64,000 nucleotides of DNA. It comes from Acinetobacter phage vB_AbaM_ME3. Below the pieces are notes generated by a model. It ran no database searches. It was not told the origin of the DNA and was given only the letters and a program-made list of their open reading frames with translations. Numbering within the stretch: position 1 is the first letter of the stretch; every line of letters starts with the position of its first letter. This document shows, piece after piece, positions 1 through 64,000 of this stretch. The DNA lies in the sequence record KU935715.1; one strand, 5' to 3'. The translations under genes and the position numbers were made by a program.

Positions 1-198
1 ATCAGCTCCTGAGTTATTTTCAATAGTTTCATCTGTTTCAAGCATTACATCATCAATTTGAATTTCAGTATTCATAGTTAATTCACCTTTGCGATAAGAT
101 TTGATTGAACCATCACTTGATTGACATTTAACCCAACCTTTTGATTCAGATACGATTGTTACTACTTCATTTGTTGCAATTACTGTTACTGTATTCAT
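1..198 (-). CDS. hypothetical protein, N-terminal 66 codons (gene runs off the left edge of the window)
   Basis: Reverse complement has ATG at 198..196 preceded by AAAGGAGAAA RBS. Open frame with no stops to position 1 (MNTVTVIATNEVV...). Not in the supplied ORF track because it is truncated. Confidence 0.5.
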   Translation of the reverse strand, partial: MNTVTVIATNEVVTIVSESKGWVKCQSSDGSIKSYRKGELTMNTEIQIDDVMLETDETIENNSGAD

Positions 199-324
199 GA
201 TGTTTCTCCTTTACCTAGTATAAAGATATAAAATAAAACTAGGATGATTCATTAGTAATATATACTCAATAGGAATATACATTAATAATGAAAGACAGTT
301 TAGAGACATGTCTAGGTCATTATA

Positions 325-501
325 TTATCTGTCGAAATTCATTTGTGAGTAAAACTTATCCATCTCTGCATCAAACATGTCTAATTGTTCTTCATTAAAC
401 AATTCAATTCCAAATGGTACATATTTAGATGGATCTCTCATGCACTCAGCTTGGTTCACTGTTAACATAGTCATTACTTCTTTCATTTGATAAGCTTTCA
501 T
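325..501 (-). CDS. small hypothetical protein (58 aa, MKAYQMKEVMTMLTVNQAECMRDPSKYVPFGIELFNEEQLDMFDAEMDKFYSQMNFDR)
   Basis: Hand translation of the - strand gives ATG at 501..499 with an AGGAGA RBS 6 nt upstream and a TAA stop at 327..325. Same orientation as the 1..198 gene. Confidence 0.4.
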   Translation of the reverse strand: MKAYQMKEVMTMLTVNQAECMRDPSKYVPFGIELFNEEQLDMFDAEMDKFYSQMNFDR

Positions 502-838
502 ATTGTTCTCCTAGAACATCAATTTTTAAAGTATGTGAAGGGTAGGGAGGCAACTCAATGGTACACCCATATCATCCGAGAGAATACACTCACATATATA
601 ACCTGGTCCCCTCAAAATAAAATGCAGATTTTTACACCTCACCAGAGAAATTGTCTTGGCAAGGGTAGGGGGTCAAAAAACTTGACTAGCTTTTCCACAT
701 AATTCAATCTGATATTTTTTAAAATATACTTACTATTCTGTCTCTCTATTTACATACCATTACAAATACATTACTATACTCACTATGTATTCTTTGTTAT
801 TTGGAATACATATAAATTAATAAGGAGGATATTTTTAA
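502..838. promoter_or_regulatory. divergent intergenic/strand-switch region with putative promoters in both directions
   Basis: Largest non-coding gap in the window. It separates - strand genes (left) from the long + strand block. Locally GC-richer, with a direct repeat AAGGGTAGGG at ~538 and ~660, and TTGACT at 682. The track ORF 487..702 lies here and is probably spurious. Confidence 0.4.
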
Positions 839-1492
839 ATGATGGATCTTAAAGATAGAGCAGAAGTGTTTAAAAAAGCATTGCTCTTGAAACATCCACA
901 CATAACATTCAATGTTTCTGATTATCTTACAAAAGCAGACTTTATAAATTTTAATTGCTCTAGGCATGGACCATTTGTTTCGTCTCCTAGAAATATAATT
1001 AGAAATAAATACGGTTGTGATAATTGTTATAAAGATTTAGTACAATTAGCTCCTAAAGATGTAGTAACTCCAAGAAAAACTACTGAGGAATTCATAGAAG
1101 AGGCTACTCGATTACATAATGGGTTCTATACTTATGAACATACAGTATATGAAACAAGGCTAAAGCCTATTACAGTGACTTGTCCTCTTCATGGTGAATT
1201 CATTATTCCTCAAGCCGCAATGCATCTAGTAACGAAGAGAGGTTGTTTAGATTGCAGAAGAGAAAAGTCTATGTTAACGAGAGATCAATTTATAGATAAA
1301 TGTAAGCTTAGAACTAAATCTTTCTACATATATGATAAGACAATTTATGACGGGTTAAATAAAGACATTACAGTAGAGTGTATTCGTCATGGTGAATTTA
1401 CATTAAAGGCAAGCAGTCATATTAATGGTAAAGGGTGTCAAGAATGTAGAGCTTTAGGTATGGATTTATATAAAGGAAGAGAAAACAGATGA
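839..1492 (+). CDS. hypothetical protein with three tandem Cys/His zinc-ribbon-like modules (C-x2-HG-x-F ... GC-x2-C)
   Basis: AAGGAGG RBS 8 nt upstream. Three ~70-aa internal repeats: NCSRHGPF...GCDNC, TCPLHGEF...GCLDC, ECIRHGEF...GCQEC. Confidence 0.7.
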   Translation: MMDLKDRAEVFKKALLLKHPHITFNVSDYLTKADFINFNCSRHGPFVSSPRNIIRNKYGCDNCYKDLVQLAPKDVVTPRKTTEEFIEEATRLHNGFYTYEHTVYETRLKPITVTCPLHGEFIIPQAAMHLVTKRGCLDCRREKSMLTRDQFIDKCKLRTKSFYIYDKTIYDGLNKDITVECIRHGEFTLKASSHINGKGCQECRALGMDLYKGRENR

Positions 1493-1767
1493 ATAATATG
1501 GTTACAACACTAGCAACAACAACTAGTGTAGGTATAGCTGGTGGCTTAGGTTACGGAGCTTTTAATAAACAATACGGGGTGGGTGTCTATGGATCTAATT
1601 TAAATGATCCGTATATAGGCTACTCAGACTATGTAATTCATGGGGCAGCTTTAGGAGCTGCTGCTGGATTAGCGACAATTGGGCTTAGGTATCAGGCTCA
1701 ACAAAAAAGGATCTCTGGTGTTAGTGAACAGACAGAAGCTCTGTACAGGATGCTCGGAGGGACATAA
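1489..1767 (+). CDS. small glycine-zipper protein (GxxxG-rich, 92 aa)
   Basis: ATGA start/stop overlap with the upstream gene. GIAGGLGYGA and GAALGAAAGLATIG motifs. Confidence 0.6.
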   Translation: MNNMVTTLATTTSVGIAGGLGYGAFNKQYGVGVYGSNLNDPYIGYSDYVIHGAALGAAAGLATIGLRYQAQQKRISGVSEQTEALYRMLGGT

Positions 1768-1786
1768 ATAAAGTTTCAATGAGGAT

Positions 1787-2230
1787 TTGATTTTGAATAC
1801 TTTTACTAGATTATGCATTACACTATTAATAGCTTTACCAATGTCGGCTATGGCTGGGGAGTATTTAACTGATAAAGTTGACTCAGTAATTAATTGGGGA
1901 TTTTGGTCTATACTATTAGGTGCTCTTGCAGGAGGGATTGCTGCTACATTTATAGAAACAGAAGTGGATATTAAACTATCTAATGATAAAACAGCTAAGA
2001 TTCTTATAGGTACTGCCCTAGGATTCTTTTCTTGCTTGACATGGACTGCTTATTATCCTGATACAACAATGATGAAACTAGCTCTTCCTTCATTTGTCTT
2101 AGGATGTTTAGGGGCTCCTATTATAGCTTTCTTGCTATCATGGGCAGCTGACCCTAGAACATGGAGACGAGCTAATAGTACGTTAAATAAACGTCTTGGA
2201 TTAGAAGAGGACAAGAAAGAGGATGACTAA
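1787..2230 (+). CDS. membrane protein (signal-like N-terminus plus about 3 TM segments), possible holin/antiholin
   Basis: TTG start per the ORF track; an in-frame ATG lies 18 codons downstream. Hydrophobic segments and an acidic C-terminus. Located in the lysis cluster. Confidence 0.5.
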   Translation: MILNTFTRLCITLLIALPMSAMAGEYLTDKVDSVINWGFWSILLGALAGGIAATFIETEVDIKLSNDKTAKILIGTALGFFSCLTWTAYYPDTTMMKLALPSFVLGCLGAPIIAFLLSWAADPRTWRRANSTLNKRLGLEEDKKEDD

Positions 2231-2483
2231 TTTAGTACCTATCCTAATTACAAGTATAGGACTTCTTTATAGTATTTATCTTTTAATAAGTAGTAAATTT
2301 AATACTAAAGACAAAGCTTGTAATTCGTGTATATGTTTATATGGTATCGGATGGATGTTCTTACTATTACAAACAATTAAAACCCAATTCGAAGGATCTA
2401 TGATAATAGGATTGTTTTTTCTATTAGCTGGATTCTTGATTTGGTCAAGAAAACAATTAAAAACTAAAAGGAGATTAATATGA
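2223..2483 (+). CDS. putative class I holin (3 TM segments, basic C-terminus SRKQLKTKRRLI)
   Basis: 86 aa. Three hydrophobic helices plus a charged C-terminal tail. Overlaps the upstream stop. Immediately upstream of the endolysin region. Confidence 0.5.
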   Translation: MTNLVPILITSIGLLYSIYLLISSKFNTKDKACNSCICLYGIGWMFLLLQTIKTQFEGSMIIGLFFLLAGFLIWSRKQLKTKRRLI

Positions 2484-2860
2484 TTAATCCATTTGGAAGA
2501 ATAGAAACAAAAGGTGCTTTTAGTGGAGCTAAGTTATCAATGGGACTTCACGATACACTTTTACAAACAGGTAGTGTTGGATTAGGAGCTTCAGCTGCTT
2601 GGGGTGCTGGTATTGGTGCTACAGTAGGAGGTATTAACGGAGCTATGTCTTATGATGGTAGTTTCTTAGGAGGAGCTATGCATGGAGCTATGGTAGGATC
2701 TGTTGGTGGTATGGGAGCAAGATTTGCTGCTAATACATATGCTAAAGGTGCTTTTAGTGGAGCTGCTGATTCAGTAGTTAATGGAGTATTCCCTGCACAA
2801 CAAGGTGGTAAATTTAACTGGAGTAATTTCTCCACAGGTTGGTCAGGCCCTTCAGCTTAA
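2480..2860 (+). CDS. glycine-rich / glycine-zipper protein (126 aa)
   Basis: AAGGAG RBS. More than 30% Gly/Ala with repeated GxxxG patterns. Confidence 0.6.
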   Translation: MINPFGRIETKGAFSGAKLSMGLHDTLLQTGSVGLGASAAWGAGIGATVGGINGAMSYDGSFLGGAMHGAMVGSVGGMGARFAANTYAKGAFSGAADSVVNGVFPAQQGGKFNWSNFSTGWSGPSA

Positions 2861-2870
2861 GGAGAAATAA

Positions 2871-3584
2871 ATGAACATTTCAGAACTACAACAATGGTTG
2901 AATTCACATGGAGCTACACCTAAGCTTAAAGTAGATGGTATAGCAGGCACTTTAACTAGAACTGCTATTATTCAAGTATTTGTTAATAAGGAAGCTTCAG
3001 CTATTACAGAAGATGAATTACTAACAATTGCTAAGCTTTTAGGAGATTCGGATACAAGAAGAATTAAAGCTGTTGCATCAGTTGAGAGTGGGGGTTCTGG
3101 ATGGTTTGATTCAGGCCTCCCTAAAATACTTTATGAGAGACATTATTTCTATAAGTATACTACAGCTGCAATTAAGAAATTAACAGGATGGTTTATAGGA
3201 ACTACTTCTGGGGGCTATACAACTGATATTAATAAAAATGGTATTAATGATAGTTGGGAAAAACTAGCAGAAGCTGCTTGTAAAGATCCTGATGCAGCTT
3301 TTAAATCTGTATCTATTGGTAAGTTTCAAGTGATGGGTGCCTATTATAAAGAATTAGGTTATTCCCACCCTATTGAAATGCTATGGGATGCAAGAAATAG
3401 TGAGTACGCACACTACAGAATGTTAGTTGGGTATATTACTAAAGTAGCTAGAATGACTAGTTCATATAAAAAATTATCAACTAAGCCAGATGATTGTAGA
3501 GAGTTCGCTCTTCGTTACAATGGAAAAGCTTATGAAAAGAATAATTACCACATTAAATTAGCTAACGCTATGAAAAAGTTTTAA
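2871..3584 (+). CDS. endolysin: N-terminal peptidoglycan-binding domain plus N-acetylmuramidase (DUF3380-type) domain
   Basis: KVDGIAGTLTRTAI matches the PG_binding_1 motif. AVASVESGGSGWFDSGLPKILYERHYF matches the muramidase family signature. AAGGAG RBS. Confidence 0.8.
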   Translation: MNISELQQWLNSHGATPKLKVDGIAGTLTRTAIIQVFVNKEASAITEDELLTIAKLLGDSDTRRIKAVASVESGGSGWFDSGLPKILYERHYFYKYTTAAIKKLTGWFIGTTSGGYTTDINKNGINDSWEKLAEAACKDPDAAFKSVSIGKFQVMGAYYKELGYSHPIEMLWDARNSEYAHYRMLVGYITKVARMTSSYKKLSTKPDDCREFALRYNGKAYEKNNYHIKLANAMKKF

Positions 3585-3609
3585 GAAGAGATTTGAATTG
3601 TCTCTTCTT
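3583..3609 (+). terminator. 9-bp perfect hairpin overlapping the endolysin stop codon (AAGAAGAGA / TCTCTTCTT)
   Basis: Inverted repeat 3583..3591 / 3601..3609 with a 9-nt loop. No downstream U-tract, so it may be an attenuator or RNA-stability element rather than a full intrinsic terminator. Confidence 0.35.
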
Positions 3610-3626
3610 ACACAAAGGAGAGACAA

Positions 3627-4085
3627 TTGATTTACAGTAATTCAGCTTTAAATCTAATAATGAAATCAAGACCATTACATTTACAGAAAAATAAATTATG
3701 GAATGGAAGAGATACAATAGGATACTGCCATATCATTAGAGTAGGTGATAAACTAAGAGATACTGACAAGATTTCTAAAAAAGAAGCTAAAGCATTATTA
3801 GAAAAATCTCTTGTGAGGATATCCAAACAGTTAAATAAAGAACTTGAAACCGATATAAATCAAAATCAATTTGATGCTCTTGTAAGTTTAGTATATGATG
3901 TTGGAATTAGAACTGTCATTGCATCAGGAATGATAGATCAGCTCAATAAAGGCAAAATACTAGAAGTTAGTGTTATGTTTAGAAAGTGGTCTCGTTATAA
4001 GAAGAGACCTGTATACCAATTAATTAAAGCTAGACAAATGGAAATGAAGTTATTTGATACTCCAATAGGAAATAAACATGGATAG
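3627..4085 (+). CDS. GH24 (T4/P22-type) lysozyme-like protein, apparently lacking the canonical catalytic Glu/Asp
   Basis: INQNQFDALVSLVYDVG and DTIGYCH closely resemble the P22/T4 lysozyme core (NQNQYDALCSLIFNIG, TIGVGH). TTG start at 3627 with an AAAGGAG RBS; alternative ATG at 3660. Confidence 0.6.
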   Translation: MIYSNSALNLIMKSRPLHLQKNKLWNGRDTIGYCHIIRVGDKLRDTDKISKKEAKALLEKSLVRISKQLNKELETDINQNQFDALVSLVYDVGIRTVIASGMIDQLNKGKILEVSVMFRKWSRYKKRPVYQLIKARQMEMKLFDTPIGNKHG

Positions 4086-5373
4086 TAAAGTACAACAAAT
4101 GCAAGAGATGATGAAGTTGCAAGAAACTATTGCTCTAGCAAGAAAAGCTTCTCAAGGAAAAACAATTGAGATAGAAGAAGTTAAAGAAGATAAGGAAACC
4201 GTTATTAACACACTTCCTACTGAATATATTTCTGCAAATCAATTAAAACTTTCCTCAAAAGAACTTACGCATTCTACATCTTACTTGGACAGACTTAGAC
4301 AAGATGATGACAGGTTAAATGAAATTAAGATATCAGAAGAAAAAGCTGTTAAGATTAGGAGAGGTCTTCTTAAATTAACTACAGGTAATGCTTCAGTTGT
4401 TCCTTTAAAATGTAATGGAGATACTTGTGCATTTAAACAAACATGTTTAACAGGCGATACTTTAATACTTTCTAGAGGTGGCATTTTTAGAAGACTAGAT
4501 ACTTTAACTGCTCGTAATAAAGTTTACTCATTTAATCTAGATACTTGTAAGATTGAACTAGATAAAGTAATTGAATTTAAGAGACAAGGGTCTGCTGATG
4601 TATATCTTATTGAAACATCTTTAGGTAATACTATTAAAGCTACAGTTAATCATCCATTCTTATCATTATTTAATGATAATTTAGAATGGAGTTCTATAGA
4701 TGGTACAGTTGGAAGTGAATTAAAAGTTGGGTCTGAGGTTCTTGTAGCTGATTTCGAATTAGATACTAAAGATGTGTATTCGATGGGAGACTCATTTATT
4801 GATACAATCAAAGCCATAACTCTTATAGGTACAGAAGAAGTTTTTGATATTGAAGTAGCAGCAAACCATAATTTTATTGCTAATAACTTTATTGTTCATA
4901 ATTGTCCATATTGGTTAGAAAAAGTAGCCCCTGTTGGATTAGCTTGTCCAGTAGAAACTCAATTAATTGAATACTGGCTAGAGAAGTATCAACAAGAGTT
5001 TAATGTTGAAGACAATAGTATTACAGATATGCATATGATTGCTAGACTATGTGAATATGATATCTACGATATGAGAGTAACTCGATACTTAGCTGAAAAT
5101 GATCAAACATTACTTACAGATTTTATCTCATCTTATACAGAAGATGGTGAGCCTATTAGTAATAAAGCTACATCTGCTGCTTTTGAAGTTAAAGAACGTA
5201 TTGATAGATTAAGATCTAAGACTCTTAAAGAGTTAATGGCTACAAGAGAAGCTAAAGCTAAGATTGCAGCTACAGTTGTTAATAGTGCATCTAATTCAGT
5301 ATCTATTGCAGAGATGAAGAAAAAATATGACGAGCTTATTAAAGAAAGAGCTACAATGAGAACGGTTAATTAA
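4078..5373 (+). CDS. intein-containing protein; extein carries a C-x4-C-x5-C-x13-C motif spanning the splice junction (function unknown, possibly a DNA-binding/packaging protein)
   Basis: 431 aa. The extein KCNGDTCAFKQT | CPYWLEK..GLACP is interrupted by a 153-aa Hint domain. Confidence 0.75.
   Translation: MDSKVQQMQEMMKLQETIALARKASQGKTIEIEEVKEDKETVINTLPTEYISANQLKLSSKELTHSTSYLDRLRQDDDRLNEIKISEEKAVKIRRGLLKLTTGNASVVPLKCNGDTCAFKQTCLTGDTLILSRGGIFRRLDTLTARNKVYSFNLDTCKIELDKVIEFKRQGSADVYLIETSLGNTIKATVNHPFLSLFNDNLEWSSIDGTVGSELKVGSEVLVADFELDTKDVYSMGDSFIDTIKAITLIGTEEVFDIEVAANHNFIANNFIVHNCPYWLEKVAPVGLACPVETQLIEYWLEKYQQEFNVEDNSITDMHMIARLCEYDIYDMRVTRYLAENDQTLLTDFISSYTEDGEPISNKATSAAFEVKERIDRLRSKTLKELMATREAKAKIAATVVNSASNSVSIAEMKKKYDELIKERATMRTVN
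4444..4902 (+). mobile_element. mini-intein (153 aa, no homing-endonuclease domain)
   Basis: Block A CLTGDTLIL, block B TVNH (TxxH), block F/G EVFDIEVAANHNFIANNFIVHN followed by +1 Cys. Confidence 0.8.
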
Positions 5374-5458
5374 GGATTAGAGATGAAACCGATAAGATCA
5401 GAAGATGATAAACGATTAATAGGTCATCTAAAAAAGAAATCAAAAAGGAAGAAAATTC

Positions 5459-5911
5459 ATGTCTATTTCAATTCAAAGAACTCATCACGGTAAAACCAAA
5501 TATATTAATGGTACTTTCTATAGTAAGAAAAATGGAACTAACTTCCCTTATAAATCTTCATATGAACTAGCATATCTTCAGAAATTAGAAGAAGATCCTA
5601 CTGTAGTTAGATACATGTATGAACCATTTGAATTAGGTTATGTAGATATGTATAACAAGAACAGAAAATACATACCTGACTTCATGGTACTATATTCAGA
5701 TAGTTCTGTTCTTATTACTGAAATCAAACCTGAAGCTATGTTAAAAGATTATGATGTTCAAGCTAAGGCTAAAGCAGCTAAAGCTTTTATTAAAGATAAT
5801 TACCCAGATATTAACATTGCTTATAAATTTATAACAGAGAAAGATTTATTCAAGAACATAACAGAGTACACAAACTTTGTTAGGAGTGTTAAGAATGGAG
5901 AGAAGTCGTAA
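5459..5911 (+). CDS. PD-(D/E)xK nuclease, T7 endonuclease I / TnsA-N-like (putative junction-resolving enzyme)
   Basis: YMYEPFEL...YIPDFMVLYSDSSVLITEIKPE fits E...PD...ExK and parallels T7 gp3 (FEYEEW...YTPDFLLPNGIFVETKG). 150 aa. Confidence 0.5.
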   Translation: MSISIQRTHHGKTKYINGTFYSKKNGTNFPYKSSYELAYLQKLEEDPTVVRYMYEPFELGYVDMYNKNRKYIPDFMVLYSDSSVLITEIKPEAMLKDYDVQAKAKAAKAFIKDNYPDINIAYKFITEKDLFKNITEYTNFVRSVKNGEKS

Positions 5912-7484
5912 TTCAATTGACGCTTTCTTTAACGATTTAGCTTCATTTGATACAGAAACAACAGGTATAAATACAAAGTCAGCTAGAATATGGCAACTAG
6001 GATTTACAAGTAATAAAAAAGATATTGAAGAAGTAGTAAACCCTTTATTAGATTCTAATAATAAACCTCTGAGTCTATCCAATGAAGACTTTATCAAAGG
6101 GCTTAGAGAGATTAATGGTTCCTTCTCTGAGGATGCTTACAAAGAAGGATATTTTAATACATTAATCTCTAAACACAATGTAACTAAAAACTTATCGTTT
6201 AATCTTGATGAAAAGATAGCTGCAACTCTAGGTCAGCTTTCCACCAACAATATTCTAGTACTCCAAAACCATAGATTTGAATCCGAATTAATACAACAAG
6301 GATACTTAAATAGAAGTATTACTAAGACAACCTATGATAGAATAAAAGATACTATGCAGTATACATCTATCAATGAATTTAATGGTAATACACAGAGTCT
6401 AATGGCTCGCCCACCTAAAGCTGAACAATATTTAAGACAAGCGAGTTATATACAAGCAGCTGAATTATCAGATACTAGAATCAATAGAGAGCAATCTCTT
6501 AATAGATATACAAGATCTATGAATAATGTAATAGATGCATACAAGAGAGCAATAGATAGTCCTACCCGTAAAGGTGCTGTAATGATAGAACAACAAGATA
6601 TCACTAAAGCTTTGTATGCTAATGCTGTATCAATAGGTATTATGGATCCTAACCATTTATCTATAGGTACTAACATGAACTTCTTAACTAATGTATTATT
6701 TGGGAGGGATGAACTACACACAGCATTATCTGATTCTAAAGATACATTAGAGGTATTTAAAGAGACTTGGAGTATGATAGGAGAGATACGCTCTGGAAAC
6801 GTCTCTAATGAAACTAGAAAGATGTTATATAAGATTAATGAAGCTCAGTACTCAGAAGTAGACAGACTCTTTACAACAAGTGTTAAGAGTGTTCTAGAAG
6901 ACTTCTCTATAAAAGGTTCTACAAGTTACTCTCCTAAAGGGAATATAACTATTAGGTCAACAATGATTAGAAGTGCTAGTGCTCAAAATCCTACAAAGAT
7001 CGATGGGATTTCTTCTGGAATAGGTAGAAATTCCACCAAGTCTCTTAAGGAGGGTTTGGAAAATGTTTTAAAAAATTACGAACAACATTCAGGATCTGAT
7101 AGAAGAACTATATACGTACAAGAAATTGTAAATAAATACTATGATAATTCCTCTATTAATGATGCTATTAAATTTGCAGAAGACTCTAGTAAGAAATTTT
7201 TAAAAGAGTCTCCTTCAGTTGCTCCTTTTAATCCAATGAAACCTGTGAGTTACACATCTATGTATTGGAATGAGAAAACTAGTTTACTTGGAAAAGAGAT
7301 GACAAGAAAAACAAAAGCTTCTATATTAGGAGCTGGAGTAGCAGGATTAGCTTATATGTGGCTTAAGCCAGCTCCTAAACAGACAGAAGATCAAGGCTAT
7401 GTAGCTGAGCAGTTCTATGATGAACAATACTTAGGAACAGAGTTTGTAAACTTTAACAATAGAAATAAGCACTATATGTATTAA
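5895..7484 (+). CDS. DnaQ-like DEDDh 3'-5' exonuclease domain protein with a long C-terminal extension
   Basis: Exo I FDTETTG (~5946), Exo II-like NHRFESE (~6270), Exo III HTALSDSKDTLEVF (6717..). ATG 5895 with an AGGAG RBS is preferred over the track start 5877. Confidence 0.7.
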   Translation: MERSRNSIDAFFNDLASFDTETTGINTKSARIWQLGFTSNKKDIEEVVNPLLDSNNKPLSLSNEDFIKGLREINGSFSEDAYKEGYFNTLISKHNVTKNLSFNLDEKIAATLGQLSTNNILVLQNHRFESELIQQGYLNRSITKTTYDRIKDTMQYTSINEFNGNTQSLMARPPKAEQYLRQASYIQAAELSDTRINREQSLNRYTRSMNNVIDAYKRAIDSPTRKGAVMIEQQDITKALYANAVSIGIMDPNHLSIGTNMNFLTNVLFGRDELHTALSDSKDTLEVFKETWSMIGEIRSGNVSNETRKMLYKINEAQYSEVDRLFTTSVKSVLEDFSIKGSTSYSPKGNITIRSTMIRSASAQNPTKIDGISSGIGRNSTKSLKEGLENVLKNYEQHSGSDRRTIYVQEIVNKYYDNSSINDAIKFAEDSSKKFLKESPSVAPFNPMKPVSYTSMYWNEKTSLLGKEMTRKTKASILGAGVAGLAYMWLKPAPKQTEDQGYVAEQFYDEQYLGTEFVNFNNRNKHYMY

Positions 7485-7494
7485 GAGAAGTATT

Positions 7495-9135
7495 ATGATT
7501 GATAATCAAGGTCCTATTAAAAGAGACAGAGTTCAGAAGTATGGTAGGAAATCTGGATTACAAGAAGCTAAGAGTTTTGCAGAACGAAATGGAATGAAAA
7601 CCCTTCCCCTTCTTACCAATAAACATAAGAATAAACTCTATCGTAAGAACATAGAAAGAAATGCTAAGTCGAGTAGTCGAGTAATACCTCCTGAGGAGAG
7701 AAAGTTTAAACTTAGTACTATTACAGGTATAGGGAATCAAACAAGTAGTGTAGCAACACCTTTTCTCCCTTCTTCTAGAATTATGAATCCTCCACAACCT
7801 GCTAAATCTAAATATACAAGTTTCTTAGGAGACATGTACAATAAACTCTTAAGTAGTTTTGATAAATCTACAGATCAAGCTATCGGAGGTGCTTTAGGAT
7901 TTACTAACAGAAATGTAGTTCCTGGATTCACTCAAAACACTTCTTCAGGATTAAGTAGATTTGATGTAGGTAATGGAGACCCTTTCAAATACTCAAACAG
8001 GTTTATGAAAGGAGATTTAGATGATCTAAGAGCAGCTTATATTAATGAAGCTGCTAAAGGTGTTAGAGTAAGGGGAGATAATGTAAATCCATTTGATAAC
8101 TCTAGAGGAGCTAGAAATTTAGGTAGGCTTAGACAACTTCAGAATAGAATTAATGGAGGAGGACAAGCTGACTTAATACGAGAATCTAATTCAATTCGAT
8201 CTCAATTAGATGATGTTAAAGGTAGACAAAAGTCTATATTCCCTCCAAGAAATATAGGGCAAGGTCAGAGTAATTATGAAAGCTTAGTTAGACAACAAGA
8301 ATCTTTAGAAGCTAGGCAAGTAGTAGTAAATAGAAAGCTAGAAAGAAATGCTAGGATACTATCTACTGCAAATGAATACTCAGGGGCTACACACATCAAA
8401 GGTTTTTTACCAAAAGAGGGTGTAGGTGGTTATGGCTTAGGAGTAAGCAATTACTTAGCTGCTTCTAGAAAAGAATTGTTTGTACGTGGATTAGGGTTTA
8501 CAGGGGGTATTCTAGGACCTAGCGGTGCAGAAGCTCTAATGAACTCTTTTGGTATTGTAACTGCTAAACAAAGAGCTGTAACTCAATCAAAGGGTCTGCT
8601 AGGAAAAATGTTCTCAGCTGGATTTCAAGCACCTCTTATGACTTATGGTTCTTTGTTATTTACAGCTTCTTCAGGTGGAGACTTATCAGATTTTGTTGAA
8701 ACTCAATTAACATATGCTGGTGGACTTCAAGGATGGAGAATAGGATCTAGTGTAGGAGGTATGCTTACTAAAGGAACTGGGGCTAACCTATCTCAAATTA
8801 AAGGTGGTAATATGATATCAGCTATGAGAGCACAAGGAGGAAGAGCAGTTCTAAGAGGGGCAGCTGGTGTTGTAGGTGGAGTAACAGGTTTTGCATTAGG
8901 TGCAGGACTCGTTGCAGGAGCTTCATGGCTTGCTCAAGATATATCTTCAAATAGGTCAACAATAAGAAAGATAGCTAAAGATTTTACAACTAAAACAGCT
9001 ACAATGAATACTCAAAACACTAGACAATCTTTAACAATGCGACAGATGGCTATAAGTAAACTAGCTAAATCTGGTTTAAATGATAGAGCTACTCTTCTCG
9101 GAAATGAATCTAGAGTACTTAAAGGATTAATGTAA
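7495..9135 (+). CDS. hypothetical basic, Gly/Arg/Ser/Asn-rich protein (546 aa); possibly a head-internal/ejection or assembly protein
   Basis: Long ORF immediately upstream of the terminase. Lys/Arg-rich N-terminus, Gly-rich C-terminal half with GxxxG runs, few hydrophobic residues. Confidence 0.6.
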   Translation: MIDNQGPIKRDRVQKYGRKSGLQEAKSFAERNGMKTLPLLTNKHKNKLYRKNIERNAKSSSRVIPPEERKFKLSTITGIGNQTSSVATPFLPSSRIMNPPQPAKSKYTSFLGDMYNKLLSSFDKSTDQAIGGALGFTNRNVVPGFTQNTSSGLSRFDVGNGDPFKYSNRFMKGDLDDLRAAYINEAAKGVRVRGDNVNPFDNSRGARNLGRLRQLQNRINGGGQADLIRESNSIRSQLDDVKGRQKSIFPPRNIGQGQSNYESLVRQQESLEARQVVVNRKLERNARILSTANEYSGATHIKGFLPKEGVGGYGLGVSNYLAASRKELFVRGLGFTGGILGPSGAEALMNSFGIVTAKQRAVTQSKGLLGKMFSAGFQAPLMTYGSLLFTASSGGDLSDFVETQLTYAGGLQGWRIGSSVGGMLTKGTGANLSQIKGGNMISAMRAQGGRAVLRGAAGVVGGVTGFALGAGLVAGASWLAQDISSNRSTIRKIAKDFTTKTATMNTQNTRQSLTMRQMAISKLAKSGLNDRATLLGNESRVLKGLM

Positions 9136-9151
9136 TAATTAAAGGGATATT

Positions 9152-11434
9152 ATGAAGAAAATCGAAACTCATACATTAGATGACTATGATGATGAAATGA
9201 ATGAGAAGGATAAACAACTCTTAAAACTTTCTGAGATTCCTTGGAGAGATTATCTTTCTGATAAGAATTATAGTAACGATATTAATACTATGTGTGAAGA
9301 GTGTATTGCTAATCAAATTAAAGAACATGGTTCTCAAGTTATTCCTTGTCAAGGATTAGCAGACGCTAAATCTATGTTAGGAGATGATTTATATACAAAG
9401 ATTACAGAAGGACAAACTAAAGAAGAAGTTGAGCTTCTAAATGCTATGTATGATCCATACGCTTACATGGATACATACCTTGATCTCCCTAACAAAGGTA
9501 AGACATCTAGGCGATTCAAACCGCGCTGGTATCAAGAAAGAATTATACGCTGTTCTGCAAGATCTAAGGTTGTGAGAATGGGTCGTCGCTGTATTCCTGG
9601 GTATGAAAAAGTACTAATGTCTGATAATACTTATAAACGTATAGATGAAATTAGTATTGGGGATAAAGTATTATCTTGGAATAACAATCAACTAGTAGAA
9701 AGACAAGTAACTAATCATTGGGATAATGGTATTAAAGAAGTGTTTAGAATTTCTTTAAGTAATGGAAAGAAAATTGATTGTACCTCTAACCATCCATTAT
9801 TAACTTATAAAAATGGTAAGCAAATTTGGTTATCCTTGGAAAATGGTCTAGATGTAGGAAGCTTAGTAACAATTCTAGAAGGATCTTCTTTTGAATTTAC
9901 ATCAATTCACTCTATTCGTTCTTTAGGAAAGATGCAGACTTTTGATATATCTATCAAAGAAGATCATAACTTCATTGTAAATGATATTGTGTGCCATAAC
10001 ACTGGTAAGACAATGGCACTAGCAATTCTTATTCTTCATCGTTTAATAACAAAAGAAAAATATCGTGTACTTCTTGTATCACCTTATCAAGTACAAACAG
10101 AGGAAGTTGTAGATAATATTAAGAATTTGTGTAGACTGCTACCAGATAACCCTCTTGTAAGTTCTAAAGCTTCACCTAACCACGTACTAACATTTAATAC
10201 AGGTTCAGTCCTTAAAGGATTTACAGCTGCAACATCAGCAGACTCTGTACGTGGACAGCCAGCTGACTTACTAGTAGTCGATGAGATTGATGACGTTAGT
10301 GAAAAAGCGATGATTTCTATTATGGGTATTAAAATGGATAACCCTGATGTGGAAGTCTGGAGATCAGGTACTCCTAAAGGAGAAGTAAACTTACATAAAG
10401 CTGAACAAGAGATAACTTCTAAATGTTTCCATTATCCTTCTTTTGTAATTCCACACTATAGTGATGCTATGGATAAGGAGTTAAGAGCAGATTTAGGTGA
10501 AATTGGTTTTATTCAAGAAGTAATTGCAGATTTTGGTAGCACTTCTAATGGTGTTTTCCAACCTATGTTTATTTCTAGAGCTCAGCAAAGAGCAGAGTTT
10601 ATCTCTCCTGAAGATGTATTAAGAGATAGAAGTAGATTTATAGTAACTATAGGTGTTGATTGGAACCATGATCAAGTCGGAACAAGAATTGTAGTAATTG
10701 CATATGATAAGCTAAATCCTCAATTTAGAATCATTGAGAAAGCAGCTATATCTCTAGTAGGGTATACACAACAAGCTGCTATGGAAAAGATCATTCATCT
10801 TAATAGGAAATATAATTGTGACCATATATTCTGTGATGAAGGCTTCGGTGCTACTCAAATAGGAGATTTAAAACGAGTTGGTGAATCATCTATAGGAAAA
10901 GTTCCTAAAGGCCATCCAGACTTAAAATTGTTAGATGTACAATCTGTAAACTTCTCATCCAATACAGAATTTAGAGATCCTATCTCAGGTGAGATGTATA
11001 AGACACCTACAAAACAATTTGCTGTTCAAAACACTGTGTTAATGTTAGAACGAGATATGTTATCTTTGCACCCTAAAGAAGATAATGATATCATTCTGCA
11101 AATGAAAAACTATATTGAAAAGTCAAGGACCCAAAATAGAATAGTATATTCATATCTAAGTAAAAAGATTGGAGACCATGATCTAGATGCATTTATGATT
11201 GGATTATATGGCTATAGAAAAATCTATTCATCATTATTTGAAGGTTCCGTATTTCAAGCAATGATTAAGTTTGCAAACAAATCAGACCCAGGTAGTACTG
11301 AAAATAACTCTCCAGAAGTAATTCCAGAAGATATTTTGATGCACTCTCCTGTAAGATTCGGAAAAACATTAAAACAATTTAACCCAAGATTAAATAAGAT
11401 TGGAATCGGGGGTAAGTCAAGAAGGAGAATCTAA
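9152..11434 (+). CDS. terL: terminase large subunit (ATPase plus nuclease) interrupted by a mini-intein in the Walker A box
   Basis: Q-motif RWYQERIIR; split P-loop MGRR | TGKT; Walker B LLVVDEIDDV. Size and position next to head genes. Confidence 0.9.
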   Translation: MKKIETHTLDDYDDEMNEKDKQLLKLSEIPWRDYLSDKNYSNDINTMCEECIANQIKEHGSQVIPCQGLADAKSMLGDDLYTKITEGQTKEEVELLNAMYDPYAYMDTYLDLPNKGKTSRRFKPRWYQERIIRCSARSKVVRMGRRCIPGYEKVLMSDNTYKRIDEISIGDKVLSWNNNQLVERQVTNHWDNGIKEVFRISLSNGKKIDCTSNHPLLTYKNGKQIWLSLENGLDVGSLVTILEGSSFEFTSIHSIRSLGKMQTFDISIKEDHNFIVNDIVCHNTGKTMALAILILHRLITKEKYRVLLVSPYQVQTEEVVDNIKNLCRLLPDNPLVSSKASPNHVLTFNTGSVLKGFTAATSADSVRGQPADLLVVDEIDDVSEKAMISIMGIKMDNPDVEVWRSGTPKGEVNLHKAEQEITSKCFHYPSFVIPHYSDAMDKELRADLGEIGFIQEVIADFGSTSNGVFQPMFISRAQQRAEFISPEDVLRDRSRFIVTIGVDWNHDQVGTRIVVIAYDKLNPQFRIIEKAAISLVGYTQQAAMEKIIHLNRKYNCDHIFCDEGFGATQIGDLKRVGESSIGKVPKGHPDLKLLDVQSVNFSSNTEFRDPISGEMYKTPTKQFAVQNTVLMLERDMLSLHPKEDNDIILQMKNYIEKSRTQNRIVYSYLSKKIGDHDLDAFMIGLYGYRKIYSSLFEGSVFQAMIKFANKSDPGSTENNSPEVIPEDILMHSPVRFGKTLKQFNPRLNKIGIGGKSRRRI
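9590..10000 (+). mobile_element. mini-intein (137 aa) inserted in the terminase P-loop
   Basis: CIPGYEKVLM (block A), TSNH (block B TxxH), TFDISIKEDHNFIVNDIVCHN then +1 Thr. Removal restores GRRTGKT. Confidence 0.85.
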
Positions 11435-11435
11435 T

Positions 11436-11846
11436 ATGAGCTATGTTATAAACACTAATGAGTCTATCTCTACGATGGCTCTAGCCGTTTATGATGAAAG
11501 AGATGAAGTATTAAAAGAAGTATCTGAAACAGATTTAATATTTACAGTTAAAGCTAATCAACGAAATATTAAAAGACTGTATCTGATAGGAGATTTGCTT
11601 TACACTAATAGTGTAACAATTTCTGTAACTGTTTCAGATACAACTCAGTACACTGCTAAGGTATTAGCAGGTCTTGAGTTTACAAGATATAGTGATTTTG
11701 CAGATAAAACTAATACAATCACTATTAATTACAATACAGCATCTCACAAGTTCTTAAATGCTTTAGCAGTAGATATTCTTTTAGAATCTAAGACTTTCTC
11801 TACAACAGATGTTCCACTTTCCATAACAATAGGAGTAAATTCATGA
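11436..11846 (+). CDS. hypothetical protein (136 aa)
   Basis: ATG at 11436 with a GAAGGAGAA RBS, 2 nt after the terminase stop. The track's upstream extension overlaps the terminase. Confidence 0.6.
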   Translation: MSYVINTNESISTMALAVYDERDEVLKEVSETDLIFTVKANQRNIKRLYLIGDLLYTNSVTISVTVSDTTQYTAKVLAGLEFTRYSDFADKTNTITINYNTASHKFLNALAVDILLESKTFSTTDVPLSITIGVNS

Positions 11847-12523
11847 TTATTTTAGATGAGTCTCCTTTAGCTTTAGGATATTTTGACACAGTGTTAGGAG
11901 GGATTAAAGAAGTAAATAATATTAAATTTAATTTAAATCCTTTTGAGACTAAACTATTTACTTTATACATATACGGGTCTAGTTTAGAAGTTGGTAATTC
12001 AATAGCTCTTTCTACAGCAGTTAGAGAGCTAGTTAGTCAGATAAGAATAAAAGTATCTATTGAAGGATCTCTATTTGAAACTAAGTATTGGACAAATATA
12101 GATAGTACTACTGTCATGGCTACTGCGGAACCTATAAAAGTTTTAGTAGAAGTGACAAACACAAGGTATACAGAGTTAAACAGCTCTATCATTTTCTCTC
12201 TATCACACTTTAAAGGGGAGTACTTACAAGCTATCAGTTATTATGGCGCTCTAGATACGACACCAAATGGCTATAAAGTATTGAAAGTTAATCCAGAAAT
12301 ATTTAAAGATAGAATGATTACAATAATTCCTACACCAGATAATTCAGGGACTACATACTTAGCTTACTCGCATGGAAATTCTCTTATAATTTTAGACAAT
12401 GGTACAGCTATCCCTTACAATCCTGTAGAGAGTATTATAATAGATAACAAAGAAGCTATAGTTTCAGGTCCTGGGTACTACAAATGGGACACTGGTGAAT
12501 TTATACAGTGGGAGGATATGTAA
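11843..12523 (+). CDS. hypothetical protein (226 aa)
   Basis: GGAG RBS. ATGA overlap with the upstream gene. Confidence 0.65.
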   Translation: MIILDESPLALGYFDTVLGGIKEVNNIKFNLNPFETKLFTLYIYGSSLEVGNSIALSTAVRELVSQIRIKVSIEGSLFETKYWTNIDSTTVMATAEPIKVLVEVTNTRYTELNSSIIFSLSHFKGEYLQAISYYGALDTTPNGYKVLKVNPEIFKDRMITIIPTPDNSGTTYLAYSHGNSLIILDNGTAIPYNPVESIIIDNKEAIVSGPGYYKWDTGEFIQWEDM

Positions 12524-12777
12524 TGTTAAGTGCAGAAGAAAAAGCTTTATATGACTCAAGTATTAATGCTTCAGAAGATTTACGAATGAAGTTAAGTAAG
12601 ATACGTATTAAAGTTAGTGGTAAGGATAGTCCAAGAGTCATATCAGCTATAACAGCTTTATTCGGAGTAGAATATATAAACTCCCAAGGAGATTCATATA
12701 TTACATATGATATGTACTGCTCTGTTATTAATTTAATTAGAACTCTAGGAACCACTACTGCTGAGGAGATGTTATGA
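12523..12777 (+). CDS. hypothetical protein (84 aa)
   Basis: ATG 12523 with a GGAGGA RBS at 6-nt spacing. TAATG overlap with the upstream stop. Confidence 0.5.
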   Translation: MLSAEEKALYDSSINASEDLRMKLSKIRIKVSGKDSPRVISAITALFGVEYINSQGDSYITYDMYCSVINLIRTLGTTTAEEML

Positions 12778-13280
12778 GTAATGTAAACTTTTCCGCTTTT
12801 ATGGATGACACTCAAAATACTTATGCAATGAAGGATATAGCTGAAGCTTATATGCAAATGTATCAATATGCTGCTGAAGATTTTACATCTCAACCTGATA
12901 TTGATACATATATTAAAGCTGTAACAGCATGGATGAAGTCTGTAGATAAGAGATTAACTCAACAAATGATGTTAATCTCTTCACATACACATATGATTCC
13001 TCCTCACGCTCATCCTGGAGGTAAAGGAGGTCCAATACCTTTAATTACACTGACTCCTATCAATGCAGCTTCTATTAAATGGGCAGCTATTCCTTATCCT
13101 CAGTATATTAATACAACTTTAACAATACCTAATATGAGTGGTAACTTTATAGCAACCTCTATAGCGTCTGAAGGAAGTATTTGGCCTAAGATTAGAAGAG
13201 CTAAACAAATACCTATCACTCTAAAACCCCTACTATCTCCTACGTTACAAGATAGTTTGAAATCAACAGTAGGTGGATAA
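12774..13280 (+). CDS. hypothetical protein (168 aa)
   Basis: GGAG RBS. ATGA-type overlap. Confidence 0.6.
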   Translation: MSNVNFSAFMDDTQNTYAMKDIAEAYMQMYQYAAEDFTSQPDIDTYIKAVTAWMKSVDKRLTQQMMLISSHTHMIPPHAHPGGKGGPIPLITLTPINAASIKWAAIPYPQYINTTLTIPNMSGNFIATSIASEGSIWPKIRRAKQIPITLKPLLSPTLQDSLKSTVGG

Positions 13281-14944
13281 TGGATTTAACATATAAAGAA
13301 CAGAACACAAACTCCTCAGAGATACTATACAACTGTGAATTAATTGCTAGTACATTTGCTGATGCTTTAAAACAAAACAACTGTATGCTAATGCTTGCAG
13401 TTGGGCTACATCAAGAATTAAATGATGCTATTAAAGATTTAGAGGATATTTCTAGAACAATAGATGATACAGATAAAGAGTTAAATGATTTAGAAGAATC
13501 TCTTGATCAAACAATCTTAGATAGTGTTCAAAGTATAATTAATGAAAGTAAAGCTAAGTGTTATTCATGTAAACTATCAATGCCTGAATTAGAGTTTAAC
13601 TTTGATTTAAATGCTATCTTAGGTAGACTACAAGCTCTCTTTAATATATATACGGATATGTTTAAAGTCGGTAAGTTAGATCTATGTCAAGCTGCTTATT
13701 CAATTAGAAACTCTTGTCTACCTGATATTCTAAAATTAATTATTTTACTTTTAACTGCTTATGCGTCTATAATGATGTTGAAAAATATTTCTAGTATTTC
13801 TCTACTTGCTTTCATAAAAGGTGTATTACAAACTCTTATATCCAAGATATTTTCAAGCCTTAAAATATCTGTAGGTATAGGTTCTACTAATATTTCATGT
13901 ATTATTAATGCTTTTAAAGAAATAGCTGACTCTTTAGTTCCAACTAATGAAAGAATTATTCAAAATTTAGATAGGGAATCTCAGATAGCATTAGGTATAG
14001 TGCAAGAAACAGATCATTCCCCACTCTATAATCAATACGTAGAAGACTTAGATACAGGCATTAATAAGATTACTAAAGAAGCAAGTGAGCTTGATAATAA
14101 CATAGAAAAGTTAGAAAGCCAGTTGAATGAAACATTCTCTAAAGTATCAGAAGTTCTCACCAGTTCTACTAAAGAAGTTAACGACTATATTGCAAATCTA
14201 TTAGGACTTAAAACATCATTTGAATGTGAATCTAAAAGAAGTGGAACTGATGTTTCTGATGTAATGGTGAAAGTAAACAATTTAATTCAAGTGTTAAATT
14301 TACTATCAGCAGTTGCTGTAGCAATAGCTAAGAAAGAAGCTAGGGATAGAATATGCTCTACAAGTAATCGTATTAGTAACATATCTACTAACGATGTATC
14401 TGATGTTCAAATGAAAGATATAGTAGAAGAGTACTATCAGAAGGAAGCTGAGATTGTTGAGAATGAAGATAATGGTATTCAAATTATTATTTATGATAAA
14501 CCAAAACCAAGTGTTCTCCCAAAATTAGATTTACTAGATTGTTCTATTAATGACTTTACCACTTCTCACACTATTGATAACATTATTAAGGTAACAGAAG
14601 ACGCTGTAAGAGAAGAATTAGATAGGCCTACAAGACCCAATACATCAACAGATGGAAATACTAATACTTATGTAGTTACTAAGCCTCCTATTAATGTATT
14701 AAATAATATTGATAATATTATGAGTTTATTATATGATGATCCAAATATTGCAGATGATATTTTATCTGATTTGACTTCTTCATTACCTTCTGATACTGTT
14801 GCAACTGATGAGATAATCAACCCTATTGGAAAAGGAGGGTTTGAAATAAATACAGATATGTTTAATATTAACAATAAGAACTCTTCTCTTAATTGTAGAT
14901 CAATAGAAGATGTTATGACAGTTTTAAAAAGCTTAAGGAGTTAA
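13280..14944 (+). CDS. hypothetical protein with coiled-coil regions and one long hydrophobic segment (554 aa)
   Basis: AGGTGG RBS. Composition consistent with a structural or assembly protein. Confidence 0.6.
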   Translation: MDLTYKEQNTNSSEILYNCELIASTFADALKQNNCMLMLAVGLHQELNDAIKDLEDISRTIDDTDKELNDLEESLDQTILDSVQSIINESKAKCYSCKLSMPELEFNFDLNAILGRLQALFNIYTDMFKVGKLDLCQAAYSIRNSCLPDILKLIILLLTAYASIMMLKNISSISLLAFIKGVLQTLISKIFSSLKISVGIGSTNISCIINAFKEIADSLVPTNERIIQNLDRESQIALGIVQETDHSPLYNQYVEDLDTGINKITKEASELDNNIEKLESQLNETFSKVSEVLTSSTKEVNDYIANLLGLKTSFECESKRSGTDVSDVMVKVNNLIQVLNLLSAVAVAIAKKEARDRICSTSNRISNISTNDVSDVQMKDIVEEYYQKEAEIVENEDNGIQIIIYDKPKPSVLPKLDLLDCSINDFTTSHTIDNIIKVTEDAVREELDRPTRPNTSTDGNTNTYVVTKPPINVLNNIDNIMSLLYDDPNIADDILSDLTSSLPSDTVATDEIINPIGKGGFEINTDMFNINNKNSSLNCRSIEDVMTVLKSLRS

Positions 14945-14946
14945 TA

Positions 14947-16539
14947 GTGGTAGTCTTAAATACTAACCTACGTAATACTAGAAGTCTTAGTATCGAAGAT
15001 GCACAACAGGCAATTAATTTTAAACAAGTAGGGACTCAGAACTATAGATATGTAGTTCATCGTTTACTTGGTTTATCTCCAGATCAATATACAGATATGG
15101 AATATGACTTGTCTGAATCTTCAAGAATTATTGATACTGAAGCTTTTGTAGCTGAAACGTTTAGAAAGAAAAGACAGTTAATTATAAAAAATGGTTTTGT
15201 TCTAGAAGGATTAGATCAAAAGAATATAGACTATATTAATAAAAGATTAGAAGAGTTTGAATATGTTTCTCAACAAACTTTTAGAGACTTCTTGTATGAA
15301 GTAGTTGAGAATATGGTTAATTTCAATAATTGCTTCATTCTCAAATATAGAAAAGAAGAATCATCTAGCGGAGAAATTAGATCTATACCATCAGGGAAAA
15401 CCTTTAAACCTATTGCTGGATTATATGTATTAGCTGCTCCTACTATAGATACAGCTAATAATCCTAAAACAGGACGTATAGTTAAATATAGACATCGAGT
15501 AAGTGAGAAGTACAGTAAAACCTTTAATCCTTCTGATATATACCATATACATGAAAACAGAAGAACAGGTATGACTATTGGTACTCCTCCACTAGAAGCT
15601 GTTAAAGATGATATTATAGCTTTAAGAAGTATTGAACAAAGAACGGAAGAAATAATCCAAAGAAATGCTTCTCCTTTCATTCATGTTAAAGTAGGTAATG
15701 ATAATCAGCCTGCCAGACTTTTAGGAGATGGAACTTCAGAAGTAGATATTTATTCTTCTATTATAGACAATATGGATGATTCAGGAGGTGTAGCTACACC
15801 TCACAGAGTAGATATAAAGCAGTTAGGTTCTGAATCTCAAGCTTTACGTTTAGAAGGATATCTAAACTATTTCAAAGCTAGAGTATTAGCAGGATTATCT
15901 ATATCTGAAGCAGATTTAGGTGGAAGCCAAGAAGGTGATGGAGTATATGAATCTCTTAGAGAAGATGTAAGAGCTTACCAAATAACTATTGCTGAATTCA
16001 TAACTAATTATATATTTACAGAACTCTTATTAGAATCTCCTAGATATAGAAACAGTGTATACATTCCTAAAACTGAAAGAGTTACCTTCAAGTTTATTGA
16101 AGCTGATGAGGATAGACGTATTAAATTAGAGTCTCATGCTCTTAACCTATTCATCTCAGGTTTAATAAGTAAAAAGGCAGCAATCAGAGGTACACAATAT
16201 ACAGAAGAAGACTTAGCACCAGATATTATTGAAGAAGATACTTCAATTAATAAAAACAATAGTGTAAAAGCTTCTATTACTAATAATGTAGTATCTAATA
16301 AAAATCAGTACACAGAAAAGATGGCAATTAAAGATAATGTTGCATATGAAAATTATTTTGATTATGATGTTGACATGTTTAAAGAAAAAGTGTTTAATGC
16401 TTTTCCTAAAGACCTCTTCCCTAGTTCACTGATTACACATCTATATACTAAAGCATTAGACATAAGAACTAAATATAGTTTAAACTATACAAATAAATTC
16501 ATTTCTAATGTATTAGAACAATGGGTCTTAGAAAATTAA
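14947..16539 (+). CDS. head-module protein, possibly the portal protein (530 aa)
   Basis: GTG start with an AAGGAG RBS. Sits where a portal gene would be expected: after the terminase and before the scaffold-like and capsid genes. No motif-level confirmation. Confidence 0.45.
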   Translation: MVVLNTNLRNTRSLSIEDAQQAINFKQVGTQNYRYVVHRLLGLSPDQYTDMEYDLSESSRIIDTEAFVAETFRKKRQLIIKNGFVLEGLDQKNIDYINKRLEEFEYVSQQTFRDFLYEVVENMVNFNNCFILKYRKEESSSGEIRSIPSGKTFKPIAGLYVLAAPTIDTANNPKTGRIVKYRHRVSEKYSKTFNPSDIYHIHENRRTGMTIGTPPLEAVKDDIIALRSIEQRTEEIIQRNASPFIHVKVGNDNQPARLLGDGTSEVDIYSSIIDNMDDSGGVATPHRVDIKQLGSESQALRLEGYLNYFKARVLAGLSISEADLGGSQEGDGVYESLREDVRAYQITIAEFITNYIFTELLLESPRYRNSVYIPKTERVTFKFIEADEDRRIKLESHALNLFISGLISKKAAIRGTQYTEEDLAPDIIEEDTSINKNNSVKASITNNVVSNKNQYTEKMAIKDNVAYENYFDYDVDMFKEKVFNAFPKDLFPSSLITHLYTKALDIRTKYSLNYTNKFISNVLEQWVLEN

Positions 16540-16551
16540 GGATATCTATAC

Positions 16552-18333
16552 ATGAGAATAAACTCAAAAGAAACTTACCAAGTAGGTCATATGCCTATTA
16601 AAGATTCTTCTAAAGCTGTTTCGATTAGAATTGAAGCTGCTCATGCAGGGATTGTAAATGGTAATTATATCTTTTATACTCCTAAAGCTTTAGAACAAGG
16701 AAGTAGATCTTTAAAAGAGTTTTTTAAACCTTTACAAAAGCAACACTATGATAAAACCTTAGGTTATATTTATGATGCTGTTTTTGAACCTAAATCAAAT
16801 TCTAGACACTTAGATAATATTAACTCAGCAAAAACTGCTACAGACTTAGTACGAGCAGTTAAAGACTATTATAAATCAGAAGAATATAAGAAGAACTCAG
16901 AAGGGTTTGGAGTGCTTATCTCGAAAGCTAAACTTTATAACCAATCTAAGATTAAGACACTTCTTCGAAAAGATAAAGGTCATGTATCAATTGCAGGAGA
17001 TTCAGAAGGAGCTTTATGTAGTATCTGTTCTGGAATTGTTACTGAGTGTGAACACGAATTAGGTAATCGATATGGCAACGAAGTTTGTTTTGCTATTGCT
17101 GATAATCTAGAATTAGATCATATCTCTTTTGAAGAGATTCCTGCTAACTGGAAAACAAATACACTAATCATCACTGATTCACAATTATTAGGTAAAATAG
17201 AACTAATAGAAGGACAAACAATGAAATTAACCTTAGATGAATTAAAACAACGTTTAGAGAATATTGAAGATGTTCTTACTGAATTAGGTTTATCTGAATA
17301 TTTAACAGAATATAAAACCACTTTAGAAACAGCTTCAGCTACAGACTTTCTTTTCCCTAAAGAAAAGCTAGTACCTTTAAACTCTAAACTAGCTGTTATC
17401 GTAGCTACTAAGTTACTTGATCTATTAGATGAAACAGAAGAAAAAACAACTGTTGCATCAATTGTAGAAAAAGAGTATAAAGAAGTTCTTGGTGAAACAA
17501 CTCTAGAAGATGCTATAGAAGCTCTTAAAGTTGTAGAAGAAGACACTAAAACTGTAGAGGAAGATTCTACAGATACAGTAGAAGATGATACAACTACCAA
17601 AGAAGAAACTACTTCAGTAGAAGAGAATGCAGAGTCTAAAGAAACTGTTCTAGAAGTTACTGATGCTGATCAAATTGCTTTAAAGATTATAGATAGTTTA
17701 CAAGCTATTGTAGATACTAAGTTTGAAGAACTAGAATCTAAGCTTAATGAAGCTATTGCAGCTAAAGAGAAAAAAGCTTCTATTCAAATCTATGAAGACA
17801 GATACGAAGCTGTTCAGACAGAACTACGAGTAGCTAAAGAAGCTGAAAAACAGTTAGAAGACGAATTAAAATCTAGTCTATTAACACAAATTTTACTTCT
17901 TAAGAAAGTTGATGTAGAATCTGAATACTATCAAAAGCTTCAAAGTCGTTCTTTAAATGAATTAAAAATGACTTTAGAAGATCATCAAGCATATGCTGAA
18001 TCAGTAACATTTACTGCAACAAAGGAAGAAGTTAAAGACGAATCTTTAGCTATTACCGATTCTCAAAAAGAGAAAACAGTTACAACTGACTCAGTACCTG
18101 GTGCTGAAGCTATCGATACTATGTCAGATAGTGAAGACGAGACAAAAGAAACTAAAACTGCTCTAGAAGTTCAGGATGCAGATGCTATTGTCAACAAAAT
18201 CTTAGCGGGCTTAGGTAATGATCCATTATCTAAAGGTGAATACTCTATGTTGTACAAAACAACTGCTATTCAACACGGTATTGCAACCGCTAAAAAACTA
18301 CACACTGTTTTAAAACAACAATTTAAAATTTAA
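16552..18333 (+). CDS. acidic coiled-coil protein, putative scaffolding/prohead core protein (593 aa)
   Basis: C-terminal two-thirds is Glu/Asp/Thr-rich with coiled-coil character and an internal 18-aa repeat (VLEVTDADQIALKIIDSL / ALEVQDADAIVNKILAGL). Directly upstream of the capsid genes. Confidence 0.5.
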   Translation: MRINSKETYQVGHMPIKDSSKAVSIRIEAAHAGIVNGNYIFYTPKALEQGSRSLKEFFKPLQKQHYDKTLGYIYDAVFEPKSNSRHLDNINSAKTATDLVRAVKDYYKSEEYKKNSEGFGVLISKAKLYNQSKIKTLLRKDKGHVSIAGDSEGALCSICSGIVTECEHELGNRYGNEVCFAIADNLELDHISFEEIPANWKTNTLIITDSQLLGKIELIEGQTMKLTLDELKQRLENIEDVLTELGLSEYLTEYKTTLETASATDFLFPKEKLVPLNSKLAVIVATKLLDLLDETEEKTTVASIVEKEYKEVLGETTLEDAIEALKVVEEDTKTVEEDSTDTVEDDTTTKEETTSVEENAESKETVLEVTDADQIALKIIDSLQAIVDTKFEELESKLNEAIAAKEKKASIQIYEDRYEAVQTELRVAKEAEKQLEDELKSSLLTQILLLKKVDVESEYYQKLQSRSLNELKMTLEDHQAYAESVTFTATKEEVKDESLAITDSQKEKTVTTDSVPGAEAIDTMSDSEDETKETKTALEVQDADAIVNKILAGLGNDPLSKGEYSMLYKTTAIQHGIATAKKLHTVLKQQFKI

Positions 18334-18361
18334 ATAAAAACTCTCTTGGAGAATAAAATAT

Positions 18362-19264
18362 ATGGCAAACTACAATGACTTAGTTGGTACTCGTCAATCT
18401 GTTACTGGCTTTCAAATTCCACAAGCACCAATGGTTCCTAACAACAGCTTATCTGATGGTATTGCTCCAGCTGGTACTTTTAAAGTAGCGCCTTACTTAC
18501 CTTTAGTTCGTTATAACGAAGATAAGTACACACATGTTGTTATTGGTTCTGGTAAACCAGTTGCTCAAGACTCTAATGGTGCTATCGTTCCTGCTGGTCT
18601 TCGTTTAGACTTAGTTGCTTATGGTGTAGCTCCTGCTAACGCTTTAGTTAAATATACACAAGCTGATGTAGATGCTGGTGTTCGTAACGCTGCTGGTGCG
18701 CTAGTTACAGCTGGTGAAGCTGTTGTTGCTTCTTTTGCAACAGCTGGTATTACTATCGGTGCTCACATTGGTGTAGCTCCTTATGACATCTTCCGTCATG
18801 CTGGTGGTGATAACATCAACCCAACTACTACTACTCATATTAATTTTAACCCACAACCAGTTATTGCTGTTCTTCGTGATTACCATATGCAATACCCTGT
18901 AGTTAAAGACGCTGCTACTGCACGTGCTGCTGCTCTTAAAGGTATGGCTGTTATGGTTGCTACTAAAGCTGATGTTGCTTTTGGTGGTTTTGTTACTTAC
19001 GATGCTGAGTCGAACTTTGTTATCGATGCTGCTCCTACTTTAGCTAATACTGTTGGTCAAATTACAGGTTTACGTGTTTACAAAGATGATACAACTGGTG
19101 CAGTTGTAGGTGATCACAACTTACTTGACCGTGTTGTTGCTCCTAACCCAGCTACAGCTTCTGTGTTAAATCAAGTTGCAAACGTATCTAATGACGGTAT
19201 GGGATCATTCATCACTTATTCAGGTGGATGGGGTGTTGTTGAATTTGGCCTTATTGGTCGTTAA
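18362..19264 (+). CDS. abundant head protein (second capsid/decoration-type protein, 300 aa)
   Basis: Codon usage shifts markedly (CGT/GGT/GCT/CTT instead of AGA and A/T-ending codons), typical of very highly expressed virion genes. Ala/Val/Gly-rich. Adjacent to the major capsid gene. Confidence 0.5.
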   Translation: MANYNDLVGTRQSVTGFQIPQAPMVPNNSLSDGIAPAGTFKVAPYLPLVRYNEDKYTHVVIGSGKPVAQDSNGAIVPAGLRLDLVAYGVAPANALVKYTQADVDAGVRNAAGALVTAGEAVVASFATAGITIGAHIGVAPYDIFRHAGGDNINPTTTTHINFNPQPVIAVLRDYHMQYPVVKDAATARAAALKGMAVMVATKADVAFGGFVTYDAESNFVIDAAPTLANTVGQITGLRVYKDDTTGAVVGDHNLLDRVVAPNPATASVLNQVANVSNDGMGSFITYSGGWGVVEFGLIGR

Positions 19265-19325
19265 TCCAACACATACATGTAAACAAAGAAATTCAATTTT
19301 AAATATATAAAGGAAATATATAAAT

Positions 19326-20522
19326 ATGACTACTGCATTAGAAATTAAAGATTTTAAAGAACTAGTACAAAACAATGGTAAAGTATCTGATACTAAATTC
19401 AGTATTCAAGATGCTCTATCTACTCCTAATGGTCCTCAAGCTTTAGGTAAATTATATACTGAAGTTGTTCAGCAAGTTATTGAAGCTGAAGCTCTAGGTC
19501 TTAAGCTAGTTCGTAAGATCCGTCACGATGACATCGTAGGTGAATCTACATCATTTAAATGGATCGGTGCTGGTAATATTCCTAACGTTGATCGTGCAGA
19601 ATCTGGTGAATATCCAGAGTTCAGTATTCAACTTGGTAAATCAGCTGTTGTACGTGCTCAATTCTTACAACGTGGTCTTGTAGTTAAGATTACTCAAGAA
19701 GACATTCGTTACAGCCGTTGGGATATCATCCGTGAGCATATCACTCAAGCTGCTTTAGCTCTTACTCGTGCTAAAGAAAAGTTAATCTTCCAAACATTTG
19801 AAGGTGCTGGTGCTGTTATTTTTGATAATAACGATGCTGCTAAAACAGCTTCTGTAAAAGGTCCTGCTAATGGTCGTGACCGTTTTGGTAACAAAAATGG
19901 TTCTTTAACTTATGAAGATATCATTGATATGGTTGCTATTATGAATACAAATGGTTATAACCCAAATGTAATGTTAGTACACCCGTTATCATTACCTATC
20001 TTCCAGAAAGATCCTATTCTTCGTCATATGGGCTTTGTAACAGGTAATCCATCTGCTTTCTTAAACAGTGGCTTAACTTCTCCAAATCCATACAGCAATG
20101 GTACTGTAGATACTTGGAGACGTCAGCAACGTGCTGCTACTGGTAATGGTCAAACATTATCTGATAAAGAAGTTGAGTTGCTTTCAACTGCTACTCCAGA
20201 ATTACCATCATTCCACCCATTGTCTGGTTTGACTATCATTGCATCAAACTTAGTTCCTTTTGATGCTGTAGCTAAGACTACTTCTATTATGTTGTTAGAT
20301 ACTTCTGCTACTGCTATCCTTAATGAGCAAGTACCTCTTACTGTTGATTCTTGGGAAGAGTACTCACGTGAAATCGTTGCAGTACGTATCAAAGAAGCTT
20401 ATTCAGTAGATGTAATTGATGAAGGTCGTGGTATCGCTGTAGCTAAGAACATTCCTCTTACTCCTAATGAGCTTTACATTGATCCTCAAGTTACTATTGA
20501 CGCTAAAGATTTACCAGCTTAA
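19326..20522 (+). CDS. major capsid protein (HK97-like fold, 398 aa)
   Basis: Size, high-expression codon usage, position after the scaffold, and a terminator immediately downstream. Sequence features typical of phage major capsid proteins. Confidence 0.6.
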   Translation: MTTALEIKDFKELVQNNGKVSDTKFSIQDALSTPNGPQALGKLYTEVVQQVIEAEALGLKLVRKIRHDDIVGESTSFKWIGAGNIPNVDRAESGEYPEFSIQLGKSAVVRAQFLQRGLVVKITQEDIRYSRWDIIREHITQAALALTRAKEKLIFQTFEGAGAVIFDNNDAAKTASVKGPANGRDRFGNKNGSLTYEDIIDMVAIMNTNGYNPNVMLVHPLSLPIFQKDPILRHMGFVTGNPSAFLNSGLTSPNPYSNGTVDTWRRQQRAATGNGQTLSDKEVELLSTATPELPSFHPLSGLTIIASNLVPFDAVAKTTSIMLLDTSATAILNEQVPLTVDSWEEYSREIVAVRIKEAYSVDVIDEGRGIAVAKNIPLTPNELYIDPQVTIDAKDLPA

Positions 20523-20543
20523 TAGTTAGAGATTAAATCAAAA

Positions 20544-20580
20544 GGAGAGTGAGCTTAACACTTGCTCTCCTCCATTTTAA
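20544..20580 (+). terminator. putative intrinsic terminator after the capsid gene
   Basis: 10-bp stem GGAGAGTGAG / CTTGCTCTCC (two G-U pairs), 7-nt loop, followed by TCCATTTT. Confidence 0.5.
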
Positions 20581-20603
20581 ATAAATATTATTAAGGATAA
20601 GAA

Positions 20604-20834
20604 ATGAAAATTCTATTAAAACGTGCCACTTATTATTTTAATGATGGTATTGTCCTCGGTCCTCTTTCTCGTGAAGCAGATGTGGATTTAAATGAAATGA
20701 GTGACTCATCTATTCGTAAGTTAAATGCTGGTGTTCGTACTGGTGTTATTGAAATCACTGAAGGTTTTGAAGAGTTTGAAGCTAAAGTAGTTAGTCTTTC
20801 AGCTAAGAAAGAAGACGCTTCCTTGTTAGTTTGA
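20604..20834 (+). CDS. small hypothetical protein (76 aa) downstream of the capsid gene
   Basis: AAGGA RBS. Ends in GTT TGA. Confidence 0.55.
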   Translation: MKILLKRATYYFNDGIVLGPLSREADVDLNEMSDSSIRKLNAGVRTGVIEITEGFEEFEAKVVSLSAKKEDASLLV

Positions 20835-20982
20835 AGCTTTAAAGAAGATTAAAAAAGAAGTTGTAGAACAAATTAAAGAAGAAGTTAAAGTAGTTGAAGA
20901 CACAGACACTGTTAAAGTTGAAGAAGTTAAAGAAGAGACTACTAAGAAACCTGCTCCTAGACGTAAAACTACTGCTAAATAA
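20830..20982 (+). other. start-less 50-codon open frame (+1 relative to the 76-aa gene) encoding a K/E-rich segment and a basic KKPAPRRKTTAK tail; candidate frameshift extension
   Basis: No ATG/GTG/TTG codon in the frame. Bounded upstream by TAG 20827..20829. Begins exactly at the upstream TGA stop (GTT TGA A -> TTT GAA). Confidence 0.3.
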
Positions 20983-21002
20983 TACTGTATACGAGGATTA
21001 GT

Positions 21003-22055
21003 ATGATGGATATAAAAATTATTAATAGTGATAAAGAACTATTGTCTTTCCCTATCACACAATCTATAAGTCTTTCCTTATCTGAAAGCATTGACGTTAA
21101 TACATTACAAAATCATATTATCCTTTTTAGATTATTACCTAATAACAATTTAGTTAGTTTAGTAGAACCATATTCTTACACTCTAGGATACATTAAAGAA
21201 ACGTTTAATACAGTTGATGTAACATTTAAACTTGAAGAAAGATCAGATGATTTTTTACTCACTGTTACTCCTATTAAACCTCTCTTTCTAGACTCAGAGT
21301 ATGCTATATATATTACTAGAAATTTAGTAGAAGCTAACTCAAAAGTTGTTAAAACTGTTTCTAAATCTAAATCAACACTTCAAACTGTTGTTACAGGGAA
21401 TGTACTAGATAGAACAATAGAAGTGGAAGTTCTAAAAACATCTGTAATTTCTAATGGTTCGAATGTAGTTGAATTTAAGTTAGATGGTAGTCCTTATACA
21501 TTAAATCTCGCTCAAAACACATCAGTAACTTTAAATAATATTAAATACATATTTGAAAACACTGTATATCTAATTGGTGAGAAATTTAATGTAACTGTAG
21601 ATAATGTTGGTGATGTAAGACTTGAAGACGTTTTATATAAGTTTAAGACTGCTCCTTCAGAATCTATCAAACCTATAAGTCACCAAACACCATCTACAAG
21701 TATTGATACTCAAGCTATATTGAATTTCTATCAGCAAGTTAGCACTTCCCCTACTGTTATATTAACCCCTAAATATATAAATCCTAATCTATTTGCAATC
21801 ACACTCCCTGATGGGTACAAGTTAGATAAAACTAAGTGTATAGATGTAGCAATGATTAGAGAAGCTTTTAATAATTATTTACTAAGTAATATGGGCTTGT
21901 ATGACAGCAATCATAAATATTCTATTTACCTATTTCAAGAAGGAAATGAATTGTATGTAGAAGTAATATACTCAGATACTAATGATACTCCAGTGGTAAT
22001 ATATGATGAGAATGAATTTGTATTGAAGTATAAACTTAAGAGAGTAGGGATATGA
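21003..22055 (+). CDS. hypothetical virion (head-tail joining region) protein (350 aa)
   Basis: GAGGA RBS. Lies between the capsid and tail sheath genes. Confidence 0.6.
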   Translation: MMDIKIINSDKELLSFPITQSISLSLSESIDVNTLQNHIILFRLLPNNNLVSLVEPYSYTLGYIKETFNTVDVTFKLEERSDDFLLTVTPIKPLFLDSEYAIYITRNLVEANSKVVKTVSKSKSTLQTVVTGNVLDRTIEVEVLKTSVISNGSNVVEFKLDGSPYTLNLAQNTSVTLNNIKYIFENTVYLIGEKFNVTVDNVGDVRLEDVLYKFKTAPSESIKPISHQTPSTSIDTQAILNFYQQVSTSPTVILTPKYINPNLFAITLPDGYKLDKTKCIDVAMIREAFNNYLLSNMGLYDSNHKYSIYLFQEGNELYVEVIYSDTNDTPVVIYDENEFVLKYKLKRVGI

Positions 22056-22339
22056 CGATAGCTGTAGAGTATCCAGAAATTAAAAATGCCTTTATAGGCA
22101 ACAAGATTCAAATAATTAATAAAAGTATATCTAAGATAAGAATTCTAAAGATTTCAACAACTTCTTTACTATTCTCCTTTAAATTAAGTACAGATAATGT
22201 TACATACAATACAAACTTATATCCTCATATAGATATAGAACCAGATGCAATATTAGAAGTGTATGCTAAAGCTGATACAACAACTGTTAGTAGAATTATA
22301 ACTAGTAATCTAATTAACCTTGAGGTAGAGTACGTATGA
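22052..22339 (+). CDS. hypothetical protein (95 aa)
   Basis: ATGA overlap with the upstream gene. Confidence 0.5.
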   Translation: MTIAVEYPEIKNAFIGNKIQIINKSISKIRILKISTTSLLFSFKLSTDNVTYNTNLYPHIDIEPDAILEVYAKADTTTVSRIITSNLINLEVEYV

Positions 22340-23043
22340 ATATAAACCTTAAATTAGCTCTTCCTATAGTAAATAGTGAAGGAAAGACATCAGTAGTGAA
22401 AGTAGATAGTTCTTTAATGTTGACTCCCTACTACGCTACAGAAGAAGATATTGTACCTACATTTCCTAATATCAAAGAAGAAGATTTAACTCACCTTAGA
22501 AGATTACTATTCAATGCATCTATATCCGTAGACAGATTAACTGACAAGATACAATTTCTTAAACTATTAACTGATTTTCAACTATTTTCTCTTAAAAGAG
22601 ACTATGTTATTTGCTCTGTTACTAATGAATTTGCTAAGAGAATGAATGCGGATGCAGTTAAAGCTAAAAGTCAAAGTAAGTCTTTAGGAGACTTCTCAGT
22701 ATCCGTATCTCAAACATCTGATACCACTGTTATCAGCAAGATATTTAGTGACTCTAAGGAGTGCTTAGAAAATCTAGAGACTCTTATAAGAGAGACAGAA
22801 GAAACACAAATACTCCCTTCAGAGTTTGTTAAAGGAAGATATAATCCTAATAATAAGCATACCTATGGAAGACTATGGTGGTTAACTGATTTAGATAATG
22901 GTGCAAGAGTTACAGATGGTTATGCTAGTAAGAAATACCTGTATAATGGCAATCTGTACAAGTCAGCTACATTAAATAGGTATTCTAGTGTAGAAAATGT
23001 TGACACAGTATCTTATTATTTAAGAGGTGATAATGAAGAATGA
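22336..23043 (+). CDS. hypothetical neck/head-completion region protein (235 aa)
   Basis: ATGA overlap; GAGG RBS. Confidence 0.6.
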   Translation: MNINLKLALPIVNSEGKTSVVKVDSSLMLTPYYATEEDIVPTFPNIKEEDLTHLRRLLFNASISVDRLTDKIQFLKLLTDFQLFSLKRDYVICSVTNEFAKRMNADAVKAKSQSKSLGDFSVSVSQTSDTTVISKIFSDSKECLENLETLIRETEETQILPSEFVKGRYNPNNKHTYGRLWWLTDLDNGARVTDGYASKKYLYNGNLYKSATLNRYSSVENVDTVSYYLRGDNEE

Positions 23044-23539
23044 TTTAAATCTAATAACTGAATTAGATACTCTTCTTTTTACTGATTTAGATACAGATGC
23101 TATAAGCAGACCTCTAATTTGGACTAGGTTTAGACGACATGAAGATAACGATAAACGAGTTAACTGCTCTGCTTGCAACCCTAACATAAATGGTTATGTA
23201 GAAGGACAGTTAGGATGTCCTTATTGTAAGGGATATGGATATTTAAGTGATCAATCTATAATTAAAGGTTATCTATACAAACAGAATGAAGGTAAAGATA
23301 GATACAACCTGCATGCTTTTGAAAAGGTTGGTAAGGCAGATACAACCTCTTACGTATTAGTTACTCCTTATGATGTGAAGCCTCTAAATGAAGACTATAT
23401 AGAATTAGTAGATTTAGATAGTAATGGAAAGATAGCTATGCCTCTCAAGATGACAGAAAGATTAAAAATAATCTTTAACAGGTCTATGAGAGCTAGTACA
23501 AATAAGACTGATTTTAATATTTCTTATTTAGGAGGATAA
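23033..23539 (+). CDS. hypothetical protein with a zinc-ribbon motif (CSAC...CPYC)
   Basis: ATG 23033 with an AAGAGG RBS; the track uses GTG 23027. Four-Cys motif. Confidence 0.55.
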   Translation: MKNDLNLITELDTLLFTDLDTDAISRPLIWTRFRRHEDNDKRVNCSACNPNINGYVEGQLGCPYCKGYGYLSDQSIIKGYLYKQNEGKDRYNLHAFEKVGKADTTSYVLVTPYDVKPLNEDYIELVDLDSNGKIAMPLKMTERLKIIFNRSMRASTNKTDFNISYLGG

Positions 23540-23542
23540 TAG

Positions 23543-24226
23543 ATGTCTAATGACAGTATTTTTAAAGAAGTTATCCAATTCAGAGATGAACTCCTATCAA
23601 GTGATTTCAATCATATTGAAGGAGACTCAATAGAAGAAATTTATAGTTTTGGCAATAACATTTATCAGTTGTTTGATGGTTTGCTAGACTTATTTAAAGA
23701 GCTAAACCTTTTATCAGATTCTGGAGACCCCTCTCCAGAAAAATTTAGATTTATTCATGCTTACCCTGATGAGGTTAAGGATGCTGTAATTCCTAATATT
23801 GTTACATATAATATAGTTAGAAGAACTCCTAGAGTGACATCTAATTCTAGTATAAATACAAGACCAGTAACTAAACATGGACCATCAGTTGTTGGTGAGA
23901 CGTATAATCAAATTACAGGTAATGTAGAAGAACAATATAAATTAGAATTTGACAATGTTGTTGCAATCACAATATTTTCAGAAAAAGCTAGAGTACTAAA
24001 CAACCTTGCAAGACTAATAGAATCTATTTTTTTGAAGTACTCTAGTTATATTAAAAAATTTGTAGACATGTATATTTATCTAGGAATGAGTGACATACGT
24101 TACTTAGATAAATATGAAGATCAAGCTCCTTTGTACTGTAGAGAACTTCAATTTAAAGTTATGACTACAGAGGTATACAAACAAGAACTTGAACATATTA
24201 AATCTATAAATCTTCAACTTAATTAA
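23543..24226 (+). CDS. hypothetical protein (227 aa), neck/tail-terminator region
   Basis: Strong AGGAGG RBS. Immediately upstream of the sheath gene. Confidence 0.6.
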   Translation: MSNDSIFKEVIQFRDELLSSDFNHIEGDSIEEIYSFGNNIYQLFDGLLDLFKELNLLSDSGDPSPEKFRFIHAYPDEVKDAVIPNIVTYNIVRRTPRVTSNSSINTRPVTKHGPSVVGETYNQITGNVEEQYKLEFDNVVAITIFSEKARVLNNLARLIESIFLKYSSYIKKFVDMYIYLGMSDIRYLDKYEDQAPLYCRELQFKVMTTEVYKQELEHIKSINLQLN

Positions 24227-24249
24227 TTTAGTTAACTAAAGGAAATAAA

Positions 24250-26247
24250 ATGTCAAGAGTTGGTATTACTTCTGAAATTTTAGATGGCAAGTTAAATCCA
24301 CGAGTAAGTCTTCCTGAAGATGTAACTCTTGTTGTAAGTCGTTCGACTACTGGTCCATCTAATCAGTTGTACTCTGTGTCAGATACAGAAACAGCTAAAC
24401 AAATTTATGGTGCAAATTCACCTATTATTCAATTAATGAAACATGCTTTTGCTGGTGGTGCTCGTAGTGTAGCTCTATATCGTATTGGTGGTCGTCCTGC
24501 TAGTATTGAAAACCTTTTTGGTGAGTATACAACTTTACGTACAACTGCTGCTTCTGTAGGTGCTGGTTCTAATCTTAAAGTATATGCTGGTCCACGTGTA
24601 AACGATCCTGAAACATCTATTGTAATTGTTTATGATGGTGCTAAAATTGTTTATTCTAACTCTCCAGGTCAAGAGATCGATACAGGTGTAGTATCTTTAG
24701 AAGGATTTGATTCTTCTGATTTCCAATTTATTATTGGTACTCCATCTGCTCCAGTTCCATTTGCAAATGTAGTAGATAACCTCAAAGCTAAGTACGTTGA
24801 AGCATTCGTTGCTGATGGTGTTGCTTCTGCTTACACACTTTCTCAAGCAACTATTGACTCAGTTGTTCAGGTTGTTAAAACATCAGCTACTGGTGTTATT
24901 AGAACTCTAGCTGCAAACGAATATACAGTTAATGGTAATCAAGTAACTATTACTACTAGTCCTCAAGCTAGTGAAGTAATTCAAATTACTTATACTAAGA
25001 CTACAACTGCTGCTGCACATGATATCGAGTACCGTGCTGGTGAAGATAACATGGGTGCATCACTTAACAAACTTTATGAACTCTATGATTCAGCTTTTGT
25101 TGATTTAGAAGCTTATTCTGTATTCTCAGTTGTAATTGAAGACTTATTTGCTGCTAGAAATATCAGTTCAGGTGATGACGCTACTGCTGATCGTCTTACT
25201 TATGTAAAACGTACAGAAACTGAAGAAGGGTTTGAATATGAGTGGTCTCAATTTAAGCATCTATATCAAAAGCTAAGTAACCCTACTGAAACTACTACTA
25301 ATATTGCAGAAGCTGCATTAGATAGTAATGGTCAACCAATCATTGTTGATTCTTATCATGAAGTAGACTTTGCGCATAGACTAGCTATGTGGGCTTGGAC
25401 TCAGTCTGATATTGCTCATTATGTGAATGGTGTTATTGGTCCTCGTGGTCCTAAAGCTAACTTTACATTAGCTATTAACCGCTGGGTTGGTAAATCTCCT
25501 GAACGTGATATCTACGGTAAGATCATCGTTAATGGTGAAGGATTACTAGGTAACCGTTTCATGGTTGGTTCTACAACTCATAAAGCTGGTTTCTATGCAA
25601 CTGATACGGGATTCCCTGATGGCGATCCATTATATGATTCAACTGGTGTGATTGTAGATATTGGTAAACATTTAAGTATTCCTGTACTTCCTGTATTACT
25701 TTCTACAGATCTTTTAACATCTGCTGGAGCAAGTGTTGTATCTGCTGCTGCTGCTTATTCAGGTTTAATTACTCAAGTACAACCTGGGGACTCTACAACT
25801 AATATTGTAATTCCTGGTGTAACTCCACTATTTAAACTGAAAGCAGATAAGATTCAAGCATTATCTAATGCTGGATATGTAGTTTTCGAACAAAAAACTA
25901 AAGGCTTAACAGTATACTCTGGTGACCTAGCAACTAACGATAATTCAGACTATGATTACATCTCAACAGCTATTGCTATTACTCATGTTCTTAAGAACTT
26001 ACGTAATGTAATCGACCCTTACATTGGTCGTGGTTTAAGTGCTGCTCTATTAGCTGCTCTTTATAACGCAATTGATGTTGAATTGAAAGCTGCTGTTACT
26101 AATGGTTATATCAATGGTTATAGCTTCAACTTACTTGGTAGTGATGTCAATACATTAAGATTACCATTAAGTATTCAACCTAAGCATGAGTTACGTACTG
26201 TCAACATTACTGTTTCTCTTGCAGAACAAGATTTATTCAGTATCTAA
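24250..26247 (+). CDS. contractile tail sheath protein (665 aa)
   Basis: Size, high-expression codon usage, and conserved sheath-like N-terminal region (...SRSTTGPSNQLYSVSDTETAKQIYG) and C-terminal region (...GYVVFEQKTKGLTVYSGDLATNDNSDYDYIS). Followed by a tube-sized gene. Confidence 0.7.
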   Translation: MSRVGITSEILDGKLNPRVSLPEDVTLVVSRSTTGPSNQLYSVSDTETAKQIYGANSPIIQLMKHAFAGGARSVALYRIGGRPASIENLFGEYTTLRTTAASVGAGSNLKVYAGPRVNDPETSIVIVYDGAKIVYSNSPGQEIDTGVVSLEGFDSSDFQFIIGTPSAPVPFANVVDNLKAKYVEAFVADGVASAYTLSQATIDSVVQVVKTSATGVIRTLAANEYTVNGNQVTITTSPQASEVIQITYTKTTTAAAHDIEYRAGEDNMGASLNKLYELYDSAFVDLEAYSVFSVVIEDLFAARNISSGDDATADRLTYVKRTETEEGFEYEWSQFKHLYQKLSNPTETTTNIAEAALDSNGQPIIVDSYHEVDFAHRLAMWAWTQSDIAHYVNGVIGPRGPKANFTLAINRWVGKSPERDIYGKIIVNGEGLLGNRFMVGSTTHKAGFYATDTGFPDGDPLYDSTGVIVDIGKHLSIPVLPVLLSTDLLTSAGASVVSAAAAYSGLITQVQPGDSTTNIVIPGVTPLFKLKADKIQALSNAGYVVFEQKTKGLTVYSGDLATNDNSDYDYISTAIAITHVLKNLRNVIDPYIGRGLSAALLAALYNAIDVELKAAVTNGYINGYSFNLLGSDVNTLRLPLSIQPKHELRTVNITVSLAEQDLFSI

Positions 26248-26260
26248 TAGGAGATAAATT

Positions 26261-26947
26261 ATGGCTTTAAATCCAAGTTCAAACACTATTGCTGATTCAG
26301 GTACATATATCTCTAAAGCTGGTACAGAAATTCATGCTGTTTTTAATGGTAAGAAATTCGGTGACTTGCATATGATTAAGTACGCTGTACAGCGTGATGT
26401 AGCTAACGTACACGTTATGGGAACAGTTGATGCTGTGTCTGTAGCTAAAGGTAAACGTTCTACAACTGGTGCTTGTGTATTTGCAGTCTTTGAAAAAGAT
26501 CGCTTACTTGAAGCAGTTCAAGATAAGTCAGTGTTCCTTACAGAGCACGAACTAGTTAACTATGGTGATGGTAAAGCTCAAAAAGGTTTTAACCCTCTTG
26601 ACACTAAAGCTAATCTAGCTATTCAAGCTGGTGGTACAGTTAGAGATACTTCTGCTTTTGATAACTCAAGCTCTGACTCAGTATTCAATTCATTTGGTAG
26701 AGAAGTGAAACCAATGTTGATTGACCAAATCCCTCCTTTCGATATCGTATTGGTAGGTATTTCAGAAGCATCTGGTCATGCTTCTCGTATGGTTATTCAC
26801 GGTGTTCAGTTCAATAGTGATCAAGGTGGTTCAAGTGTTGATGATCTCTTATTAGAGCGTCAAGTTACTTTTATTGCTAAACGTATTACTCCTTGGGCTG
26901 CTCTTAAAGACTTATCTTATGGTTCGTCTTCTTCACTCAATGCTTAA
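26261..26947 (+). CDS. tail tube protein (228 aa)
   Basis: Immediately downstream of the sheath gene. High-expression codon usage. Strong terminator downstream. Confidence 0.6.
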   Translation: MALNPSSNTIADSGTYISKAGTEIHAVFNGKKFGDLHMIKYAVQRDVANVHVMGTVDAVSVAKGKRSTTGACVFAVFEKDRLLEAVQDKSVFLTEHELVNYGDGKAQKGFNPLDTKANLAIQAGGTVRDTSAFDNSSSDSVFNSFGREVKPMLIDQIPPFDIVLVGISEASGHASRMVIHGVQFNSDQGGSSVDDLLLERQVTFIAKRITPWAALKDLSYGSSSSLNA

Positions 26948-26967
26948 TTACATTACTAAGTAACTCT

Positions 26968-27008
26968 AAAAGGAGAACTCTTTAATTGGAGTTCTCCTTT
27001 TTTATTTT
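26968..27008 (+). terminator. rho-independent terminator
   Basis: Perfect 9-bp stem GGAGAACTC / GAGTTCTCC (26972..26980 / 26989..26997), 8-nt loop, then TTTTTTATTTT. Confidence 0.8.
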
Positions 27009-27021
27009 ATAGGATACAAAG

Positions 27022-27756
27022 ATGGCTTATGATATTGATAGGTACTTAAATAAAAGATCTTCATCTAACATTAGTTATGAACTAGAACAAGAATATATTC
27101 CAATTCCTGGTACTTCTACTAGAGTACTTCTTGAATTCCCTAATTATAATATTAATGGGAAAACAGCTATGATAATCTTAGATGATGTCATGACAATTTC
27201 TTTTTCCTCATATAGAACTAAAGCACCAGTTACAACTCTTGGACAGACATCAGTTGGAGGCTTTGGTTTAGGTAATCGTATTGTAGCAGGATCGATAATT
27301 AGATCTGTATTCACTACAGATAACTTAACAGAATTACAATCTAAAATATTTTTAGAAGATCAAGAGAATATTGCTAAAAGACTACAAGGACTTGATAATG
27401 TAATGCCGACAGGACTACCTCTGAAAGATCAAATTGCTATTATTCAAGATGACCTAACTGCTTTTAATATCCATATATATTCCGTATCAGAGAACATTAG
27501 ACCTCTAGGTAAAGAGAATACTCCTTATGAAAGATTTGAAACAATTGTAGGAGCAGTGATTATGAATACAGGTCAAGTACATTCAATTGAGGATTTAATT
27601 ACAGAGAGTACAGTTTCCTTTCAAGCTAAAGCTTTTAGATCATCTACAAATATTACAGATTATACTAGAGGTTATGGAGCAACTGAGGCTTTTCCTTCTG
27701 TATCATATCTTCTAAATAAAAACATGAATCAAGATGTAAACATTAAATTAAAGTAA
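27022..27756 (+). CDS. hypothetical tail protein (244 aa)
   Basis: Long ORF with a plausible start, in the tail operon. Confidence 0.6.
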   Translation: MAYDIDRYLNKRSSSNISYELEQEYIPIPGTSTRVLLEFPNYNINGKTAMIILDDVMTISFSSYRTKAPVTTLGQTSVGGFGLGNRIVAGSIIRSVFTTDNLTELQSKIFLEDQENIAKRLQGLDNVMPTGLPLKDQIAIIQDDLTAFNIHIYSVSENIRPLGKENTPYERFETIVGAVIMNTGQVHSIEDLITESTVSFQAKAFRSSTNITDYTRGYGATEAFPSVSYLLNKNMNQDVNIKLK

Positions 27757-27765
27757 GGGGAACTC

Positions 27766-28341
27766 ATGGCTACACCAATATATGACCACTATTATACAGC
27801 CTCTGATGTTAATGTTTTTCTTCATTTTCCACCAACAGGAAAGACAGTTAATATAGACAAAGCAGTAGCAATAGCATATACTCACAACATATCTTCTGTT
27901 CCAATTTATACATTAGGAAGTTTAGAACCTTTATATTTTACAAGAGGAAATTCTATTGTTCAGGGGCAGTTAGACTTAGCTTTTAAGAGTACTCTTTATT
28001 TAAAGACAGCTATAAACTATCTAGTAACTAATACTAAAGAGACTACACCAAAGACAACTAAAAAGCCTGCTAATAAAATGACTACTGAAGAATTAAGAGA
28101 GAGTCAAAGAGAAGTTGCAACTGGCAGTGATTTACAAATGGAATCAAAGAGCCTGATACAACAACCTAGTTTATTTGATATTCGTATTGTATATAACAAT
28201 TCAAACTCTAATATGGCTGGTAATCAAGAAACTATAATACTTCAAGGTATTAAGTTTACTGGTCAATCTCAAGCAACTAACTCACATGATGACACAGCTT
28301 TAGTAGATCGTTATACATTTTTAGCTAAAAATATTGCATAA
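27766..28341 (+). CDS. hypothetical tail protein (191 aa)
   Basis: AAGGGG RBS. Confidence 0.6.
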   Translation: MATPIYDHYYTASDVNVFLHFPPTGKTVNIDKAVAIAYTHNISSVPIYTLGSLEPLYFTRGNSIVQGQLDLAFKSTLYLKTAINYLVTNTKETTPKTTKKPANKMTTEELRESQREVATGSDLQMESKSLIQQPSLFDIRIVYNNSNSNMAGNQETIILQGIKFTGQSQATNSHDDTALVDRYTFLAKNIA

Positions 28342-28352
28342 GGATTATAAGA

Positions 28353-28838
28353 ATGGAAGTACGTAAAAAAACAAGATCAAGACAACAAGCAGAAGAAGTG
28401 TACATTCCTCCTCAAGCTACAGAAGAAGAATACCAAGAACCAGTTTTATCAGAAGAAGATAAAAAACTTCAAGAATTATACAATACACTTCAAAAAGCTT
28501 ATGGTGATAATGCACCACTAATTTCTTCCTTAGAAGCTTGGAAGAAAAGGTGGGGTAATATACATATCTCAAAAGTAAGTTCTGAGAGAAATGAATATTA
28601 TATTTGGAGAACATTAAGACGATATGAATATAAAGAACTTAATGTAGGTAATGCTTTAGATGATCCAGAATCTACTAATGAATTATTAGTAGAGAAATGT
28701 CTACTATTTCCTGACTATAATTTTACATTTAGAAATCAAACAGATGCTGGTATCATTACAACATTAGGTCAACAGATTTCCTATAAGTCAGGTTTCGTTA
28801 CTCCTCAAGAAGCACTATCTCTCATTTACATTGCTTAA
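28353..28838 (+). CDS. hypothetical protein (161 aa)
   Basis: AAGGA RBS. Confidence 0.6.
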   Translation: MEVRKKTRSRQQAEEVYIPPQATEEEYQEPVLSEEDKKLQELYNTLQKAYGDNAPLISSLEAWKKRWGNIHISKVSSERNEYYIWRTLRRYEYKELNVGNALDDPESTNELLVEKCLLFPDYNFTFRNQTDAGIITTLGQQISYKSGFVTPQEALSLIYIA

Positions 28839-28850
28839 CAGGAGATCTAC

Positions 28851-29381
28851 ATGTTTCTCACATCAGGAACATCTTATTACATAATAGCTTTATCAGGCTC
28901 TTACATTCATTGTAAGAGCGGATTAGTTATCCCTTCCCCACAAGTTAAAATCAAACTTCTCACCTATTCAGATCTATACAAAATAAACTTAATGGAACAA
29001 TCAAAAATCTCTTTAGAAGATATATATGAAGAGATTTGTAATAAGTGTGTTTTAGGTATTCAACACTTTGAAGATGAGGAGATAGACTATATTTCATCCC
29101 CTGCGGGAATCGTTGGGCATATAGGTCAGAATATTTTACACCATAGTAAAGATGTATTTTTTGACCTTCCTAAAACATTTGAAGCCTTTTCTAACAGTGT
29201 AACTTTAATAGATCAGATACAGGCTTTCGTATCCAGATATACATGTACTCCTATAAAAGAAGTTAGAGAAATGCCAATAGATCAACTATTGAAAGATTAT
29301 AGTATTATACAAGCATCTTTTCCTCAAGAAATACAACCAATACAAGCAACAGAAGATGAAATAAGTAAAGTAGGTGGATAA
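28851..29381 (+). CDS. hypothetical protein (176 aa)
   Basis: AGGAG RBS. ATGA-type overlap with the next gene. Confidence 0.55.
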   Translation: MFLTSGTSYYIIALSGSYIHCKSGLVIPSPQVKIKLLTYSDLYKINLMEQSKISLEDIYEEICNKCVLGIQHFEDEEIDYISSPAGIVGHIGQNILHHSKDVFFDLPKTFEAFSNSVTLIDQIQAFVSRYTCTPIKEVREMPIDQLLKDYSIIQASFPQEIQPIQATEDEISKVGG

Positions 29382-32300
29382 TGGCTAATTACATAACTCC
29401 CTCTAAAGAGATGCTAGAACAAGAGGTAGAAGATAAGAAACTAGAAACTATAATAGATATCTCTAAAGGGAGTGCTGTAGTTGGAGCTGCTTATTATTTT
29501 AATAAGGAATTTGGTAATGCAGAGTCCTCAGTTTCAAAATTCTATCAAAAATTACTAGGAACTGAGTATTTACAACGTCAACTGAATAAGGGTTCTCCTC
29601 TAGCAGACCCTTCAGGAAAATTTGCTAATCAATCTCTAGTTAAATCAATGCTCTCTCAGTTAATGGCTGTAGAAGAAGCTTCCCCTTTACATATATTACG
29701 TACATTACAGCTTAGTAATATTATTAATCCTTATGTCTCCATGACTCAAGCAGACCAAGAAGTAAGATTTTCTAAAAGACAAGTACTATTTCAAAAACAT
29801 TACTTTGAAGCTATGGCTAAGTTTGCTAATAAAGATTTAGATGATAAAGCTATTAAGTCTTTAATGAAACAGGCAGAACATAATGGATTGATATACAAAG
29901 CTGGAAGATTGTATGTAGGTAATAATGATGGAACTATAGGAGACACGTTTGCTAAAGTTGCTAAACTTTCTTTAGCAAATATTAGACAAGGTTCTGTTAA
30001 TTCTCCTAATCAAATGTTTCTTAATTACTCTAAGGCAATTGGTGGTCAGATAGATCTAGATAATTATCATATTAACCCATTAGTGGTTATGGGGGCTGAT
30101 AGTGAAAGTAAGTTTGCAGCTAAATGGGGACAGTCTTGGTTTAAATACGCATTAGAAACAGGTATGAGATCTCTCGATAACCCATTAGCTGGTGTCGAAG
30201 AAATGATGAGTGGCTTAGGAGCTGATAGAACATCCTTGTTTCAATCTAAAGCTTGGTTAATAGCTAAAAGACATCTGAATGTTAACTTAGGTACTAATGG
30301 AGACTATAACTTAGGAATTAGAGAATCATTAGTTAAATCTGGTAAAAACATAGCTGTGAAATCTGCTAAGATTGCAGTAGGTTATGAAGTATTAGACTCA
30401 GTTCTTAGAACTATATCTCCTTCTGATGGATTATTCAGTGAAGGTCTTTTTACTGGTTTAGTTAACACATATGCTAGTATGAGAATAGACTTTGCTAAAG
30501 CTTGGTCAGACCGTTTTCAAGGTTACAAAAAGTCTCAAGAAGAAGCCGCCCCTGGCTCTACTAATATTAGTTCACTACTAGCATTACCTTTATCAGGGGC
30601 AATGTTTGGAGCTCAGATGGGCTATTTTGGAAGGTTAGGAAAGACACTAACATCTAATGCTGATGAAGCTGCTGATATTTATAATGTAGCTAAAGAATCA
30701 AAGCTCTTATCCGCAGTAGGGATTAAAGGTGAGTTTAAACCTATGAAGAGAAATGCTTACATAGGGGCTCTAGCAGGGGCTACACTAGCTCTTCCTTTCT
30801 TACCTGGAGCTTTGATAGGGTCTAGTTCAGAAGAGCTACAAGAGCTTTACAGTGGCGATAAAGAGGTAGCTCAAAAAGCTAACAGATGGTGGGTAATGGG
30901 TGGTAACTCATGGGAAGGAAGTCATACTAAATTCTTTTCTAAACATTTCGTAGCAAGAGTTAACGCTGATGCAACAGATAAGGTTAGATATGGAGATGAT
31001 GAGACTAAGAAGAAACTTAATCCTCTTCTTCATCCTTTTTCTTACCTACAAGATCCATATAAGTTTGAAAAGATGCACGCTGAAGATATGCCATATCCTA
31101 TATGGGGTATGGATGTAGGATATGGTTCCATATTTGGTAAGTTGTTTGAAAGAACTGTTGGTCAGATTATTAAACCAGATGTAGTTAACCCTGCAATATA
31201 TGATTTATCAGAAGCTGCATCTCATTTCACAACTAGAGCTGGAGCTGCTACCTTTATTAAAAATGCGATTTTAGGAAAGATGGGAGAAAAAGATCAAGAT
31301 CAAAGTTCCTTACTTATCCCTACCGCTGTAAATAGAACAGATGCTAGTTTAATAAATGCAGGATTACTTAGTCATCCTGAAGCTGCTAGATATAATCCTA
31401 ATGTAGAAGGAGCAGGGTTAGTTTATCAAGCATTAACAGACTTAGTAGGTATTAAAGGATGGGCGGCTTCATTTCCATTAGCCTCCATAGGAATAGACCC
31501 TTCAAACGTACCTCTACAACTAGCTAGATCTGGGGAAGCAACTTCAGCAGCTAGAGATTTAGTATCTCAGAACCTAGGCGATATGGCAGGGATGGGTGAA
31601 TTCCAACGTAAGATTTTAGGAACTTCATCTGGGTCTATTATAGATAGATCAAACCCTCTAACTAATAATCTTCCTTCTTGGTTACCTTCAACTGACTCTC
31701 AATACTATATAAACTTTAGAAAAGGTAATGCCTATGATAAGGTGCCTTTAGGTGAAGAAAGAATTGCAGGAGAAGGTTTTGGAGCTTTAAATAAAGAAGT
31801 TGAAGGTGTTGATCCAGAAGACTACAGTTTAGTTTATAAGTATAAAGTACTAGCTGACGTTGCTAAAGGGTCTAGAGAGCATATTAGAACTCGCCAGAAT
31901 ATTCTCCAAGCATACAATGCAGGAAAACTTTCAGATAGAGAAACAGAGATTCTAGAACAAACTTTACAGCAAGAACAAGAAAGAGACCAAAAGAAAACTT
32001 TCTATGAACCATCTTCAGTTGGGAAACGTTTTGGATTCGGCCCTATAGGTTATGTACAAAGTTCTATATGGGATTTTGTATCTAAGCATAGCGAATCTCC
32101 TCTAGAAATGTTAACTCCAATTAGACCTTCTGCTAAGTTTCTACATAATAGAACTGCTATACAAGATTATGTAGAAACTCAACTAGGAGGTACTGATGCT
32201 GCTGTATGGACTAACTATTATTCTCACTTCATTAAACCTGCTTTAAATAAAACCAGATTAACATTTGATGGCGGATTTAGACCTGAAGAAAAGCTTGAGA

Positions 32301-33172
32301 AAGATACAATTAATGAATACTTTGATAAGATGAAACACATCAAGAATAGATCAGATGTTAATCCTTATAATGATTCTAATTCAGTTGTAGCTACGTCCAT
32401 GTCTGGGTTGAATACAGTAGATAAAGTAATGAAGTTTAAAAAATCATTATCAGATGATGAACGTGATTACTTCGAGTCTTTTTCTAAAGAAACATCAGAG
32501 AAAAAGAGGGATATGATTAGATCATTATTACCTTCAGATGTGTTACGAGGATATGAACAGATATGGCGAAATGTTGATATAGCTAAGGATGCTAAAGAGA
32601 GAGGTATAAGTGTACAAAAAGCTATTGCTGATGACATACATAATAATACTAATAAACTTAAATCAGCTATGGATGTATCCCTATCAGATAAAGAAAGACA
32701 AATAGCTAGAGATAAAGTTAAGTCTAACTCAGATAGCTATTGGAATATGGGTTTTAGTGAATCAGAGAGAATTCAATACACTGAAGATGAGTTGTTAAGA
32801 CTTAAGATGGCAGACATGGAATCATTAACATATCTTAATAACTCTACTGGAGTTCCATCTAAGAAATTCATGGGTTGGGATCCTAGATTAAAGACTGATG
32901 ACATCAAGATAAGAACATTATCTGTAGGTGGAGAAGATCTTAAGAGATTTGGATTCTGGCAGAAAGATGAAGAGAGGATGAATCGATTAGAATTCTTAAA
33001 ACAAGATAACGAAGTAGTACAATCGTTAGATGAAATTAAACATGAGCTTAAGAAGAATAGATATATGAAGCAACAGATAAGTGACTTAATGTTTAAACAT
33101 GGTTTTAAAACTAACAATATAGATGTAGTTGACTCTAGTTATGGAGATTTAATAATTGAAGGACAAAGATAA
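29381..33172 (+). CDS. giant virion-associated protein (1263 aa); candidate tape measure or injected protein
   Basis: Uninterrupted 3.8-kb ORF with an AGGTGG RBS, in the tail gene block. No recognisable catalytic motif. Confidence 0.7.
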   Translation: MANYITPSKEMLEQEVEDKKLETIIDISKGSAVVGAAYYFNKEFGNAESSVSKFYQKLLGTEYLQRQLNKGSPLADPSGKFANQSLVKSMLSQLMAVEEASPLHILRTLQLSNIINPYVSMTQADQEVRFSKRQVLFQKHYFEAMAKFANKDLDDKAIKSLMKQAEHNGLIYKAGRLYVGNNDGTIGDTFAKVAKLSLANIRQGSVNSPNQMFLNYSKAIGGQIDLDNYHINPLVVMGADSESKFAAKWGQSWFKYALETGMRSLDNPLAGVEEMMSGLGADRTSLFQSKAWLIAKRHLNVNLGTNGDYNLGIRESLVKSGKNIAVKSAKIAVGYEVLDSVLRTISPSDGLFSEGLFTGLVNTYASMRIDFAKAWSDRFQGYKKSQEEAAPGSTNISSLLALPLSGAMFGAQMGYFGRLGKTLTSNADEAADIYNVAKESKLLSAVGIKGEFKPMKRNAYIGALAGATLALPFLPGALIGSSSEELQELYSGDKEVAQKANRWWVMGGNSWEGSHTKFFSKHFVARVNADATDKVRYGDDETKKKLNPLLHPFSYLQDPYKFEKMHAEDMPYPIWGMDVGYGSIFGKLFERTVGQIIKPDVVNPAIYDLSEAASHFTTRAGAATFIKNAILGKMGEKDQDQSSLLIPTAVNRTDASLINAGLLSHPEAARYNPNVEGAGLVYQALTDLVGIKGWAASFPLASIGIDPSNVPLQLARSGEATSAARDLVSQNLGDMAGMGEFQRKILGTSSGSIIDRSNPLTNNLPSWLPSTDSQYYINFRKGNAYDKVPLGEERIAGEGFGALNKEVEGVDPEDYSLVYKYKVLADVAKGSREHIRTRQNILQAYNAGKLSDRETEILEQTLQQEQERDQKKTFYEPSSVGKRFGFGPIGYVQSSIWDFVSKHSESPLEMLTPIRPSAKFLHNRTAIQDYVETQLGGTDAAVWTNYYSHFIKPALNKTRLTFDGGFRPEEKLEKDTINEYFDKMKHIKNRSDVNPYNDSNSVVATSMSGLNTVDKVMKFKKSLSDDERDYFESFSKETSEKKRDMIRSLLPSDVLRGYEQIWRNVDIAKDAKERGISVQKAIADDIHNNTNKLKSAMDVSLSDKERQIARDKVKSNSDSYWNMGFSESERIQYTEDELLRLKMADMESLTYLNNSTGVPSKKFMGWDPRLKTDDIKIRTLSVGGEDLKRFGFWQKDEERMNRLEFLKQDNEVVQSLDEIKHELKKNRYMKQQISDLMFKHGFKTNNIDVVDSSYGDLIIEGQR

Positions 33173-36100
33173 TGGATAAACGATTAGCAGCTGTTGCCGC
33201 TGGAGCTTTAGGAGCTGCATACACTACAGACATATTTGAAAATCCTATAACTGGTGTTGTAAATGCTGGTATTGGAGCTGCAATGGGTAGTATGCTTATT
33301 CTACCCGAAGTAGATGTTCGTAACTTAGCCAAAGTAGTTACAGGAGTTAAGCAAGATGAGGCTTCAATATTAGATAGAGCTTCTAGTGGAATATCTAAAC
33401 AAGAGGAAAAATTAAGAACAAACTTCTCGACTAGAGTAGAAAGCTTCATAGATAGTTTTATGAAATATTCTGAAGGTGATGGATTAGAGAATGGTTTTAA
33501 AGAAAATCTAGATACTGTTATAAAAAATTCTAAAAGTATTGAGACCATATTAAAGTCTAGAGGGTATAACAATATTCCTAGTCTTCCTGAAGATCCAGCT
33601 AAGTTTAGTGAATTCTTAAAAGGACTAACAAATAAGCATGATATCTCAAGTATAATTCCTCTTTTCTCTGAAGATGCAATCGATTTTGTTAACACTAATG
33701 CTGTAAATGCTCCTAAAGTTTCTCAATACACTACTAGAATTGATGGGTCATTATCTCAAGAAGATAAGATTAAAAAACTGGCATCAGTCTTTGAAACTCA
33801 GTTTGGAAATAAAGTTGAAGATGCTATGGACAAAGCATCAATGTTTGTTAAACGAGCTGTAGGAGATATTAAGATATCTGATGGTAGTATTATTCTTAAT
33901 GATGTTGTTGACTCCAAATCTGTAACTGTACCTATTACATCTTATGATGCAAATGGAATTAGATATCATAATGCTGGAAATGGTAGAGCAATGGCTGTAA
34001 AAGGATTCTCTCCATTTGCATCTTTATATATGAATGAAGGTGTATCTTCTTATGCTTATGATTTTGCAGACGGAAGAAGACTAGTTACATTGGAAGATGT
34101 TGAAAGAGGATTAGATCCTGAAATGATGTTAAAGTTTCTTCCTGAAAAATCTCCTATGGCTGACTATGTAGGTAATATGAAAAAATTAATTTCATATGAC
34201 GCCTCAGAAGCTGCACATGAGATAATCGATGGACCTAACTTTACTGTAACATCTCCTCAACTTAAGAACTTATCTACTATTACTTCTTTAGAGTACCAAT
34301 TGAATATTGATTCACAAGGTAATATCAATCACAATAGACCTCTTGTAACTCCTTCAAGTTATCTACAGAAAGAGGGAGGAGGAAGTGCTGTAGCTGATAT
34401 AGTGATTAATAAACTCTCTATTGATAATAAAAGAGCTCATAAATATGGTATTGGTACATCAGGAAATAAGTCATTGGATATCCAGACCAATCCTAATAAA
34501 GGTACTATAGGTATGTTTGTTCCTAAAACTCGTAATCCTAGTGGATCTGTACTTAGAGATACAGCCCCTGTTAAGAGGGGTCAAGGGATGCAAGCTTTAG
34601 ATATGATATATGGAAATTTTATTAAAGATAATTATGCATCAGCTCAAGTTGTTAATAAACTAGATATTAATAATGCCAAAGCCTTTAATGAATTTGCAGT
34701 TGCTTTAACAGGGCAAAATCAAACTATTCTTGCTGATGGTTTTGGTTTGTTTAATAAAGGACATTCAGAAGCATTCAGTATTAAGACTACAGCTGAATTA
34801 GCTATTCCTCTTGACAATAGAACCTTAATGCTTAATAAGGACCTGAAAGAAGCTTTAGAATCTCCAAATTTAAATGATTTTTTAAGAGAGAAGGGTGGGA
34901 TTAACATTGGAACAGATATTCTTGGGTACGATGCTAATGGAAGACCGTTCCAATTAGGTAAACAATTCTCAGAAGGAATTATAAAATCAGGTAGACGAGA
35001 TAATAATGGAAGACTTTTACTATCTATAGATGCTAGATTTAATCCTCAATCGGAAGAGAGTTTGAAATTCTTTTCTGTAGGGTCTAAATCATTAGCAGAG
35101 GGAATAGAACAAACAAGATTTAATATTCTTGCATCTGTAGGTTCGTTAATGAATGAAGGTTTAGTATCATTTCAAAACAATGTACTAACAGCTAATGATA
35201 CTGCTCCTGAAGCTCTTAAACTTGCACTAGGGAACGGACTAGGATTAGACGATATTAAAAGACTAGATCAAAATAGGCATTTCTCTGTATTTATGAGACA
35301 AGATGTCTCTATGATTACAGAAGCTTCTAAGACTGGTATGAGTGACTTACAACATCTTTTAAATGCATCTCCAGATGATGAACTCTTTCAAGAATTTGCT
35401 AAAGCTCACAATATCACTAAATTATTAATGGATAATCCAGCACAGAAGAGATCTATTGTTACAGCTGCTTTCTTAATGCAAGAAAATAAAGCTAATGAAG
35501 ATATAACTTCTGCTATCGCTACTAGACTTATGAAGCCTTTACAAGATTTAAAAAATCAAGTTTCAGGCTCTAAAGACTACAGATCTATTGTTAACTTAAT
35601 GAATGCTGGTATTATACCTAAGACTAAAAACTTTACTCCTGAATTGATTGATCAAGCTATAAATAATGTAGCATCTGCATGGCGATCCGCTACTAGTATT
35701 AATAAATACTATAAAGGTGATAGATTAGCTCAAATGGAAGATTTAACTAGACTTGTTGCTCTTTCTGGAATTGATTCAGATTTAAGAGGAGGTGTTTCTA
35801 GTACTATTGGTACAGTTAATAAAGGTAGAGCGAATGTAGGTACTGGAAATAAAGCAAGTATGTCATGGGTAGCTAGAACAAGTTTACTAGGTTCTGGATA
35901 TTCAAGAAAGCAATTAGATCTTTTTGGAAAGATAGATGACGGATTACTGTATGAGGTTAACTCCCTACAAAGAGAGACAGCCTTTCAAACTAAATCTGTG
36001 AATTCGTTTATAACAGGAAGAGAAAAAGAACTTAGTTCAATACTAATGAATACAACTCCTGAACAAAGGATTAGTAGACTTAGAAGTGCTTTTGCATACG

Positions 36101-37983
36101 ATAGTAAAAATCCTTATATTAGTTATAATTTTAATTACACTGATCATGATATTAAATCTCTTAATTTCTCTCTCATTTCAACAACAAGAAGTGGTAAGTT
36201 TGATTTTAAAGACAGAGAGTTAATTAAAGAATTAGAGTCTAAACGCTTAGATTTACTTAATTTAGATATTGCTTGGGGAAGAGCTTCAGGTAAAGAAAAA
36301 ACTAGATTAGGAAAAGAACTCAAAGCTGCTCTAGATAGTTATACTACTTACAGAACAAATATGTTGTCTGGTGATAACAGTTTAATGAAAGGAGCTTTAA
36401 AACTTTACAATGAGTCTTCAGGAATCTATGAAGTTAAACCTGTAGGAGGAGCTGCTGAACGTCTTTTTGCTAAATCAGAATTGAATGCAGATGGTTCTTA
36501 TAAAGGAATTTCAGACAAGGTTGTTATGTCAAAAGGAGGAGTAAGGGAGTGGGCTTCAAGATTAGGTATTAAGGCAAAAGATATAGAGTTATTAGATACA
36601 GAAGAATTAGGTAAAGGTGAGCAGTCTCTTAAGAGAGTTATGTATAGAGATGCTGATAATAGATTAGTTCCTCTCTCATTAATGGCTTCTCGTGAACCAG
36701 CACAAGGTACAATGTCTTCTCAATTATTAGATGTAGTTCTTGATTCAACTATAGATCATAATGACACTGCTTTATTCTTCTCTAGAGGAAGTGCTGCTTG
36801 GTCTATTATGATGGGTGGAGACCACGATCAAGACCAAGCAGCTGTATTAGGAAATAAGCACTCTTACTCTGAGTATAGAGACTTGAAAAACACAGCAGAT
36901 ACCATTAGAGAACGTAATGCAACTCATCTTAATGACTCGTTACTGATGTCACCTAAAGGAAGTACTAAATCAGCAGTTACATTAAATAACTTTGGAAGTT
37001 TAGCAGAGTACAGTGAATATAATAACAAATCAGCTATGCAAGGAACTATTCGTAAAGATATTTCTCCTATGGCTACAGAGTTTAAGATCAATGTTAGTGA
37101 AGCTGTTAAGAAACGTTTCTATGGGGATGCAGACTTAATTACTGAAGCTGAAAATGCTTTATATAGATCTGTAGAAGGTCTATTAAAAACAAGTCACATC
37201 AGCACTGAAGACTTTACAGGTACTATGGCAATACAACAACTAGATTTTGCAAGAAGACAATATGTAGAAGGGGTATATGACAGTGATAAGTACGAGAAAG
37301 TTTTAAGAGAACATATACCATCTATCCTAGGATATGACGAGAATAAACCTAATGCAGAAAGACTTTCTAATATAGTTGATAACTTAGTTAGTGCTGAAAT
37401 AGATCAAGCTAAACGAGTTCATAGGGAAGCCTTCACTCCTACTCAAATCAATAAGGGTGAAAGGTCTGCTGCTCAGACTACAGCTAATATAGGGTCAATA
37501 TTAAAAGCTCAAGATATTGTAGATGTAGAAGAAGGAATAGATATGGCTCGTTCTCCACAGCAGTTGTATCATGGTGCTACTGATGCTATTATGGATACGT
37601 TTAAACGTAACAAGAGTTTAATTGCTGTTGGATTATCAGCAATGGCTGGAGTTTCATTATTAGCTAGAGAACAACCATCATTTAGTGACTCCAGAGATAA
37701 TGTAAGGATGCATAATACTCAAATGTTACAACAAAGAATAGACCCTGAAACAGTAGAAACAGGAATAGAAACAAATGTTAATAGAACTAACTACATTCAG
37801 CCTCAATACAATTCTAATAAAGCTGTTAGAATGTCTGGAGACTTTGTAGAACAAAGTTATAACACTTATGAACAATTCCCTTCTGACTTAATGGATTCAG
37901 CTGACACTCAAGTACAATCATTACAAAATGCTGTATTTGGAAATGATATGAGAAACGCAAGATTAAATATTACAGACTTATAA
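33172..37983 (+). CDS. giant virion-associated protein (1603 aa) with an N-terminal Gly-zipper/hydrophobic segment
   Basis: 4.8-kb ORF. ATGA overlap with the upstream gene. The N-terminus AAVAAGALGAAYTT...GIGAAMGSMLIL is hydrophobic and Gly-rich. Confidence 0.7.
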   Translation: MDKRLAAVAAGALGAAYTTDIFENPITGVVNAGIGAAMGSMLILPEVDVRNLAKVVTGVKQDEASILDRASSGISKQEEKLRTNFSTRVESFIDSFMKYSEGDGLENGFKENLDTVIKNSKSIETILKSRGYNNIPSLPEDPAKFSEFLKGLTNKHDISSIIPLFSEDAIDFVNTNAVNAPKVSQYTTRIDGSLSQEDKIKKLASVFETQFGNKVEDAMDKASMFVKRAVGDIKISDGSIILNDVVDSKSVTVPITSYDANGIRYHNAGNGRAMAVKGFSPFASLYMNEGVSSYAYDFADGRRLVTLEDVERGLDPEMMLKFLPEKSPMADYVGNMKKLISYDASEAAHEIIDGPNFTVTSPQLKNLSTITSLEYQLNIDSQGNINHNRPLVTPSSYLQKEGGGSAVADIVINKLSIDNKRAHKYGIGTSGNKSLDIQTNPNKGTIGMFVPKTRNPSGSVLRDTAPVKRGQGMQALDMIYGNFIKDNYASAQVVNKLDINNAKAFNEFAVALTGQNQTILADGFGLFNKGHSEAFSIKTTAELAIPLDNRTLMLNKDLKEALESPNLNDFLREKGGINIGTDILGYDANGRPFQLGKQFSEGIIKSGRRDNNGRLLLSIDARFNPQSEESLKFFSVGSKSLAEGIEQTRFNILASVGSLMNEGLVSFQNNVLTANDTAPEALKLALGNGLGLDDIKRLDQNRHFSVFMRQDVSMITEASKTGMSDLQHLLNASPDDELFQEFAKAHNITKLLMDNPAQKRSIVTAAFLMQENKANEDITSAIATRLMKPLQDLKNQVSGSKDYRSIVNLMNAGIIPKTKNFTPELIDQAINNVASAWRSATSINKYYKGDRLAQMEDLTRLVALSGIDSDLRGGVSSTIGTVNKGRANVGTGNKASMSWVARTSLLGSGYSRKQLDLFGKIDDGLLYEVNSLQRETAFQTKSVNSFITGREKELSSILMNTTPEQRISRLRSAFAYDSKNPYISYNFNYTDHDIKSLNFSLISTTRSGKFDFKDRELIKELESKRLDLLNLDIAWGRASGKEKTRLGKELKAALDSYTTYRTNMLSGDNSLMKGALKLYNESSGIYEVKPVGGAAERLFAKSELNADGSYKGISDKVVMSKGGVREWASRLGIKAKDIELLDTEELGKGEQSLKRVMYRDADNRLVPLSLMASREPAQGTMSSQLLDVVLDSTIDHNDTALFFSRGSAAWSIMMGGDHDQDQAAVLGNKHSYSEYRDLKNTADTIRERNATHLNDSLLMSPKGSTKSAVTLNNFGSLAEYSEYNNKSAMQGTIRKDISPMATEFKINVSEAVKKRFYGDADLITEAENALYRSVEGLLKTSHISTEDFTGTMAIQQLDFARRQYVEGVYDSDKYEKVLREHIPSILGYDENKPNAERLSNIVDNLVSAEIDQAKRVHREAFTPTQINKGERSAAQTTANIGSILKAQDIVDVEEGIDMARSPQQLYHGATDAIMDTFKRNKSLIAVGLSAMAGVSLLAREQPSFSDSRDNVRMHNTQMLQQRIDPETVETGIETNVNRTNYIQPQYNSNKAVRMSGDFVEQSYNTYEQFPSDLMDSADTQVQSLQNAVFGNDMRNARLNITDL

Positions 37984-37998
37984 TAAAAGGATAATAAT

Positions 37999-40900
37999 AT
38001 GGATACACCAGTACAGTTAGATACTTTATATTTTACTGCTGCTGAAGAAAAAGAGATGTTTGTTATTAACGATATTGAGGTGGGTGTAAGCCCATCCGAT
38101 ATCATGATGTTTGATAACAACTATGTACATGAGCAGACATTTGTTAGATCAAACTCTGTCTTTTGTTACAGATCAAAATACTCTGAAACTAAAGTAACAC
38201 TAAACTTTCCCTTTCAAATAACCCCTCAAAATTTAGTAGCCTCTGGTGAAGACTTAGAAAATAATACGTATAACTGTATTAGATTAATAACTGAGTTAAA
38301 CAGCTATCCTTTCTGTTTTATTAAAAGTCCTCGATTAAAAACTTACGTATCTCCTGCTATGACATCTACAACAGACTACCTAATGTTTGCTGTAGAGGAA
38401 CTTGCTGTTGTTCAGTCAGCGGCAGCTTCTAACTTATTATTGCTTGAAGTTACTTTAGTGTATTTTAACCATGCGCCATTAGCAGCAGATTTTCAATTTG
38501 TTTCTAATAAAGTCGTAACTAAGTCAGGTACATTTAGTACAACAGAAGGTACTGTTAAGACAGAGAGAGACTACATATCTTTTGAAACTCCTAAAGTTGT
38601 TTCTAATTTAGTATCTTCTGATATTTGGGCTCAGTATATTAATCCTAAAGTAGATAAAGTTACTGAGAAATTAGAGAATAATGGTTTATATGAAAAGATG
38701 ATGAACTCTAAAACCACACATGCTGGTTTAGATGTTAATGTCTTCATTCCAATGATTTCTACAGGTATTGAACATGCTGCTAAGTATATGGCAGATGATG
38801 ATGGGAAGTTATTAGCTCCAGACGCTAAAGTAGTTGTAACTACTGATATGGCTCCAATGGAAGATCTAGATCTTCCTAGAAGTATTCGAGAAACCTTAGA
38901 TCAAAACTTTGACGAGTCTAGATTTGAAACTGATTCAATCAAAGGCATGGTAGGTAGAAAGAAAGTAAAAGATAGTAAAGACACTGATAGTACAGATATC
39001 TCTTCTACTAATGAAGTTTCTAATAAAGAAGAAGCTGTTAATAATGTAGGTAAGGATGGAAGCACTCCAAGAGGATACAAACAAGTTTATGTTCAATACA
39101 GTAAAGCTTCTTTTGCTCAACTTGGTTTAGCAGTACAAAAGATAGAAGTACGAAGAAAGAACATATTAGCTATACAAAAAATTGGTGCTTATAAACATCC
39201 TATCGTTCAATTTATGGGTAAGAGAGCTGCACAGACTACCATACAATTCTTAAATAACTCTGATGGAGTTTATAGCGAGTATGATGAAGATAGTGGTATA
39301 GCTTCTTTTCTTACTAATGCTTTTCAGATTCTAGATGAAAATAGAAGACTATATCCTGAAGCAGAGGCTTATAATACATTAAAGATTCATTCATTAGCTT
39401 CTTTTCTCTTAAACTCAGAATCATCAATTCCTAATATTAATAACTTAGTAGCATCAGCAGATAGAAATGGTATTGAAACAATGATCTATCACTTTGCTGA
39501 AACTAATGTAGAAGGATTATTTGATAGTAATAGATTAGAGGCTTCTGGAGCTAAATCTATTTCTAAAGCAAGATCAGAAGTATATGGAATAATTCTCACA
39601 TGGTTAAAAGAATTTAATAGATTACTTTCTAAAAGTAATAAAGAAGGCATTTATCATTTTGCTAATATGAATCAAGACCAAGAAGTTGTCGCTACCTCTT
39701 TAGATATATATGAAGATATTGTAAGAGTTACATTAGCAGGAATGAGAGATTTAGGATTAGATAAGCTCAAAGGAGATGCTGCTGTAATCAAAACAGTAAC
39801 AGATCAATTATCTGATGGAGAGATTTCTCTAGGGAGTGCTAATAAGTTTAGGAAATATTCTTTTGTTTCGTCTAAATCTAGAGTGTTAAGTTCTGGCTTA
39901 AACTTATATGTAGATGCTTCTGAGTCACCTGTAGACTACTTTGATCCTTCTTATTCAGTTAGAGAGATGAGCATTAGTAATTATCATAACTGGTTCTCTG
40001 GTTATGCTATTCAAATCCTTCAAGCTAAGTTAGATCAAATGGATGGGAAACCTATTAATTTAACAAATATTCAAATCAGTGATACACCATCTTCACAATT
40101 TGAAACCTTAGCTACAACTATTATCAATAAATTAGGAAGAACACCTGAAACTATTCCTTTTGGAAATTCTTTCTCAGATAGTCAAAAATTCTTTATTAAG
40201 AATATGATTGACACTTACATAGGTTCTATGTATGGACAGAATCTAAGCGATTTAAAGTTAGAAGACATAGAAGAAGACTATGATGTAACTAAAGATGTTG
40301 TTATTCAAAGTACAGACCCTTTCTTTTTCTTATATACTGAACCTCTTATTGCTGATGAAATGAAAGCATTCTTTAATGATAGTTATAATGAAGAACAATT
40401 AAATAATAAAGCTTTAGAAATAAACGAAGATGCCGAGACAGTAAAACAGATGTCTTCTATAGAAGTTATGCTTGGTGCTAACTACAGAAAGCTTGAAGAG
40501 GTTGATTTTAATGAGAGTGATTGGGCAAGTAATCCAGCTGAAACAGGCGTTGTAACTGTATGGGGAGGAAGTGTAAATCTTAAGCCTTCGAAGAATGTAT
40601 CTGAAGCTATTGAGTATGCTTTATCTGTTTATGGAATGTCTGGAGATGAAGAACTAAGACAGTATATGTATAAAACTGCTTATATTGAGTCTAGACTCGG
40701 TACTAATATGGGATCAGGTCAAACTTATAGAGGTTTGTATCAATTCAGCAGAGGTGCTTTAGATAGTGTTCTAAGAGCAAATAATAAAGCGTACGCTTCA
40801 AAAGGGTATAAAAATTTAAGACCAGCAGATGCTGCAAAAATTGCAGATAAGATATGGAGTGATTCAAGTTTTATTAGAGACTTTAAATCAAGTGCTGTCG

Positions 40901-43900
40901 CATTTTTAGATAGTATGTTTTTAGTTCATGGTGGAAAAAAGACTAATCCTAGAACTGGTAAATTTGACATGCCTTATACGTATGCTGGACATCAACAAGG
41001 TGGTGGAGGTCAAATTAATGTAGGGATTTATCTAAAAACTGGAGTTAGTCCTGCTGTAGGAAAGTCAGCTGAAAATTTAAGACAGAATTCATCATCTACA
41101 TGGGCTAACTGGTACGCAGTTCATTCTAAAAAATATAATGAGTTGGCTCCATATGCAGGAGCTCCAGGAGTAGATCAAGCTAAGAAAGATGCTAAAAAAC
41201 AAGATGCACTAACTAAGCAAACTGTTAGTCAGCCTTCACCTTCCTTTACATCTGCAAGTGCTAGAAATGGTACTTTAAAAACAGGTCAAACAGTAGTCGG
41301 ATATGTTGTAAGAGAAGTAGATGGTGATACATTAGATGTTCAGTATACTGTTGATGGTAAGTCTATTATTCAACGTATTCGTGTTGCTGGGTTAGATACT
41401 CCAGAGACAGATAAGAATAACTCTAAATATAATCCTAAGACTGAGAAGTATGGTCAACAAGCTAAAGCAGAACTTGCAAAACTTAGAGGAAAACAAGTAA
41501 GTATTTCTGTACTAGGGGTTGAGAATGATAATTCTGAATATTCTGTAACACCTAGTACAAAAGTTCGTCTAGTCGCTAGTGTAACTACTGTCGATAAGAC
41601 TAATGTAGGATTAGATATGATTAAGAAAGGATTAGCTAATGTTAATACTATCTTCTCTACTAACCAACAATATACTGCTGCTCTTGAAGCAGCTCAACGT
41701 AGTAAGAAAGGTATGTGGGCTGAATTACCTGCAAATAAAACAGGAGCTCCAACTCAACAACCAATCAGAAAACCAGTAACTCCAGAGTTTACAGGAGAGA
41801 CAGGGAATAATTTTCAACCATTTGCTAATGGTCAGAAGTTTCCTATTAGTTCTCCATTTACTTATGGTAAGCCTAGACAAGATATTAAACGTTCTTCACC
41901 TCACAATGGATTAGATTTAGCAGCTACTAAAGGTACGACTGTAATTGCAGCAGCTTCTGGTACAGCAACATTTAGAGTAGCGAGTGGTTATGGATATTTA
42001 GTTGAGATTGATCATCATAATGGTTTTAAAACTAGATATGCTCATTTATCTAAATCCTTTATTGGTAAAAAACCACAAAAAGTAAATGCTCACCAACCTA
42101 TTGGATTATCTGGTGGTGTTAAGGGAGATATAGGTGCAGGAAGTTCTACAAATGCTCATCTACACTATGAAGTTCATTATAAAGGACGACCAATACATCC
42201 TTTCACTACTAAACAAACATTAGATAAATATGCTGAAGGTTCTTTAGTAGAAGGAGAATTCTCAACATATCCTCAAACAGTAGAAAATAGTGGAATATAT
42301 ACCCCTCCATCTTACAATCCTCGAACAGGTATTACTCCTGAAAATACCGTATACAATGAACAGTACCTAGCAGAAGCTATTATTGATAATGCTAAGAAGT
42401 ACATTAATACAGGTATGAAAGTAGCTCTTCCAGCTATTAAAGTGTATATTGTAATAGGTAATGAGAATGACGGGTTAGGATTAAGTTCTTCGCTGACTGG
42501 TGTTCAATACTACGAACTAAATGGTGTTCAAGCTTTTAAGATGGTTTGCAATAATGATAATAATCCTATTGATGTTGCTATCATGCAAGTTATTAATCCA
42601 TCATTTATGCATACAGATGCTTGGACTAATCAAGCTCCTCCAGGTGTAGATTTAACTAAAGTAGGTACAGATTTAGAAACACAGCTATTGAAGAGTAGAA
42701 TGTTATTAAAAGTTGGTACTAAGCTTCAAGTCAGACTAGGTTATGGTAATGACCCTAATGAATTAGATATTGTATTTAATGGAGGTATTGTTGAAGTTGG
42801 TAACAATGAAAATAATCAAATCATGACTTTAGTTTTAGAAAGTTATGGTAGGGAGTTATTACAAGAGATTGTTAATCCAACTGCACCTGAAGAATCTCCA
42901 CAAGTTTCTACAACCAGTATTATTGGTAAAGCATTACAGTCTAGATCAATAGATCACTTTGGTGCTACTAACAATTTAATTAAATGGTTCTTTAAAGAAG
43001 GCGGAGAAGATCCTGAACAAAGATCTTTAGTGCCAGCAATAGATATTACAGGAAGAGCAGGATTCTTTAACTTGTTTTCAGCTTCTACGTATAGTTCTAG
43101 ACTTTACATGAATATCTTTGCACCAGAGATTGAAAATGTTGATAACACCTATAGTAGTTTATTAAGTTCTTTAATTGATGGTCTAGGTTGGTCTAATAAA
43201 CAAATGTTCCCTACATTCTTTATCTATCAAGCAACTGCTTGGGATATATGTAAACAAATGGAATACAGACACCCTGGCACAATATTTAAACCTATGATAT
43301 TTGAAGATAGAGTAACACCTTTCTATGGTATCAAAGAGCAGATGTATTTTGCTAGAGATTTATCTACTTATACACAGATGCAAGTAAAGGCTAAACTAGA
43401 AGATGAGGTTAGAGACAAACAAGTGCGAGATTACTACTCTAGACGTAGAGAACGTATGAAGCCTGTTAGTAATATTCATATGATTTCCTCTTCTACTAAT
43501 TTAATGTCTAATGGTATTAAATTAAATTCACAATGGAAAACTTCTGTAAACGTTTCTTGGTTTGAAGACAGTGATGACTTTAATGAATATTGGGAATGGC
43601 AAACTCAGAAGATGGATGTTGATGACAACTTACTTCCTTGGGAGATCAGAGAAAAAGAATTAAGAATGAGTGGTATTCATGGTAAATACTCTTCTTTCAT
43701 GTATGGCACAGAGGCTTTGAAAAAAGAAGCTGAAACTATGTACGGAGGAAGTATATTGATAACAGGTAATCCATCTGTTAAAGCAGGAGACTATATTTTT
43801 ATAGATGATACTGAAAACAGAATGTCTGGATTATGTTTAGTTAGAGACTGTATTCACCACTTTGATCCTCAGTTTGGCTTTGTCACTGAGATTACTCCAG

Positions 43901-44988
43901 GATTGTATGTAGAGCCTGCTGCTTTCATGTATAGTGCATTATGGATTAAACTTATGTGTACATTTAAGGTAGGTAGTAGTAAAATAAGACTTAATACATC
44001 ATCTGGCTATTCGTCTCAATATAATCTAATTAAGGACTATTTAGATTTGATGCAACAGTTAGTAGCAGCTGGAGATAATCCTTCCCTGTCTAACTACGAT
44101 ATAGAAGACTCTAGATTACTTATGTTAACGTACTCAACAGCTATTACTCTTTCAGCTTATATGGGTTGGAGTTTGTCTAGATTTTTAGGGCAAGGAGCTA
44201 CACCTATATTTAATAAGAAAGGTCTAGTTAGATTTAGTGCTGCCACGATGAGAGGATTGTTTCATACAGGAACTAATAGAGTCTTCAATTCAGCCTTAGC
44301 TAAAGTAAAGAAAATAGATAGAGTTGCTAAAACACTATCTTATGCTAATGGAAAGTATACAACTACCAAATCTACTGTAATTGCTTCAAAAGCCTTTCAA
44401 AGATTTGCAACATCTAAACCAGTAACCGCTTTAAATGGAATTAGAAACAGATGGTACTATAGATGGACTGCTGGCCTCACTAAAGGAACTGCTAGTCTAC
44501 TATTTAAAGGTGTTACTAGAGCTTCTATGGCAACCATACATGGTTTTGCTGCTAGTAATCCAGTGACACTGATACTTGATGTTGCTTTAACCTTAATTGC
44601 TTCTTGGGCTTTTGCTAAAATAGAAGAAAATAAATTGACAAGACAACCTTTACTATTCTTCCCTTTAATAGCTCATGGAAAACCATACGTTGCTGGTATG
44701 ATGGGTGCAGTTAGAAATAGTTGGCTTGATAGTAAAAAACTTGAAATTGGAAAAACATGGAATCAAGTTTCTAAAGCTGCTGCTGCAATAGATGCTAATA
44801 ACGGTGTGAAAGGTGAAAATACAAATCCTGTTGTTAAGTTAATAGCTAAGCAGTCACACGCTACAGCTGAAGTAAAGAATGTTAGTATGGTTAAGAAGCC
44901 AGTAACTCAAACAGTAACTATTGACCAAGTACAGAAACAATTTGATCCAGATGAAGGAACAGTTAAAAGTCCATTCAGACCTAAATAA
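37999..44988 (+). CDS. giant multi-domain virion protein (2329 aa): lytic transglycosylase (SLT) + staphylococcal-nuclease-like (SNase) + M23 peptidase domains; tape-measure/tail-hub-like
   Basis: SLT motif YIESRLGTNMGSGQTYRGLYQFS (~40680). SNase motifs VVREVDGDTLDV...RIRVAGLDTPET...KKGMWAE (~41280..41730). M23 motifs HNGLDLAA...GYLVEIDHHNGFKTRYAHL...NAHLHYEV (~41880..42200). Confidence 0.85.
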   Translation: MDTPVQLDTLYFTAAEEKEMFVINDIEVGVSPSDIMMFDNNYVHEQTFVRSNSVFCYRSKYSETKVTLNFPFQITPQNLVASGEDLENNTYNCIRLITELNSYPFCFIKSPRLKTYVSPAMTSTTDYLMFAVEELAVVQSAAASNLLLLEVTLVYFNHAPLAADFQFVSNKVVTKSGTFSTTEGTVKTERDYISFETPKVVSNLVSSDIWAQYINPKVDKVTEKLENNGLYEKMMNSKTTHAGLDVNVFIPMISTGIEHAAKYMADDDGKLLAPDAKVVVTTDMAPMEDLDLPRSIRETLDQNFDESRFETDSIKGMVGRKKVKDSKDTDSTDISSTNEVSNKEEAVNNVGKDGSTPRGYKQVYVQYSKASFAQLGLAVQKIEVRRKNILAIQKIGAYKHPIVQFMGKRAAQTTIQFLNNSDGVYSEYDEDSGIASFLTNAFQILDENRRLYPEAEAYNTLKIHSLASFLLNSESSIPNINNLVASADRNGIETMIYHFAETNVEGLFDSNRLEASGAKSISKARSEVYGIILTWLKEFNRLLSKSNKEGIYHFANMNQDQEVVATSLDIYEDIVRVTLAGMRDLGLDKLKGDAAVIKTVTDQLSDGEISLGSANKFRKYSFVSSKSRVLSSGLNLYVDASESPVDYFDPSYSVREMSISNYHNWFSGYAIQILQAKLDQMDGKPINLTNIQISDTPSSQFETLATTIINKLGRTPETIPFGNSFSDSQKFFIKNMIDTYIGSMYGQNLSDLKLEDIEEDYDVTKDVVIQSTDPFFFLYTEPLIADEMKAFFNDSYNEEQLNNKALEINEDAETVKQMSSIEVMLGANYRKLEEVDFNESDWASNPAETGVVTVWGGSVNLKPSKNVSEAIEYALSVYGMSGDEELRQYMYKTAYIESRLGTNMGSGQTYRGLYQFSRGALDSVLRANNKAYASKGYKNLRPADAAKIADKIWSDSSFIRDFKSSAVAFLDSMFLVHGGKKTNPRTGKFDMPYTYAGHQQGGGGQINVGIYLKTGVSPAVGKSAENLRQNSSSTWANWYAVHSKKYNELAPYAGAPGVDQAKKDAKKQDALTKQTVSQPSPSFTSASARNGTLKTGQTVVGYVVREVDGDTLDVQYTVDGKSIIQRIRVAGLDTPETDKNNSKYNPKTEKYGQQAKAELAKLRGKQVSISVLGVENDNSEYSVTPSTKVRLVASVTTVDKTNVGLDMIKKGLANVNTIFSTNQQYTAALEAAQRSKKGMWAELPANKTGAPTQQPIRKPVTPEFTGETGNNFQPFANGQKFPISSPFTYGKPRQDIKRSSPHNGLDLAATKGTTVIAAASGTATFRVASGYGYLVEIDHHNGFKTRYAHLSKSFIGKKPQKVNAHQPIGLSGGVKGDIGAGSSTNAHLHYEVHYKGRPIHPFTTKQTLDKYAEGSLVEGEFSTYPQTVENSGIYTPPSYNPRTGITPENTVYNEQYLAEAIIDNAKKYINTGMKVALPAIKVYIVIGNENDGLGLSSSLTGVQYYELNGVQAFKMVCNNDNNPIDVAIMQVINPSFMHTDAWTNQAPPGVDLTKVGTDLETQLLKSRMLLKVGTKLQVRLGYGNDPNELDIVFNGGIVEVGNNENNQIMTLVLESYGRELLQEIVNPTAPEESPQVSTTSIIGKALQSRSIDHFGATNNLIKWFFKEGGEDPEQRSLVPAIDITGRAGFFNLFSASTYSSRLYMNIFAPEIENVDNTYSSLLSSLIDGLGWSNKQMFPTFFIYQATAWDICKQMEYRHPGTIFKPMIFEDRVTPFYGIKEQMYFARDLSTYTQMQVKAKLEDEVRDKQVRDYYSRRRERMKPVSNIHMISSSTNLMSNGIKLNSQWKTSVNVSWFEDSDDFNEYWEWQTQKMDVDDNLLPWEIREKELRMSGIHGKYSSFMYGTEALKKEAETMYGGSILITGNPSVKAGDYIFIDDTENRMSGLCLVRDCIHHFDPQFGFVTEITPGLYVEPAAFMYSALWIKLMCTFKVGSSKIRLNTSSGYSSQYNLIKDYLDLMQQLVAAGDNPSLSNYDIEDSRLLMLTYSTAITLSAYMGWSLSRFLGQGATPIFNKKGLVRFSAATMRGLFHTGTNRVFNSALAKVKKIDRVAKTLSYANGKYTTTKSTVIASKAFQRFATSKPVTALNGIRNRWYYRWTAGLTKGTASLLFKGVTRASMATIHGFAASNPVTLILDVALTLIASWAFAKIEENKLTRQPLLFFPLIAHGKPYVAGMMGAVRNSWLDSKKLEIGKTWNQVSKAAAAIDANNGVKGENTNPVVKLIAKQSHATAEVKNVSMVKKPVTQTVTIDQVQKQFDPDEGTVKSPFRPK

Positions 44989-44996
44989 GGAATAAT

Positions 44997-45782
44997 ATGA
45001 CAGTAAAAAGAAGTTTTAAAAAGGTGGCAGACAAAATTGGAAGCCACCAAACTTCTGGTATGGAATACAATGATTCCTTTAAGAACTTAGTTAGTAATGA
45101 CTATACTAAAAACCTTAAAGGAATCATTAAAACTATCTTTATCAGAAATAATACAGTATTTGTTATTGCAGAAAGGGATCATTCTGATCTAGTATCTAAA
45201 AATCCTGAAAGTCAGTACACAGTAGGATCTTTACATGGAGAACATTCATTATTTAATGCTTTTGCTTATGAAGATGCTGATGGATTAACATTAGCAGAAC
45301 TAGCTATTCCTACAGATATTGATCCAGCTAACAATGTGTTGGACAGATATATTGGAGCTCCTGTTATTGTACAGGAGCAAGATGGAATAGCTATATTTGC
45401 TTCTTTATCTAAAGGAGCTTCAGCTCTTACAACTATCCACCCTTCTGTTATAAGAAAGGTTAGAGAAGCAATGATGAAGAACTATAACGGAGAAGATACT
45501 AAACCTACCTCGATTTTTGATAGTGTATTTAATCCTCTATGGGCTTCTCTAGGTGTCCTTCAAGAGGAATTAGATGAGCTTAAAAAGCTTCAATTTAATT
45601 CAGATGAGCATTCAGGTAAAATACTTACAGTTGAAGGTGAAGGTGTTTGGAATAAGGATGTTTCAGGTGCTAAAGATAACGAAGTTATTATCCCTCTTAA
45701 CAATATAATTCAAGATTTAAATCAATCAGGCATGAAAGATAATTTATGTCATTTACCAACTAGAATATTTTCAGCGAAGTAA
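44997..45782 (+). CDS. hypothetical baseplate-region protein (261 aa)
   Basis: AAGGA RBS. First gene of the baseplate block. Confidence 0.5.
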   Translation: MTVKRSFKKVADKIGSHQTSGMEYNDSFKNLVSNDYTKNLKGIIKTIFIRNNTVFVIAERDHSDLVSKNPESQYTVGSLHGEHSLFNAFAYEDADGLTLAELAIPTDIDPANNVLDRYIGAPVIVQEQDGIAIFASLSKGASALTTIHPSVIRKVREAMMKNYNGEDTKPTSIFDSVFNPLWASLGVLQEELDELKKLQFNSDEHSGKILTVEGEGVWNKDVSGAKDNEVIIPLNNIIQDLNQSGMKDNLCHLPTRIFSAK

Positions 45783-45786
45783 TATT

Positions 45787-46101
45787 ATGATAATTAAAGA
45801 CACTGCTGGTTCTTCATCTTTTGTTCAAGTGACTGAAGGATCTTCTCAAATAGCATCGGGACCTGTATCAGTATCAGTAACAAATGATAGTGGTGTATTT
45901 ATTAATGGTCCTGTATCAATATCTTCATCAATAGACAGAATTAAAGTTGGTGGAGGTATCTTCAGATTTAACAGTATGCTTTCTACTGGCATTGCTTCAA
46001 CTATGGTTACACCAATGCCAGTTCTAAAAGTAGATTTACCAGTTTCTAATATCTCAACTATGGTTGCTATTGCAGCTATAGCAAAATCAATAGGAATTTA
46101 A
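45787..46101 (+). CDS. small baseplate protein (104 aa), possible spike/needle component
   Basis: Sits immediately upstream of the gp25-like gene. Ser/Val/Gly-rich beta-type composition. Confidence 0.4.
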   Translation: MIIKDTAGSSSFVQVTEGSSQIASGPVSVSVTNDSGVFINGPVSISSSIDRIKVGGGIFRFNSMLSTGIASTMVTPMPVLKVDLPVSNISTMVAIAAIAKSIGI

Positions 46102-46102
46102 A

Positions 46103-46495
46103 ATGGCTACATATACAAAAGACTTATTTGTTGATGGAGTTTATGGAGATTTTATCTTGAACGGAGATGTTAGGACTATTCAAGATTTATCTCTTATAAA
46201 ACATATAGCTAGTGAAAGAATTAAAACTAACTTTAATGACTTCAGATTGCTACCTAATATAGGTGCAGACATTGATAGGTTTATTGGTTTACCAATAGAT
46301 TCTAAGATGATAGCAGATATTAAATTAAGTATTATCGTTGCACTTACTTATGATAACTTTTTAGTTAAAAATGAAATTGAAGTGTTGCATTACAGGTTAG
46401 ACGAATACTCAATCTATTTTAGAACAGTACTAACAATCCAAAACAAAGAACTTATAATTGAAAATACATTTAAGAGTGAATTAGTACATGATTAA
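46103..46495 (+). CDS. baseplate wedge protein, gp25/GPW-like (130 aa)
   Basis: Size and the motif region ERIKTNFNDFRLLPNIGADIDRFIGLPID resemble the T4 gp25 / P2 W family. Followed by J-like and larger baseplate genes. Confidence 0.6.
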   Translation: MATYTKDLFVDGVYGDFILNGDVRTIQDLSLIKHIASERIKTNFNDFRLLPNIGADIDRFIGLPIDSKMIADIKLSIIVALTYDNFLVKNEIEVLHYRLDEYSIYFRTVLTIQNKELIIENTFKSELVHD

Positions 46496-47672
46496 TAAAG
46501 AATTAGAATTAACAGTCAATAATCAAAACATTTTAGATAAACTCGCTAGAAATTTAAATATTGGGATTGTTACAGATAACAGTAATATTAAGAAGATTGC
46601 TGATGCATTTGATGCAGAGTTAAGAAACTACAGTGATGCAGTAGAAAACTCTATTGCTAATGGATTCTTATCTACAATGGATGATGATTTATTTGAGTTG
46701 TTTGCTTCTGACTTTGGATTATATAGAAAAAGATATAATAGAATTAGATTAAGACCTATAGAACAAGTAGCAGTATTAACTGTAGAACAATCAATGATAT
46801 TCACTCAAAACTATACAAATTTTACACCATTTAGAAAAGGTGATGTGGTTTATAGTAATGATACTTTCTCTGTTGTAGCTTTATCTGATATCTATTTTTC
46901 TTCTACAATCGATAACGTATATCCTCATTTAGAGATTATACTTAAAGATACAACTTCTACATTTGTTATTAATGAAGGCACTGAGTTCAATGTAAGTACA
47001 CGTCAAGCTAATCTTAAAAGTAATGTACCTACTTATACTTTAAAATTTGAACAAATAGTCGGTATGTCTTTAGTAGAAGAAAATATTAATGACTTTAAGT
47101 TAAGAGTATATGAAGCTACTTATTTATCAGCTAACAATGCAAATAGTTTAGTGAATGCTGTCACTAAAGAAGTCCCTTATTTAGTTAGTATTGAGGTAGA
47201 TGATATATCTGAAGGAAGAGCTTTAAAAGTTATTTATCCTTATACTCAAAATCTAATTGATTTCGGAGTTGATACTTCTATTCAAAGCATTGTTATTCCT
47301 ATGATTGAGTCATCTATTAACCAAAAGGGCTTATATAAGAATATGGTCTCTGTAAAGGAAGCTGTCCCATTACGAATAGATGTAGAGATTAATACAGGAA
47401 CTCTTCAGATAGCTGACACTGTTCTTTATCAAACTACTCAAACTTTTAATAAAGCTTTTTATACTCAAAAGACAGTGAGTATTAATGAAATAAAAGAATT
47501 CATTATTCAAAATTTAAGTGGTTACAACTTAAACACTAATTCTATTAATATCTATTTTTCTTCTAGTTTATTCTCTGAAGATAAGATCTTAATCACTCCA
47601 ACTGAAAGTCTTGAAATACCTATTGGAAGATTCTTAAATATAAATACAATAACAGGAGTATCTAATGGATAA
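46488..47672 (+). CDS. baseplate protein, J/gp6-like by position (394 aa)
   Basis: Immediately follows the gp25-like gene, matching the P2/Mu-type order W-J-I. Overlapping start. Confidence 0.45.
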   Translation: MINKELELTVNNQNILDKLARNLNIGIVTDNSNIKKIADAFDAELRNYSDAVENSIANGFLSTMDDDLFELFASDFGLYRKRYNRIRLRPIEQVAVLTVEQSMIFTQNYTNFTPFRKGDVVYSNDTFSVVALSDIYFSSTIDNVYPHLEIILKDTTSTFVINEGTEFNVSTRQANLKSNVPTYTLKFEQIVGMSLVEENINDFKLRVYEATYLSANNANSLVNAVTKEVPYLVSIEVDDISEGRALKVIYPYTQNLIDFGVDTSIQSIVIPMIESSINQKGLYKNMVSVKEAVPLRIDVEINTGTLQIADTVLYQTTQTFNKAFYTQKTVSINEIKEFIIQNLSGYNLNTNSINIYFSSSLFSEDKILITPTESLEIPIGRFLNINTITGVSNG

Positions 47673-49767
47673 CAGTGTAGGATCAATTCTAACTATTAGT
47701 AATACATCTTTAAATGTAACTGAAGCTGATATAATTTATATATCAGCTTCTAAGAAATACGAGCATACAGTAACAATATCTAATAATGGAATAGATAGTA
47801 TTTATATATCATCGGTTGCTTATTTATCTAACTCGAATACAGGGCAGAAATATACTTTAAGTACTTCTCGTATATCAGCAACCACTTTTAAAATTATTAC
47901 AGAGCCTAGAACAACAGAGTTTGCAGACATAGATGAATTAGAGTTAGTAGTACTGTATGAAGACGTAGAATATAGAGCTAAATCTTATGTTTCCCCAGTA
48001 TATGTAAATTCTAATGCTCATGTAATTGAATTTAAAACAGGAACAGTACCTTTAAATCAATCTAACATGCTATACCCTAGAATTAAGATAGGATTCCCTA
48101 GATGGGGAACTATAGAGAAAAATACTATTTCAAATGGCACTAAACTCTTAGAACCTCTATTTACTCCTCTGTACGACTCTTATTTCAAAGTAATTGATTT
48201 TAATTTACATACTAAATTCAAAACTCCATACACTAGATTTAAGAGCTTTGAAACAGGTTATAGGCCTCATAGTGTTTTTCAATTCTCAGGAACTACTTAT
48301 AGAAGAATGTATGAGTGTTCTTCAACTCAATCCTTGCCGAAAAGGATTGACTTAAATTCAACAAACACTTCTTTAACAACTGCTAGATTATTTTTATTAG
48401 CTAATACTGATTATGACTATGATTTTTCATTTCTAATTAATACTAGAATTTATTGTAGAAAACTTAATAACTCTTTAGAACAAGATGTTCTAACAATAAA
48501 AGGATTAGATTTAAAAGGAGATAGACTAGAAGAAAGAGTTATAGTTGTGGAAGACTTTTACACATGTGCTGTAAATAAGTTTAGTAAAATTTTTACAATC
48601 ACTTGTAACAGTAGCGTAGTTGTTTCTAATTATGTAAATTGTGTATTTAATCATTTCATTGTTAAGGATATTAACACTCTCCCTCCTATTGTTGATTCTG
48701 ATTTGTTCGCTTTCTTCCCTCAGTGTATAAAATTCTCAAACAATGAAAAAACAAGAGACACTTTACATATCTTCAATAGTACTAACTACCTTACAGAACC
48801 TCAGTATAAGTTTGATTTAGAGCATACAGGAAGAATAACATCTATGTATGTAGATGAATTCTTGAAGATATACTGGACAGACTCCTCTAATAAACTATAT
48901 ACAAATTGTATTAATCATGATCTATCTAAAGACGTAGGAAAAAATCCTTCAAATAATAATAACAATATTATTGTAGTTTCAGATCAGAATACAGCTATAG
49001 GAGATTGGGTAGATGTTTCTGTAATGTTAACTGAGTGGGAAGCTAATACCTCAATGGTGCTGCAAGTTAAGAATGGACAAGAGACTCTATATTATGATCA
49101 AGATACAGAATCGTTTGTAGCAGGAATTAGATATTTTTATCCTCCTGAAAATTTAGATATCCTTGAAGTCTCTGCTAAAGTTTTAAATGACTCACCCTAT
49201 ATTTTTACAGTATTTGATGATACATTAGAAAAACAGTATACTGCTTCTACTCAAAGTCAATATTTAAAAAGCACACAAGAACCTATAGCAGTAACGGGGA
49301 CCTTAAGTGTAATAAATGATAAGTTGTCATTAACTGATAATCTAGTAAATACTATAAGCTATAGTTCTGTATCAGATAAAATATTACTTACATTAACATC
49401 AAAAGATTTCTCTATGCTTGACTGGGAATTAGATTTTCTTGGTATGAAGATATCTAAAACATTCACGTCCATGCCTGAGGATTACTACTCAATAATTTCT
49501 AATGGATCTAATGATAATCCTTTAATTATTGAAATAGATAGAATGGCTGTTATTTATGACTATAATTTAGATAGAGTTCCTATGACACTTAATTTTAAGT
49601 ATGATACAATGTATAATAGAGGAATTCTTAGTAACGTAGAATTACAGTTAGCAGATAAGTATGGTATTAGAGATAAAGATTTATCTATTGCAGCATCTGA
49701 TAGCTATATAACAATTCCAATGGATTTCACTAGAAACACAAAGGATATTAATTATGTTGCAGTCTAA
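47665..49767 (+). CDS. baseplate/tail-fibre attachment protein (700 aa)
   Basis: Overlapping start with a GGAG RBS. In the baseplate block. Confidence 0.55.
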   Translation: MDNSVGSILTISNTSLNVTEADIIYISASKKYEHTVTISNNGIDSIYISSVAYLSNSNTGQKYTLSTSRISATTFKIITEPRTTEFADIDELELVVLYEDVEYRAKSYVSPVYVNSNAHVIEFKTGTVPLNQSNMLYPRIKIGFPRWGTIEKNTISNGTKLLEPLFTPLYDSYFKVIDFNLHTKFKTPYTRFKSFETGYRPHSVFQFSGTTYRRMYECSSTQSLPKRIDLNSTNTSLTTARLFLLANTDYDYDFSFLINTRIYCRKLNNSLEQDVLTIKGLDLKGDRLEERVIVVEDFYTCAVNKFSKIFTITCNSSVVVSNYVNCVFNHFIVKDINTLPPIVDSDLFAFFPQCIKFSNNEKTRDTLHIFNSTNYLTEPQYKFDLEHTGRITSMYVDEFLKIYWTDSSNKLYTNCINHDLSKDVGKNPSNNNNNIIVVSDQNTAIGDWVDVSVMLTEWEANTSMVLQVKNGQETLYYDQDTESFVAGIRYFYPPENLDILEVSAKVLNDSPYIFTVFDDTLEKQYTASTQSQYLKSTQEPIAVTGTLSVINDKLSLTDNLVNTISYSSVSDKILLTLTSKDFSMLDWELDFLGMKISKTFTSMPEDYYSIISNGSNDNPLIIEIDRMAVIYDYNLDRVPMTLNFKYDTMYNRGILSNVELQLADKYGIRDKDLSIAASDSYITIPMDFTRNTKDINYVAV

Positions 49768-49939
49768 AACTACTCAAATATACTCAGAAATAAATACAAG
49801 CAACATTGGGTACCAGTATGATTCTAGAGATAAAGAAATATTCTTAGAAGAAGGATATAAATATTCTATTGTTACTACAATTAATGGTGTTCTTATAAGA
49901 ACTGACATAGATCTGACAGAGGTGAATAATGATAATTAA
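49754..49939 (+). CDS. small hypothetical protein (61 aa)
   Basis: Fits between overlapping neighbours. Weak support. Confidence 0.35.
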   Translation: MLQSKTTQIYSEINTSNIGYQYDSRDKEIFLEEGYKYSIVTTINGVLIRTDIDLTEVNNDN

Positions 49940-50555
49940 TAAATTGGGTTTATCAGAAGGAAAAGTAGATATTGATCCTGAAGTGGATGCCTTTAACTTT
50001 AGACCCTATGAATATTCAGATTCAGATGCTATACAAACATATGAAAAAACAGAAGTATGCAATGTGTCTATAAGTACATCATTTAAAATTCAAAATAGTG
50101 TAATGCAAATTGGAACAGAGTTTTATGATATTGGTGATAAAACTCTGCAAGATGTCTATAATATAGTTAATCTATATGGAACTATGAATTTCTTTACAGG
50201 CTATGAAAGCTTTAGAAACTTACCAGCACTTCTTCTAAATGATTGTAATAATATGGTATTCACAATAATTGATGGAGATGTTAGTCCTACGGATGTATCT
50301 CATCTTAACCAAAATAGAACGATGGTATCTTTAGTTGAAACTACTCCTAAAGTCACCGTGTATGACTATGAGAGTAATATTGAGAAAGACCACACTAAAG
50401 TAGGTAATAAGATTTTCTTTAATCCTTCCAATTCAACTAAAATCTATATTCAAAAGACAAGTACTAATTTCAATTTAACTATAGATATGAGTCCTAGACG
50501 TATAGCTAATGTAAATGTAGTCAGTACTTTATTAAACTATGGAGAAGTAATATAA
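49929..50555 (+). CDS. hypothetical baseplate/tail protein (208 aa)
   Basis: GAGGTG RBS; ATGA overlap. Confidence 0.55.
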   Translation: MIINKLGLSEGKVDIDPEVDAFNFRPYEYSDSDAIQTYEKTEVCNVSISTSFKIQNSVMQIGTEFYDIGDKTLQDVYNIVNLYGTMNFFTGYESFRNLPALLLNDCNNMVFTIIDGDVSPTDVSHLNQNRTMVSLVETTPKVTVYDYESNIEKDHTKVGNKIFFNPSNSTKIYIQKTSTNFNLTIDMSPRRIANVNVVSTLLNYGEVI

Positions 50556-51685
50556 TGAGTTTTGATATTAAAATTGGAACTAATAAACAATATACTGTTC
50601 CTATTGATATCGATAAAAATAAATCATCTATCGTAAACGAATCAGTATTTACGATAGATGATTCAGAAGGAATTTTAGAAGTGGCATCTCACTATGCATC
50701 TAAAGAGAATTCATTTTTATCTAATTTTATTTGTGCAGAACAAGTAGACAACAAATCTGTTAAAGATTCATCTGTTCCTACGACAGATAATTTTTATTAT
50801 CTAATAAAAGAAGGAGCTGATTATAAGTATAGTAAAAATAAACCTTACCAATATACTTACCTTCCTCAAGATACCTTTCTCTCTTTAATTTCAAAACCTT
50901 ATAATCCTACGACTTCATTATCAACATTACTCATTAAAGCTTCTAGAGGTACTGTATTCTCAACAGGAAAAACACCTACGGCTTGGATGGTATATAGTTT
51001 TCCATATGGTGGCATATCTAAGGCTAGTCTCAGGTTTTTATACACAACTAACACTAATGTTTTAAAAGAGTTAGTTATTGATGATACAACAGTTAAATTA
51101 GATACATTAGAAGGTAATATCTATATCAATCAAAGCTACCATGATAAGATTGAACAAGTATTTGGGTTATTTGATATCGAACCCATTAAAATCTTTAAGG
51201 CTCCTATCCTAACTCCAAAAGGAGAAACAGTAAATATCTACGGTTCTTTAAAACAAAAGAATTCTTTTGGAGATGTTACTATCAATGAACTTACAGATGA
51301 TATGAAAATTATTACATTTTCATATAATTGTTTTGTTCTAGCTACAGACCCTTATTTTATTTCTATTGATGGTATTAACTTACTAGGACCTAGATTTATA
51401 CCTAAGAATACACCTATATTAGTTCAACAGAAATTTAATATAGAAAAAGAGAGTTTTGAAGAAATATACTACAATATGTATACAGGTCTTGACTCGTATG
51501 AAAACGAATTATCTACTACATTTATTAAACATGACTATGGTTCTACGTTAGAATACTTTTCTTCCATATCGGTAGCATCAGGATTATTTATCTACAAAGA
51601 AAATAGCCAAGGTAGTTATGACACATTAAATACAACTTATTTACCTCTATTTAATCCACAAGATATAATTAAGGAACCTTTATAA
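50555..51685 (+). CDS. hypothetical tail protein (376 aa)
   Basis: GGAGAAG RBS. Confidence 0.6.
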   Translation: MSFDIKIGTNKQYTVPIDIDKNKSSIVNESVFTIDDSEGILEVASHYASKENSFLSNFICAEQVDNKSVKDSSVPTTDNFYYLIKEGADYKYSKNKPYQYTYLPQDTFLSLISKPYNPTTSLSTLLIKASRGTVFSTGKTPTAWMVYSFPYGGISKASLRFLYTTNTNVLKELVIDDTTVKLDTLEGNIYINQSYHDKIEQVFGLFDIEPIKIFKAPILTPKGETVNIYGSLKQKNSFGDVTINELTDDMKIITFSYNCFVLATDPYFISIDGINLLGPRFIPKNTPILVQQKFNIEKESFEEIYYNMYTGLDSYENELSTTFIKHDYGSTLEYFSSISVASGLFIYKENSQGSYDTLNTTYLPLFNPQDIIKEPL

Positions 51686-51686
51686 A

Positions 51687-54600
51687 ATGACCGATCAATA
51701 TTTTAAACATACCCCTCAAGCTTTGAGTGATCAGAATCAAGTTGAGAACTTGGCTATCGAAGTTGAGGAAGCTTTTCTAAAAGTAGAAAAGGACTTATGG
51801 TCTAACACAGTTAATGCTGCATCATTAGGAAGTTCCATTGGTGACTTAGATACTTATTATTTAAAAGAATATCTTCCAAATAATGGAATTATATCTAATT
51901 ATACTCAAAAACTTTATTTTCCTCTTCACTCTAAAGAAGCCTCTTTAGATCTTATTCCTGATACTGCCACTTCTTCACTTAATACGGTGTCCATTAGTAA
52001 CATGTTAATGCCATCGCAAGTGTATACATATAAACATAATGGTTTACTAGAGACTGAATATGACTTTACTTTTGTTAATAGAAAAGTTGTTTTAGGTGCA
52101 GCTCCTTCAGATGCTAGAACACTCACAATCAGTTATAATGGGTATGAGCCTGTTGATTCTAGAGATGTTGGTCTTGATCTTAGATATAATGTACTACAAA
52201 CAGTTGTAAATGGTTCTGTAGTTAAAGAGTTTTCAAACGTAAAAACTGGAAATATCTATAGAATAGATGGCTATGATTTCAAAAATATGTGTTCTAAAGA
52301 CATTATAGATATTATCAACAATGCTCCATATAATCTAGATAAATTTGTATCTATTACAGATGTCAATAGTGACATATCCTATTCTATAAGTAACATTACT
52401 ATTACAAACTCATATATCTCTTTTGAGTCTGATGATGTTATTCCAGAGAATGTGAAGATATACGTAGCCAATAGTAATCTAGGAAAATTAGTTGAAGGTA
52501 TTTATAGACTATTCTACTCACACAATCATGGCTCTGATGGGGGTAAACTTGTATCACATTCAGACTTAGTTGGTCTGTTCAATAATAATAGTGATATCAA
52601 ATACTCTGTCACTAACAAAGAAAACTACGATCACCCTCAATATATAAACCGAGAAGGCTATATTGAAGATCCTTCTGTTTACAATAATGCTTTGTTAGGT
52701 GATTTATTAGTAGCTTCTTCAGATCCTTCTAATTTTTACAATAACCTTAGTAAAGACAGTTTTAAATTAGTCTTTGGTGAATATGCTTCTGGACACAGAA
52801 TGGGATATTCAAAGAATACAGATTCGTTAGTTATTGATTCCCTTTCTAGAGATGGTGTAAAGCTTGTTTCACCTAAGAATAAAAATATTTTCTCCTTAAA
52901 CGAACATAACTTTACTGATTTAAGTGATGGTATTTATTCAGGAGTTCGTTTATCTATTGTTCCAACTGATGTAGGTTCAACAGGAGAAGTAGCTGTATTT
53001 AGTATTAAAAAGGCTGAGATTGATGATATTGGAGCAGTAACCCATACAGATACAGCTGAACTCCATGTATACTCAAGCACATTCTCTATTACTAAAGTTA
53101 AAGACTCCTTAAATATTTTAGATTCGGCAGTTATTAATTTTGGTACTAATCCTAAAGTTAGGATTAAAAGTGAAGCTACTGGAATTAAAGTAGAAGATTT
53201 AACACAAAATAAGAATCAACAATTTTATGTTAATCTCCCTTTAATTACTTCTCAGATCACAGCTGATCATATTGATGCTAAAGAAATTCATATAACTGAT
53301 ACTCAAACATTAGTATTAGGTAATAAAAACCACACAGAGGATTTAGATAAGCAAACACTCTCTTTTAATACTACAACTAATCAAACGGTATTAAATATTA
53401 ATAAGCCTTTACTATTCAAGCGTAATGGGTACGAGTCAGGTATTGCTTTTGGTCCATCTTCTAGAATATTTGCTTCCACAAGTCAAGGATTAAATACTGC
53501 TATTGAATCTGAAAAATTAGATACATATATCCAGAATAATGGTGATGTGTATTTCATTGATAGTGGTTTTACTTATCAAACTGGTTCTACAAATTTACAA
53601 GCTGTAGGTAGAAGTAAAATTCATACTAATGAAGTAACTGCTAACAATTTCTCTGTTAACTATAATGAATCTACTATAAGAGCATTTAAACTTAATGGAG
53701 ATACACATAAGATCTTTGCTCAAAGAGATCCTCAAGGAAACACATCTGTACTCCTTCAAAGCTTAGGCGGTGTTAATGTAGTTAGTGGCTATTCAATCTC
53801 TGGATCTGACGTAACACTAAGTTATGGTGCTGTAAGAGCTTCTGAATTTAGAGTTGAAGGTAATGCTGCTGGGGCGGGTTTCTATGGAAATGTAATTATT
53901 CCAGCTGGAGATACATTAACTGTAAATGGTAATGCTATCATTAATACAGCTCTAGAGTTAAATACTAACTTAACAGTAAGAGGTGTTTCTAACTTAAATA
54001 TTCTAGAAACTAACAGTGTTGATGCTAAGACTCTTTCAGCTGAGACATCCGTAACAACACCTTTGATTACAGCTCCTCTAGGTTTTGAATCTAAGTTATA
54101 CATTGGTTCAGATACTATATTTAATAACAGTGCTACATTTAAACAAGTTTGTAACTTTACATCCAACTGTGTGTTTGATACAACTATTAGTGCTAATACT
54201 GTCAATGCTGTTAACTTAAATGTAACTTCAGCAGTAACTTTTCCACAAGTAACAGCTTCAGGAGTAACAGTTACTAATAATCTTGAATTTAAGAGAATGC
54301 TTCAAACAGATAATACAATTACTTCTGAATTCGCAGGACCTCTTCAATTAAAAGCTGGGTTAATAGTAGATAGAAATTATACGATTCGTTTAGGTAGTGC
54401 AGATATCTTAACCACCAGAAATACAGCTGGTTTGCTATTAACAGAAAATGCAGTTAAATTAGGTAATAACTCTACTGTCAAAGCAACTAAGATGTTTGCT
54501 AATAAAGGTATTCCTACTGGTGGTAATTCAGATATTATTGGTGGTTATGCTTTTGAGACTAACTTAGGAAATACTGATGGTGACACAGGTTTATTCTGTA

Positions 54601-55229
54601 CTGATAAAGGGACTTCTTCCCTTGCAGATGATTTAGTTTTCTATATTGATGGTGTTAAGAGAGGAGAAATCTCTTCGACTCCTCTAGATGTAACTGGATC
54701 TATTGAAGGAAGAGAAAAGACTTTAGTAACAGCTGAAATGATTAAGAATCAAATGGATACTTTATTAGGTACTGTACTTAGTATGGTGTATCCAGTTGGA
54801 TCTATTTATGTTAATGGTTCAGATAATAGAAATCCTAGAGAAGTATTAAACTGGCCTACAAGTGTTTGGGCTAGATTTGCAGTAGGTATGACCCTAGTTG
54901 GTGCAGAAGGCTCATCTGCAAGTGAGAAAATGGCTGCTATGTGGAACAAACCTACAGATGTACCATTAAGCATTGAAGAAGAATTTGGTGAATTTAGGCA
55001 TCAATTAACTGAGCCAGAGTTACCATCTATTGATGCAAGACTAAAATTAACTACTTGGGTACATGGAGATGATGCGTCAGGCTCTGGAGCTATCTTAACA
55101 GCTAATAGAAACTGGGAGAGTGGTACACAATATCCTCAAGGAGCTTCTGTAGCTATTAATGGAGAAGATAAACCTCATAATAACGTTCAACCTTCTAAAG
55201 TAGTAGCAATGTGGAGAAGAATTGGGTGA
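51687..55229 (+). CDS. tail fibre protein with a C-terminal phage tail-collar (T4 gp12-C-like) receptor-binding domain (1180 aa)
   Basis: Long Ser/Thr/Asn/Val-rich beta-type body. C-terminus PVGSIYVNG...HGDDASGSG...NVQPSKVVAMWRRIG matches the collar-domain pattern. Confidence 0.65.
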   Translation: MTDQYFKHTPQALSDQNQVENLAIEVEEAFLKVEKDLWSNTVNAASLGSSIGDLDTYYLKEYLPNNGIISNYTQKLYFPLHSKEASLDLIPDTATSSLNTVSISNMLMPSQVYTYKHNGLLETEYDFTFVNRKVVLGAAPSDARTLTISYNGYEPVDSRDVGLDLRYNVLQTVVNGSVVKEFSNVKTGNIYRIDGYDFKNMCSKDIIDIINNAPYNLDKFVSITDVNSDISYSISNITITNSYISFESDDVIPENVKIYVANSNLGKLVEGIYRLFYSHNHGSDGGKLVSHSDLVGLFNNNSDIKYSVTNKENYDHPQYINREGYIEDPSVYNNALLGDLLVASSDPSNFYNNLSKDSFKLVFGEYASGHRMGYSKNTDSLVIDSLSRDGVKLVSPKNKNIFSLNEHNFTDLSDGIYSGVRLSIVPTDVGSTGEVAVFSIKKAEIDDIGAVTHTDTAELHVYSSTFSITKVKDSLNILDSAVINFGTNPKVRIKSEATGIKVEDLTQNKNQQFYVNLPLITSQITADHIDAKEIHITDTQTLVLGNKNHTEDLDKQTLSFNTTTNQTVLNINKPLLFKRNGYESGIAFGPSSRIFASTSQGLNTAIESEKLDTYIQNNGDVYFIDSGFTYQTGSTNLQAVGRSKIHTNEVTANNFSVNYNESTIRAFKLNGDTHKIFAQRDPQGNTSVLLQSLGGVNVVSGYSISGSDVTLSYGAVRASEFRVEGNAAGAGFYGNVIIPAGDTLTVNGNAIINTALELNTNLTVRGVSNLNILETNSVDAKTLSAETSVTTPLITAPLGFESKLYIGSDTIFNNSATFKQVCNFTSNCVFDTTISANTVNAVNLNVTSAVTFPQVTASGVTVTNNLEFKRMLQTDNTITSEFAGPLQLKAGLIVDRNYTIRLGSADILTTRNTAGLLLTENAVKLGNNSTVKATKMFANKGIPTGGNSDIIGGYAFETNLGNTDGDTGLFCTDKGTSSLADDLVFYIDGVKRGEISSTPLDVTGSIEGREKTLVTAEMIKNQMDTLLGTVLSMVYPVGSIYVNGSDNRNPREVLNWPTSVWARFAVGMTLVGAEGSSASEKMAAMWNKPTDVPLSIEEEFGEFRHQLTEPELPSIDARLKLTTWVHGDDASGSGAILTANRNWESGTQYPQGASVAINGEDKPHNNVQPSKVVAMWRRIG

Positions 55230-56419
55230 GTATAATTTTTACTAAAACTTACTCAGGATCAATTAAACGAGAGATTTCGGAAGGGCAATTTAGCCCTTCC
55301 CCTCTTCCTGAGTATTATGTCGAACAAGAGAAAACTAAAAGTATTAGAACTAACAATATTGAAGCTTTGTTTCCTAGTAAAATATTTAATGTTGTATCAA
55401 AACAGAAGAGTGTAGAAATCACTTCTAATACATTAAATATAGAAATTACAGATGTAATAATAGATGGAGTTCCTTATACTAAAAAGCTTAATACAATTCC
55501 ATCAGACTTAACTAAAGTCAAAGAAGATTTTAAAGTCCTAAACGGTATATGCTATATAAATACTAGCAAAACTTACATTCAAGTAAATTCTGATATGTAT
55601 GTAGTAGAACCTGTTATAGGATTATCCTCTTTTAATAGAACCTCTAATGTAGCGATTAAAAGATTAAAGGACTGTTTTAAAATTACAATCAAAACAAATA
55701 ACCCAACAAATATTCATATTAAATTGAATGCCCCTTCTATTTTTTCTCCATCTTTAATTAATAATTGGTTGATATACCATGATTGTATTTATAGAATTAG
55801 TAAACCAACCTATTCATATCTCTCCTCTCATACTTTTGAGTATTACGATAAAGAAGAAATTCATGAACTCTCTAATAACATAGTTTTAAGAGATATTCCT
55901 GTAGGCCCTATCACAACAGAGACTGTAGACCGTTTTATTAAAGTCAGCTATAAAACATACAGAACTAATCTTATGATAAATACATCATTGAGTGAAAACT
56001 TATTTATAGCTGTAGAGGAAGAAGGGAATTCATCACTTGAAGTAAGAACTCAACTTTCATTACTTACTAAATATTTTATAAATTCTGTTCATACAAATAA
56101 AACAGAATTTATAAAGATTCAAGAAAATCCTTACAAAGCAAGTAAAGCTTATGAAGGAAGAGGGGAGTCAATACTATTTGTATGGGACTTAGAATCAAAA
56201 TATACTAGAAGTCATAATGTTCCTATTGGTTGTGAAAGAGTATTATTAAGCTTAAACAAAATCTTTAAAAAAGAGAAAAAAACTATAGTAACTTCATCTT
56301 ACCCTATATATGATTCAGTGTCTTTACAAACAAGTGATACATACACTACCATTCCATATAATGGTTCAAATTTAAATCAATTAAATAAACTACTTGTAGT
56401 AGTTAATAGCTTAGTGTAA
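55211..56419 (+). CDS. hypothetical tail-fibre-associated protein (402 aa)
   Basis: GTG start overlapping the upstream gene; the true start is uncertain. Confidence 0.5.
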   Translation: MEKNWVSIIFTKTYSGSIKREISEGQFSPSPLPEYYVEQEKTKSIRTNNIEALFPSKIFNVVSKQKSVEITSNTLNIEITDVIIDGVPYTKKLNTIPSDLTKVKEDFKVLNGICYINTSKTYIQVNSDMYVVEPVIGLSSFNRTSNVAIKRLKDCFKITIKTNNPTNIHIKLNAPSIFSPSLINNWLIYHDCIYRISKPTYSYLSSHTFEYYDKEEIHELSNNIVLRDIPVGPITTETVDRFIKVSYKTYRTNLMINTSLSENLFIAVEEEGNSSLEVRTQLSLLTKYFINSVHTNKTEFIKIQENPYKASKAYEGRGESILFVWDLESKYTRSHNVPIGCERVLLSLNKIFKKEKKTIVTSSYPIYDSVSLQTSDTYTTIPYNGSNLNQLNKLLVVVNSLV

Positions 56420-56428
56420 GGATTTGAC

Positions 56429-57655
56429 ATGAGTACAATTTCAAATTATTTGAAAGACTTCCAAGATATGTATGTGGATGTAACTCCAAATCTCAGTGGA
56501 TTGTCTACTAATTTAACTAAACTAGAATTAAAAGATCTTGAGAATTATCTGAATAAACTTTCTGACACTCTTGCAGAATTGAATAATCTCACTAGTAATA
56601 CATCAGAAGAACTAGATAAACATTATAAAGAACTTTATAGAGTCTTTGACGAAAAGTTAGATTATATTGGGGATATGGCTGATGTTTATAACTACATTAA
56701 TAGTTACTTTGATATGAAAGTTGTTAGAGATATTTCTATATTCAACCTTTCCACTAAGACTTCAGATACATGTATTTACGATCAAAATTCTAAAGGAGTT
56801 ACATTAAAAAGTGTTAATAGTTTATTTAGATGTTCTAAAACGATTACAGATAACATAATTACATTCTATAATACAAATACTGCATCACACAGTGGTATTC
56901 ATCTCTCTTCTCCTTTTTTAGACCTACTAGATGTAACTCAAATCACAATAAGGAAAGCAGATGGTACAGTATTAGAACTAGAAGTATCAAAAACAGACAA
57001 CAAAGAATACTACATTCATCATGAAGATTTAGTATCTTCTCAAATTGTAATTCAATTTACTCCCCTCTCATCAAACCAAACTCTACTTAGCTACTTACAA
57101 ACTGTAAATTTAAATTTAATTGAATACTCTTATGGTGTAGAAGGCTATCTACCTCTTTCTAATACTGAATTAGCTGCTAGTGATCTTCTATCAATTGTGG
57201 TAGACTCTATTATACCAACTAATACTTATGCTAATGTGACTTTAGGATTAGAACTATTAGATGTTAATGGGAATGTAATCGATACAGTTGATACTTCAAT
57301 TCCAATCAACTCGAATATGATTTGTAAGAGACTAGATAGAATTAATTATAATGAAGTTGGTTCTTTTGAGTATTTAATTATTAAAGGAAAGAAGACTAAA
57401 AATAAGATTAGTGAGGAATACCTTAAATCTTTAGAATTTCAAAATGAAAAGTATGTGGTTTACATCCCTAAAGATCTATATGAAAACAAAGTAAATAAAT
57501 ACCTAACAAAATTAGGAAACAATTCATTCAGAGTTAACACTAAAGTAGTAGATAAACTTAGATTTAGTCCTACTATAGAGCTATTTTCATTTGGATTGAA
57601 TAACAGTCCAATAATTAAAAATGTAGTAGGAGTGACAAAGAATGAGACAATATGA
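56429..57655 (+). CDS. hypothetical tail protein (408 aa)
   Basis: AAGGA RBS. Confidence 0.6.
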   Translation: MSTISNYLKDFQDMYVDVTPNLSGLSTNLTKLELKDLENYLNKLSDTLAELNNLTSNTSEELDKHYKELYRVFDEKLDYIGDMADVYNYINSYFDMKVVRDISIFNLSTKTSDTCIYDQNSKGVTLKSVNSLFRCSKTITDNIITFYNTNTASHSGIHLSSPFLDLLDVTQITIRKADGTVLELEVSKTDNKEYYIHHEDLVSSQIVIQFTPLSSNQTLLSYLQTVNLNLIEYSYGVEGYLPLSNTELAASDLLSIVVDSIIPTNTYANVTLGLELLDVNGNVIDTVDTSIPINSNMICKRLDRINYNEVGSFEYLIIKGKKTKNKISEEYLKSLEFQNEKYVVYIPKDLYENKVNKYLTKLGNNSFRVNTKVVDKLRFSPTIELFSFGLNNSPIIKNVVGVTKNETI

Positions 57656-59783
57656 TACAGAAGATTTAGAAAAAGTAATTCGAGAAAGCGAAGGATTAAT
57701 TACTGATGTTATTAAAAGGTCTAATTCTGCTAACACAGATTTATATAATACTATTATCAAAGCTTCTGAAGGAACACAACAAATAAGAAACAAGATAGCT
57801 ATCTTAGGAGATATGATTACAGACTTAAGTGTAATTAATGCTTCAACTAAAAATAGCATATTCTTAAAAGACTTAGATGTATATAGTTCTAAAAATGTAG
57901 AATTTAATGATAATAAAATAACTTTAAGTAAGACGAATGAGACAGTAGTAGAGTTTGATGCAAAGACTAGTGTTATTACTTCAGGAAAGCCTTATGAAAT
58001 CTTAGACTTAAAGGGTAATACAAAAACATTAGAGAGTTTATTTAAATATAGAGCTTCTTCAAAAATCAGAGCTTCATCAATGGGGTACTCTTATGACTTT
58101 ATACTTAAACTCCCAAAACTAAATAAGATTAACCAGATTGTTATTCAATTACCTATTACCAGTGTTGAATATCCATCTATTCAAAATGTAGAGGCTCTCT
58201 ATGGAACTAATACTTATACAAAGATTAATATTGTTAATAACAACTCTTCTGTATTCTCTTTAGATGAAAATAGAGTTATAGGAAATAAATATATTATTGA
58301 TATTGACACAGTGGAAACTACCGAGCTTAAGTTCACATTATTCTCTAAAGTGTCTCAAGAACTCTTATTAGACTATATCGAATTATACTATTCTGAATTT
58401 GAGTCTGAAGGAGAAATAATATTTGGACCTATAGTTACAGATACTCCTATTCTTAAATTAGGGTTAACTAGCTCAGGATTTAGTGATGGAATCTCTCTAC
58501 AAGTGAGTACAAACGCTATAGATTGGATTGATACTAATGACTCGTTCAAGTTGACAACAGATACTATGCGAAAGGTAGTAGCTTTCAATACTATTAATGA
58601 TTTAAGTTTTAGAACTGAGGAAGAAGTTAATAGTGTGTATATTAAAGTTTCTATCGTATCAAAAGAAGTTGAATCTACTTCATCTTTAATAGCTTATGAC
58701 TCTTACAGAGAAGACGACTCTATTGTTTCGCCGTATATTAGTACAGTAGAGAATAACAGGTTAAGTGCTTTTAGAGTTCGAACTAATGATTTAGTCTATG
58801 GAGCCAATACTTACAGATTAGGAATTGAATTAACAGATAGTATTAAATCTCAAACAGATACTATCACTATGAATGGTGATACTAAGGTATTAGGTTTTAG
58901 TGATACTTTATATTCAATTGGTAAGACAAATAATTCTTATCAGAATGCAGATGTAAAATTAAAACCATTAAGAATTGAGTCTTCATCTAATATCGATGCA
59001 TCTAAATTTGATTCTGTTAGCTCAGAACTTTTTGATATTATTACTATCCCTTTCACTGGGGATGTTAATACTCTTCATACTAGTAATTTTGTTTTAAAGT
59101 TAGTTGGGAAAGAGGATACATATAAACTTGTAGCGTCAACAAGTAAACAGTCTTTGAATATAAGTGTTACCTCTGACTTCTCTCTTAACAACTCTAATAC
59201 AATATTTCAAGTTCCAGATGAAGATATTCTTTTAGTCTCTTCAATAGGCGAAGTATTAAAAGAATATAAGAAAGAAAACCATTATGTGATCATGGATGAC
59301 TCTACTGGAAATTTAATTAATTTTATTAGTTTAGCTGAATCCATATATCAACCGCCATCAATTACTGGATATACTTTTAATCCATTGTATCCTATTCAAG
59401 CTTTATCAAAAGATGAATTTGGAATTTCTGATGGTTATGTTATTCTTGGTAGTGGGTCTATTGTGCATTACAATGGATTTAAAATATCTAAGACAGTGAT
59501 TAACAAACTACTTAATATTAGTTATCAAAATGGAAATACATGGGAACGAATAGATCCATTATATACTTATCATCATCAACAAATAGATCATTCTGTTAGA
59601 GAAAAGAGTGTAATCAAGCTAGACCACATTAGTATTCAAAAAGGATCTTTACAAATCTTTGAATACACAGACTACGATAAAGTAGAAGTAGAGAGCAATG
59701 TCTTTATATCACTTGAAAACAACAATAAGAAGCCTTCAACAGAATATATAGAGTCTGAAGAAAATACATATATTGAGGAATAA
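57642..59783 (+). CDS. hypothetical tail-fibre-like protein (713 aa)
   Basis: Overlapping start. Ser/Thr/Asn-rich. Confidence 0.6.
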   Translation: MRQYDTEDLEKVIRESEGLITDVIKRSNSANTDLYNTIIKASEGTQQIRNKIAILGDMITDLSVINASTKNSIFLKDLDVYSSKNVEFNDNKITLSKTNETVVEFDAKTSVITSGKPYEILDLKGNTKTLESLFKYRASSKIRASSMGYSYDFILKLPKLNKINQIVIQLPITSVEYPSIQNVEALYGTNTYTKINIVNNNSSVFSLDENRVIGNKYIIDIDTVETTELKFTLFSKVSQELLLDYIELYYSEFESEGEIIFGPIVTDTPILKLGLTSSGFSDGISLQVSTNAIDWIDTNDSFKLTTDTMRKVVAFNTINDLSFRTEEEVNSVYIKVSIVSKEVESTSSLIAYDSYREDDSIVSPYISTVENNRLSAFRVRTNDLVYGANTYRLGIELTDSIKSQTDTITMNGDTKVLGFSDTLYSIGKTNNSYQNADVKLKPLRIESSSNIDASKFDSVSSELFDIITIPFTGDVNTLHTSNFVLKLVGKEDTYKLVASTSKQSLNISVTSDFSLNNSNTIFQVPDEDILLVSSIGEVLKEYKKENHYVIMDDSTGNLINFISLAESIYQPPSITGYTFNPLYPIQALSKDEFGISDGYVILGSGSIVHYNGFKISKTVINKLLNISYQNGNTWERIDPLYTYHHQQIDHSVREKSVIKLDHISIQKGSLQIFEYTDYDKVEVESNVFISLENNNKKPSTEYIESEENTYIEE

Positions 59784-59785
59784 TA

Positions 59786-60502
59786 ATGGCTGAATTAACA
59801 GGTAAGTCAATAATTGAATTAACTCAAGCTCCTTCTATTAATGAGACTACGAACATTGTAGTTCAACGACAAGGAAGTCCTAGAGCTGAAAAAACTCAGT
59901 TAAGTGAAGTAGTTAAATTAGTTACTAATAGTACAACTTTGAACGAGAGTGTTCAGTCAACAATATCAGATAACGTATCTTTAAAATTAGGTCAACATGT
60001 ATCTGCTTCAGATCCACATGGGGATAGGTTATTTACCACTTCAACTATGAATAACCATTTAAGCTCTTTAGATCCACATGGAGATAGAGCTTATACAGAT
60101 AGTAAAGTAGCAGCTCACTCTTCTTCAGTTGACCCTCACGGGGATAGAGCTTTCACTATAACTTCTATTACAAATCACTCTAAATCAGAAGATCCACATG
60201 GAGACCGTGCCTATGCATTAGCTCAAATTAATGCGCATAAGGTAGCAACAGATCCACATGGAGATAGAGCTCATGCTTTAAGTCTTATGAATATTCATAA
60301 GACAACAGAAGTTGATCCACACGGAGATAGAGCTTATACAGATGGAGTTGTAAATACACATAAAGATGAGACAGACCCACATGGGTTAAAATCTTTAATA
60401 ACTACACTACTAAATGAGCATAATACAAGTAATTCAATCACATGGTTTAGATGTAAAAAAAAATTTGCTGAGATTCCTAATACAGTCAAATTCAACAGTT
60501 AA
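59786..60502 (+). CDS. tail-fibre N-terminal segment with 7 tandem 20-aa 'DPHGDRAY...H' repeats; probably one gene with 60414..62144 (frame break at the A9 tract)
   Basis: GAGGA RBS. The repeat array continues in this frame up to ~60440. A poly-A9 run at 60455..60463 separates the two frames. Confidence 0.6.
   Translation: MAELTGKSIIELTQAPSINETTNIVVQRQGSPRAEKTQLSEVVKLVTNSTTLNESVQSTISDNVSLKLGQHVSASDPHGDRLFTTSTMNNHLSSLDPHGDRAYTDSKVAAHSSSVDPHGDRAFTITSITNHSKSEDPHGDRAYALAQINAHKVATDPHGDRAHALSLMNIHKTTEVDPHGDRAYTDGVVNTHKDETDPHGLKSLITTLLNEHNTSNSITWFRCKKKFAEIPNTVKFNS
60011..60433 (+). repeat. 7 tandem copies of a 60-nt unit (one is 63 nt) encoding DPHGDRA(Y/F/H)x6-7H
   Basis: Units begin at 60011, 60071, 60131, 60191, 60251, 60314 and 60374. 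The nucleotide core GATCCACATGGAGATAGAGC is highly conserved. Confidence 0.85.
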
Positions 60503-62144
60503 TGCAACATTGAGTCAACGAATTGGAACAACAATTGCTCCTCTTGTAAGTGGAAAAGTTCCAGATCAATATATAAGAACAAATATCTTATTTAGTAATT
60601 TAGCTCAGTTTCCTACTACTGGTTCACTAAATGTATTATACATTGATACATTAACTAGAAAGATGTATGTATGGGCTTCTGGTGGATATAAAGATATTTC
60701 TCCTACTGTTGAGTTAAGTGGTATATCTTTAAGTACAGATAATGTTGCACAAGGCTCTAATCCAGATAGACAGTATTTAACAGCTGATCTTAAAGCAAAC
60801 TATGACTCTAAGCTCTCCAATATCACTTCAACAGGTAGTGGAAAATCTGTACACTTAGTATCTAAAACAGGTGCTAATGCTTTTGTTCGAGGTCTAGATT
60901 CAGATAGTAGTATAAGTATTACTGATAGAGGAGACAGTTTAGTTCTTAATACAAATTATTATAAGTTTGTAGCAAAATACAATGGAACAGTAAAATTAGA
61001 TTCTAAGACTGAACTCTTAAAAGCTATAGATGAAAATGATATAGTTACATTAGAGGGTGACGTATTTGCATATGCTTATAAAGAAGCTGGGGATGTTAAA
61101 TTAATTGATTTCTATAATACATGGAATGTTAAAGCTGTAGTAGCTACTACGGGTACATCAACTCCAATAGCTTCTCCTACAAACCTAGTTATTTCTTCAA
61201 ATGGACTTGTTGTGAGTGGGTCAGGGACTGCTTCTACTACAGCTGAAATTTATAGTGATACAAATCAATTACTAGGTTCAGCAACAACAATTTCTGATGG
61301 TACTTTTACAATTACTTTTGGATCTCCTGAGTTAACAGGTAGAAGATTAAAAGCATACACAGTTACACCAGAAGGGAATAGATCTAAACCTACTTACTTT
61401 TTCTCTAATAATACAACATCTATTAAGGCGATAGATTGTATTTCAATTAGTTCAGATGGGCTAAAATTAAGAGGAAATACATCTAGAGCAAGTACAGTAA
61501 AAGTGTTTAACAGTAGTAATACAGAGCTAGGTTCAGCAACTGCAAATGATTATGGAAACTTTACAGTTACTTTATCCTCTGCTGTACATACTGGAGATAC
61601 AGTCAGAATAGAAGCTACATTAGGTACTACATTAACAGCAAGTGTTCCTTCATATTTAGTAACTATTAAAGATATTCAAGCACCTTATGACATTGAGTAC
61701 AACTTAGATAGAACTGTATTTACAGGTAAAGCAGAACCATTAAGTACAATTACATTCTCTACAACAGCAATAAGTATAAATGCAGTTACTAAAGCTGATG
61801 GATCGTTTGCAATTTATTCTTTTGCAAACCCAATTGCAGGTAGTGGAGATTTAGCTGTAGAAGTTAAACAAGAAACTAGAACAAATGGGATTCTATTAAA
61901 GTTAAATCAATTAGACGCTAAAGTAGCAGATGATCCAGTAGTAAAAGATGCTATTGGAACACACTCTACATCTTTCCTCAATAAAACTGTAACACCAATA
62001 CTAGGTACAGCTGGAAATGCAACATTTGACGTGTTATTGGATTCAATGATTAAGGATATTGAATTAGTAGGTACTAGTCCAACAGGTAAAGAACTTGTAT
62101 GGGAAGCTAATCTTAAAATCATTAAGAAAAATATAGGAGAATAA
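60414..62144 (+). CDS. tail-fibre C-terminal segment with three bacterial Ig-like repeat domains (576 aa as drawn)
   Basis: Three homologous ~85-aa segments (...TISDGTFTITFGSPELTGRRLKAYTVTPEGNRSKPTYF / ...NDYGNFTVTLSSAVHTGDTVRIEATLG / ...ADGSFAIYSFANPIAGSGDLAVEVKQ). A stop codon lies immediately before the ATG. Confidence 0.6.
   Translation: MSIIQVIQSHGLDVKKNLLRFLIQSNSTVNATLSQRIGTTIAPLVSGKVPDQYIRTNILFSNLAQFPTTGSLNVLYIDTLTRKMYVWASGGYKDISPTVELSGISLSTDNVAQGSNPDRQYLTADLKANYDSKLSNITSTGSGKSVHLVSKTGANAFVRGLDSDSSISITDRGDSLVLNTNYYKFVAKYNGTVKLDSKTELLKAIDENDIVTLEGDVFAYAYKEAGDVKLIDFYNTWNVKAVVATTGTSTPIASPTNLVISSNGLVVSGSGTASTTAEIYSDTNQLLGSATTISDGTFTITFGSPELTGRRLKAYTVTPEGNRSKPTYFFSNNTTSIKAIDCISISSDGLKLRGNTSRASTVKVFNSSNTELGSATANDYGNFTVTLSSAVHTGDTVRIEATLGTTLTASVPSYLVTIKDIQAPYDIEYNLDRTVFTGKAEPLSTITFSTTAISINAVTKADGSFAIYSFANPIAGSGDLAVEVKQETRTNGILLKLNQLDAKVADDPVVKDAIGTHSTSFLNKTVTPILGTAGNATFDVLLDSMIKDIELVGTSPTGKELVWEANLKIIKKNIGE
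60455..60463 (+). repeat. A9 homopolymer at the junction between the two tail-fibre reading frames
   Basis: ...GATGTAAAAAAAAATTTGCTG...; the upstream frame continues 16 codons past it to a stop. The downstream frame is closed by TAA at 60411..60413, just before its first ATG (60414). Confidence 0.9.
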
Positions 62145-62147
62145 TAT

Positions 62148-62747
62148 ATGCAGCAACTTCTAAAAGAAGTAGAGTATATAGACGGGGTGCAGGAATTCTT
62201 GGAAGAGAGTTATGTGACAGAATTGTTAAGTAAATCGGAGAACACATTCGTTCTCCCTGTATCTCCTGTAGAGAGTACTATAAGGTTTTCAGGAGATACA
62301 ACACTATTCAATAAACAAGTCTATAATGAAAAAGATTTAACTATAGAAGGATCTTGGTTTTTAGATGATAAGACATTAAAAATTAACCCAAACTATAGAA
62401 CAAGTGAGTACACATACACATATATCACTTATAAGAGAAAGTCTGATACTAAAAAAGAAGGGTTGTTTTCAGTAGACTACACAAACGGGTATTTATATAC
62501 ATCAACACCTATTAAAGATATTGTGATTGAATATAAATATGCTGTTCAGTACGTAGAAGGTCAGAAGATGACTCAAGTTAATCCTAATGAATATACTAAA
62601 GACACGCTATATAGTATTCCAACAGATGAAAGAACAAGATTGAGTTTTCTTTATCAAGTTAAGAATAAGTCAAACAACAACAAGACAAAAGAGTACTATG
62701 AAAATGGGAAAGTGTCTTTAGTAACACTAGGTGATAAAGATGAGTGA
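62148..62747 (+). CDS. hypothetical tail-fibre-associated protein (199 aa)
   Basis: AGGAGAA RBS. Confidence 0.6.
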   Translation: MQQLLKEVEYIDGVQEFLEESYVTELLSKSENTFVLPVSPVESTIRFSGDTTLFNKQVYNEKDLTIEGSWFLDDKTLKINPNYRTSEYTYTYITYKRKSDTKKEGLFSVDYTNGYLYTSTPIKDIVIEYKYAVQYVEGQKMTQVNPNEYTKDTLYSIPTDERTRLSFLYQVKNKSNNNKTKEYYENGKVSLVTLGDKDE

Positions 62748-64000
62748 AATAGATAACAAGTTTTTCTCCACTTCTTATGGATCTATAGTAGAGAAAATAG
62801 AAGATGTGGATTTAGAAACTAATAAAGGAAGAAGAGAATTAGAGCTTCTTATTAAGAATAAATTTGAGGAGAATGAAAGTTTAGTAGAAGGGACTGAAAA
62901 AAGAATCGTAACAATAAATGACACGATTAAAGAAAATATAGACAAATTACAATATAAAATTAATAAAGTCGTTGAAAAGGTTAGAGGAGCGATAGTAGCT
63001 GAAAGAGGAACTACAGGTACAATATATACAACACAGATACCAATAAACAAACAACAAACGACAAACAAGACAACAACACGAATAGAAGATAATGTAGCCT
63101 TTGGAGTCCCTCTTGATTCTGAAGAATACTCTAGTACTCTTAATCTATTAAGTCTTAAGAATTTAACATTTACTAATTTGTATATTTCCTCATTAAATAA
63201 AGTAAGTACTGATAAATTAGAGAATTTTGTAATTTCTCCTAAACTTCAAACAAACCTACCTATTGAATTTACAATCAATTTAACAGGTTTAATAAGAACT
63301 TCTTCTTCATTAGTATTAGATATGGAAGAACATGGAATTATAGAAATATATAAAAATGGGAGTCTATGGAAAGAAAAATCTTTAATTAAAACCATAGTGA
63401 TTCCAGTTGATATTAATACTGTTTCTATTTCAATTCGTTCATACCCTTCTATACACAGAACAAATAGTTTGAAATTTAATAAAATTGGTTATACAGAATT
63501 AATATATGATTCTACTACATTGTTTGAAAGTAAAAACATAAATATTAATAAATCTCTATATCAATTAGCTATAGATACATGTGATAACAGTAATGACACA
63601 GCTATTCAAATTGATTACTATGTATCTATAAATGATGAGCCATACGAAGCTTTCGCTCCTGTCTCTAAAACTGATGCATTATTTAAACAAGCAATCATTA
63701 CATTAGACAAGACACAAGTCTTAACAATGTATCAGTCACCAGCAATTAAAATTAGTGAAGGTAATTATAGATTTGATATTCCAAATAATCTTCAAACTAA
63801 TTTAATAAATAAGCATGATGTCTATCTTAGAAATTATAAGAAGCTAGGAACAACTGAACTAACAATTGTTACTAAAAAAGATATAGAATTAAACACATTA
63901 GCAATAACTCAAAATACTGCTTACAAACTATATATTAATGACAAAGAAGTAACATCTGAAACATTTAATTTATATGTAGGTATTTCTAAGATAGTAGTGA
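62740..64000 (+). CDS. hypothetical protein, N-terminal 420 codons (runs off the right edge of the window)
   Basis: ATG 62740 overlaps the upstream stop as ATGAGTGA. Hand translation (MSEIDNKFFSTSYGSIVEKIEDVDLE...) has no stop to position 64000. Missing from the track because there is no stop. The track's - strand ORF 62775..63068 lies inside it and is rejected. Confidence 0.65.
   Translation, partial: MSEIDNKFFSTSYGSIVEKIEDVDLETNKGRRELELLIKNKFEENESLVEGTEKRIVTINDTIKENIDKLQYKINKVVEKVRGAIVAERGTTGTIYTTQIPINKQQTTNKTTTRIEDNVAFGVPLDSEEYSSTLNLLSLKNLTFTNLYISSLNKVSTDKLENFVISPKLQTNLPIEFTINLTGLIRTSSSLVLDMEEHGIIEIYKNGSLWKEKSLIKTIVIPVDINTVSISIRSYPSIHRTNSLKFNKIGYTELIYDSTTLFESKNININKSLYQLAIDTCDNSNDTAIQIDYYVSINDEPYEAFAPVSKTDALFKQAIITLDKTQVLTMYQSPAIKISEGNYRFDIPNNLQTNLINKHDVYLRNYKKLGTTELTIVTKKDIELNTLAITQNTAYKLYINDKEVTSETFNLYVGISKIVV

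Follow-up and report, generated by a model that had tools for sequence, protein, structure and literature searches.

A mini-intein in the Walker A motif of the large terminase subunit of Acinetobacter phage vB_AbaM_ME3

Results and discussion

Within the analyzed window, a stretch of 64,000 nucleotides from Acinetobacter phage vB_AbaM_ME3, the large terminase gene terL is interrupted in frame by 411 nt (positions 9590..10000, plus strand) that encode a class 1 mini-intein of 137 aa. We consider it highly probable (about 0.9) that this segment splices in cis and thereby converts the terL precursor into a 623-aa TerL protein with a contiguous GRRTGKT motif. The intein is real and was previously unannotated, but it adds an ordinary member to a class that is already well known: inteins in the P-loop of terminases have been well described in mycobacteriophages (Kelley et al., 2016; PMC5050341). 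The ME3 gene is labeled 'large terminase subunit' in GenBank and RefSeq with the intein unnamed, and we found no mention of the intein in the GenBank annotation or in the accessible literature.

The interrupted gene and its exteins

The terL gene (ME3_13; 9152..11434 including the stop codon, plus strand), identified from the list of open reading frames, encodes a 760-aa product that exactly matches the NCBI record for this phage (YP_009595845.1). Judging from homology, the host protein of the intein is, as the earlier note on this DNA had claimed, a large terminase; its ATPase is T4 gp17-like. The PHROG profile of the terminase large subunit (phrog_2) matches residues 265-693 with a score of 1.8e-25, tblastn detects the annotated TerL proteins of Moorella phage MTATph1 (2e-51) and Bacillus phage 0305phi8-36 (3e-36) over residues 89-551 of the spliced protein, and T4 gp17 was found as a homologue in PDB.

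The translation and the alignment with T4 gp17 define the layout of both exteins, all elements of which lie on the plus strand. The N-extein (aa 1-146, 9152..9589) carries an adenine-binding-type motif RWYQ (9524-9535), which pairs with RDYQ of gp17, and ends with G144-R145-R146 (9581-9589), the GRR portion of Walker A, which pairs with SRQ of gp17. The C-extein (aa 284-760, 10001..11431), also supported by the Terminase_6N and DEAD matches, opens with TGKT (10001-10012), the remainder of Walker A, whose first residue, Thr284, is the +1 nucleophile. It also includes the Walker B motif LLVVDE (10268-10285), which fits the hhhhDE pattern and is aligned with MIYIDE of gp17. [quoted passage not shown] ME3 is a plaque-forming phage that can be propagated (PMC5000817), and no second terL was found in the 64,000-nt window, so the interrupted gene must give rise to a working terminase. 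A megablast search of terL against a phage collection returned no match; the ME3 record is evidently absent from that collection, and this result has no bearing on novelty.

Anatomy and fold of the mini-intein

The translated frame reads, in order, RWYQERIIRCSARSKVVRMGRR (N-extein), CIPGYEKVLM...CTSNH...DHNFIVNDIVCHN (intein), and TGKTMALAIL (C-extein). Block A contains Cys1 (codon tgt, 9590-9592), block B contains T65-S-N-H68 (9782-9793), and blocks F and G correspond to TFDISIKEDHNFIVNDIVCHN (9938-10000). The terminal pair H136-N137 is encoded at 9995-10000 (Asn137 codon aac, 9998-10000) and is followed by the +1 Thr codon act (10001-10003; all on the plus strand). The codons of Cys1, Asn137, and the +1 Thr confirm to the base the segment of 137 aa at 9590..10000 that had been delimited earlier. 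Cys1 is present in 16/16 aligned inteins, and C1, T65, H68, P69, and N137 are invariant across the 16 homologues. The +1 residue is Thr in 24/24 alleles found at this insertion site, hereafter site A1, whereas the inteins of P0031 and P0041 have Ser instead of His at the penultimate position.

At the level of sequence profiles, the segment is an intein family match that far exceeds chance and passes the curated cutoffs. It was recognized by the Pfam models Intein_splicing (PF14890; E=5e-17, 62.6 bits against a cutoff of 35.8) and Hint (1.9e-7), as well as by the NCBIfam models TIGR01445 intein_Nterm (9.5e-9) and TIGR01443 intein_Cterm (4e-4). Forty intein chains in PDB matched by sequence at E<0.01, the best of them being the Spl DnaX mini-intein (3.9e-10, residues 7-137). 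The AF2 model of the intein (pLDDT 97.7) is all beta, forms a single continuous HINT domain, and aligns end to end with mini-inteins of 137-142 aa. The top Foldseek matches of this model were the NpuDnaB, SspDnaB, and Mtu RecA inteins (TM 0.86-0.90, E ~1e-10), and its superposition on the Npu DnaB mini-intein gave a TM of 0.90. The HINT fold takes up all 137 residues and thus leaves no room for an endonuclease domain, and no endonuclease family was detected in the intein segment with Pfam, NCBIfam, and PHROG. The proposed HINT intein, which has blocks A, B, F, and G but lacks an endonuclease, is therefore upheld by family profiles, PDB matches, the AF2 model, and Foldseek.

By its fold, blocks, and junction residues, the segment 9590..10000 is a class 1 intein of the HINT superfamily. 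A class 3 intein, in which position 1 supplies no nucleophile and a block F Cys takes that role along with a WCT motif, was ruled out because Cys1 is present and invariant, and because position 4 of block F, which we take to be Asp119 (in TFDIS), is not Cys. A BIL or Hedgehog autoprocessing domain was likewise ruled out by the conserved HN/T junction (here and below a slash marks an insertion or splice point) and by the insertion into Walker A with exact empty-site alleles. Domains of these two types do not ligate exteins and typically lack the pair of C-terminal Asn and +1 nucleophile or a conserved insertion site in a housekeeping protein. BIL2 and Hedgehog domains appeared in Foldseek as fold relatives only.

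Empty sites and reconstitution of Walker A

The intein is inserted between R146 and T147 of GRR/TGKT. The intein-free homologues P0002-P0018 and two syntenic empty-site loci (L001 and L002, 76% identical) read VVRMGRR/TGKTMALA contiguously at this point. Comparison of ME3 with L001/L002 revealed a clean in-frame difference of 411 nt, the empty site being GGTCGACGT/ACGGGTAAG, or GRR/TGK. The relatives with an empty site that the earlier note had suggested looking for thus exist, and they carry literally the GRRTGKT motif that excision was said to rebuild; in the spliced TerL this motif aligns with the Walker A sequence SRQLGKT of T4 gp17 and fits the deviant pattern [G/S]-R-x-x-G-K-[T/S] found in the N-terminal ASCE ATPase of gp17-like large terminases. 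Among the intein-free alleles that we found, the closest shares only 76% identity, and hence a recent gain or loss event at site A1 was not caught.

When the intein is removed in silico, the remaining 623 aa match Terminase_6N better (1.3e-6, 28.6 bits, cutoff 22) than the unspliced product does (6.3e-5), and the match then crosses the junction. The junction peptide after splicing would be VVRMGRRTGKTM with Glu-C or chymotrypsin; trypsin sites adjoin the R-TGK junction. The classic position of P-loop inteins is between the Lys and Thr/Ser of GK/T or GK/S (PMC5050341). The earlier note had called an ATPase P-loop a classic intein site; the ME3 insertion indeed lies in the P-loop, but three residues upstream of the GK/T point, at R/TGKT.

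Proposed splicing pathway

Translation of terL would produce a 760-aa precursor in which the 137-aa HINT domain splits Walker A into GRR and TGKT. In the first of the four standard steps, the Arg146-Cys1 bond would undergo an N-S acyl shift driven by Cys1 and assisted by Thr65 and His68 of block B, and the hydroxyl of the +1 Thr would attack the resulting thioester to form a branched ester. Cyclization of Asn137, assisted by His136, would release the intein, and an O-N shift would establish the Arg-Thr peptide bond. Only the spliced 623-aa TerL would be expected to bind ATP and enter the pentameric packaging motor. We infer the splicing of ME3 TerL, the inactivity of its precursor, and the mode of persistence of the intein, and the dependence of the packaging ATPase on splicing may be regarded as a sound inference. 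Because Thr is less nucleophilic than Cys or Ser, its presence at +1 could make splicing in ME3 slow or conditional. Five terminase inteins of other phages, including the P-loop intein TerL1-b, spliced efficiently in a reporter (PMC5050341).

Distribution and persistence of the intein

Relatives of the intein were collected from TerL matches; when only the intein was used as query, a word-indexed homology search returned no match, the tool being weak for short queries. Twenty-four inteins were found at site A1, all 135-145 aa long and all without an endonuclease, and the A1 intein is present in about a fifth of the terminase clade. Divergence among the 16 homologous inteins reaches 23-24% identity. 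Pairwise identities of inteins and exteins are correlated (Spearman 0.85 for 153 pairs, which are not phylogenetically independent). Inteins are absent from 46 of the 106 full-length TerL representatives, and the patchy distribution of the A1 intein across the TerL tree would fit either many losses or recombinational transfer. The A1 intein appears to be an old resident of the terminase lineage that is inherited with sporadic loss or exchanged by ordinary recombination.

Compared with the relative L003, which shares 86.5% nucleotide identity with ME3 across 18 kb, the intein has a dN/dS of 0.084 (dS about 1.25), and this low ratio argues that it is kept as a protein by purifying selection. The dS values contrast between the N-extein (1.6), the intein (1.25), and the C-extein (0.65), but sliding-window identity to L003 follows only a mild gradient (78-86% versus 87-93%), and we do not claim a recombination boundary or co-conversion tract at the intein.

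Other inteins of the terminase region

The TerL family has at least five intein insertion points within ~190 residues, in line with the earlier view of this gene as a mobile-element hotspot. Site A2 is the classic point (GRRAGK/ALD...), and alleles in the ME3-like clade range from empty to occupied by a mini-intein, by an endonuclease-containing intein, or by two or three inteins. In ME3 another site, A0, is vacant; it lies between R133 and C134 (9550/9551, within 9548..9553, plus strand). This site is occupied in P0190, a metagenomic protein of 1138 aa from the same 90%-identity cluster as ME3 TerL, which carries both a 378-aa A0 intein and the Walker A mini-intein in the order RWYQERIIR/CLHEDTDVLMADG...NNIIVHN/CSARSKVVRMGRR/CIPGYEKV.... 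The P0190 A0 intein presumably contains an endonuclease, given its size and its relatives at A0 (P0016, P0022, and P0023), which are flagged as LAGLIDADG (PF14528).

The A0 inteins of these four proteins share the gene and lineage of the ME3 intein and are located 13 codons upstream of it. The splicing domain of the 378-aa intein is the closest relative found outside A1, with identities of 35% and 50% over its N- and C-terminal parts, respectively. The +1 residue of the A0 intein is the host Cys134, and its size, unlike that of the ME3 intein, is sufficient for an endonuclease. The occurrence of occupied and empty A0 sites among near-identical TerL proteins indicates active homing of the A0 intein. 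The A0 and A1 inteins occur together in several lineages; hitch-hiking of the mini-intein on A0 homing was considered and set aside, since the co-occurrence is mostly confined to one clade and independent support is therefore lacking.

A second, independent mini-intein of 153 aa (4444..4902, plus strand) was detected in the ORF 4078..5373 (plus strand; YP_009595841.1), which encodes a candidate small terminase subunit. It was found by an hmmsearch with the TerL-intein HMM (E=3.3e-20) and by Pfam Intein_splicing (3.1e-17). This intein is present in 62/62 complete homologues of the ORF (66 homologues found), in whose product it splits a conserved four-Cys cluster. The host protein has no significant Pfam or PHROG match, its marginal Methyltrn_RNA_4 match being probably spurious, and no fold match in PDB; its BFVD matches to small terminases are weak but consistent. 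The second intein probably affects the same packaging machine as the TerL intein. The existing label of this gene, 'RNA (guanine-N1-)-methyltransferase', is a mislabel.

Alternative explanations

Beyond being a tolerated parasite, the TerL mini-intein could be a selected conditional switch that allows terminase activity only where splicing can proceed, for example depending on redox, temperature, or time after infection, with the intein of the candidate small subunit as part of the same control. This idea draws on the observation that the A1 intein has no endonuclease, yet its catalytic residues are intact across a clade in which inteins have diverged to ~24% identity, as well as on its low dN/dS. 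It is also consistent with additional cysteines close to the active site, at intein positions 63 and 135, in ME3 and its closest relative, and with the second intein, which splits a conserved four-Cys cluster and occurs in all complete homologues found. On the other hand, many close and distant relatives possess an intact P-loop without the intein, which makes the TerL intein dispensable, and any intein that resides in an essential gene should show purifying selection at its catalytic residues, since mutants that fail to splice are lethal. We therefore regard a selected switch as improbable. The same small chance applies to the more specific scheme in which both ME3-type terminase subunits are spliced by mini-inteins without an endonuclease and the sporadic P-loop intein of TerL, together with the apparently fixed Cys-cluster intein of the candidate small subunit, has been co-opted as a post-translational timer or redox checkpoint that keeps the packaging motor inactive until late infection.

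Less probable still is a HINT domain that does not splice, either cleaving only and leaving a two-piece terminase or persisting as an insertion that the mature protein tolerates. BIL2 and Hedgehog domains match the model with similar Foldseek scores (TM 0.84-0.90), and the splicing of ME3 TerL is itself a prediction. However, N-terminal cleavage alone requires neither a terminal Asn nor a +1 nucleophile, whereas the residues of the full pathway, including the terminal Asn and the +1 hydroxyl nucleophile, are all present and invariant, and the flanks restore exactly the motif of the intein-free homologues. From the established structure of P-loop NTPases, neither a cut P-loop nor one whose beta-strand and GKT turn are separated by an additional 137 residues would be expected to bind ATP. 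Finally, nothing was found in favor of an artefact such as an assembly chimera or a nucleic-acid intron read as coding, to which we assign only a negligible chance. The genome of cultured ME3 and independent contigs obtained in several sequencing runs all encode this 760-aa protein or ones 90% identical to it, and these independent assemblies rule out a chimera; moreover, the insert leaves the reading frame open and is strongly conserved at the protein level, and Rfam and tRNA scans of the window revealed no group I/II intron or other RNA element. Cis-splicing of a class 1 mini-intein remains by far the preferred reading.

Significance

ME3 is an Acinetobacter jumbo phage discussed for therapy, and the records of both genes should be amended to state the inteins and the mature products. 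The use of unspliced sequences would distort terminase phylogenies. The ME3-like allele series offers good material on the persistence of endonuclease-less inteins, and the compact 137-aa intein, flanked by Arg at -1 and Thr at +1, could serve in protein engineering, provided that its splicing is efficient. The ME3 case leaves the knowledge of intein and terminase mechanisms unchanged.

Comparison with known inteins

The closest parallels are the mycobacteriophage inteins TerL1-a and TerL1-b, which, like the ME3 intein, reside in the Walker A P-loop of TerL (Kelley et al., 2016, mBio; PMC5050341). That study mapped P-loop intein sites onto the terminase ATPase and likewise argued that splicing is needed for the active site and the pentamer (PMC5050341). 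In both systems terL is a multi-site hotspot, with seven sites in the mycobacteriophage study and at least five in the ME3 TerL family, a Walker B site included. In contrast, the hosts in that study are Terminase_1 proteins of actinobacteriophages, whereas ME3 has a Terminase_6/gp17-like TerL in a Gram-negative jumbo phage; in mycobacteriophage Terminase_6 proteins the sole intein site is in the C-motif (PMC5050341). The mycobacteriophage sites are at or adjoining GK/T, and the ME3 site is three residues upstream, at R/TGKT. TerL1-b (tested) and TerL1-c have an active homing endonuclease, which is found in none of the 24 ME3-type A1 alleles.

TerL P-loop inteins at the classic point, directly after the Walker A lysine, are also present in Bacillus phage vB_BceM_WH1 (gp116), Corynebacterium phage Zion (gp12), and Oceanotoga phage vB_OteS-UFV02. 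Their arrangement is GK/C...HN/T or S as opposed to GRR/C...HN/TGKT in ME3, and these inteins share at most ~30% identity with that of ME3. The TerL of WH1 is distantly homologous to that of ME3 (29% identity), and its intein of ~410 aa could house an endonuclease domain, unlike the 137-aa ME3 intein; the Zion and Oceanotoga mini-inteins are similar in size to that of ME3. The Npu and Ssp DnaB and Spl DnaX mini-inteins (PDB 4o1r, 1mi8, and 7cfv) share with the ME3 intein the HINT fold, the size, the class 1 blocks, and a P-loop NTPase as host. They are its best structure and sequence matches, yet they are only 24-29% identical to it, reside in other host proteins, and have Cys or Ser at +1 where ME3 has Thr.

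Mini-intein in the large terminase subunit

The terL ORF of ME3 (9152..11434, plus strand) encodes a 760-aa precursor identical to YP_009595845.1, the 'large terminase subunit' of vB_AbaM_ME3 (234.9 kb) in NCBI. Its translation runs from ...RWYQERIIRCSARSKVVRMGRR through CIPGYEKVLM...DCTSNHPLL...TFDISIKEDHNFIVNDIVCHN to TGKTMALAILIL..., with the Cys codon of the insert at 9590-9592 and its last Asn codon at 9998-10000 on the plus strand, so that the previously proposed coordinates 9590..10000 (411 nt, 137 aa) are exact. The G+C content is 32.4% for the 64-kb window, 29.0% for the intein, and 34.1% for the terL exteins; that of the whole ME3 genome was given as 40% in the genome announcement (PMC5000817).

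Both the precursor and the protein spliced in silico match the PHROG family 'terminase large subunit' (1.8e-25) and Pfam Terminase_6N; removal of the insert improved the Terminase_6N E-value from 6.3e-5 to 1.3e-6, and the match then begins upstream of the junction. Annotated large terminases were recovered by tblastn from Moorella phage MTATph1 (2e-51) and Bacillus phage 0305phi8-36 (3e-36). In the alignment with T4 gp17 (PDB 3ezk, 2o0h, 3cpe), RWYQ of ME3 corresponds to RDYQ, GRRTGKT to the Walker A motif SRQLGKT, and LLVVDE to the Walker B motif MIYIDE. Walker A is thus interrupted after its second Arg, and the Thr preceding GKT is the first residue beyond the intein. These results bear out the earlier note in its assignment of the host as a large terminase and in its claim that excision rebuilds a GRRTGKT P-loop, which pairs with SRQLGKT of gp17.

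Among family profiles, Pfam Intein_splicing recognises the 137-aa segment (E=5e-17; 62.6 bits, gathering score 35.8), as do Pfam Hint and the NCBIfam models intein_Nterm (9.5e-9) and intein_Cterm (4e-4). A PDB sequence search matched 40 intein chains, led by the 137-aa Spl DnaX mini-intein (residues 7-137) and followed by the NpuDnaB intein. The AlphaFold2 model, built with 16 homologous inteins as input, is a single all-beta domain with a mean pLDDT of 97.7, and its top Foldseek matches in PDB are HINT domains only (TM 0.90 for NpuDnaB, 0.88-0.90 for SspDnaB, and 0.83-0.87 for Mtu RecA). The class 1 catalytic set is complete, comprising Cys1, block B T65-x-x-H68, His136-Asn137, and the +1 Thr. 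Since no endonuclease family matched the segment and its length leaves no room for one, the insert is a mini-intein. Profile alignment, proposed earlier as a check, thus matched both intein and terminase families, the latter better after excision, and the Hint-domain and endonuclease-free assignments both held. We conclude that the insert is a previously unannotated class 1 mini-intein.

Occupied and empty sites in related phages

With the spliced protein as query, 147 relatives were recovered. The insert is absent from the homologues P0002-P0018 (617-625 aa, 74-76% identical), whose sequence runs QSKVVRMGRRTGKTMALA. In the DNA of the syntenic loci L001 (a 243-kb contig) and L002, GGTCGACGT is directly followed by ACGGGTAAG, and ME3 reads GGTCGTCGC, 411 nt, and ACTGGTAAG at the same point; the empty site sought in relatives was thus found uninterrupted exactly there. 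The loci L003 and L004, 86.5% identical to the window across 18 kb, share this intein and its insertion point. The gene directly upstream of terL (7495..9135, plus strand) encodes products of 546 aa (ME3) and 548 aa (L003), compared with 931 aa in L001 and L002, the relatives at 76% identity (L001 5204..7999); its product has a Gly-rich C-terminal half and matched no family.

Between ME3 and L003, dN/dS is 0.084 for the intein (dS about 1.25) and 0.02-0.04 for the exteins, which are under tighter constraint. By this measure, the intein is kept as a functional protein domain, less tightly than its exteins. Along terL (ME3 9152..11431 versus L003 8001..10280), dS is 1.57 for the N-extein, 1.25 for the intein, and 0.65 for the C-extein, an approximately 2-fold contrast that could reflect a mosaic boundary or mere rate variation. 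The most variable part of the two precursors is residues ~201-275, corresponding to intein residues ~55-130.

The exact ME3 point, termed site A1 (between R146 and T147), is occupied in 24 cluster representatives, all with inteins of 135-145 aa that begin with Cys, end with Asn, and are followed by TGK[TS]; an endonuclease is never present. Only C1, T65, H68, P69, and N137 are invariant, with overall identity falling to 23-24%. Intein and extein pairwise identities correlate (Spearman 0.85 over 153 pairs, which are not phylogenetically independent), and occupied alleles are interspersed with empty ones in a neighbour-joining tree of the C-terminal domain. The simplest reading of these sequence patterns is that the A1 intein would be an old endonuclease-less resident, passed on together with terL, with occasional loss or recombinational exchange; loss and transfer are both compatible with the data.

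The earlier description of terL as a mobile-element hotspot is upheld by at least five insertion points in the TerL family, in which 46 of 106 full-length representatives are intein-free by a rough site classification. Site A0, between R133 and C134, holds mini forms of 134-185 aa and forms of 376-391 aa, several flagged PF14528 LAGLIDADG, and is both occupied and empty among nearly identical TerLs. In P0190, a 1138-aa metagenomic protein of the 90%-identity cluster of ME3, a 378-aa A0 intein lies almost adjacent to the A1 mini-intein, 13 codons upstream. As P0190 carries this intein and has an N-extein identical to that of ME3, the A0 position in ME3 (9550/9551) is a currently vacant homing site. 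Outside A1, no closer relative of the ME3 mini-intein was found than the A0 splicing domain of P0190 (35% and 50% identity). Site A2, the classic point GK/T, holds inteins of about 243-338 aa that read GK/ALD[VI]NTPIPTP.GW (P0066, P0080, P0082-84, P0105, P0107, P0108, and P0111); as Ala comes first, they have no position-1 nucleophile, which points to inteins of class 2 or class 3 within this gene family. Site B inteins (mini-inteins of 125-135 aa and others of 422 aa) follow the catalytic Walker B Glu directly (DE/C...HN/CDD; LDE/C...THN/CDD in P0030, P0040, and P0064, for example), and the ME3 equivalent at 10285/10286 reads LLVVDE/IDD, with Ile in place of the +1 Cys. Site C, near spliced residue 321, holds a 442-aa intein.

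Splicing and alternative explanations

By established intein chemistry, splicing in ME3 would proceed through an N-S acyl shift at Cys1, transesterification onto the Thr+1 hydroxyl, cyclisation of Asn137, and an O-N shift yielding an Arg-Thr bond. P-loop NTPase structure and pentamer mapping (PMC5050341) predict that the unspliced precursor would be unable to bind ATP or to assemble, in which case packaging would depend on splicing. ME3 is viable and has been propagated (PMC5000817), and no second terL was found within the 64-kb window. Conservation of the Asn/+1 Thr pair, together with the exact rebuilding of the motif, contradicts a HINT domain that only cleaves or does not splice. A role for the intein in regulation or conditional splicing is unlikely and is unsupported: many relatives lack it, and any intein in an essential gene should be under purifying selection. 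Independent contigs ruled out an assembly artefact, and an empty Rfam scan ruled out an intron artefact.

A second intein in a candidate small terminase gene

Searching the window with an HMM of site-A1 inteins revealed a second class 1 mini-intein (E=3.3e-20) at 4444..4902 on the plus strand (153 aa; C1, TVNH, HN/C), with canonical junctions (...CAFKQT/CLTGDTL...TVNH...FIVHN/CPYWLE...). Its host, ORF 4078..5373 on the same strand (431-aa precursor, 278 aa spliced), has a conserved C-x4-C-x5-C-x13-C cluster that is split between the second and third Cys. The spliced host retrieved 66 homologues (52-99% identity), and no intein-free allele was found among them; in contrast to the sporadic TerL intein, the second intein is present in every complete homologue (62/62). 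The NCBI label of the product, 'RNA (guanine-N1-)-methyltransferase', rests on a marginal Pfam match. The AF2 model of the spliced host (pLDDT 74) had no fold match in PDB. BFVD returned many weak matches (E 1e-3 to 1e-1), nearly all 'terminase small subunit', and three proteins of 233-239 aa from uncultured phages that have no intein (1e-9 to 1e-11). Based on these structural matches, the product is a candidate small terminase subunit. If so, splicing would be needed by both subunits of the packaging enzyme. A non-exhaustive literature search found no paper on a small-terminase intein.

Between the two intein-containing genes lies 5459..5911 (plus strand, 150 aa), whose product matches the N-terminal domain of TnsA-like endonucleases in Pfam (5e-14) and 'head closure' in PHROG (1.3e-20). 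This product is the head-completion nuclease of gp4 type that has been noted in some jumbo phages (PMC7824862). At the left edge of the module, 839..1492 (plus strand), also kept in L003, encodes a 217-aa Cys-rich protein with a DUF723 domain (1.1e-10).

Comparison with known terminase inteins

Inteins are unmentioned in the ME3 genome announcement (PMC5000817) and in a comparative study of Acinetobacter phages (PMC5795418), and among the cultured phages of the collection, identity to the ME3 intein did not exceed about 31%. In mycobacteriophages, no protein hosts inteins more often than TerL, whose ATPase domain has seven sites, including two in the P-loop and one in Walker B; five terminase inteins were shown to splice and two to have endonuclease activity (Kelley et al. 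2016, PMC5050341). The 'classic' P-loop site lies between Lys and Thr (PMC5050341), and an intein also occupies it in the TerLs of the cultured Bacillus phage vB_BceM_WH1, Corynebacterium phage Zion, and Oceanotoga phage vB_OteS-UFV02. The earlier note called the ATPase P-loop a classic intein site; the ME3 intein lies in that loop, three residues upstream of the classic point. Overall, what the note observed and how it read the insert are both upheld. Terminase P-loop inteins are already well documented, and that of ME3 is a previously unannotated example at a non-classic position within the loop.

Follow-up and report, generated by a model that had tools for sequence, protein, structure and literature searches.

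Why does an ancient lineage of jumbo-phage hub proteins carry a staphylococcal-type nuclease? This has stood unexplained since 2007, when a hub lineage decorated with muralytic domains was described, with a staphylococcal-nuclease domain on the homolog from prophage BtI1 (Hardies et al., 2007; PMC2147016). The question is raised again by a very long gene of Acinetobacter phage vB_AbaM_ME3, found in the 64,000-nucleotide stretch of its DNA that was analysed here (record KU935715.1; hereafter “the window”). We hold it to be quite probable that the product of this gene is the central hub of the baseplate in the contractile tail of this jumbo myovirus, made of a scaffold and a cargo cassette of three enzymes, two of them wall-cutting and the third a nuclease. 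In such an arrangement the hub proper (residues ~1446–1975) would lie within a lineage-specific scaffold (residues 16–170, 371–520, and 2171–2260), and a lytic transglycosylase (SLT), a Ca-dependent nuclease of the staphylococcal type (SNase), and an M23 peptidase would be carried on poorly conserved linkers between the N-terminal part of that scaffold and the hub.

The gene occupies positions 37999..44988 on the + strand. According to the ORF list and its translation it begins with ATG and encodes 2329 amino acids; an AAGGA Shine-Dalgarno-like motif is found 7 nt to its 5′ side, and its neighbours are tightly packed on both sides. As the G+C content of its DNA is 33%, a run of 2329 open codons excludes a chance origin. 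The single 7-kb ORF announced in a preliminary description made from the sequence is thereby confirmed, with some 30 full-length homologs (33–93% identity) and a match to phrog_8809 over the full length of the protein. An exact-sequence look-up shows that it is already public, both as YP_009595869.1 / AND75198.1, a “peptidase” of phage vB_AbaM_ME3, and as UniRef A0A172Q015, named “Baseplate hub protein.” It is a previously deposited and named protein, and a new member of an ordinary protein kind; no discussion of this hub protein was found in the literature on ME3.

Three predicted enzymes and their distribution

The first module of the cassette is a predicted lytic transglycosylase of the SLT/GH23 type (residues 866–1035; 40594..41103, + strand). 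Its fold is lysozyme-like, and its putative catalytic glutamate belongs to an E-S motif (E897-S898) followed by a G-L-x-Q motif (G912-L-Y-Q915). E897-S898, G912, and Q915 are each kept in 29 of 30 homologs, and in gp144 the segment aligned with the catalytic motif is IES...GWFQF. The assignment needed a family profile and then a fold comparison: the Pfam SLT model (PF01464) gave no match for the ME3 protein itself, even at E 10, and the region compared as a single sequence with solved structures returned only noise. The same model matched 10 of 16 homologs weakly (best E 1.6e-5) and 14 of 28 distant scaffold relatives (best E 8.9e-22).

The second module, a staphylococcal-nuclease (SNase/thermonuclease) domain, spans residues 1101–1243 (41299..41727, + strand). 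Pfam PF00565 matches residues 1126–1241 at E 4.7e-14 (53.2 bits, for a gathering cutoff of 21), and the domain profile reaches Staphylococcus aureus nuclease structures in the PDB at E 1e-12. Aligned with nuclease A, the domain has the Ca ligands D21, D40, and T41 (as D1110, D1133, and T1134) as well as the catalytic R35, E43, and R87 (as R1128, E1136, and R1190), with none missing. These positions are kept in 26–30 of 30 close homologs. In a wider set of 54 relatives that have the domain, D21, R35, E43, and R87 are each retained in 48–49, and retention of the active-site residues extends across lineages down to ~27% identity. Mean pairwise identity is 38% in the SNase domain vs. 19–28% in the linkers, which is read as selection on the SNase. 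The domain is nonetheless dispensable, since it is truncated or degenerate in about 6 of the 54 relatives and carries D40N in 7. Judged by these residues, the ME3 domain is probably an active nuclease.

The third module, at residues 1291–1405 (41869..42213, + strand), is an M23 zinc metallopeptidase domain, predicted to act as a peptidoglycan endopeptidase. Pfam PF01551 matches residues 1301–1401 at E 4.5e-22 (78.5 bits, gathering cutoff 28.7), and the family profile finds ShyA among solved structures at E 1e-34. The HxxxD motif (H1302xxxD1306), the HxH motif (H1387xH1389), and the additional histidines H1339 and H1349 give six residues that are invariant in all 30 homologs. All three enzyme folds proposed in the preliminary description, which had called for exactly such domain and fold searches, have thus been recovered, at nucleotide ranges (SLT ~40560..40960, SNase ~41280..41730, M23 ~41880..42200) that were right to within a few codons. 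The catalytic residues are intact in all three, so that neither the missing folds nor the degenerate active sites that it had named as fatal to its reading were encountered. Since muralytic enzymes at the tail tip are well understood and already in use as antibacterials, the SLT and M23 part of the ME3 hub is ordinary.

How common is the nuclease? A census of ~110 large relatives, which is new here, shows a constant scaffold, present in nearly all of them, and a variable cargo: SLT with SNase and M23, SNase with M23, M23 only, SNase without M23, SLT only, a VgrG3-like C-terminal muralytic domain, or none. By sequence, SNase is a cargo that recurs, catalytically conserved, in dozens of lineages, among them a cultivable phage of A. 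baumannii, and is no oddity of one prophage. The embedded nuclease, at first thought unusual, is therefore less so, being a common cargo across a family in which it had been reported on a hub in 2007; that report (Hardies et al., 2007; PMC2147016) was the only one found in the literature on virion- or hub-associated SNase domains.

A possible role for the nuclease

In the mechanism that we propose, three copies of the protein would stand at the tail tip, as do those of T4 gp27-gp5, each with an N-terminal extension of 1400 residues that the tail would have to house, and contraction of the sheath would push them through the outer membrane. With the glycan strands cut by the transglycosylase and the peptide cross-links by the M23 domain, the peptidoglycan would then be open to the tube. 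The nuclease would most likely be active in the same Ca-rich extracytoplasmic space, at the surface or in the periplasm, where it would cut DNA encountered at the point of entry. The Ca demand of SNase-type enzymes is roughly millimolar, which greatly exceeds the free Ca of the cytoplasm, and this requirement favours an extracytoplasmic site of action. We tentatively suggest that the hub SNase is an active, virion-delivered, Ca-dependent enzyme with an infection role of its own, which might be to clear extracellular DNA from the surface or biofilm, or else to destroy periplasmic DNA (incoming transforming DNA or that of a competitor) during penetration. If this were true, a widespread family of jumbo-phage hubs would be the first on record in which a DNase is standard tail-tip cargo beside wall-cutting enzymes. 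Were the nuclease active, DNA degradation would also join the functions known for phage entry machines, and the three-enzyme cassette (~550 residues) would become a candidate reagent for attacking biofilms of A. baumannii, a priority pathogen.

Could the domain be kept mainly for its shape? The SNase barrel is of the OB type, and it might serve as a structural or nucleic-acid-binding fold, either an adaptor in the hub complex or a clamp holding the phage genome by its leading end, with only SLT and M23 being enzymatically relevant. Hub and spike complexes do use OB-fold domains, as in phiKZ gp164 and T4 gp5 (PMC13250141), and that of T4 gp5 docks into gp27. The phage would also run a risk by keeping an active DNase next to the channel through which its own DNA leaves, and the partial losses, degenerate sites, and D40N substitutions listed above fit a domain freed from catalysis. 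We nevertheless judge this explanation unlikely, because the catalytic and Ca-binding residues, needless in a structural role, are kept in ~48 of the 54 relatives, and because the domain, set on variable linkers with an enzyme on either side, comes before the hub in the sequence, whereas the OB domain of the gp5 type follows the hub.

About equally doubtful is a nuclease that is ejected along with the genome and reaches the cytoplasm, where it would degrade host chromosomal or plasmid DNA, or defence nucleic acids, as a weapon of early take-over or anti-defence. The intact catalytic residues would suit such a role. Contractile systems do deliver effectors linked to the hub or spike, as evolved VgrG proteins do, and two scaffold relatives of the ME3 protein carry the Pfam domain T6SS_VgrG3-like_C (E 9e-54). 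Yet the much lower free Ca of the cytoplasm speaks against it, the SNase is covalently joined on both sides to enzymes with a periplasmic substrate, peptidoglycan, and neither a processing site nor a signal for translocation was identified in the protein.

The probable hub, its scaffold, and the tail module

The baseplate central hub domain, of the T4 gp27 / P2 gpD / Mu gp44 / VgrG-base type, corresponds to residues 1446–1975 (42334..43923, + strand). When this region was submitted to Foldseek, the top 22 matches were all, and the top 35 nearly all, hub or spike-base proteins of contractile systems, including those of PVC, AFP, and diffocin, the pyocin R2 hub, T4 gp27, Mu gp44, and VgrG. More than 30 hub chains were aligned over ~520–560 columns at E 2.6e-8 to 1e-3, with Pvc8 at 2.6e-8, T4 gp27 at 1.2e-4, and Mu gp44 at 4e-4; gp44-like proteins of Neisseria and MuSo2 were matched as well. 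The AF2 model of the hub, made from a C-terminal fragment, has a mean pLDDT of 45, so that the fold assignment rests on the consistency of the matches and on profile homology rather than on a confident structure. That homology comes from hhalign, which aligns residues 1448–1969 with residues 823–1409 of gp147 from phage 0305phi8-36 (98.9%, E 1.7e-17), a protein already placed in the gp27/gpD hub family (Hardies et al., 2007; PMC2147016). Pfam adds a weak YQBQ-like match in 6 of 11 family members, and the mean pairwise identity of the domain is 58%.

Around the hub, the scaffold is recognized by its conservation. Its N-terminal domain (residues 16–170; 38044..38508, + strand) is the most conserved region, with 64% mean pairwise identity; among 106 representative matches, nearly every large protein (1350–2600 aa) has it at its very N-terminus, and no clear stand-alone version was found among the relatives. 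A second conserved domain (residues 371–520; 39109..39558, + strand), beta-rich in the model and with 51% mean identity, occurs in almost every scaffold relative. It is followed by a variable helical region (residues 521–740; 39559..40218, + strand; AF2 pLDDT 70–90, 25% mean identity), to which the fold search attributed no match. Past the hub, a conserved C-terminal motif (residues 2171–2260; 44509..44778, + strand), again with 51% mean identity and present in nearly all scaffold relatives, contains the block LTRQPLLFFPL..HGKPY.AGM.GA.RN and recurs in gp147 (residues 1518–1560, E 4e-5).

The searches made assigned no fold to residues 1–865 (37% of the protein) or 1976–2329, and profiles of the N- and C-terminal regions found no match among PDB sequences. 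In the AF2 models residues 1–520 have a pLDDT below 50, and alignments of 11 sequences are too shallow to give the N-terminal 865 residues a fold. Hints for residues 16–170, tube-like or Mu gp43-like, are weak in both cases. With the N-terminal part, Foldseek places gp43-type chains on top at E 0.07–0.4 and probability 0.1–0.2, from a low-confidence model; hhalign against Mu gp43 (PF07157; PDB 9KI1 chain 0) is not significant; and Pfam DNA_circ_N matches 1 of 11 members, weakly (E 0.16). A fused Mu gp43 “DNA circulation” or tube-initiator protein at the N-terminus is thus a lead, attractive by gene order but with insufficient statistical support. The preliminary description had left both flanks of the enzymes unassigned: the C-terminal one turns out to hold the hub, while the N-terminal one indeed has no assigned fold, yet contains the most conserved, family-defining scaffold domain. 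It had also called the C-terminus hydrophobic and helix-rich. Residues 1976–2329 are predicted to be helical, but the hydropathy scan finds a sole strongly hydrophobic segment in the whole protein, residues 2182–2209, a helix inside the post-hub motif.

The neighbouring genes argue in the same direction as the fold. Upstream lie the tail sheath gene (24250..26247, + strand; phrog_16991 E 4.5e-196, 26% identity to the 0305phi8-36 sheath gp139) and a 1263-aa homolog of 0305phi8-36 gp145 (29381..33172, + strand; collinear BLASTP segments at E 5e-14, 6e-12, and 1e-5), gp145 being annotated in its record as a protein of the virion on mass-spectrometric evidence. Next comes a 1603-aa ORF in the tape-measure position (33172..37983, + strand), syntenic with gp146 of 0305phi8-36 and with the corresponding gene of loci L001 and L004. 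It shows no BLASTP similarity to gp146 and no Pfam or PHROG match, and a 104-aa ORF likewise shows no BLASTP similarity to the gpV-like gp148; the tape-measure and spike assignments of these neighbours are consequently by position only. Further downstream, a 1180-aa baseplate or tail protein (51687..55229, + strand) bears a T4 gp10 C-terminal domain (Pfam PF21939 E 3.5e-23; phrog_5717 over its full length). The order of sheath, tube paralogs, gp145-like gene, tape-measure position, hub, small baseplate genes, and gp10-C-domain protein is common to the ME3 window, 0305phi8-36, and IMG/VR jumbo contigs, and it sets the ME3 hub between the tape measure and the spike and wedge genes. Homology and synteny together would put the 2329-aa protein in the virion; against this counts the 0305phi8-36 record, in which gp145 and gp146 are flagged as detected by mass spectrometry and gp147 is without such a flag.

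Hub fold, gp147 homology, and a syntenic tail module thus make a hub of this protein and not a tape measure. Of the “tape-measure/baseplate-hub position” first ascribed to the gene, only the second half holds, the first belonging to the preceding 1603-aa ORF. A tape measure, or a fusion of tape measure and hub with embedded lytic domains like T5 pb2 and the mycobacteriophage tape measures, is largely refuted and very improbable: great length, a helical C-terminal stretch of 350 residues with one hydrophobic segment, and the lytic domains embedded in other phages' tape measures all recall one, but most of the protein is predicted to be globular, without the long helix of a helical protein, its residues 1446–1975 match hubs and not tape measures, and the conserved order has a separate ORF at the tape-measure position. 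Still more remote is a soluble endolysin-type lysis protein foreign to the virion, an idea encouraged by database labels (“endolysin” on 0305phi8-36 gp147 in RefSeq and on phrog_20474, “peptidase” on the ME3 protein) and opposed by the hub fold and hub position inside the tail operon, by the separate lysis pair ME3_7 and ME3_8, of which ME3_8 is experimentally lytic (PMC5000817; PMC5795418), and by the fact that lysis from within needs no 2329-aa scaffold.

Comparison with known systems

The closest counterpart of the proposed ME3 hub is gp147 of 0305phi8-36, with its homologs from prophages BtI1 and BwK1. The hub core and post-hub motif are homologous, although core identity is only ~26%; the gene has the same position, after those for sheath, tube, chaperone, gp145, and tape measure; and the principle is the same, a gp27/gpD-type hub with transglycosylase and M23 domains. 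The differences lie in the cargo and its placement, gp147 having NlpC/P60 and M23 C-terminal to the hub and no SNase, whereas ME3 has SLT, SNase, and M23 N-terminal to it. No N-terminal domain of the ME3 type can be detected in gp147, and the hosts are Gram-positive for 0305phi8-36 and Gram-negative for ME3.

With T4 gp27-gp5 (PDB 1K28), the ME3 protein shares the hub fold of gp27 and, more generally, a tail-tip muralytic enzyme that contraction would bring to the periplasm. In T4, however, the lysozyme belongs to another protein, the spike-forming gp5, and there is no nuclease; in ME3 the hub polypeptide itself includes the three predicted enzymes, and no beta-helix spike segment was found in it. 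The hub fold is likewise matched by Mu gp44, P2 gpD, and the 43-kDa tail proteins of Neisseria and MuSo2 (PDB 1WRU, 3D37, 3CDD; E 6e-6 to 4e-4, TM 0.41–0.48 normalised to the target), and the gene order around the ME3 hub resembles Mu gp42-gp43-gp44-gp45. Hubs of the Mu gp44 type nevertheless have ~320–380 residues and no enzymes, the ME3 protein being six times longer.

Fusion to enzymes is found again in the evolved VgrG proteins of the T6SS (e.g., VgrG3), where the same fold class is joined to effectors delivered by contraction. These effectors are C-terminal, after the spike, and serve bacterial competition, whereas the ME3 cargo comes before the hub and is proposed to serve phage entry. 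Local digestion of peptidoglycan at entry by SLT-fold or M23 modules, as proposed for ME3, is known from T7 gp16, the cyanophage A4 internal protein (9K2V_E), and the tail-associated lysin of phage NF5 (9M7N_A), which are podovirus or siphovirus parts with neither a gp27-type hub after the enzymes nor an SNase. For the nuclease itself the reference is S. aureus nuclease A, whose fold and every catalytic and Ca-binding residue are matched by the ME3 domain at ~25–30% identity; nuclease A is secreted and stands alone, whereas its ME3 counterpart would be an internal module of a predicted 2329-aa structural protein.

A hub gene encoding three enzyme domains

The hub gene of Acinetobacter phage vB_AbaM_ME3 (ME3) spans 37999..44988 on the + strand, and the ORF list and translation agree exactly with the position claimed in the preliminary description. 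Its 2329 codons begin with ATG, an AAGGA ribosome-binding motif lies 7 nt 5′ of the ORF, and 8 nt separate its stop codon from the start of the downstream gene. An exact-sequence look-up identified the product as AND75198.1 / YP_009595869.1, “peptidase [Acinetobacter phage vB_AbaM_ME3],” and its UniRef entry (A0A172Q015; 234,900-bp contig) reads “Baseplate hub protein.” In the paper describing the ME3 genome, only ME3_8 and ME3_113 are named as cell-wall-degrading enzymes and this gene is absent from the text (Buttimer et al., 2016; PMC5000817), nor was any discussion of it found in the searched papers that cite ME3. It is thus deposited and labelled, yet undescribed.

Two of the enzyme domains are recognized directly by Pfam, both above the curated cutoff: Peptidase_M23 (residues 1301–1401, E 4.5e-22) and SNase (residues 1126–1241, E 4.7e-14). 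Run against solved structures, a 30-member family profile reached M23 entries at E 1e-34 and those of S. aureus nuclease at E 1e-12. In the M23 domain, the metal-binding and catalytic set of H1302, D1306, H1339, H1349, H1387, and H1389 is invariant (30/30 homologs). Alignment to S. aureus nuclease A places D1110, R1128, D1133, T1134, E1136, and R1190 at D21, R35, D40, T41, E43, and R87, a complete Ca-binding and catalytic set that is kept in 26–30 of the 30 homologs. Judged by sequence, the transglycosylase (SLT) is the weakest of the three: its copy in ME3 has no Pfam match, and a single-sequence search of this region against the PDB returned only noise. Pfam matched the domain in 10/16 homologs, and the top solved structure for this part of the family profile is phiKZ gp144, with the catalytic ES...G(L/W)FQF segment aligned. 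The AF2 model is confident at residues ~860–1050 (pLDDT 76–91), and E897 and S898 are found in 29/30 homologs. On this combined Pfam, profile, conservation, and model evidence, the three enzymatic signatures are real and lie where first placed, with the SNase and M23 folds recovered and their residues intact.

The G+C content of the window (28–38%, ~32% on average) is at odds with the published genome figure, so that either G+C is much higher outside the window or that figure is wrong. An unannotated 40-kb record from Acinetobacter phage PBAB25 (MG366115.1) contains short scattered pieces 96–97% identical to ME3 structural genes, matching 5708..24580 and 40256..41669, part of the hub gene included. 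This suggests that the assembly is chimeric or fragmentary, or that the preparation contained an ME3-like phage.

The hub in its tail module

The gene lies in a contractile-tail module made of a sheath (24250..26247, + strand), several small paralogs resembling tube proteins, two giant ORFs (1263 and 1603 aa), the hub gene itself, a run of small ORFs, and an 1180-aa tail protein (51687..55229, + strand) which gives a full-length match to phrog_5717 and includes a baseplate domain, the C-terminal one of T4 gp10 (E 3.5e-23). Among deposited phages, the sheath has a single relative, in Bacillus jumbo phage 0305phi8-36 (26% identity), where the genes follow the same order: sheath gp139, tube gp140/141, chaperones, gp145, the putative tape measure gp146, gp147, and gpV-like and gpJ-like genes. 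The 1263-aa ORF (29381..33172, + strand), which has no Pfam or PHROG match, shares several collinear blocks of homology with gp145, a virion protein by mass spectrometry according to the 0305phi8-36 record. It is conserved 5′ of the tape-measure-position gene in a distant IMG/VR locus (L001); in another (L004), a pair of ORFs (889 and 526 aa) stands there instead.

Residues 1448–1969 of the ME3 protein align with gp147 823–1409 (hhalign with the family profile, probability 98.9%, E 1.7e-17). A weak Pfam YQBQ-like match occurs in 6/11 members at a conserved GN..KAGDY.FIDD...LVRE..H.FD block; YqbQ/XkdQ is the hub-position protein of PBSX-type tails. Although the AF2 model of residues 1420–2329 is of low confidence (mean pLDDT 45), its Foldseek matches are uniform: the PVC hub (E 2.6e-8), T4 gp27 (1.2e-4), and Mu gp44 (4e-4), then AlgoCIS, diffocin, AFP, and pyocin R2 hubs, Neisseria and MuSo2 gp44-like proteins, and VgrG. 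gp147 had been placed in the T4 gp27 / P2 gpD hub family and described as bearing transglycosylase, NlpC/P60, and M23 domains on the hub (Hardies et al., 2007; PMC2147016), and Pfam confirmed NlpC/P60 and M23 at its C-terminus. Homology to gp147, synteny, and the hub matches, weak YQBQ-like one included, thus identify the ME3 protein, by sequence and predicted fold, as a baseplate hub. Of the “tape-measure/baseplate-hub position” first proposed, the hub half stands and the tape measure does not; the latter is most likely the preceding 1603-aa ORF, assigned by position alone since it has no similarity to gp146.

Three tandem small paralogs (26261..26947, 27022..27756, and 27766..28341) all match phrog_9206, “major head protein.” The RefSeq products of gp140/gp141 bear the same name, contradicted by their own notes (tail tube and tail tube paralog); the label therefore seems a propagated mis-annotation, and the three are most likely tube paralogs. 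A 576-aa ORF (60414..62144) partially matches phrog_11157, whose profile is 3825 residues long; a relationship to the giant ME3_104-type proteins (5419 aa) noted in the genome paper (PMC5000817) is possible.

A conserved scaffold with variable cargo

Conservation along the family is highly uneven. Mean pairwise identity reaches 64% in the N-terminal domain (1–170), 58% in the hub, 54% in M23, and 51% in both residues 371–520 and the post-hub motif (2171–2260), and falls to 38% in SNase, 37% in SLT, and 19–28% in the inter-domain linkers. An exhaustive search with residues 1–520 yielded 106 representative clusters, in which the N-terminal domain is the extreme N-terminus of nearly all 1350–2600-aa proteins. 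HMMs from the family alignment were run on all 140 collected proteins: a scaffold of N-terminal domain, second domain, hub, and C-motif is common to nearly all of the ~110 large relatives, with a variable cargo between second domain and hub. This cargo is SLT + SNase + M23 in 38 proteins (7 of them near-identical to ME3), SNase + M23 in 17, M23 only in 5–8, SNase without M23 in 3–4, and undetected by the HMMs in 32; forms with the hub alone or with SLT alone turned up in another search. Since the scaffold is constant and the cargo varies, the protein is best understood as a structural scaffold that is conserved and an enzyme cassette that can be exchanged.

Among 28 distant members, Pfam found SLT in 14. 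Two, hub-scaffold proteins from metagenomes in an alignment of distant relatives (A5), match T6SS_VgrG3-like_C at E 9e-54. As this is the C-terminal muralytic effector domain of the type VI secretion spike VgrG3, its presence in hub-scaffold proteins indicates that phage hubs and T6SS spikes have exchanged cargo.

The post-hub motif (44509..44778, + strand), a hydrophobic helix followed by LTRQPLLFFPL..HGKPY.AGM.GA.RN, is strongly conserved and occurs in gp147 as well as in nearly all scaffold relatives. No counterpart is known from hubs of the gp27/gp44 type; the motif could act on membranes or dock the spike.

The nuclease and a proposed mode of entry

Counting the ME3 cluster as one, 54 relatives bear the SNase domain. 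Of these, 49 retain D21, 49 R35, 49 E43, and 48 R87. At position 40, 40 relatives have D, 3 have E, and 7 have N. Position 41 is T, A, or S, a tolerable variation because this ligand binds Ca via its backbone. About six copies are truncated or degenerate. Such a pattern is that of an enzyme domain under purifying selection and occasionally lost, not a relic; beside it stands the rival reading of a structural or binding role for the OB-fold. SNase-type enzymes require ~millimolar Ca, and the domain is tethered between two enzymes with a periplasmic substrate, so that it would most likely work in the Ca-rich extracytoplasmic space; the rival here has it injected into the cytoplasm against host DNA. 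Candidate substrates of an extracytoplasmic nuclease would be DNA at the surface or in biofilm, DNA passing through the periplasm, or something else.

The hub homology and the analogy with T4 gp27-gp5 suggest that three copies would sit on the tail axis and cross the outer membrane upon sheath contraction. There the transglycosylase would cut glycan bonds of the sacculus and the M23 peptidase its peptide bonds, an inferred cleavage in line with established family knowledge. Three copies would leave 3 × 1400 residues of N-terminal extension to house; a Mu gp43-like or tube-initiator-like N-terminus is a weak lead.

The preliminary description was correct in its observation and essentially right in its interpretation. 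Its claim to novelty is more limited: the protein is public and hub-labelled, and muralytic-decorated hubs of this lineage, one with SNase, were published in 2007 (Hardies et al., 2007; PMC2147016). In that work the utility of the staphylococcal-nuclease domain of the BtI1 hub homolog was called obscure, and no later study of it was found. Deposited phages hold few close relatives of the SNase sequence (three records by tblastn, one a fragment of an ME3-like phage). What is new here is that the SLT and hub domains are confirmed at fold level, that the anatomy is one of scaffold plus cargo, and that a catalytically conserved SNase is common cargo in dozens of uncultivated jumbo-phage lineages and one cultivable Acinetobacter phage, which brings a remark long left unexplained within reach of experiment. 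Compared with known systems, ME3 shares its tail gene order with 0305phi8-36, whose gp147 has the same hub, M23, and C-motif without the N-terminal domain, and to this otherwise 0305phi8-36-like tail is joined a T4-like wedge/fibre-attachment element, the gp10 C-domain.

What the first reader, a model, noticed from the sequence alone, without database searches (positions are those of the whole stretch)
59786..62144. Tail-fibre gene broken into two frames at an A9 tract: candidate slippage site or homopolymer sequencing error
The DPHGDR-repeat ORF (frame 2) runs to 60502. The Ig-repeat ORF (frame 3) has a stop codon at 60411..60413 directly before its ATG, and both overlap across 60414..60502. 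A run of nine A (60455..60463) sits exactly in the overlap. Losing one A in the mRNA or DNA would fuse the two into a single ~780-aa fibre with the architecture: N-terminal anchor, 7x 20-aa repeats, then three Ig-like domains. Runs of nine or more A are known sites of transcriptional slippage and phase variation, so two fibre isoforms (short repeat-only and long Ig-bearing) may be made. Alternatively it is an assembly indel.
Basis: seen in the sequence. Interest (0 to 1): 0.6.

Follow-up and report, generated by a model that had tools for sequence, protein, structure and literature searches.

The report
Fibre gene split by seven extra A's
A conserved tail-fibre-like gene of Acinetobacter jumbo phage ME3 looks split in two only because this 454-sequenced record carries seven extra A's in three nearby A-runs that no relative has, so it is most likely a sequencing error and not a programmed slippage site.

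Summary
ORF 59786..60502 (frame 2) and ORF 60414..62144 (frame 3) overlap by 89 nt. The only A9 in the 64-kb window (60455..60463) lies in that overlap, and deleting one A opens a 785-aa ORF.

The break is more complex than one A. The window is Acinetobacter phage vB_AbaM_ME3, sequenced by 454 pyrosequencing. All 54 full-length homologues encode one protein of about 703-793 aa. Five relatives aligned at DNA level (97-71% identity) have A2-A4 at this site.

ME3 differs from them by exactly seven extra A's in three A-runs within 53 nt:
- A to AA at 60436/7
- A4 to A9 at 60455-63
- AA to AAA at 60488-90

These are the only indels in 6.9 kb of 98.7%-identical DNA. Removing them restores a 2352-nt ORF whose junction matches the closest relative 48/48 nt. 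The ancestral frame therefore runs 2, 3, 2, 3. An A8 product would carry about 17 out-of-frame residues.

The downstream part shows dN/dS 0.11 and has no ribosome-binding site of its own.

Best explanation: a local pyrosequencing or assembly artefact (about 0.75). Rivals are a real recent lesion in the sequenced stock (about 0.2) and evolved recoding (about 0.03). Interest is low.

The parts
59786..62144 (+). One fibre-like gene as it stands in this record. It is 2359 nt (1 mod 3), and 2352 nt / 783 aa once the seven ME3-only A's are removed.
59786..60502 (+). ORF1, frame 2, 238 aa. It has a good Shine-Dalgarno (GAGGA). The ME3 record annotates it as a separate protein (UniProt A0A172Q023).
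60414..62144 (+). ORF2, frame 3, 576 aa by the longest-ORF rule. The record annotates 544 aa from TTG 60510 (P0006 / A0A172Q032). No Shine-Dalgarno precedes any start codon in its first 50 codons.
60011..60391 (+). Seven 60-nt (20-aa) repeats. Each encodes a 14-residue helix plus a DPHGDR loop, together forming the stalk.
60436..60437 (+). First ME3-only insertion: AA where all five relatives have one base at this position (A in three, T in two). The ancestral frame moves from frame 2 to frame 3.
60438..60454 (+). Eighth, degenerate repeat (S-H-G-L-D-V), readable only in frame 3. It matches relatives and restores the 60-nt period once the extra A is removed.
60455..60463 (+). A9 tract. It is A4 in the two closest relatives and A3/A2/A3 in three others. 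Five extra A's move the ancestral frame from 3 back to 2.
60464..60487 (+). F-A-E-I-P-N-T-V, the ancestral reading, which lies in frame 2.
60488..60490 (+). Third ME3-only insertion: AAA where the relatives have one A fewer (AA in four of five). The ancestral frame moves from 2 to 3 for the rest of the gene.
60489..62144 (+). Remainder of the gene in frame 3. It comprises a low-confidence hinge, a beta-rich middle region, the Ig array and a C-terminal beta-sandwich. dN/dS against the closest relative is 0.11.
61173..61904 (+). Three tandem Big_6 (PF17936) Ig-like domains.

Best explanation
This is one conserved gene of about 783 aa in the baseplate/fibre module of Acinetobacter jumbo phage vB_AbaM_ME3. 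Its parts are an N-terminal anchor, a stalk of eight helix-plus-DPHGDR-loop repeats, a hinge, a beta-rich region, three Big_6 Ig domains and a C-terminal beta-sandwich. It appears as two overlapping ORFs because the deposited 454 FLX+ sequence has seven surplus A's in three A-runs within 53 nt (A to AA, A4 to A9, AA to AAA). The most likely cause is a local pyrosequencing or assembly artefact: over-called A flows, carry-forward insertions, or a patch covered only by poor read ends or a contig join. At least one of the three indels must be an error, because any pair that includes the +5 sums to +6 and is in frame, and A8 in place of A9 also gives +6. On this view the real phage makes one full-length protein and no isoform mechanism exists. 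Shown here: the gene is single in all relatives, the seven A's are unique to ME3, the record comes from 454, and the downstream part is under purifying selection. Inferred: the extra A's are errors and not mutations.
For: P0006 is 100% identical to ORF2 and is named as an ME3 protein. The ME3 genome paper states 454 FLX Titanium PLUS sequencing (PMC5000817). All 54 full-length homologues (703-793 aa) are single ORFs colinear across the junction. DNA alignments to five relatives from five SRA runs give exactly seven ME3-only columns, all A (60436, 60455-59, 60488), and every relative's gene length is a multiple of 3. Over 6927 nt at 98.67% identity to L001, these 7 gap positions in 3 openings are the only indels. 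If three indels fell independently, the chance of all lying within 53 nt is about 2e-4 (my arithmetic), so they share one local cause. After removing them the ORF is 2352 nt and the 48-nt junction is identical to L001. dN/dS downstream is 0.11, with 52 synonymous and 20 non-synonymous differences. ORF2 has no Shine-Dalgarno, and its 89-nt overlap with ORF1 is the only junction among the 45 ORFs examined that no start with a Shine-Dalgarno resolves, although eight other ORFs also lack a recognisable one. In 454 data, insertions are the commonest error. They are tied to homopolymers and to read 3' ends, and can exceed 50% at particular positions (PMC3116506). Carry-forward adds single bases of the same type near a homopolymer (PMC3764156).
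Against: A4 to A9 is a much larger over-call than the usual +/-1 pyrosequencing error. Two of the three sites are very short runs (1 and 2 A's), which are normally called reliably. The rest of the record looks clean: in about 34 kb of the window compared with relatives, no other frame-breaking indel or gene-length change was found. No reads or quality values are available, so the error was not observed directly.
Confidence: 0.75

Rival explanations
1. The seven A's are real. The sequenced ME3 stock carries a recently inactivated accessory fibre gene and makes mainly the 238-aa N-terminal fragment. Because an A9 now lies in the overlap, unselected RNA-polymerase or ribosome slippage to A8 could rescue some full-length protein with a scrambled 17-residue stalk segment.
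For: The record is otherwise clean over about 34 kb, so a cluster of three consensus errors is odd. +5 in a 4-mer is atypical for 454. Runs of 9 A are efficient transcriptional slippage sites in bacteria (PMC1088944). A8 gives an open 785-aa ORF. The affected stalk segment is absent from the short-form homologues (a 47-aa gap in P0035-P0054), so it may tolerate scrambling. Lab stocks of phages are known to carry frameshifted side-fibre genes, for example lambda PaPa stf (my own knowledge).
Against: Three separate A insertions within 53 nt have to be explained in a lineage that shows only 2 substitutions in the adjacent 651 nt. One frameshift would be enough to inactivate the gene. The downstream 1.65 kb has no stop codon and dN/dS 0.11, so any lesion is very recent. 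The sequencing platform is the one known for exactly this class of error.
Confidence: 0.2
2. This is an evolved recoding or phase-variation site. The A9 tract is maintained to produce a short repeat-only isoform and a long Ig-bearing isoform by transcriptional slippage, or by tract-length switching in the population.
For: An A9 lies inside the overlap of two long ORFs, and it is the only A9 in 64 kb. A9 is a known slippage-prone length.
Against: The tract is not conserved: A4, A4, A3, A2 and A3 in five relatives. No homologue of 54 has a stop, a second Lys or a two-ORF layout here. The slipped product would not recreate the conserved sequence, because two further indels flank the tract. A -1 shift or A10 runs into a stop after three codons, KKIC*.
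Confidence: 0.03

Closest known systems
Homopolymer over-call and carry-forward insertion errors of 454 pyrosequencing (Gilles et al. 2011, PMC3116506; Iyer et al. 2013, PMC3764156)
   Same: The record comes from 454 FLX+. All surplus bases are one base type and extend existing runs of that base. Single-base insertions of the same base lie near, but not adjacent to, the longest homopolymer. The result is a spurious frameshift in an otherwise conserved gene.
   Different: The size of the main event (+5 on a 4-mer) is larger than the typical +/-1. The errors reached the consensus although the rest of the record appears accurate.
Frameshifted side-tail-fibre gene stf of laboratory lambda PaPa (orf401/orf314; Hendrix and Duda 1992; cited from memory, not re-read here)
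   Same: A fibre gene that is intact in wild relatives appears as two adjacent ORFs in the laboratory isolate because of a small indel. The phage remains viable.
   Different: In lambda it is a single verified 1-bp change. Here there are three A-insertions, unverified by reads, from an error-prone platform.
Transcriptional slippage on A9/T9 runs (Thermus thermophilus dnaX, IS element transposases; Baranov et al. 2005, PMC1088944)
   Same: A run of nine A's in the sense strand lies at the junction of two overlapping frames. If the run is real, it would yield A8/A10 transcripts.
   Different: In those systems the run and the two-frame layout are conserved and both products are meaningful. Here relatives have A2-A4 and a single ORF.
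Hypermutable poly-G tracts in receptor-binding protein genes of Campylobacter phages (Sorensen et al. 2021; from memory)
   Same: A homopolymer tract in a fibre or receptor-binding gene could switch expression on and off.
   Different: Those tracts are conserved among related phages and their length heterogeneity is seen in reads. Neither holds or can be shown here.
Programmed -1 ribosomal frameshift in tail assembly chaperone genes (lambda G/GT type; from memory)
   Same: It concerns a phage tail-module gene pair with overlapping frames.
   Different: The direction is wrong: frame 2 to 3 needs +1 or -2, and -1 hits a stop after 3 codons. The gene class is also wrong, and the site is not conserved.

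Membership tests
454 homopolymer/assembly indel artefact | The record was produced by flow-based (pyro)sequencing | tested here: met
   The ME3 genome paper states 454 FLX Titanium PLUS. The window is identified as ME3 by the 100%-identical P0006 and by the BFVD entries.
454 homopolymer/assembly indel artefact | The indels are length changes of homopolymer runs of one base type | tested here: met
   The seven ME3-only columns are all A, extending runs 1 to 2, 4 to 9 and 2 to 3.
454 homopolymer/assembly indel artefact | The gene is intact in independent sequences of close relatives, and the frame is restored by removing the surplus bases | tested here: met
   Five relatives at DNA level and 54 at protein level are intact. 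The corrected ORF is 2352 nt with a junction 48/48 identical to L001.
454 homopolymer/assembly indel artefact | Reads show low coverage or quality, or disagree, at the site | not testable with these tools
   No reads are available. ME3 itself is absent from the contig collections searched.
Programmed transcriptional slippage / recoding site | A slippery homopolymer (about 9 A or T) in the overlap of two ORFs | tested here: met
   A9 at 60455..60463 lies within the overlap 60414..60502.
Programmed transcriptional slippage / recoding site | The run and the two-frame arrangement are conserved in relatives | tested here: not met
   Relatives have A4/A4/A3/A2/A3 and a single ORF. None of the 54 homologues is split.
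Programmed transcriptional slippage / recoding site | The slipped product corresponds to the conserved full-length protein | tested here: not met
   The A8 product has about 17 out-of-frame residues because two more indels flank the tract.
Programmed transcriptional slippage / recoding site | Heterogeneous tract length in mRNA, and both polypeptides detected | not testable with these tools
   This needs RNA-seq and mass spectrometry.
Phase-variable phage receptor-binding gene (hypermutable tract) | The tract is conserved among related phages | tested here: not met
Phase-variable phage receptor-binding gene (hypermutable tract) | Tract-length heterogeneity within a phage population | not testable with these tools
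   No read data are available.
Lambda G/GT-type -1 programmed ribosomal frameshift | A -1 shift joins the upstream ORF to the downstream ORF | tested here: not met
   The -1 frame after the tract reads KKIC*. The downstream ORF is in the +1 frame.
Phage tail fibre / receptor-binding protein (functional class) | The gene lies in the baseplate/tail module | tested here: met
   Four genes downstream of a 1180-aa protein with Gp10_C (PF21939, E = 3.5e-23) and PHROG 'tail protein' (E = 0). A 2329-aa M23-peptidase/SNase protein lies upstream.
Phage tail fibre / receptor-binding protein (functional class) | Modular build: a shared N-terminal stalk with exchangeable distal domains | tested here: met
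   The DPHG-repeat stalk is shared with proteins ending in beta-helix/pectate-lyase, GDSL esterase or K1-lyase_C domains. The AF2 model shows stalk, hinge, Ig array and distal beta-sandwich.
Phage tail fibre / receptor-binding protein (functional class) | Sequence or fold match to a characterised fibre protein, or presence in virions | tested here: inconclusive
   There was no PHROG, PDB-sequence or Pfam fibre hit. Fold searches returned only generic tandem Ig/FN3 arrays.
Big_6 (PF17936) domain proteins | Score above Pfam's gathering threshold | tested here: met
   102.5 bits against a cut-off of 27.6, in three stretches.

The most novel reading that the evidence does not exclude
All seven extra A's are real. 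In the ME3 isolate an accessory fibre gene was freshly hit by A-insertions that created an A9 tract by chance. RNA-polymerase or ribosome slippage on that tract now yields a mixture of a 238-aa stalk fragment and a full-length fibre with a scrambled 17-residue stalk segment. That would be a recoding or phase-variable site caught at its birth in a jumbo phage.
Probability: 0.08. Interest if true: 0.45.

Novelty: not a real feature. Interest (0 to 1): 0.12.

Why it matters
The main value is as a correction. ME3 gp050 (238 aa) and gp051 (544 aa, given a TTG start with no ribosome-binding site) in GenBank, UniProt and BFVD are almost certainly two pieces of one 783-aa fibre-like protein. Anyone studying host range, receptor binding or engineering of this reference Acinetobacter jumbo phage should use the corrected sequence or re-sequence the locus. 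The case is also a caution for scans. A long homopolymer in an ORF overlap looks like a recoding signal, but comparison with relatives showed that the tract is not conserved and that two further hidden indels flank it. If the lesion proved real, it would be a modest example of an isolate-specific broken fibre gene, like lambda PaPa stf, with possible slippage rescue.

Tried and rejected
**Searches that found nothing useful**
- Megablast and tblastn against the GenBank phage collection found no relative of either half. ME3 and its kin are not in that copy, so all comparative evidence came from the protein collection and Logan contigs.
- Exact look-ups of ORF1 and of P0006 in the gene-position index found nothing. 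ME3's own contig could therefore not be re-read independently. BFVD entries confirmed that both pieces are annotated in the record.
- A pattern scan allowing any tract length (GATGTAAAA N0-8 TTTGCTGAR...) in IMG/VR and JGI metagenomes found no match. No independent sequence with a long tract was found.
- PHROGs, PDB sequence search and Foldseek (PDB, BFVD) gave no specific fibre homologue, only generic Ig/FN3 arrays.
- TRF found no tandem repeat at its thresholds. The repeat finder did find the 60-nt period.

**Ideas rejected**
- Independent translation of ORF2 is rejected. No Shine-Dalgarno precedes ATG 60414, TTG 60465, TTG 60510 or any start in the first 50 codons, whereas 36 of 45 ORFs in the window have one.
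- A -1 ribosomal frameshift or an A10 tract is rejected, because the frame stops after three codons.
- A DGR-like adenine-targeted process was considered because all changes involve A. It was rejected because the changes are insertions and not A-to-N substitutions. I did not search specifically for a template repeat or a reverse transcriptase.
- A generally error-ridden record is rejected. About 27 kb more of the window was compared with L006. Gene lengths all match within 1-2 aa, and the only gaps are multiples of three, intergenic, or paired +1/-1 alignment noise in divergent stretches.
Full report
**1. The observation**

- ORF1 is 59786..60502, frame 2, 238 aa.
- ORF2 is 60414..62144, frame 3, 576 aa.
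- TAA at 60411..60413 comes immediately before the frame-3 ATG, and the overlap is 89 nt.
- A run of nine A's sits at 60455..60463, inside the overlap.

The A9 is the longest homopolymer in the window. Only four runs of 7 or more exist in 64 kb. It is the only A9, where dinucleotide-preserving shuffles give 4.9 +/- 2.95. Long A-runs are therefore avoided in this genome, and the one exception sits in an interval that is 0.14% of the window.

Other checks also hold:
- Deleting one A gives an open 785-aa ORF.
- The 60-nt DPHGDR repeats are real.
- The three Big_6 Ig domains are real.

One detail in the raw sequence already argues against a simple one-A story. An eighth, degenerate repeat (S-H-G-L-D) lies upstream of the A9 but is readable only in frame 3. 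Its His codon (60441) is 61 nt after the His codon of repeat 7 (60380), which is one period plus one base.

**2. Identity of the sequence**

A protein search with the fused sequence returned P0006. It is 544 aa, 100% identical to ORF2 from TTG 60510, and named as a hypothetical protein of Acinetobacter phage vB_AbaM_ME3 (contig 234,900 bp). BFVD holds both pieces as separate ME3 proteins: A0A172Q023 (238 aa) and A0A172Q032 (544 aa). The split is therefore in the public record.

The genome announcement states that ME3 was sequenced with 454 FLX Titanium PLUS (PMC5000817).

**3. What relatives show**

- The same search found 54 full-length homologues (703-793 aa, 96% down to about 30% identity). 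All are single proteins covering both halves.
- In their alignment the junction reads ...LLNEHNTSNS-SHGLDVK-FAEIPNTV-NSTVNATLSQRIG... in the closest relatives. There is a single Lys where ME3 has its A-tract, and no stop.
- These four blocks map onto the window's frames as 2, 3, 2, 3.
- DNA of five relatives from five different SRA runs (L001-L005, 96.9% to 71.5% nt identity) was aligned to the ME3 gene. The columns present only in ME3 are exactly seven, all A: 60436, 60455-60459 and 60488. These are A to AA, A4 to A9 and AA to AAA.
- The relatives' tracts at the A9 site are A4, A4, A3, A2 and A3. Their gene lengths are all multiples of three, while ME3's is 2359, which is 1 mod 3.
- Across 6927 nt aligned to L001 at 98.67% identity, these 7 gap positions in 3 openings are the only indels.
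- Three independent indels would all fall within 53 nt of 6.9 kb with probability about 2e-4 (my arithmetic). They must share a local cause.

**4. State of the gene**

- Removing the seven A's gives a 2352-nt ORF of 783 aa, and the 48-nt junction is identical to L001.
- Downstream of the break, ME3 and L001 differ by 52 synonymous and 20 non-synonymous changes (dN/dS 0.11). That frame has been translated for essentially all of the time since divergence. The N-terminal part differs at only 2 of 651 nt.
- ORF2 has no Shine-Dalgarno before any start codon in its first 50 codons, including the annotated TTG. By contrast, 36 of 45 ORFs in the window have one.
- Its 89-nt overlap with ORF1 is the only junction in the window not resolved by a start with a Shine-Dalgarno at or just downstream of the listed one.
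- ORF2 is therefore not an independent gene.

**5. What the protein is**

- The gene lies in the baseplate/tail module. Four genes upstream is a 1180-aa protein with a T4 Gp10 C-terminal domain (PF21939, E = 3.5e-23) and a PHROG 'tail protein' match. Further upstream is a 2329-aa protein with M23 peptidase and SNase domains.
- An AlphaFold2 model of the intact homologue P0001 has mean pLDDT 79. It shows a small N-terminal beta element, then 14-residue helices separated by six-residue DPHGDR loops (residues 50-243).
- After that come a low-confidence hinge (236-255), a beta-rich middle region, three Ig domains and a C-terminal beta-sandwich.
- The lesion falls in the last stalk helix, just before the hinge.
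- The DPHG-repeat stalk has no Pfam or PHROG family. It is shared with at least 35 other proteins whose C-termini carry beta-helix/pectate-lyase, GDSL esterase or K1-lyase_C domains. This is the modular pattern of phage fibres and tailspikes.
- No direct match to a characterised fibre was found. 'Tail fibre' is therefore a well-founded inference, not a demonstrated membership.

**6. Mechanism: best explanation**

The split is most likely an artefact of pyrosequencing or assembly. Several points support this:
- The platform is the one known for this class of error.
- All surplus bases are one base type extending existing runs.
- Insertions are the commonest 454 error. They are tied to homopolymers and read 3' ends, and can exceed 50% at specific positions (PMC3116506).
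- Carry-forward adds single bases of the same type near, but not adjacent to, a homopolymer (PMC3764156).

The arithmetic allows several sub-variants that I cannot separate:
- All three indels are errors, so the true gene is identical in layout to P0001.
- Only one is an error. Any pair that includes the +5 sums to +6 and is in frame. A true A8 (+1, +4, +1 = +6) would also be in frame, and an A8 to A9 over-call is the most typical 454 mistake.

In each sub-variant the phage makes one full-length protein. In the one-error variants a stretch of 9-17 stalk residues would differ from the relatives. That segment is missing altogether from the short-form homologues, so it may be tolerant of change.

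Points against the artefact reading:
- +5 on a 4-mer is unusually large.
- Runs of 1 and 2 are normally called well.
- About 34 kb of the window compared with relatives shows no other frame-breaking indel.
- A local cause has to be assumed, such as a low-coverage patch, read tails or a manual contig join. It cannot be checked without the reads.

I put this explanation at about 0.75.

**7. Rivals**

(a) A real, recent lesion in the sequenced stock (about 0.2).
- A broken accessory fibre in a laboratory isolate has a classic precedent in lambda PaPa stf (from memory).
- With a real A9, unselected slippage by RNA polymerase would give some A8 transcripts (A9 is the slippage-prone length in many bacteria, PMC1088944). 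That would yield some full-length protein.
- Against it: three insertions where one would suffice, in a lineage with only 2 substitutions in the adjacent 651 nt.

(b) An evolved slippage or phase-variation site making two isoforms (about 0.03).
- The tract and the two-ORF layout are absent from every relative.
- The slipped product does not recreate the conserved sequence.
- A -1 shift or A10 stops after KKIC.

**8. Verdict**

The favoured interpretation is not supported.

The finding is best filed as not a real biological feature. It has practical value as an annotation correction for ME3 gp050/gp051. Interest is low (0.12).

The most novel reading not excluded is a freshly born slippage-rescued fibre gene. 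I give it a probability of about 0.08 and moderate interest if true.

Noticed in passing
window 59786..62144 compared with L001 2713..5064: Divergence from the closest relative is very uneven. There are 2 differences in the first 651 nt and 72 in the last 1650 nt, while the flanking genes are about 99% identical. This suggests recombinational exchange or faster evolution of the Ig-bearing distal half.
   Followed up: partly
window 59990..60460 (protein residues about 70-225); P0056-P0090: The helix-plus-DPHGDR-loop 20-aa repeat stalk has no Pfam or PHROG model. It recurs in at least 35 other proteins, including Streptomyces ones, joined to beta-helix, GDSL esterase or K1-lyase_C domains. Each repeat has two conserved His. 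It is a candidate for a new repeat-family definition and possibly for metal binding in a trimer.
   Followed up: partly
whole window: The window is 32.4% G+C, whereas the ME3 genome announcement gives 40% overall. Either this structural region is much more AT-rich than the rest of the genome or the published figure is off.
   Followed up: no
whole window: Homopolymers are strongly avoided. Only four runs of 7 or more occur in 64 kb of 36% A / 32% T sequence. Without the suspect tract, the longest run would be 7.
   Followed up: partly
P0035-P0054 compared with P0001 residues about 187-233: A short-form subfamily (703-759 aa) lacks 47 residues, equal to the last two stalk repeats. This is the very segment hit in ME3, so stalk length is variable in the family.
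   Followed up: no
window 37999..44988: A 2329-aa protein combines a staphylococcal-nuclease-like domain (residues 1126-1241) with an M23 peptidase domain (residues 1301-1401). It is conserved at similar length in about 29 relatives. The combination is unusual for a giant tail-associated protein.
   Followed up: no
window 60510 (TTG): The public annotation starts gp051 at TTG 60510 (MSQRIG...), which has no upstream Shine-Dalgarno. This start was probably chosen only because the true upstream part was out of frame.
   Followed up: yes
window about 49750..49930; L006 21764..21949: In relative L006 a 61-aa gene is called between the 700-aa and 208-aa genes. The corresponding 160-nt gap in the window has no ORF of 100 aa or more and was not examined.
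   Followed up: no
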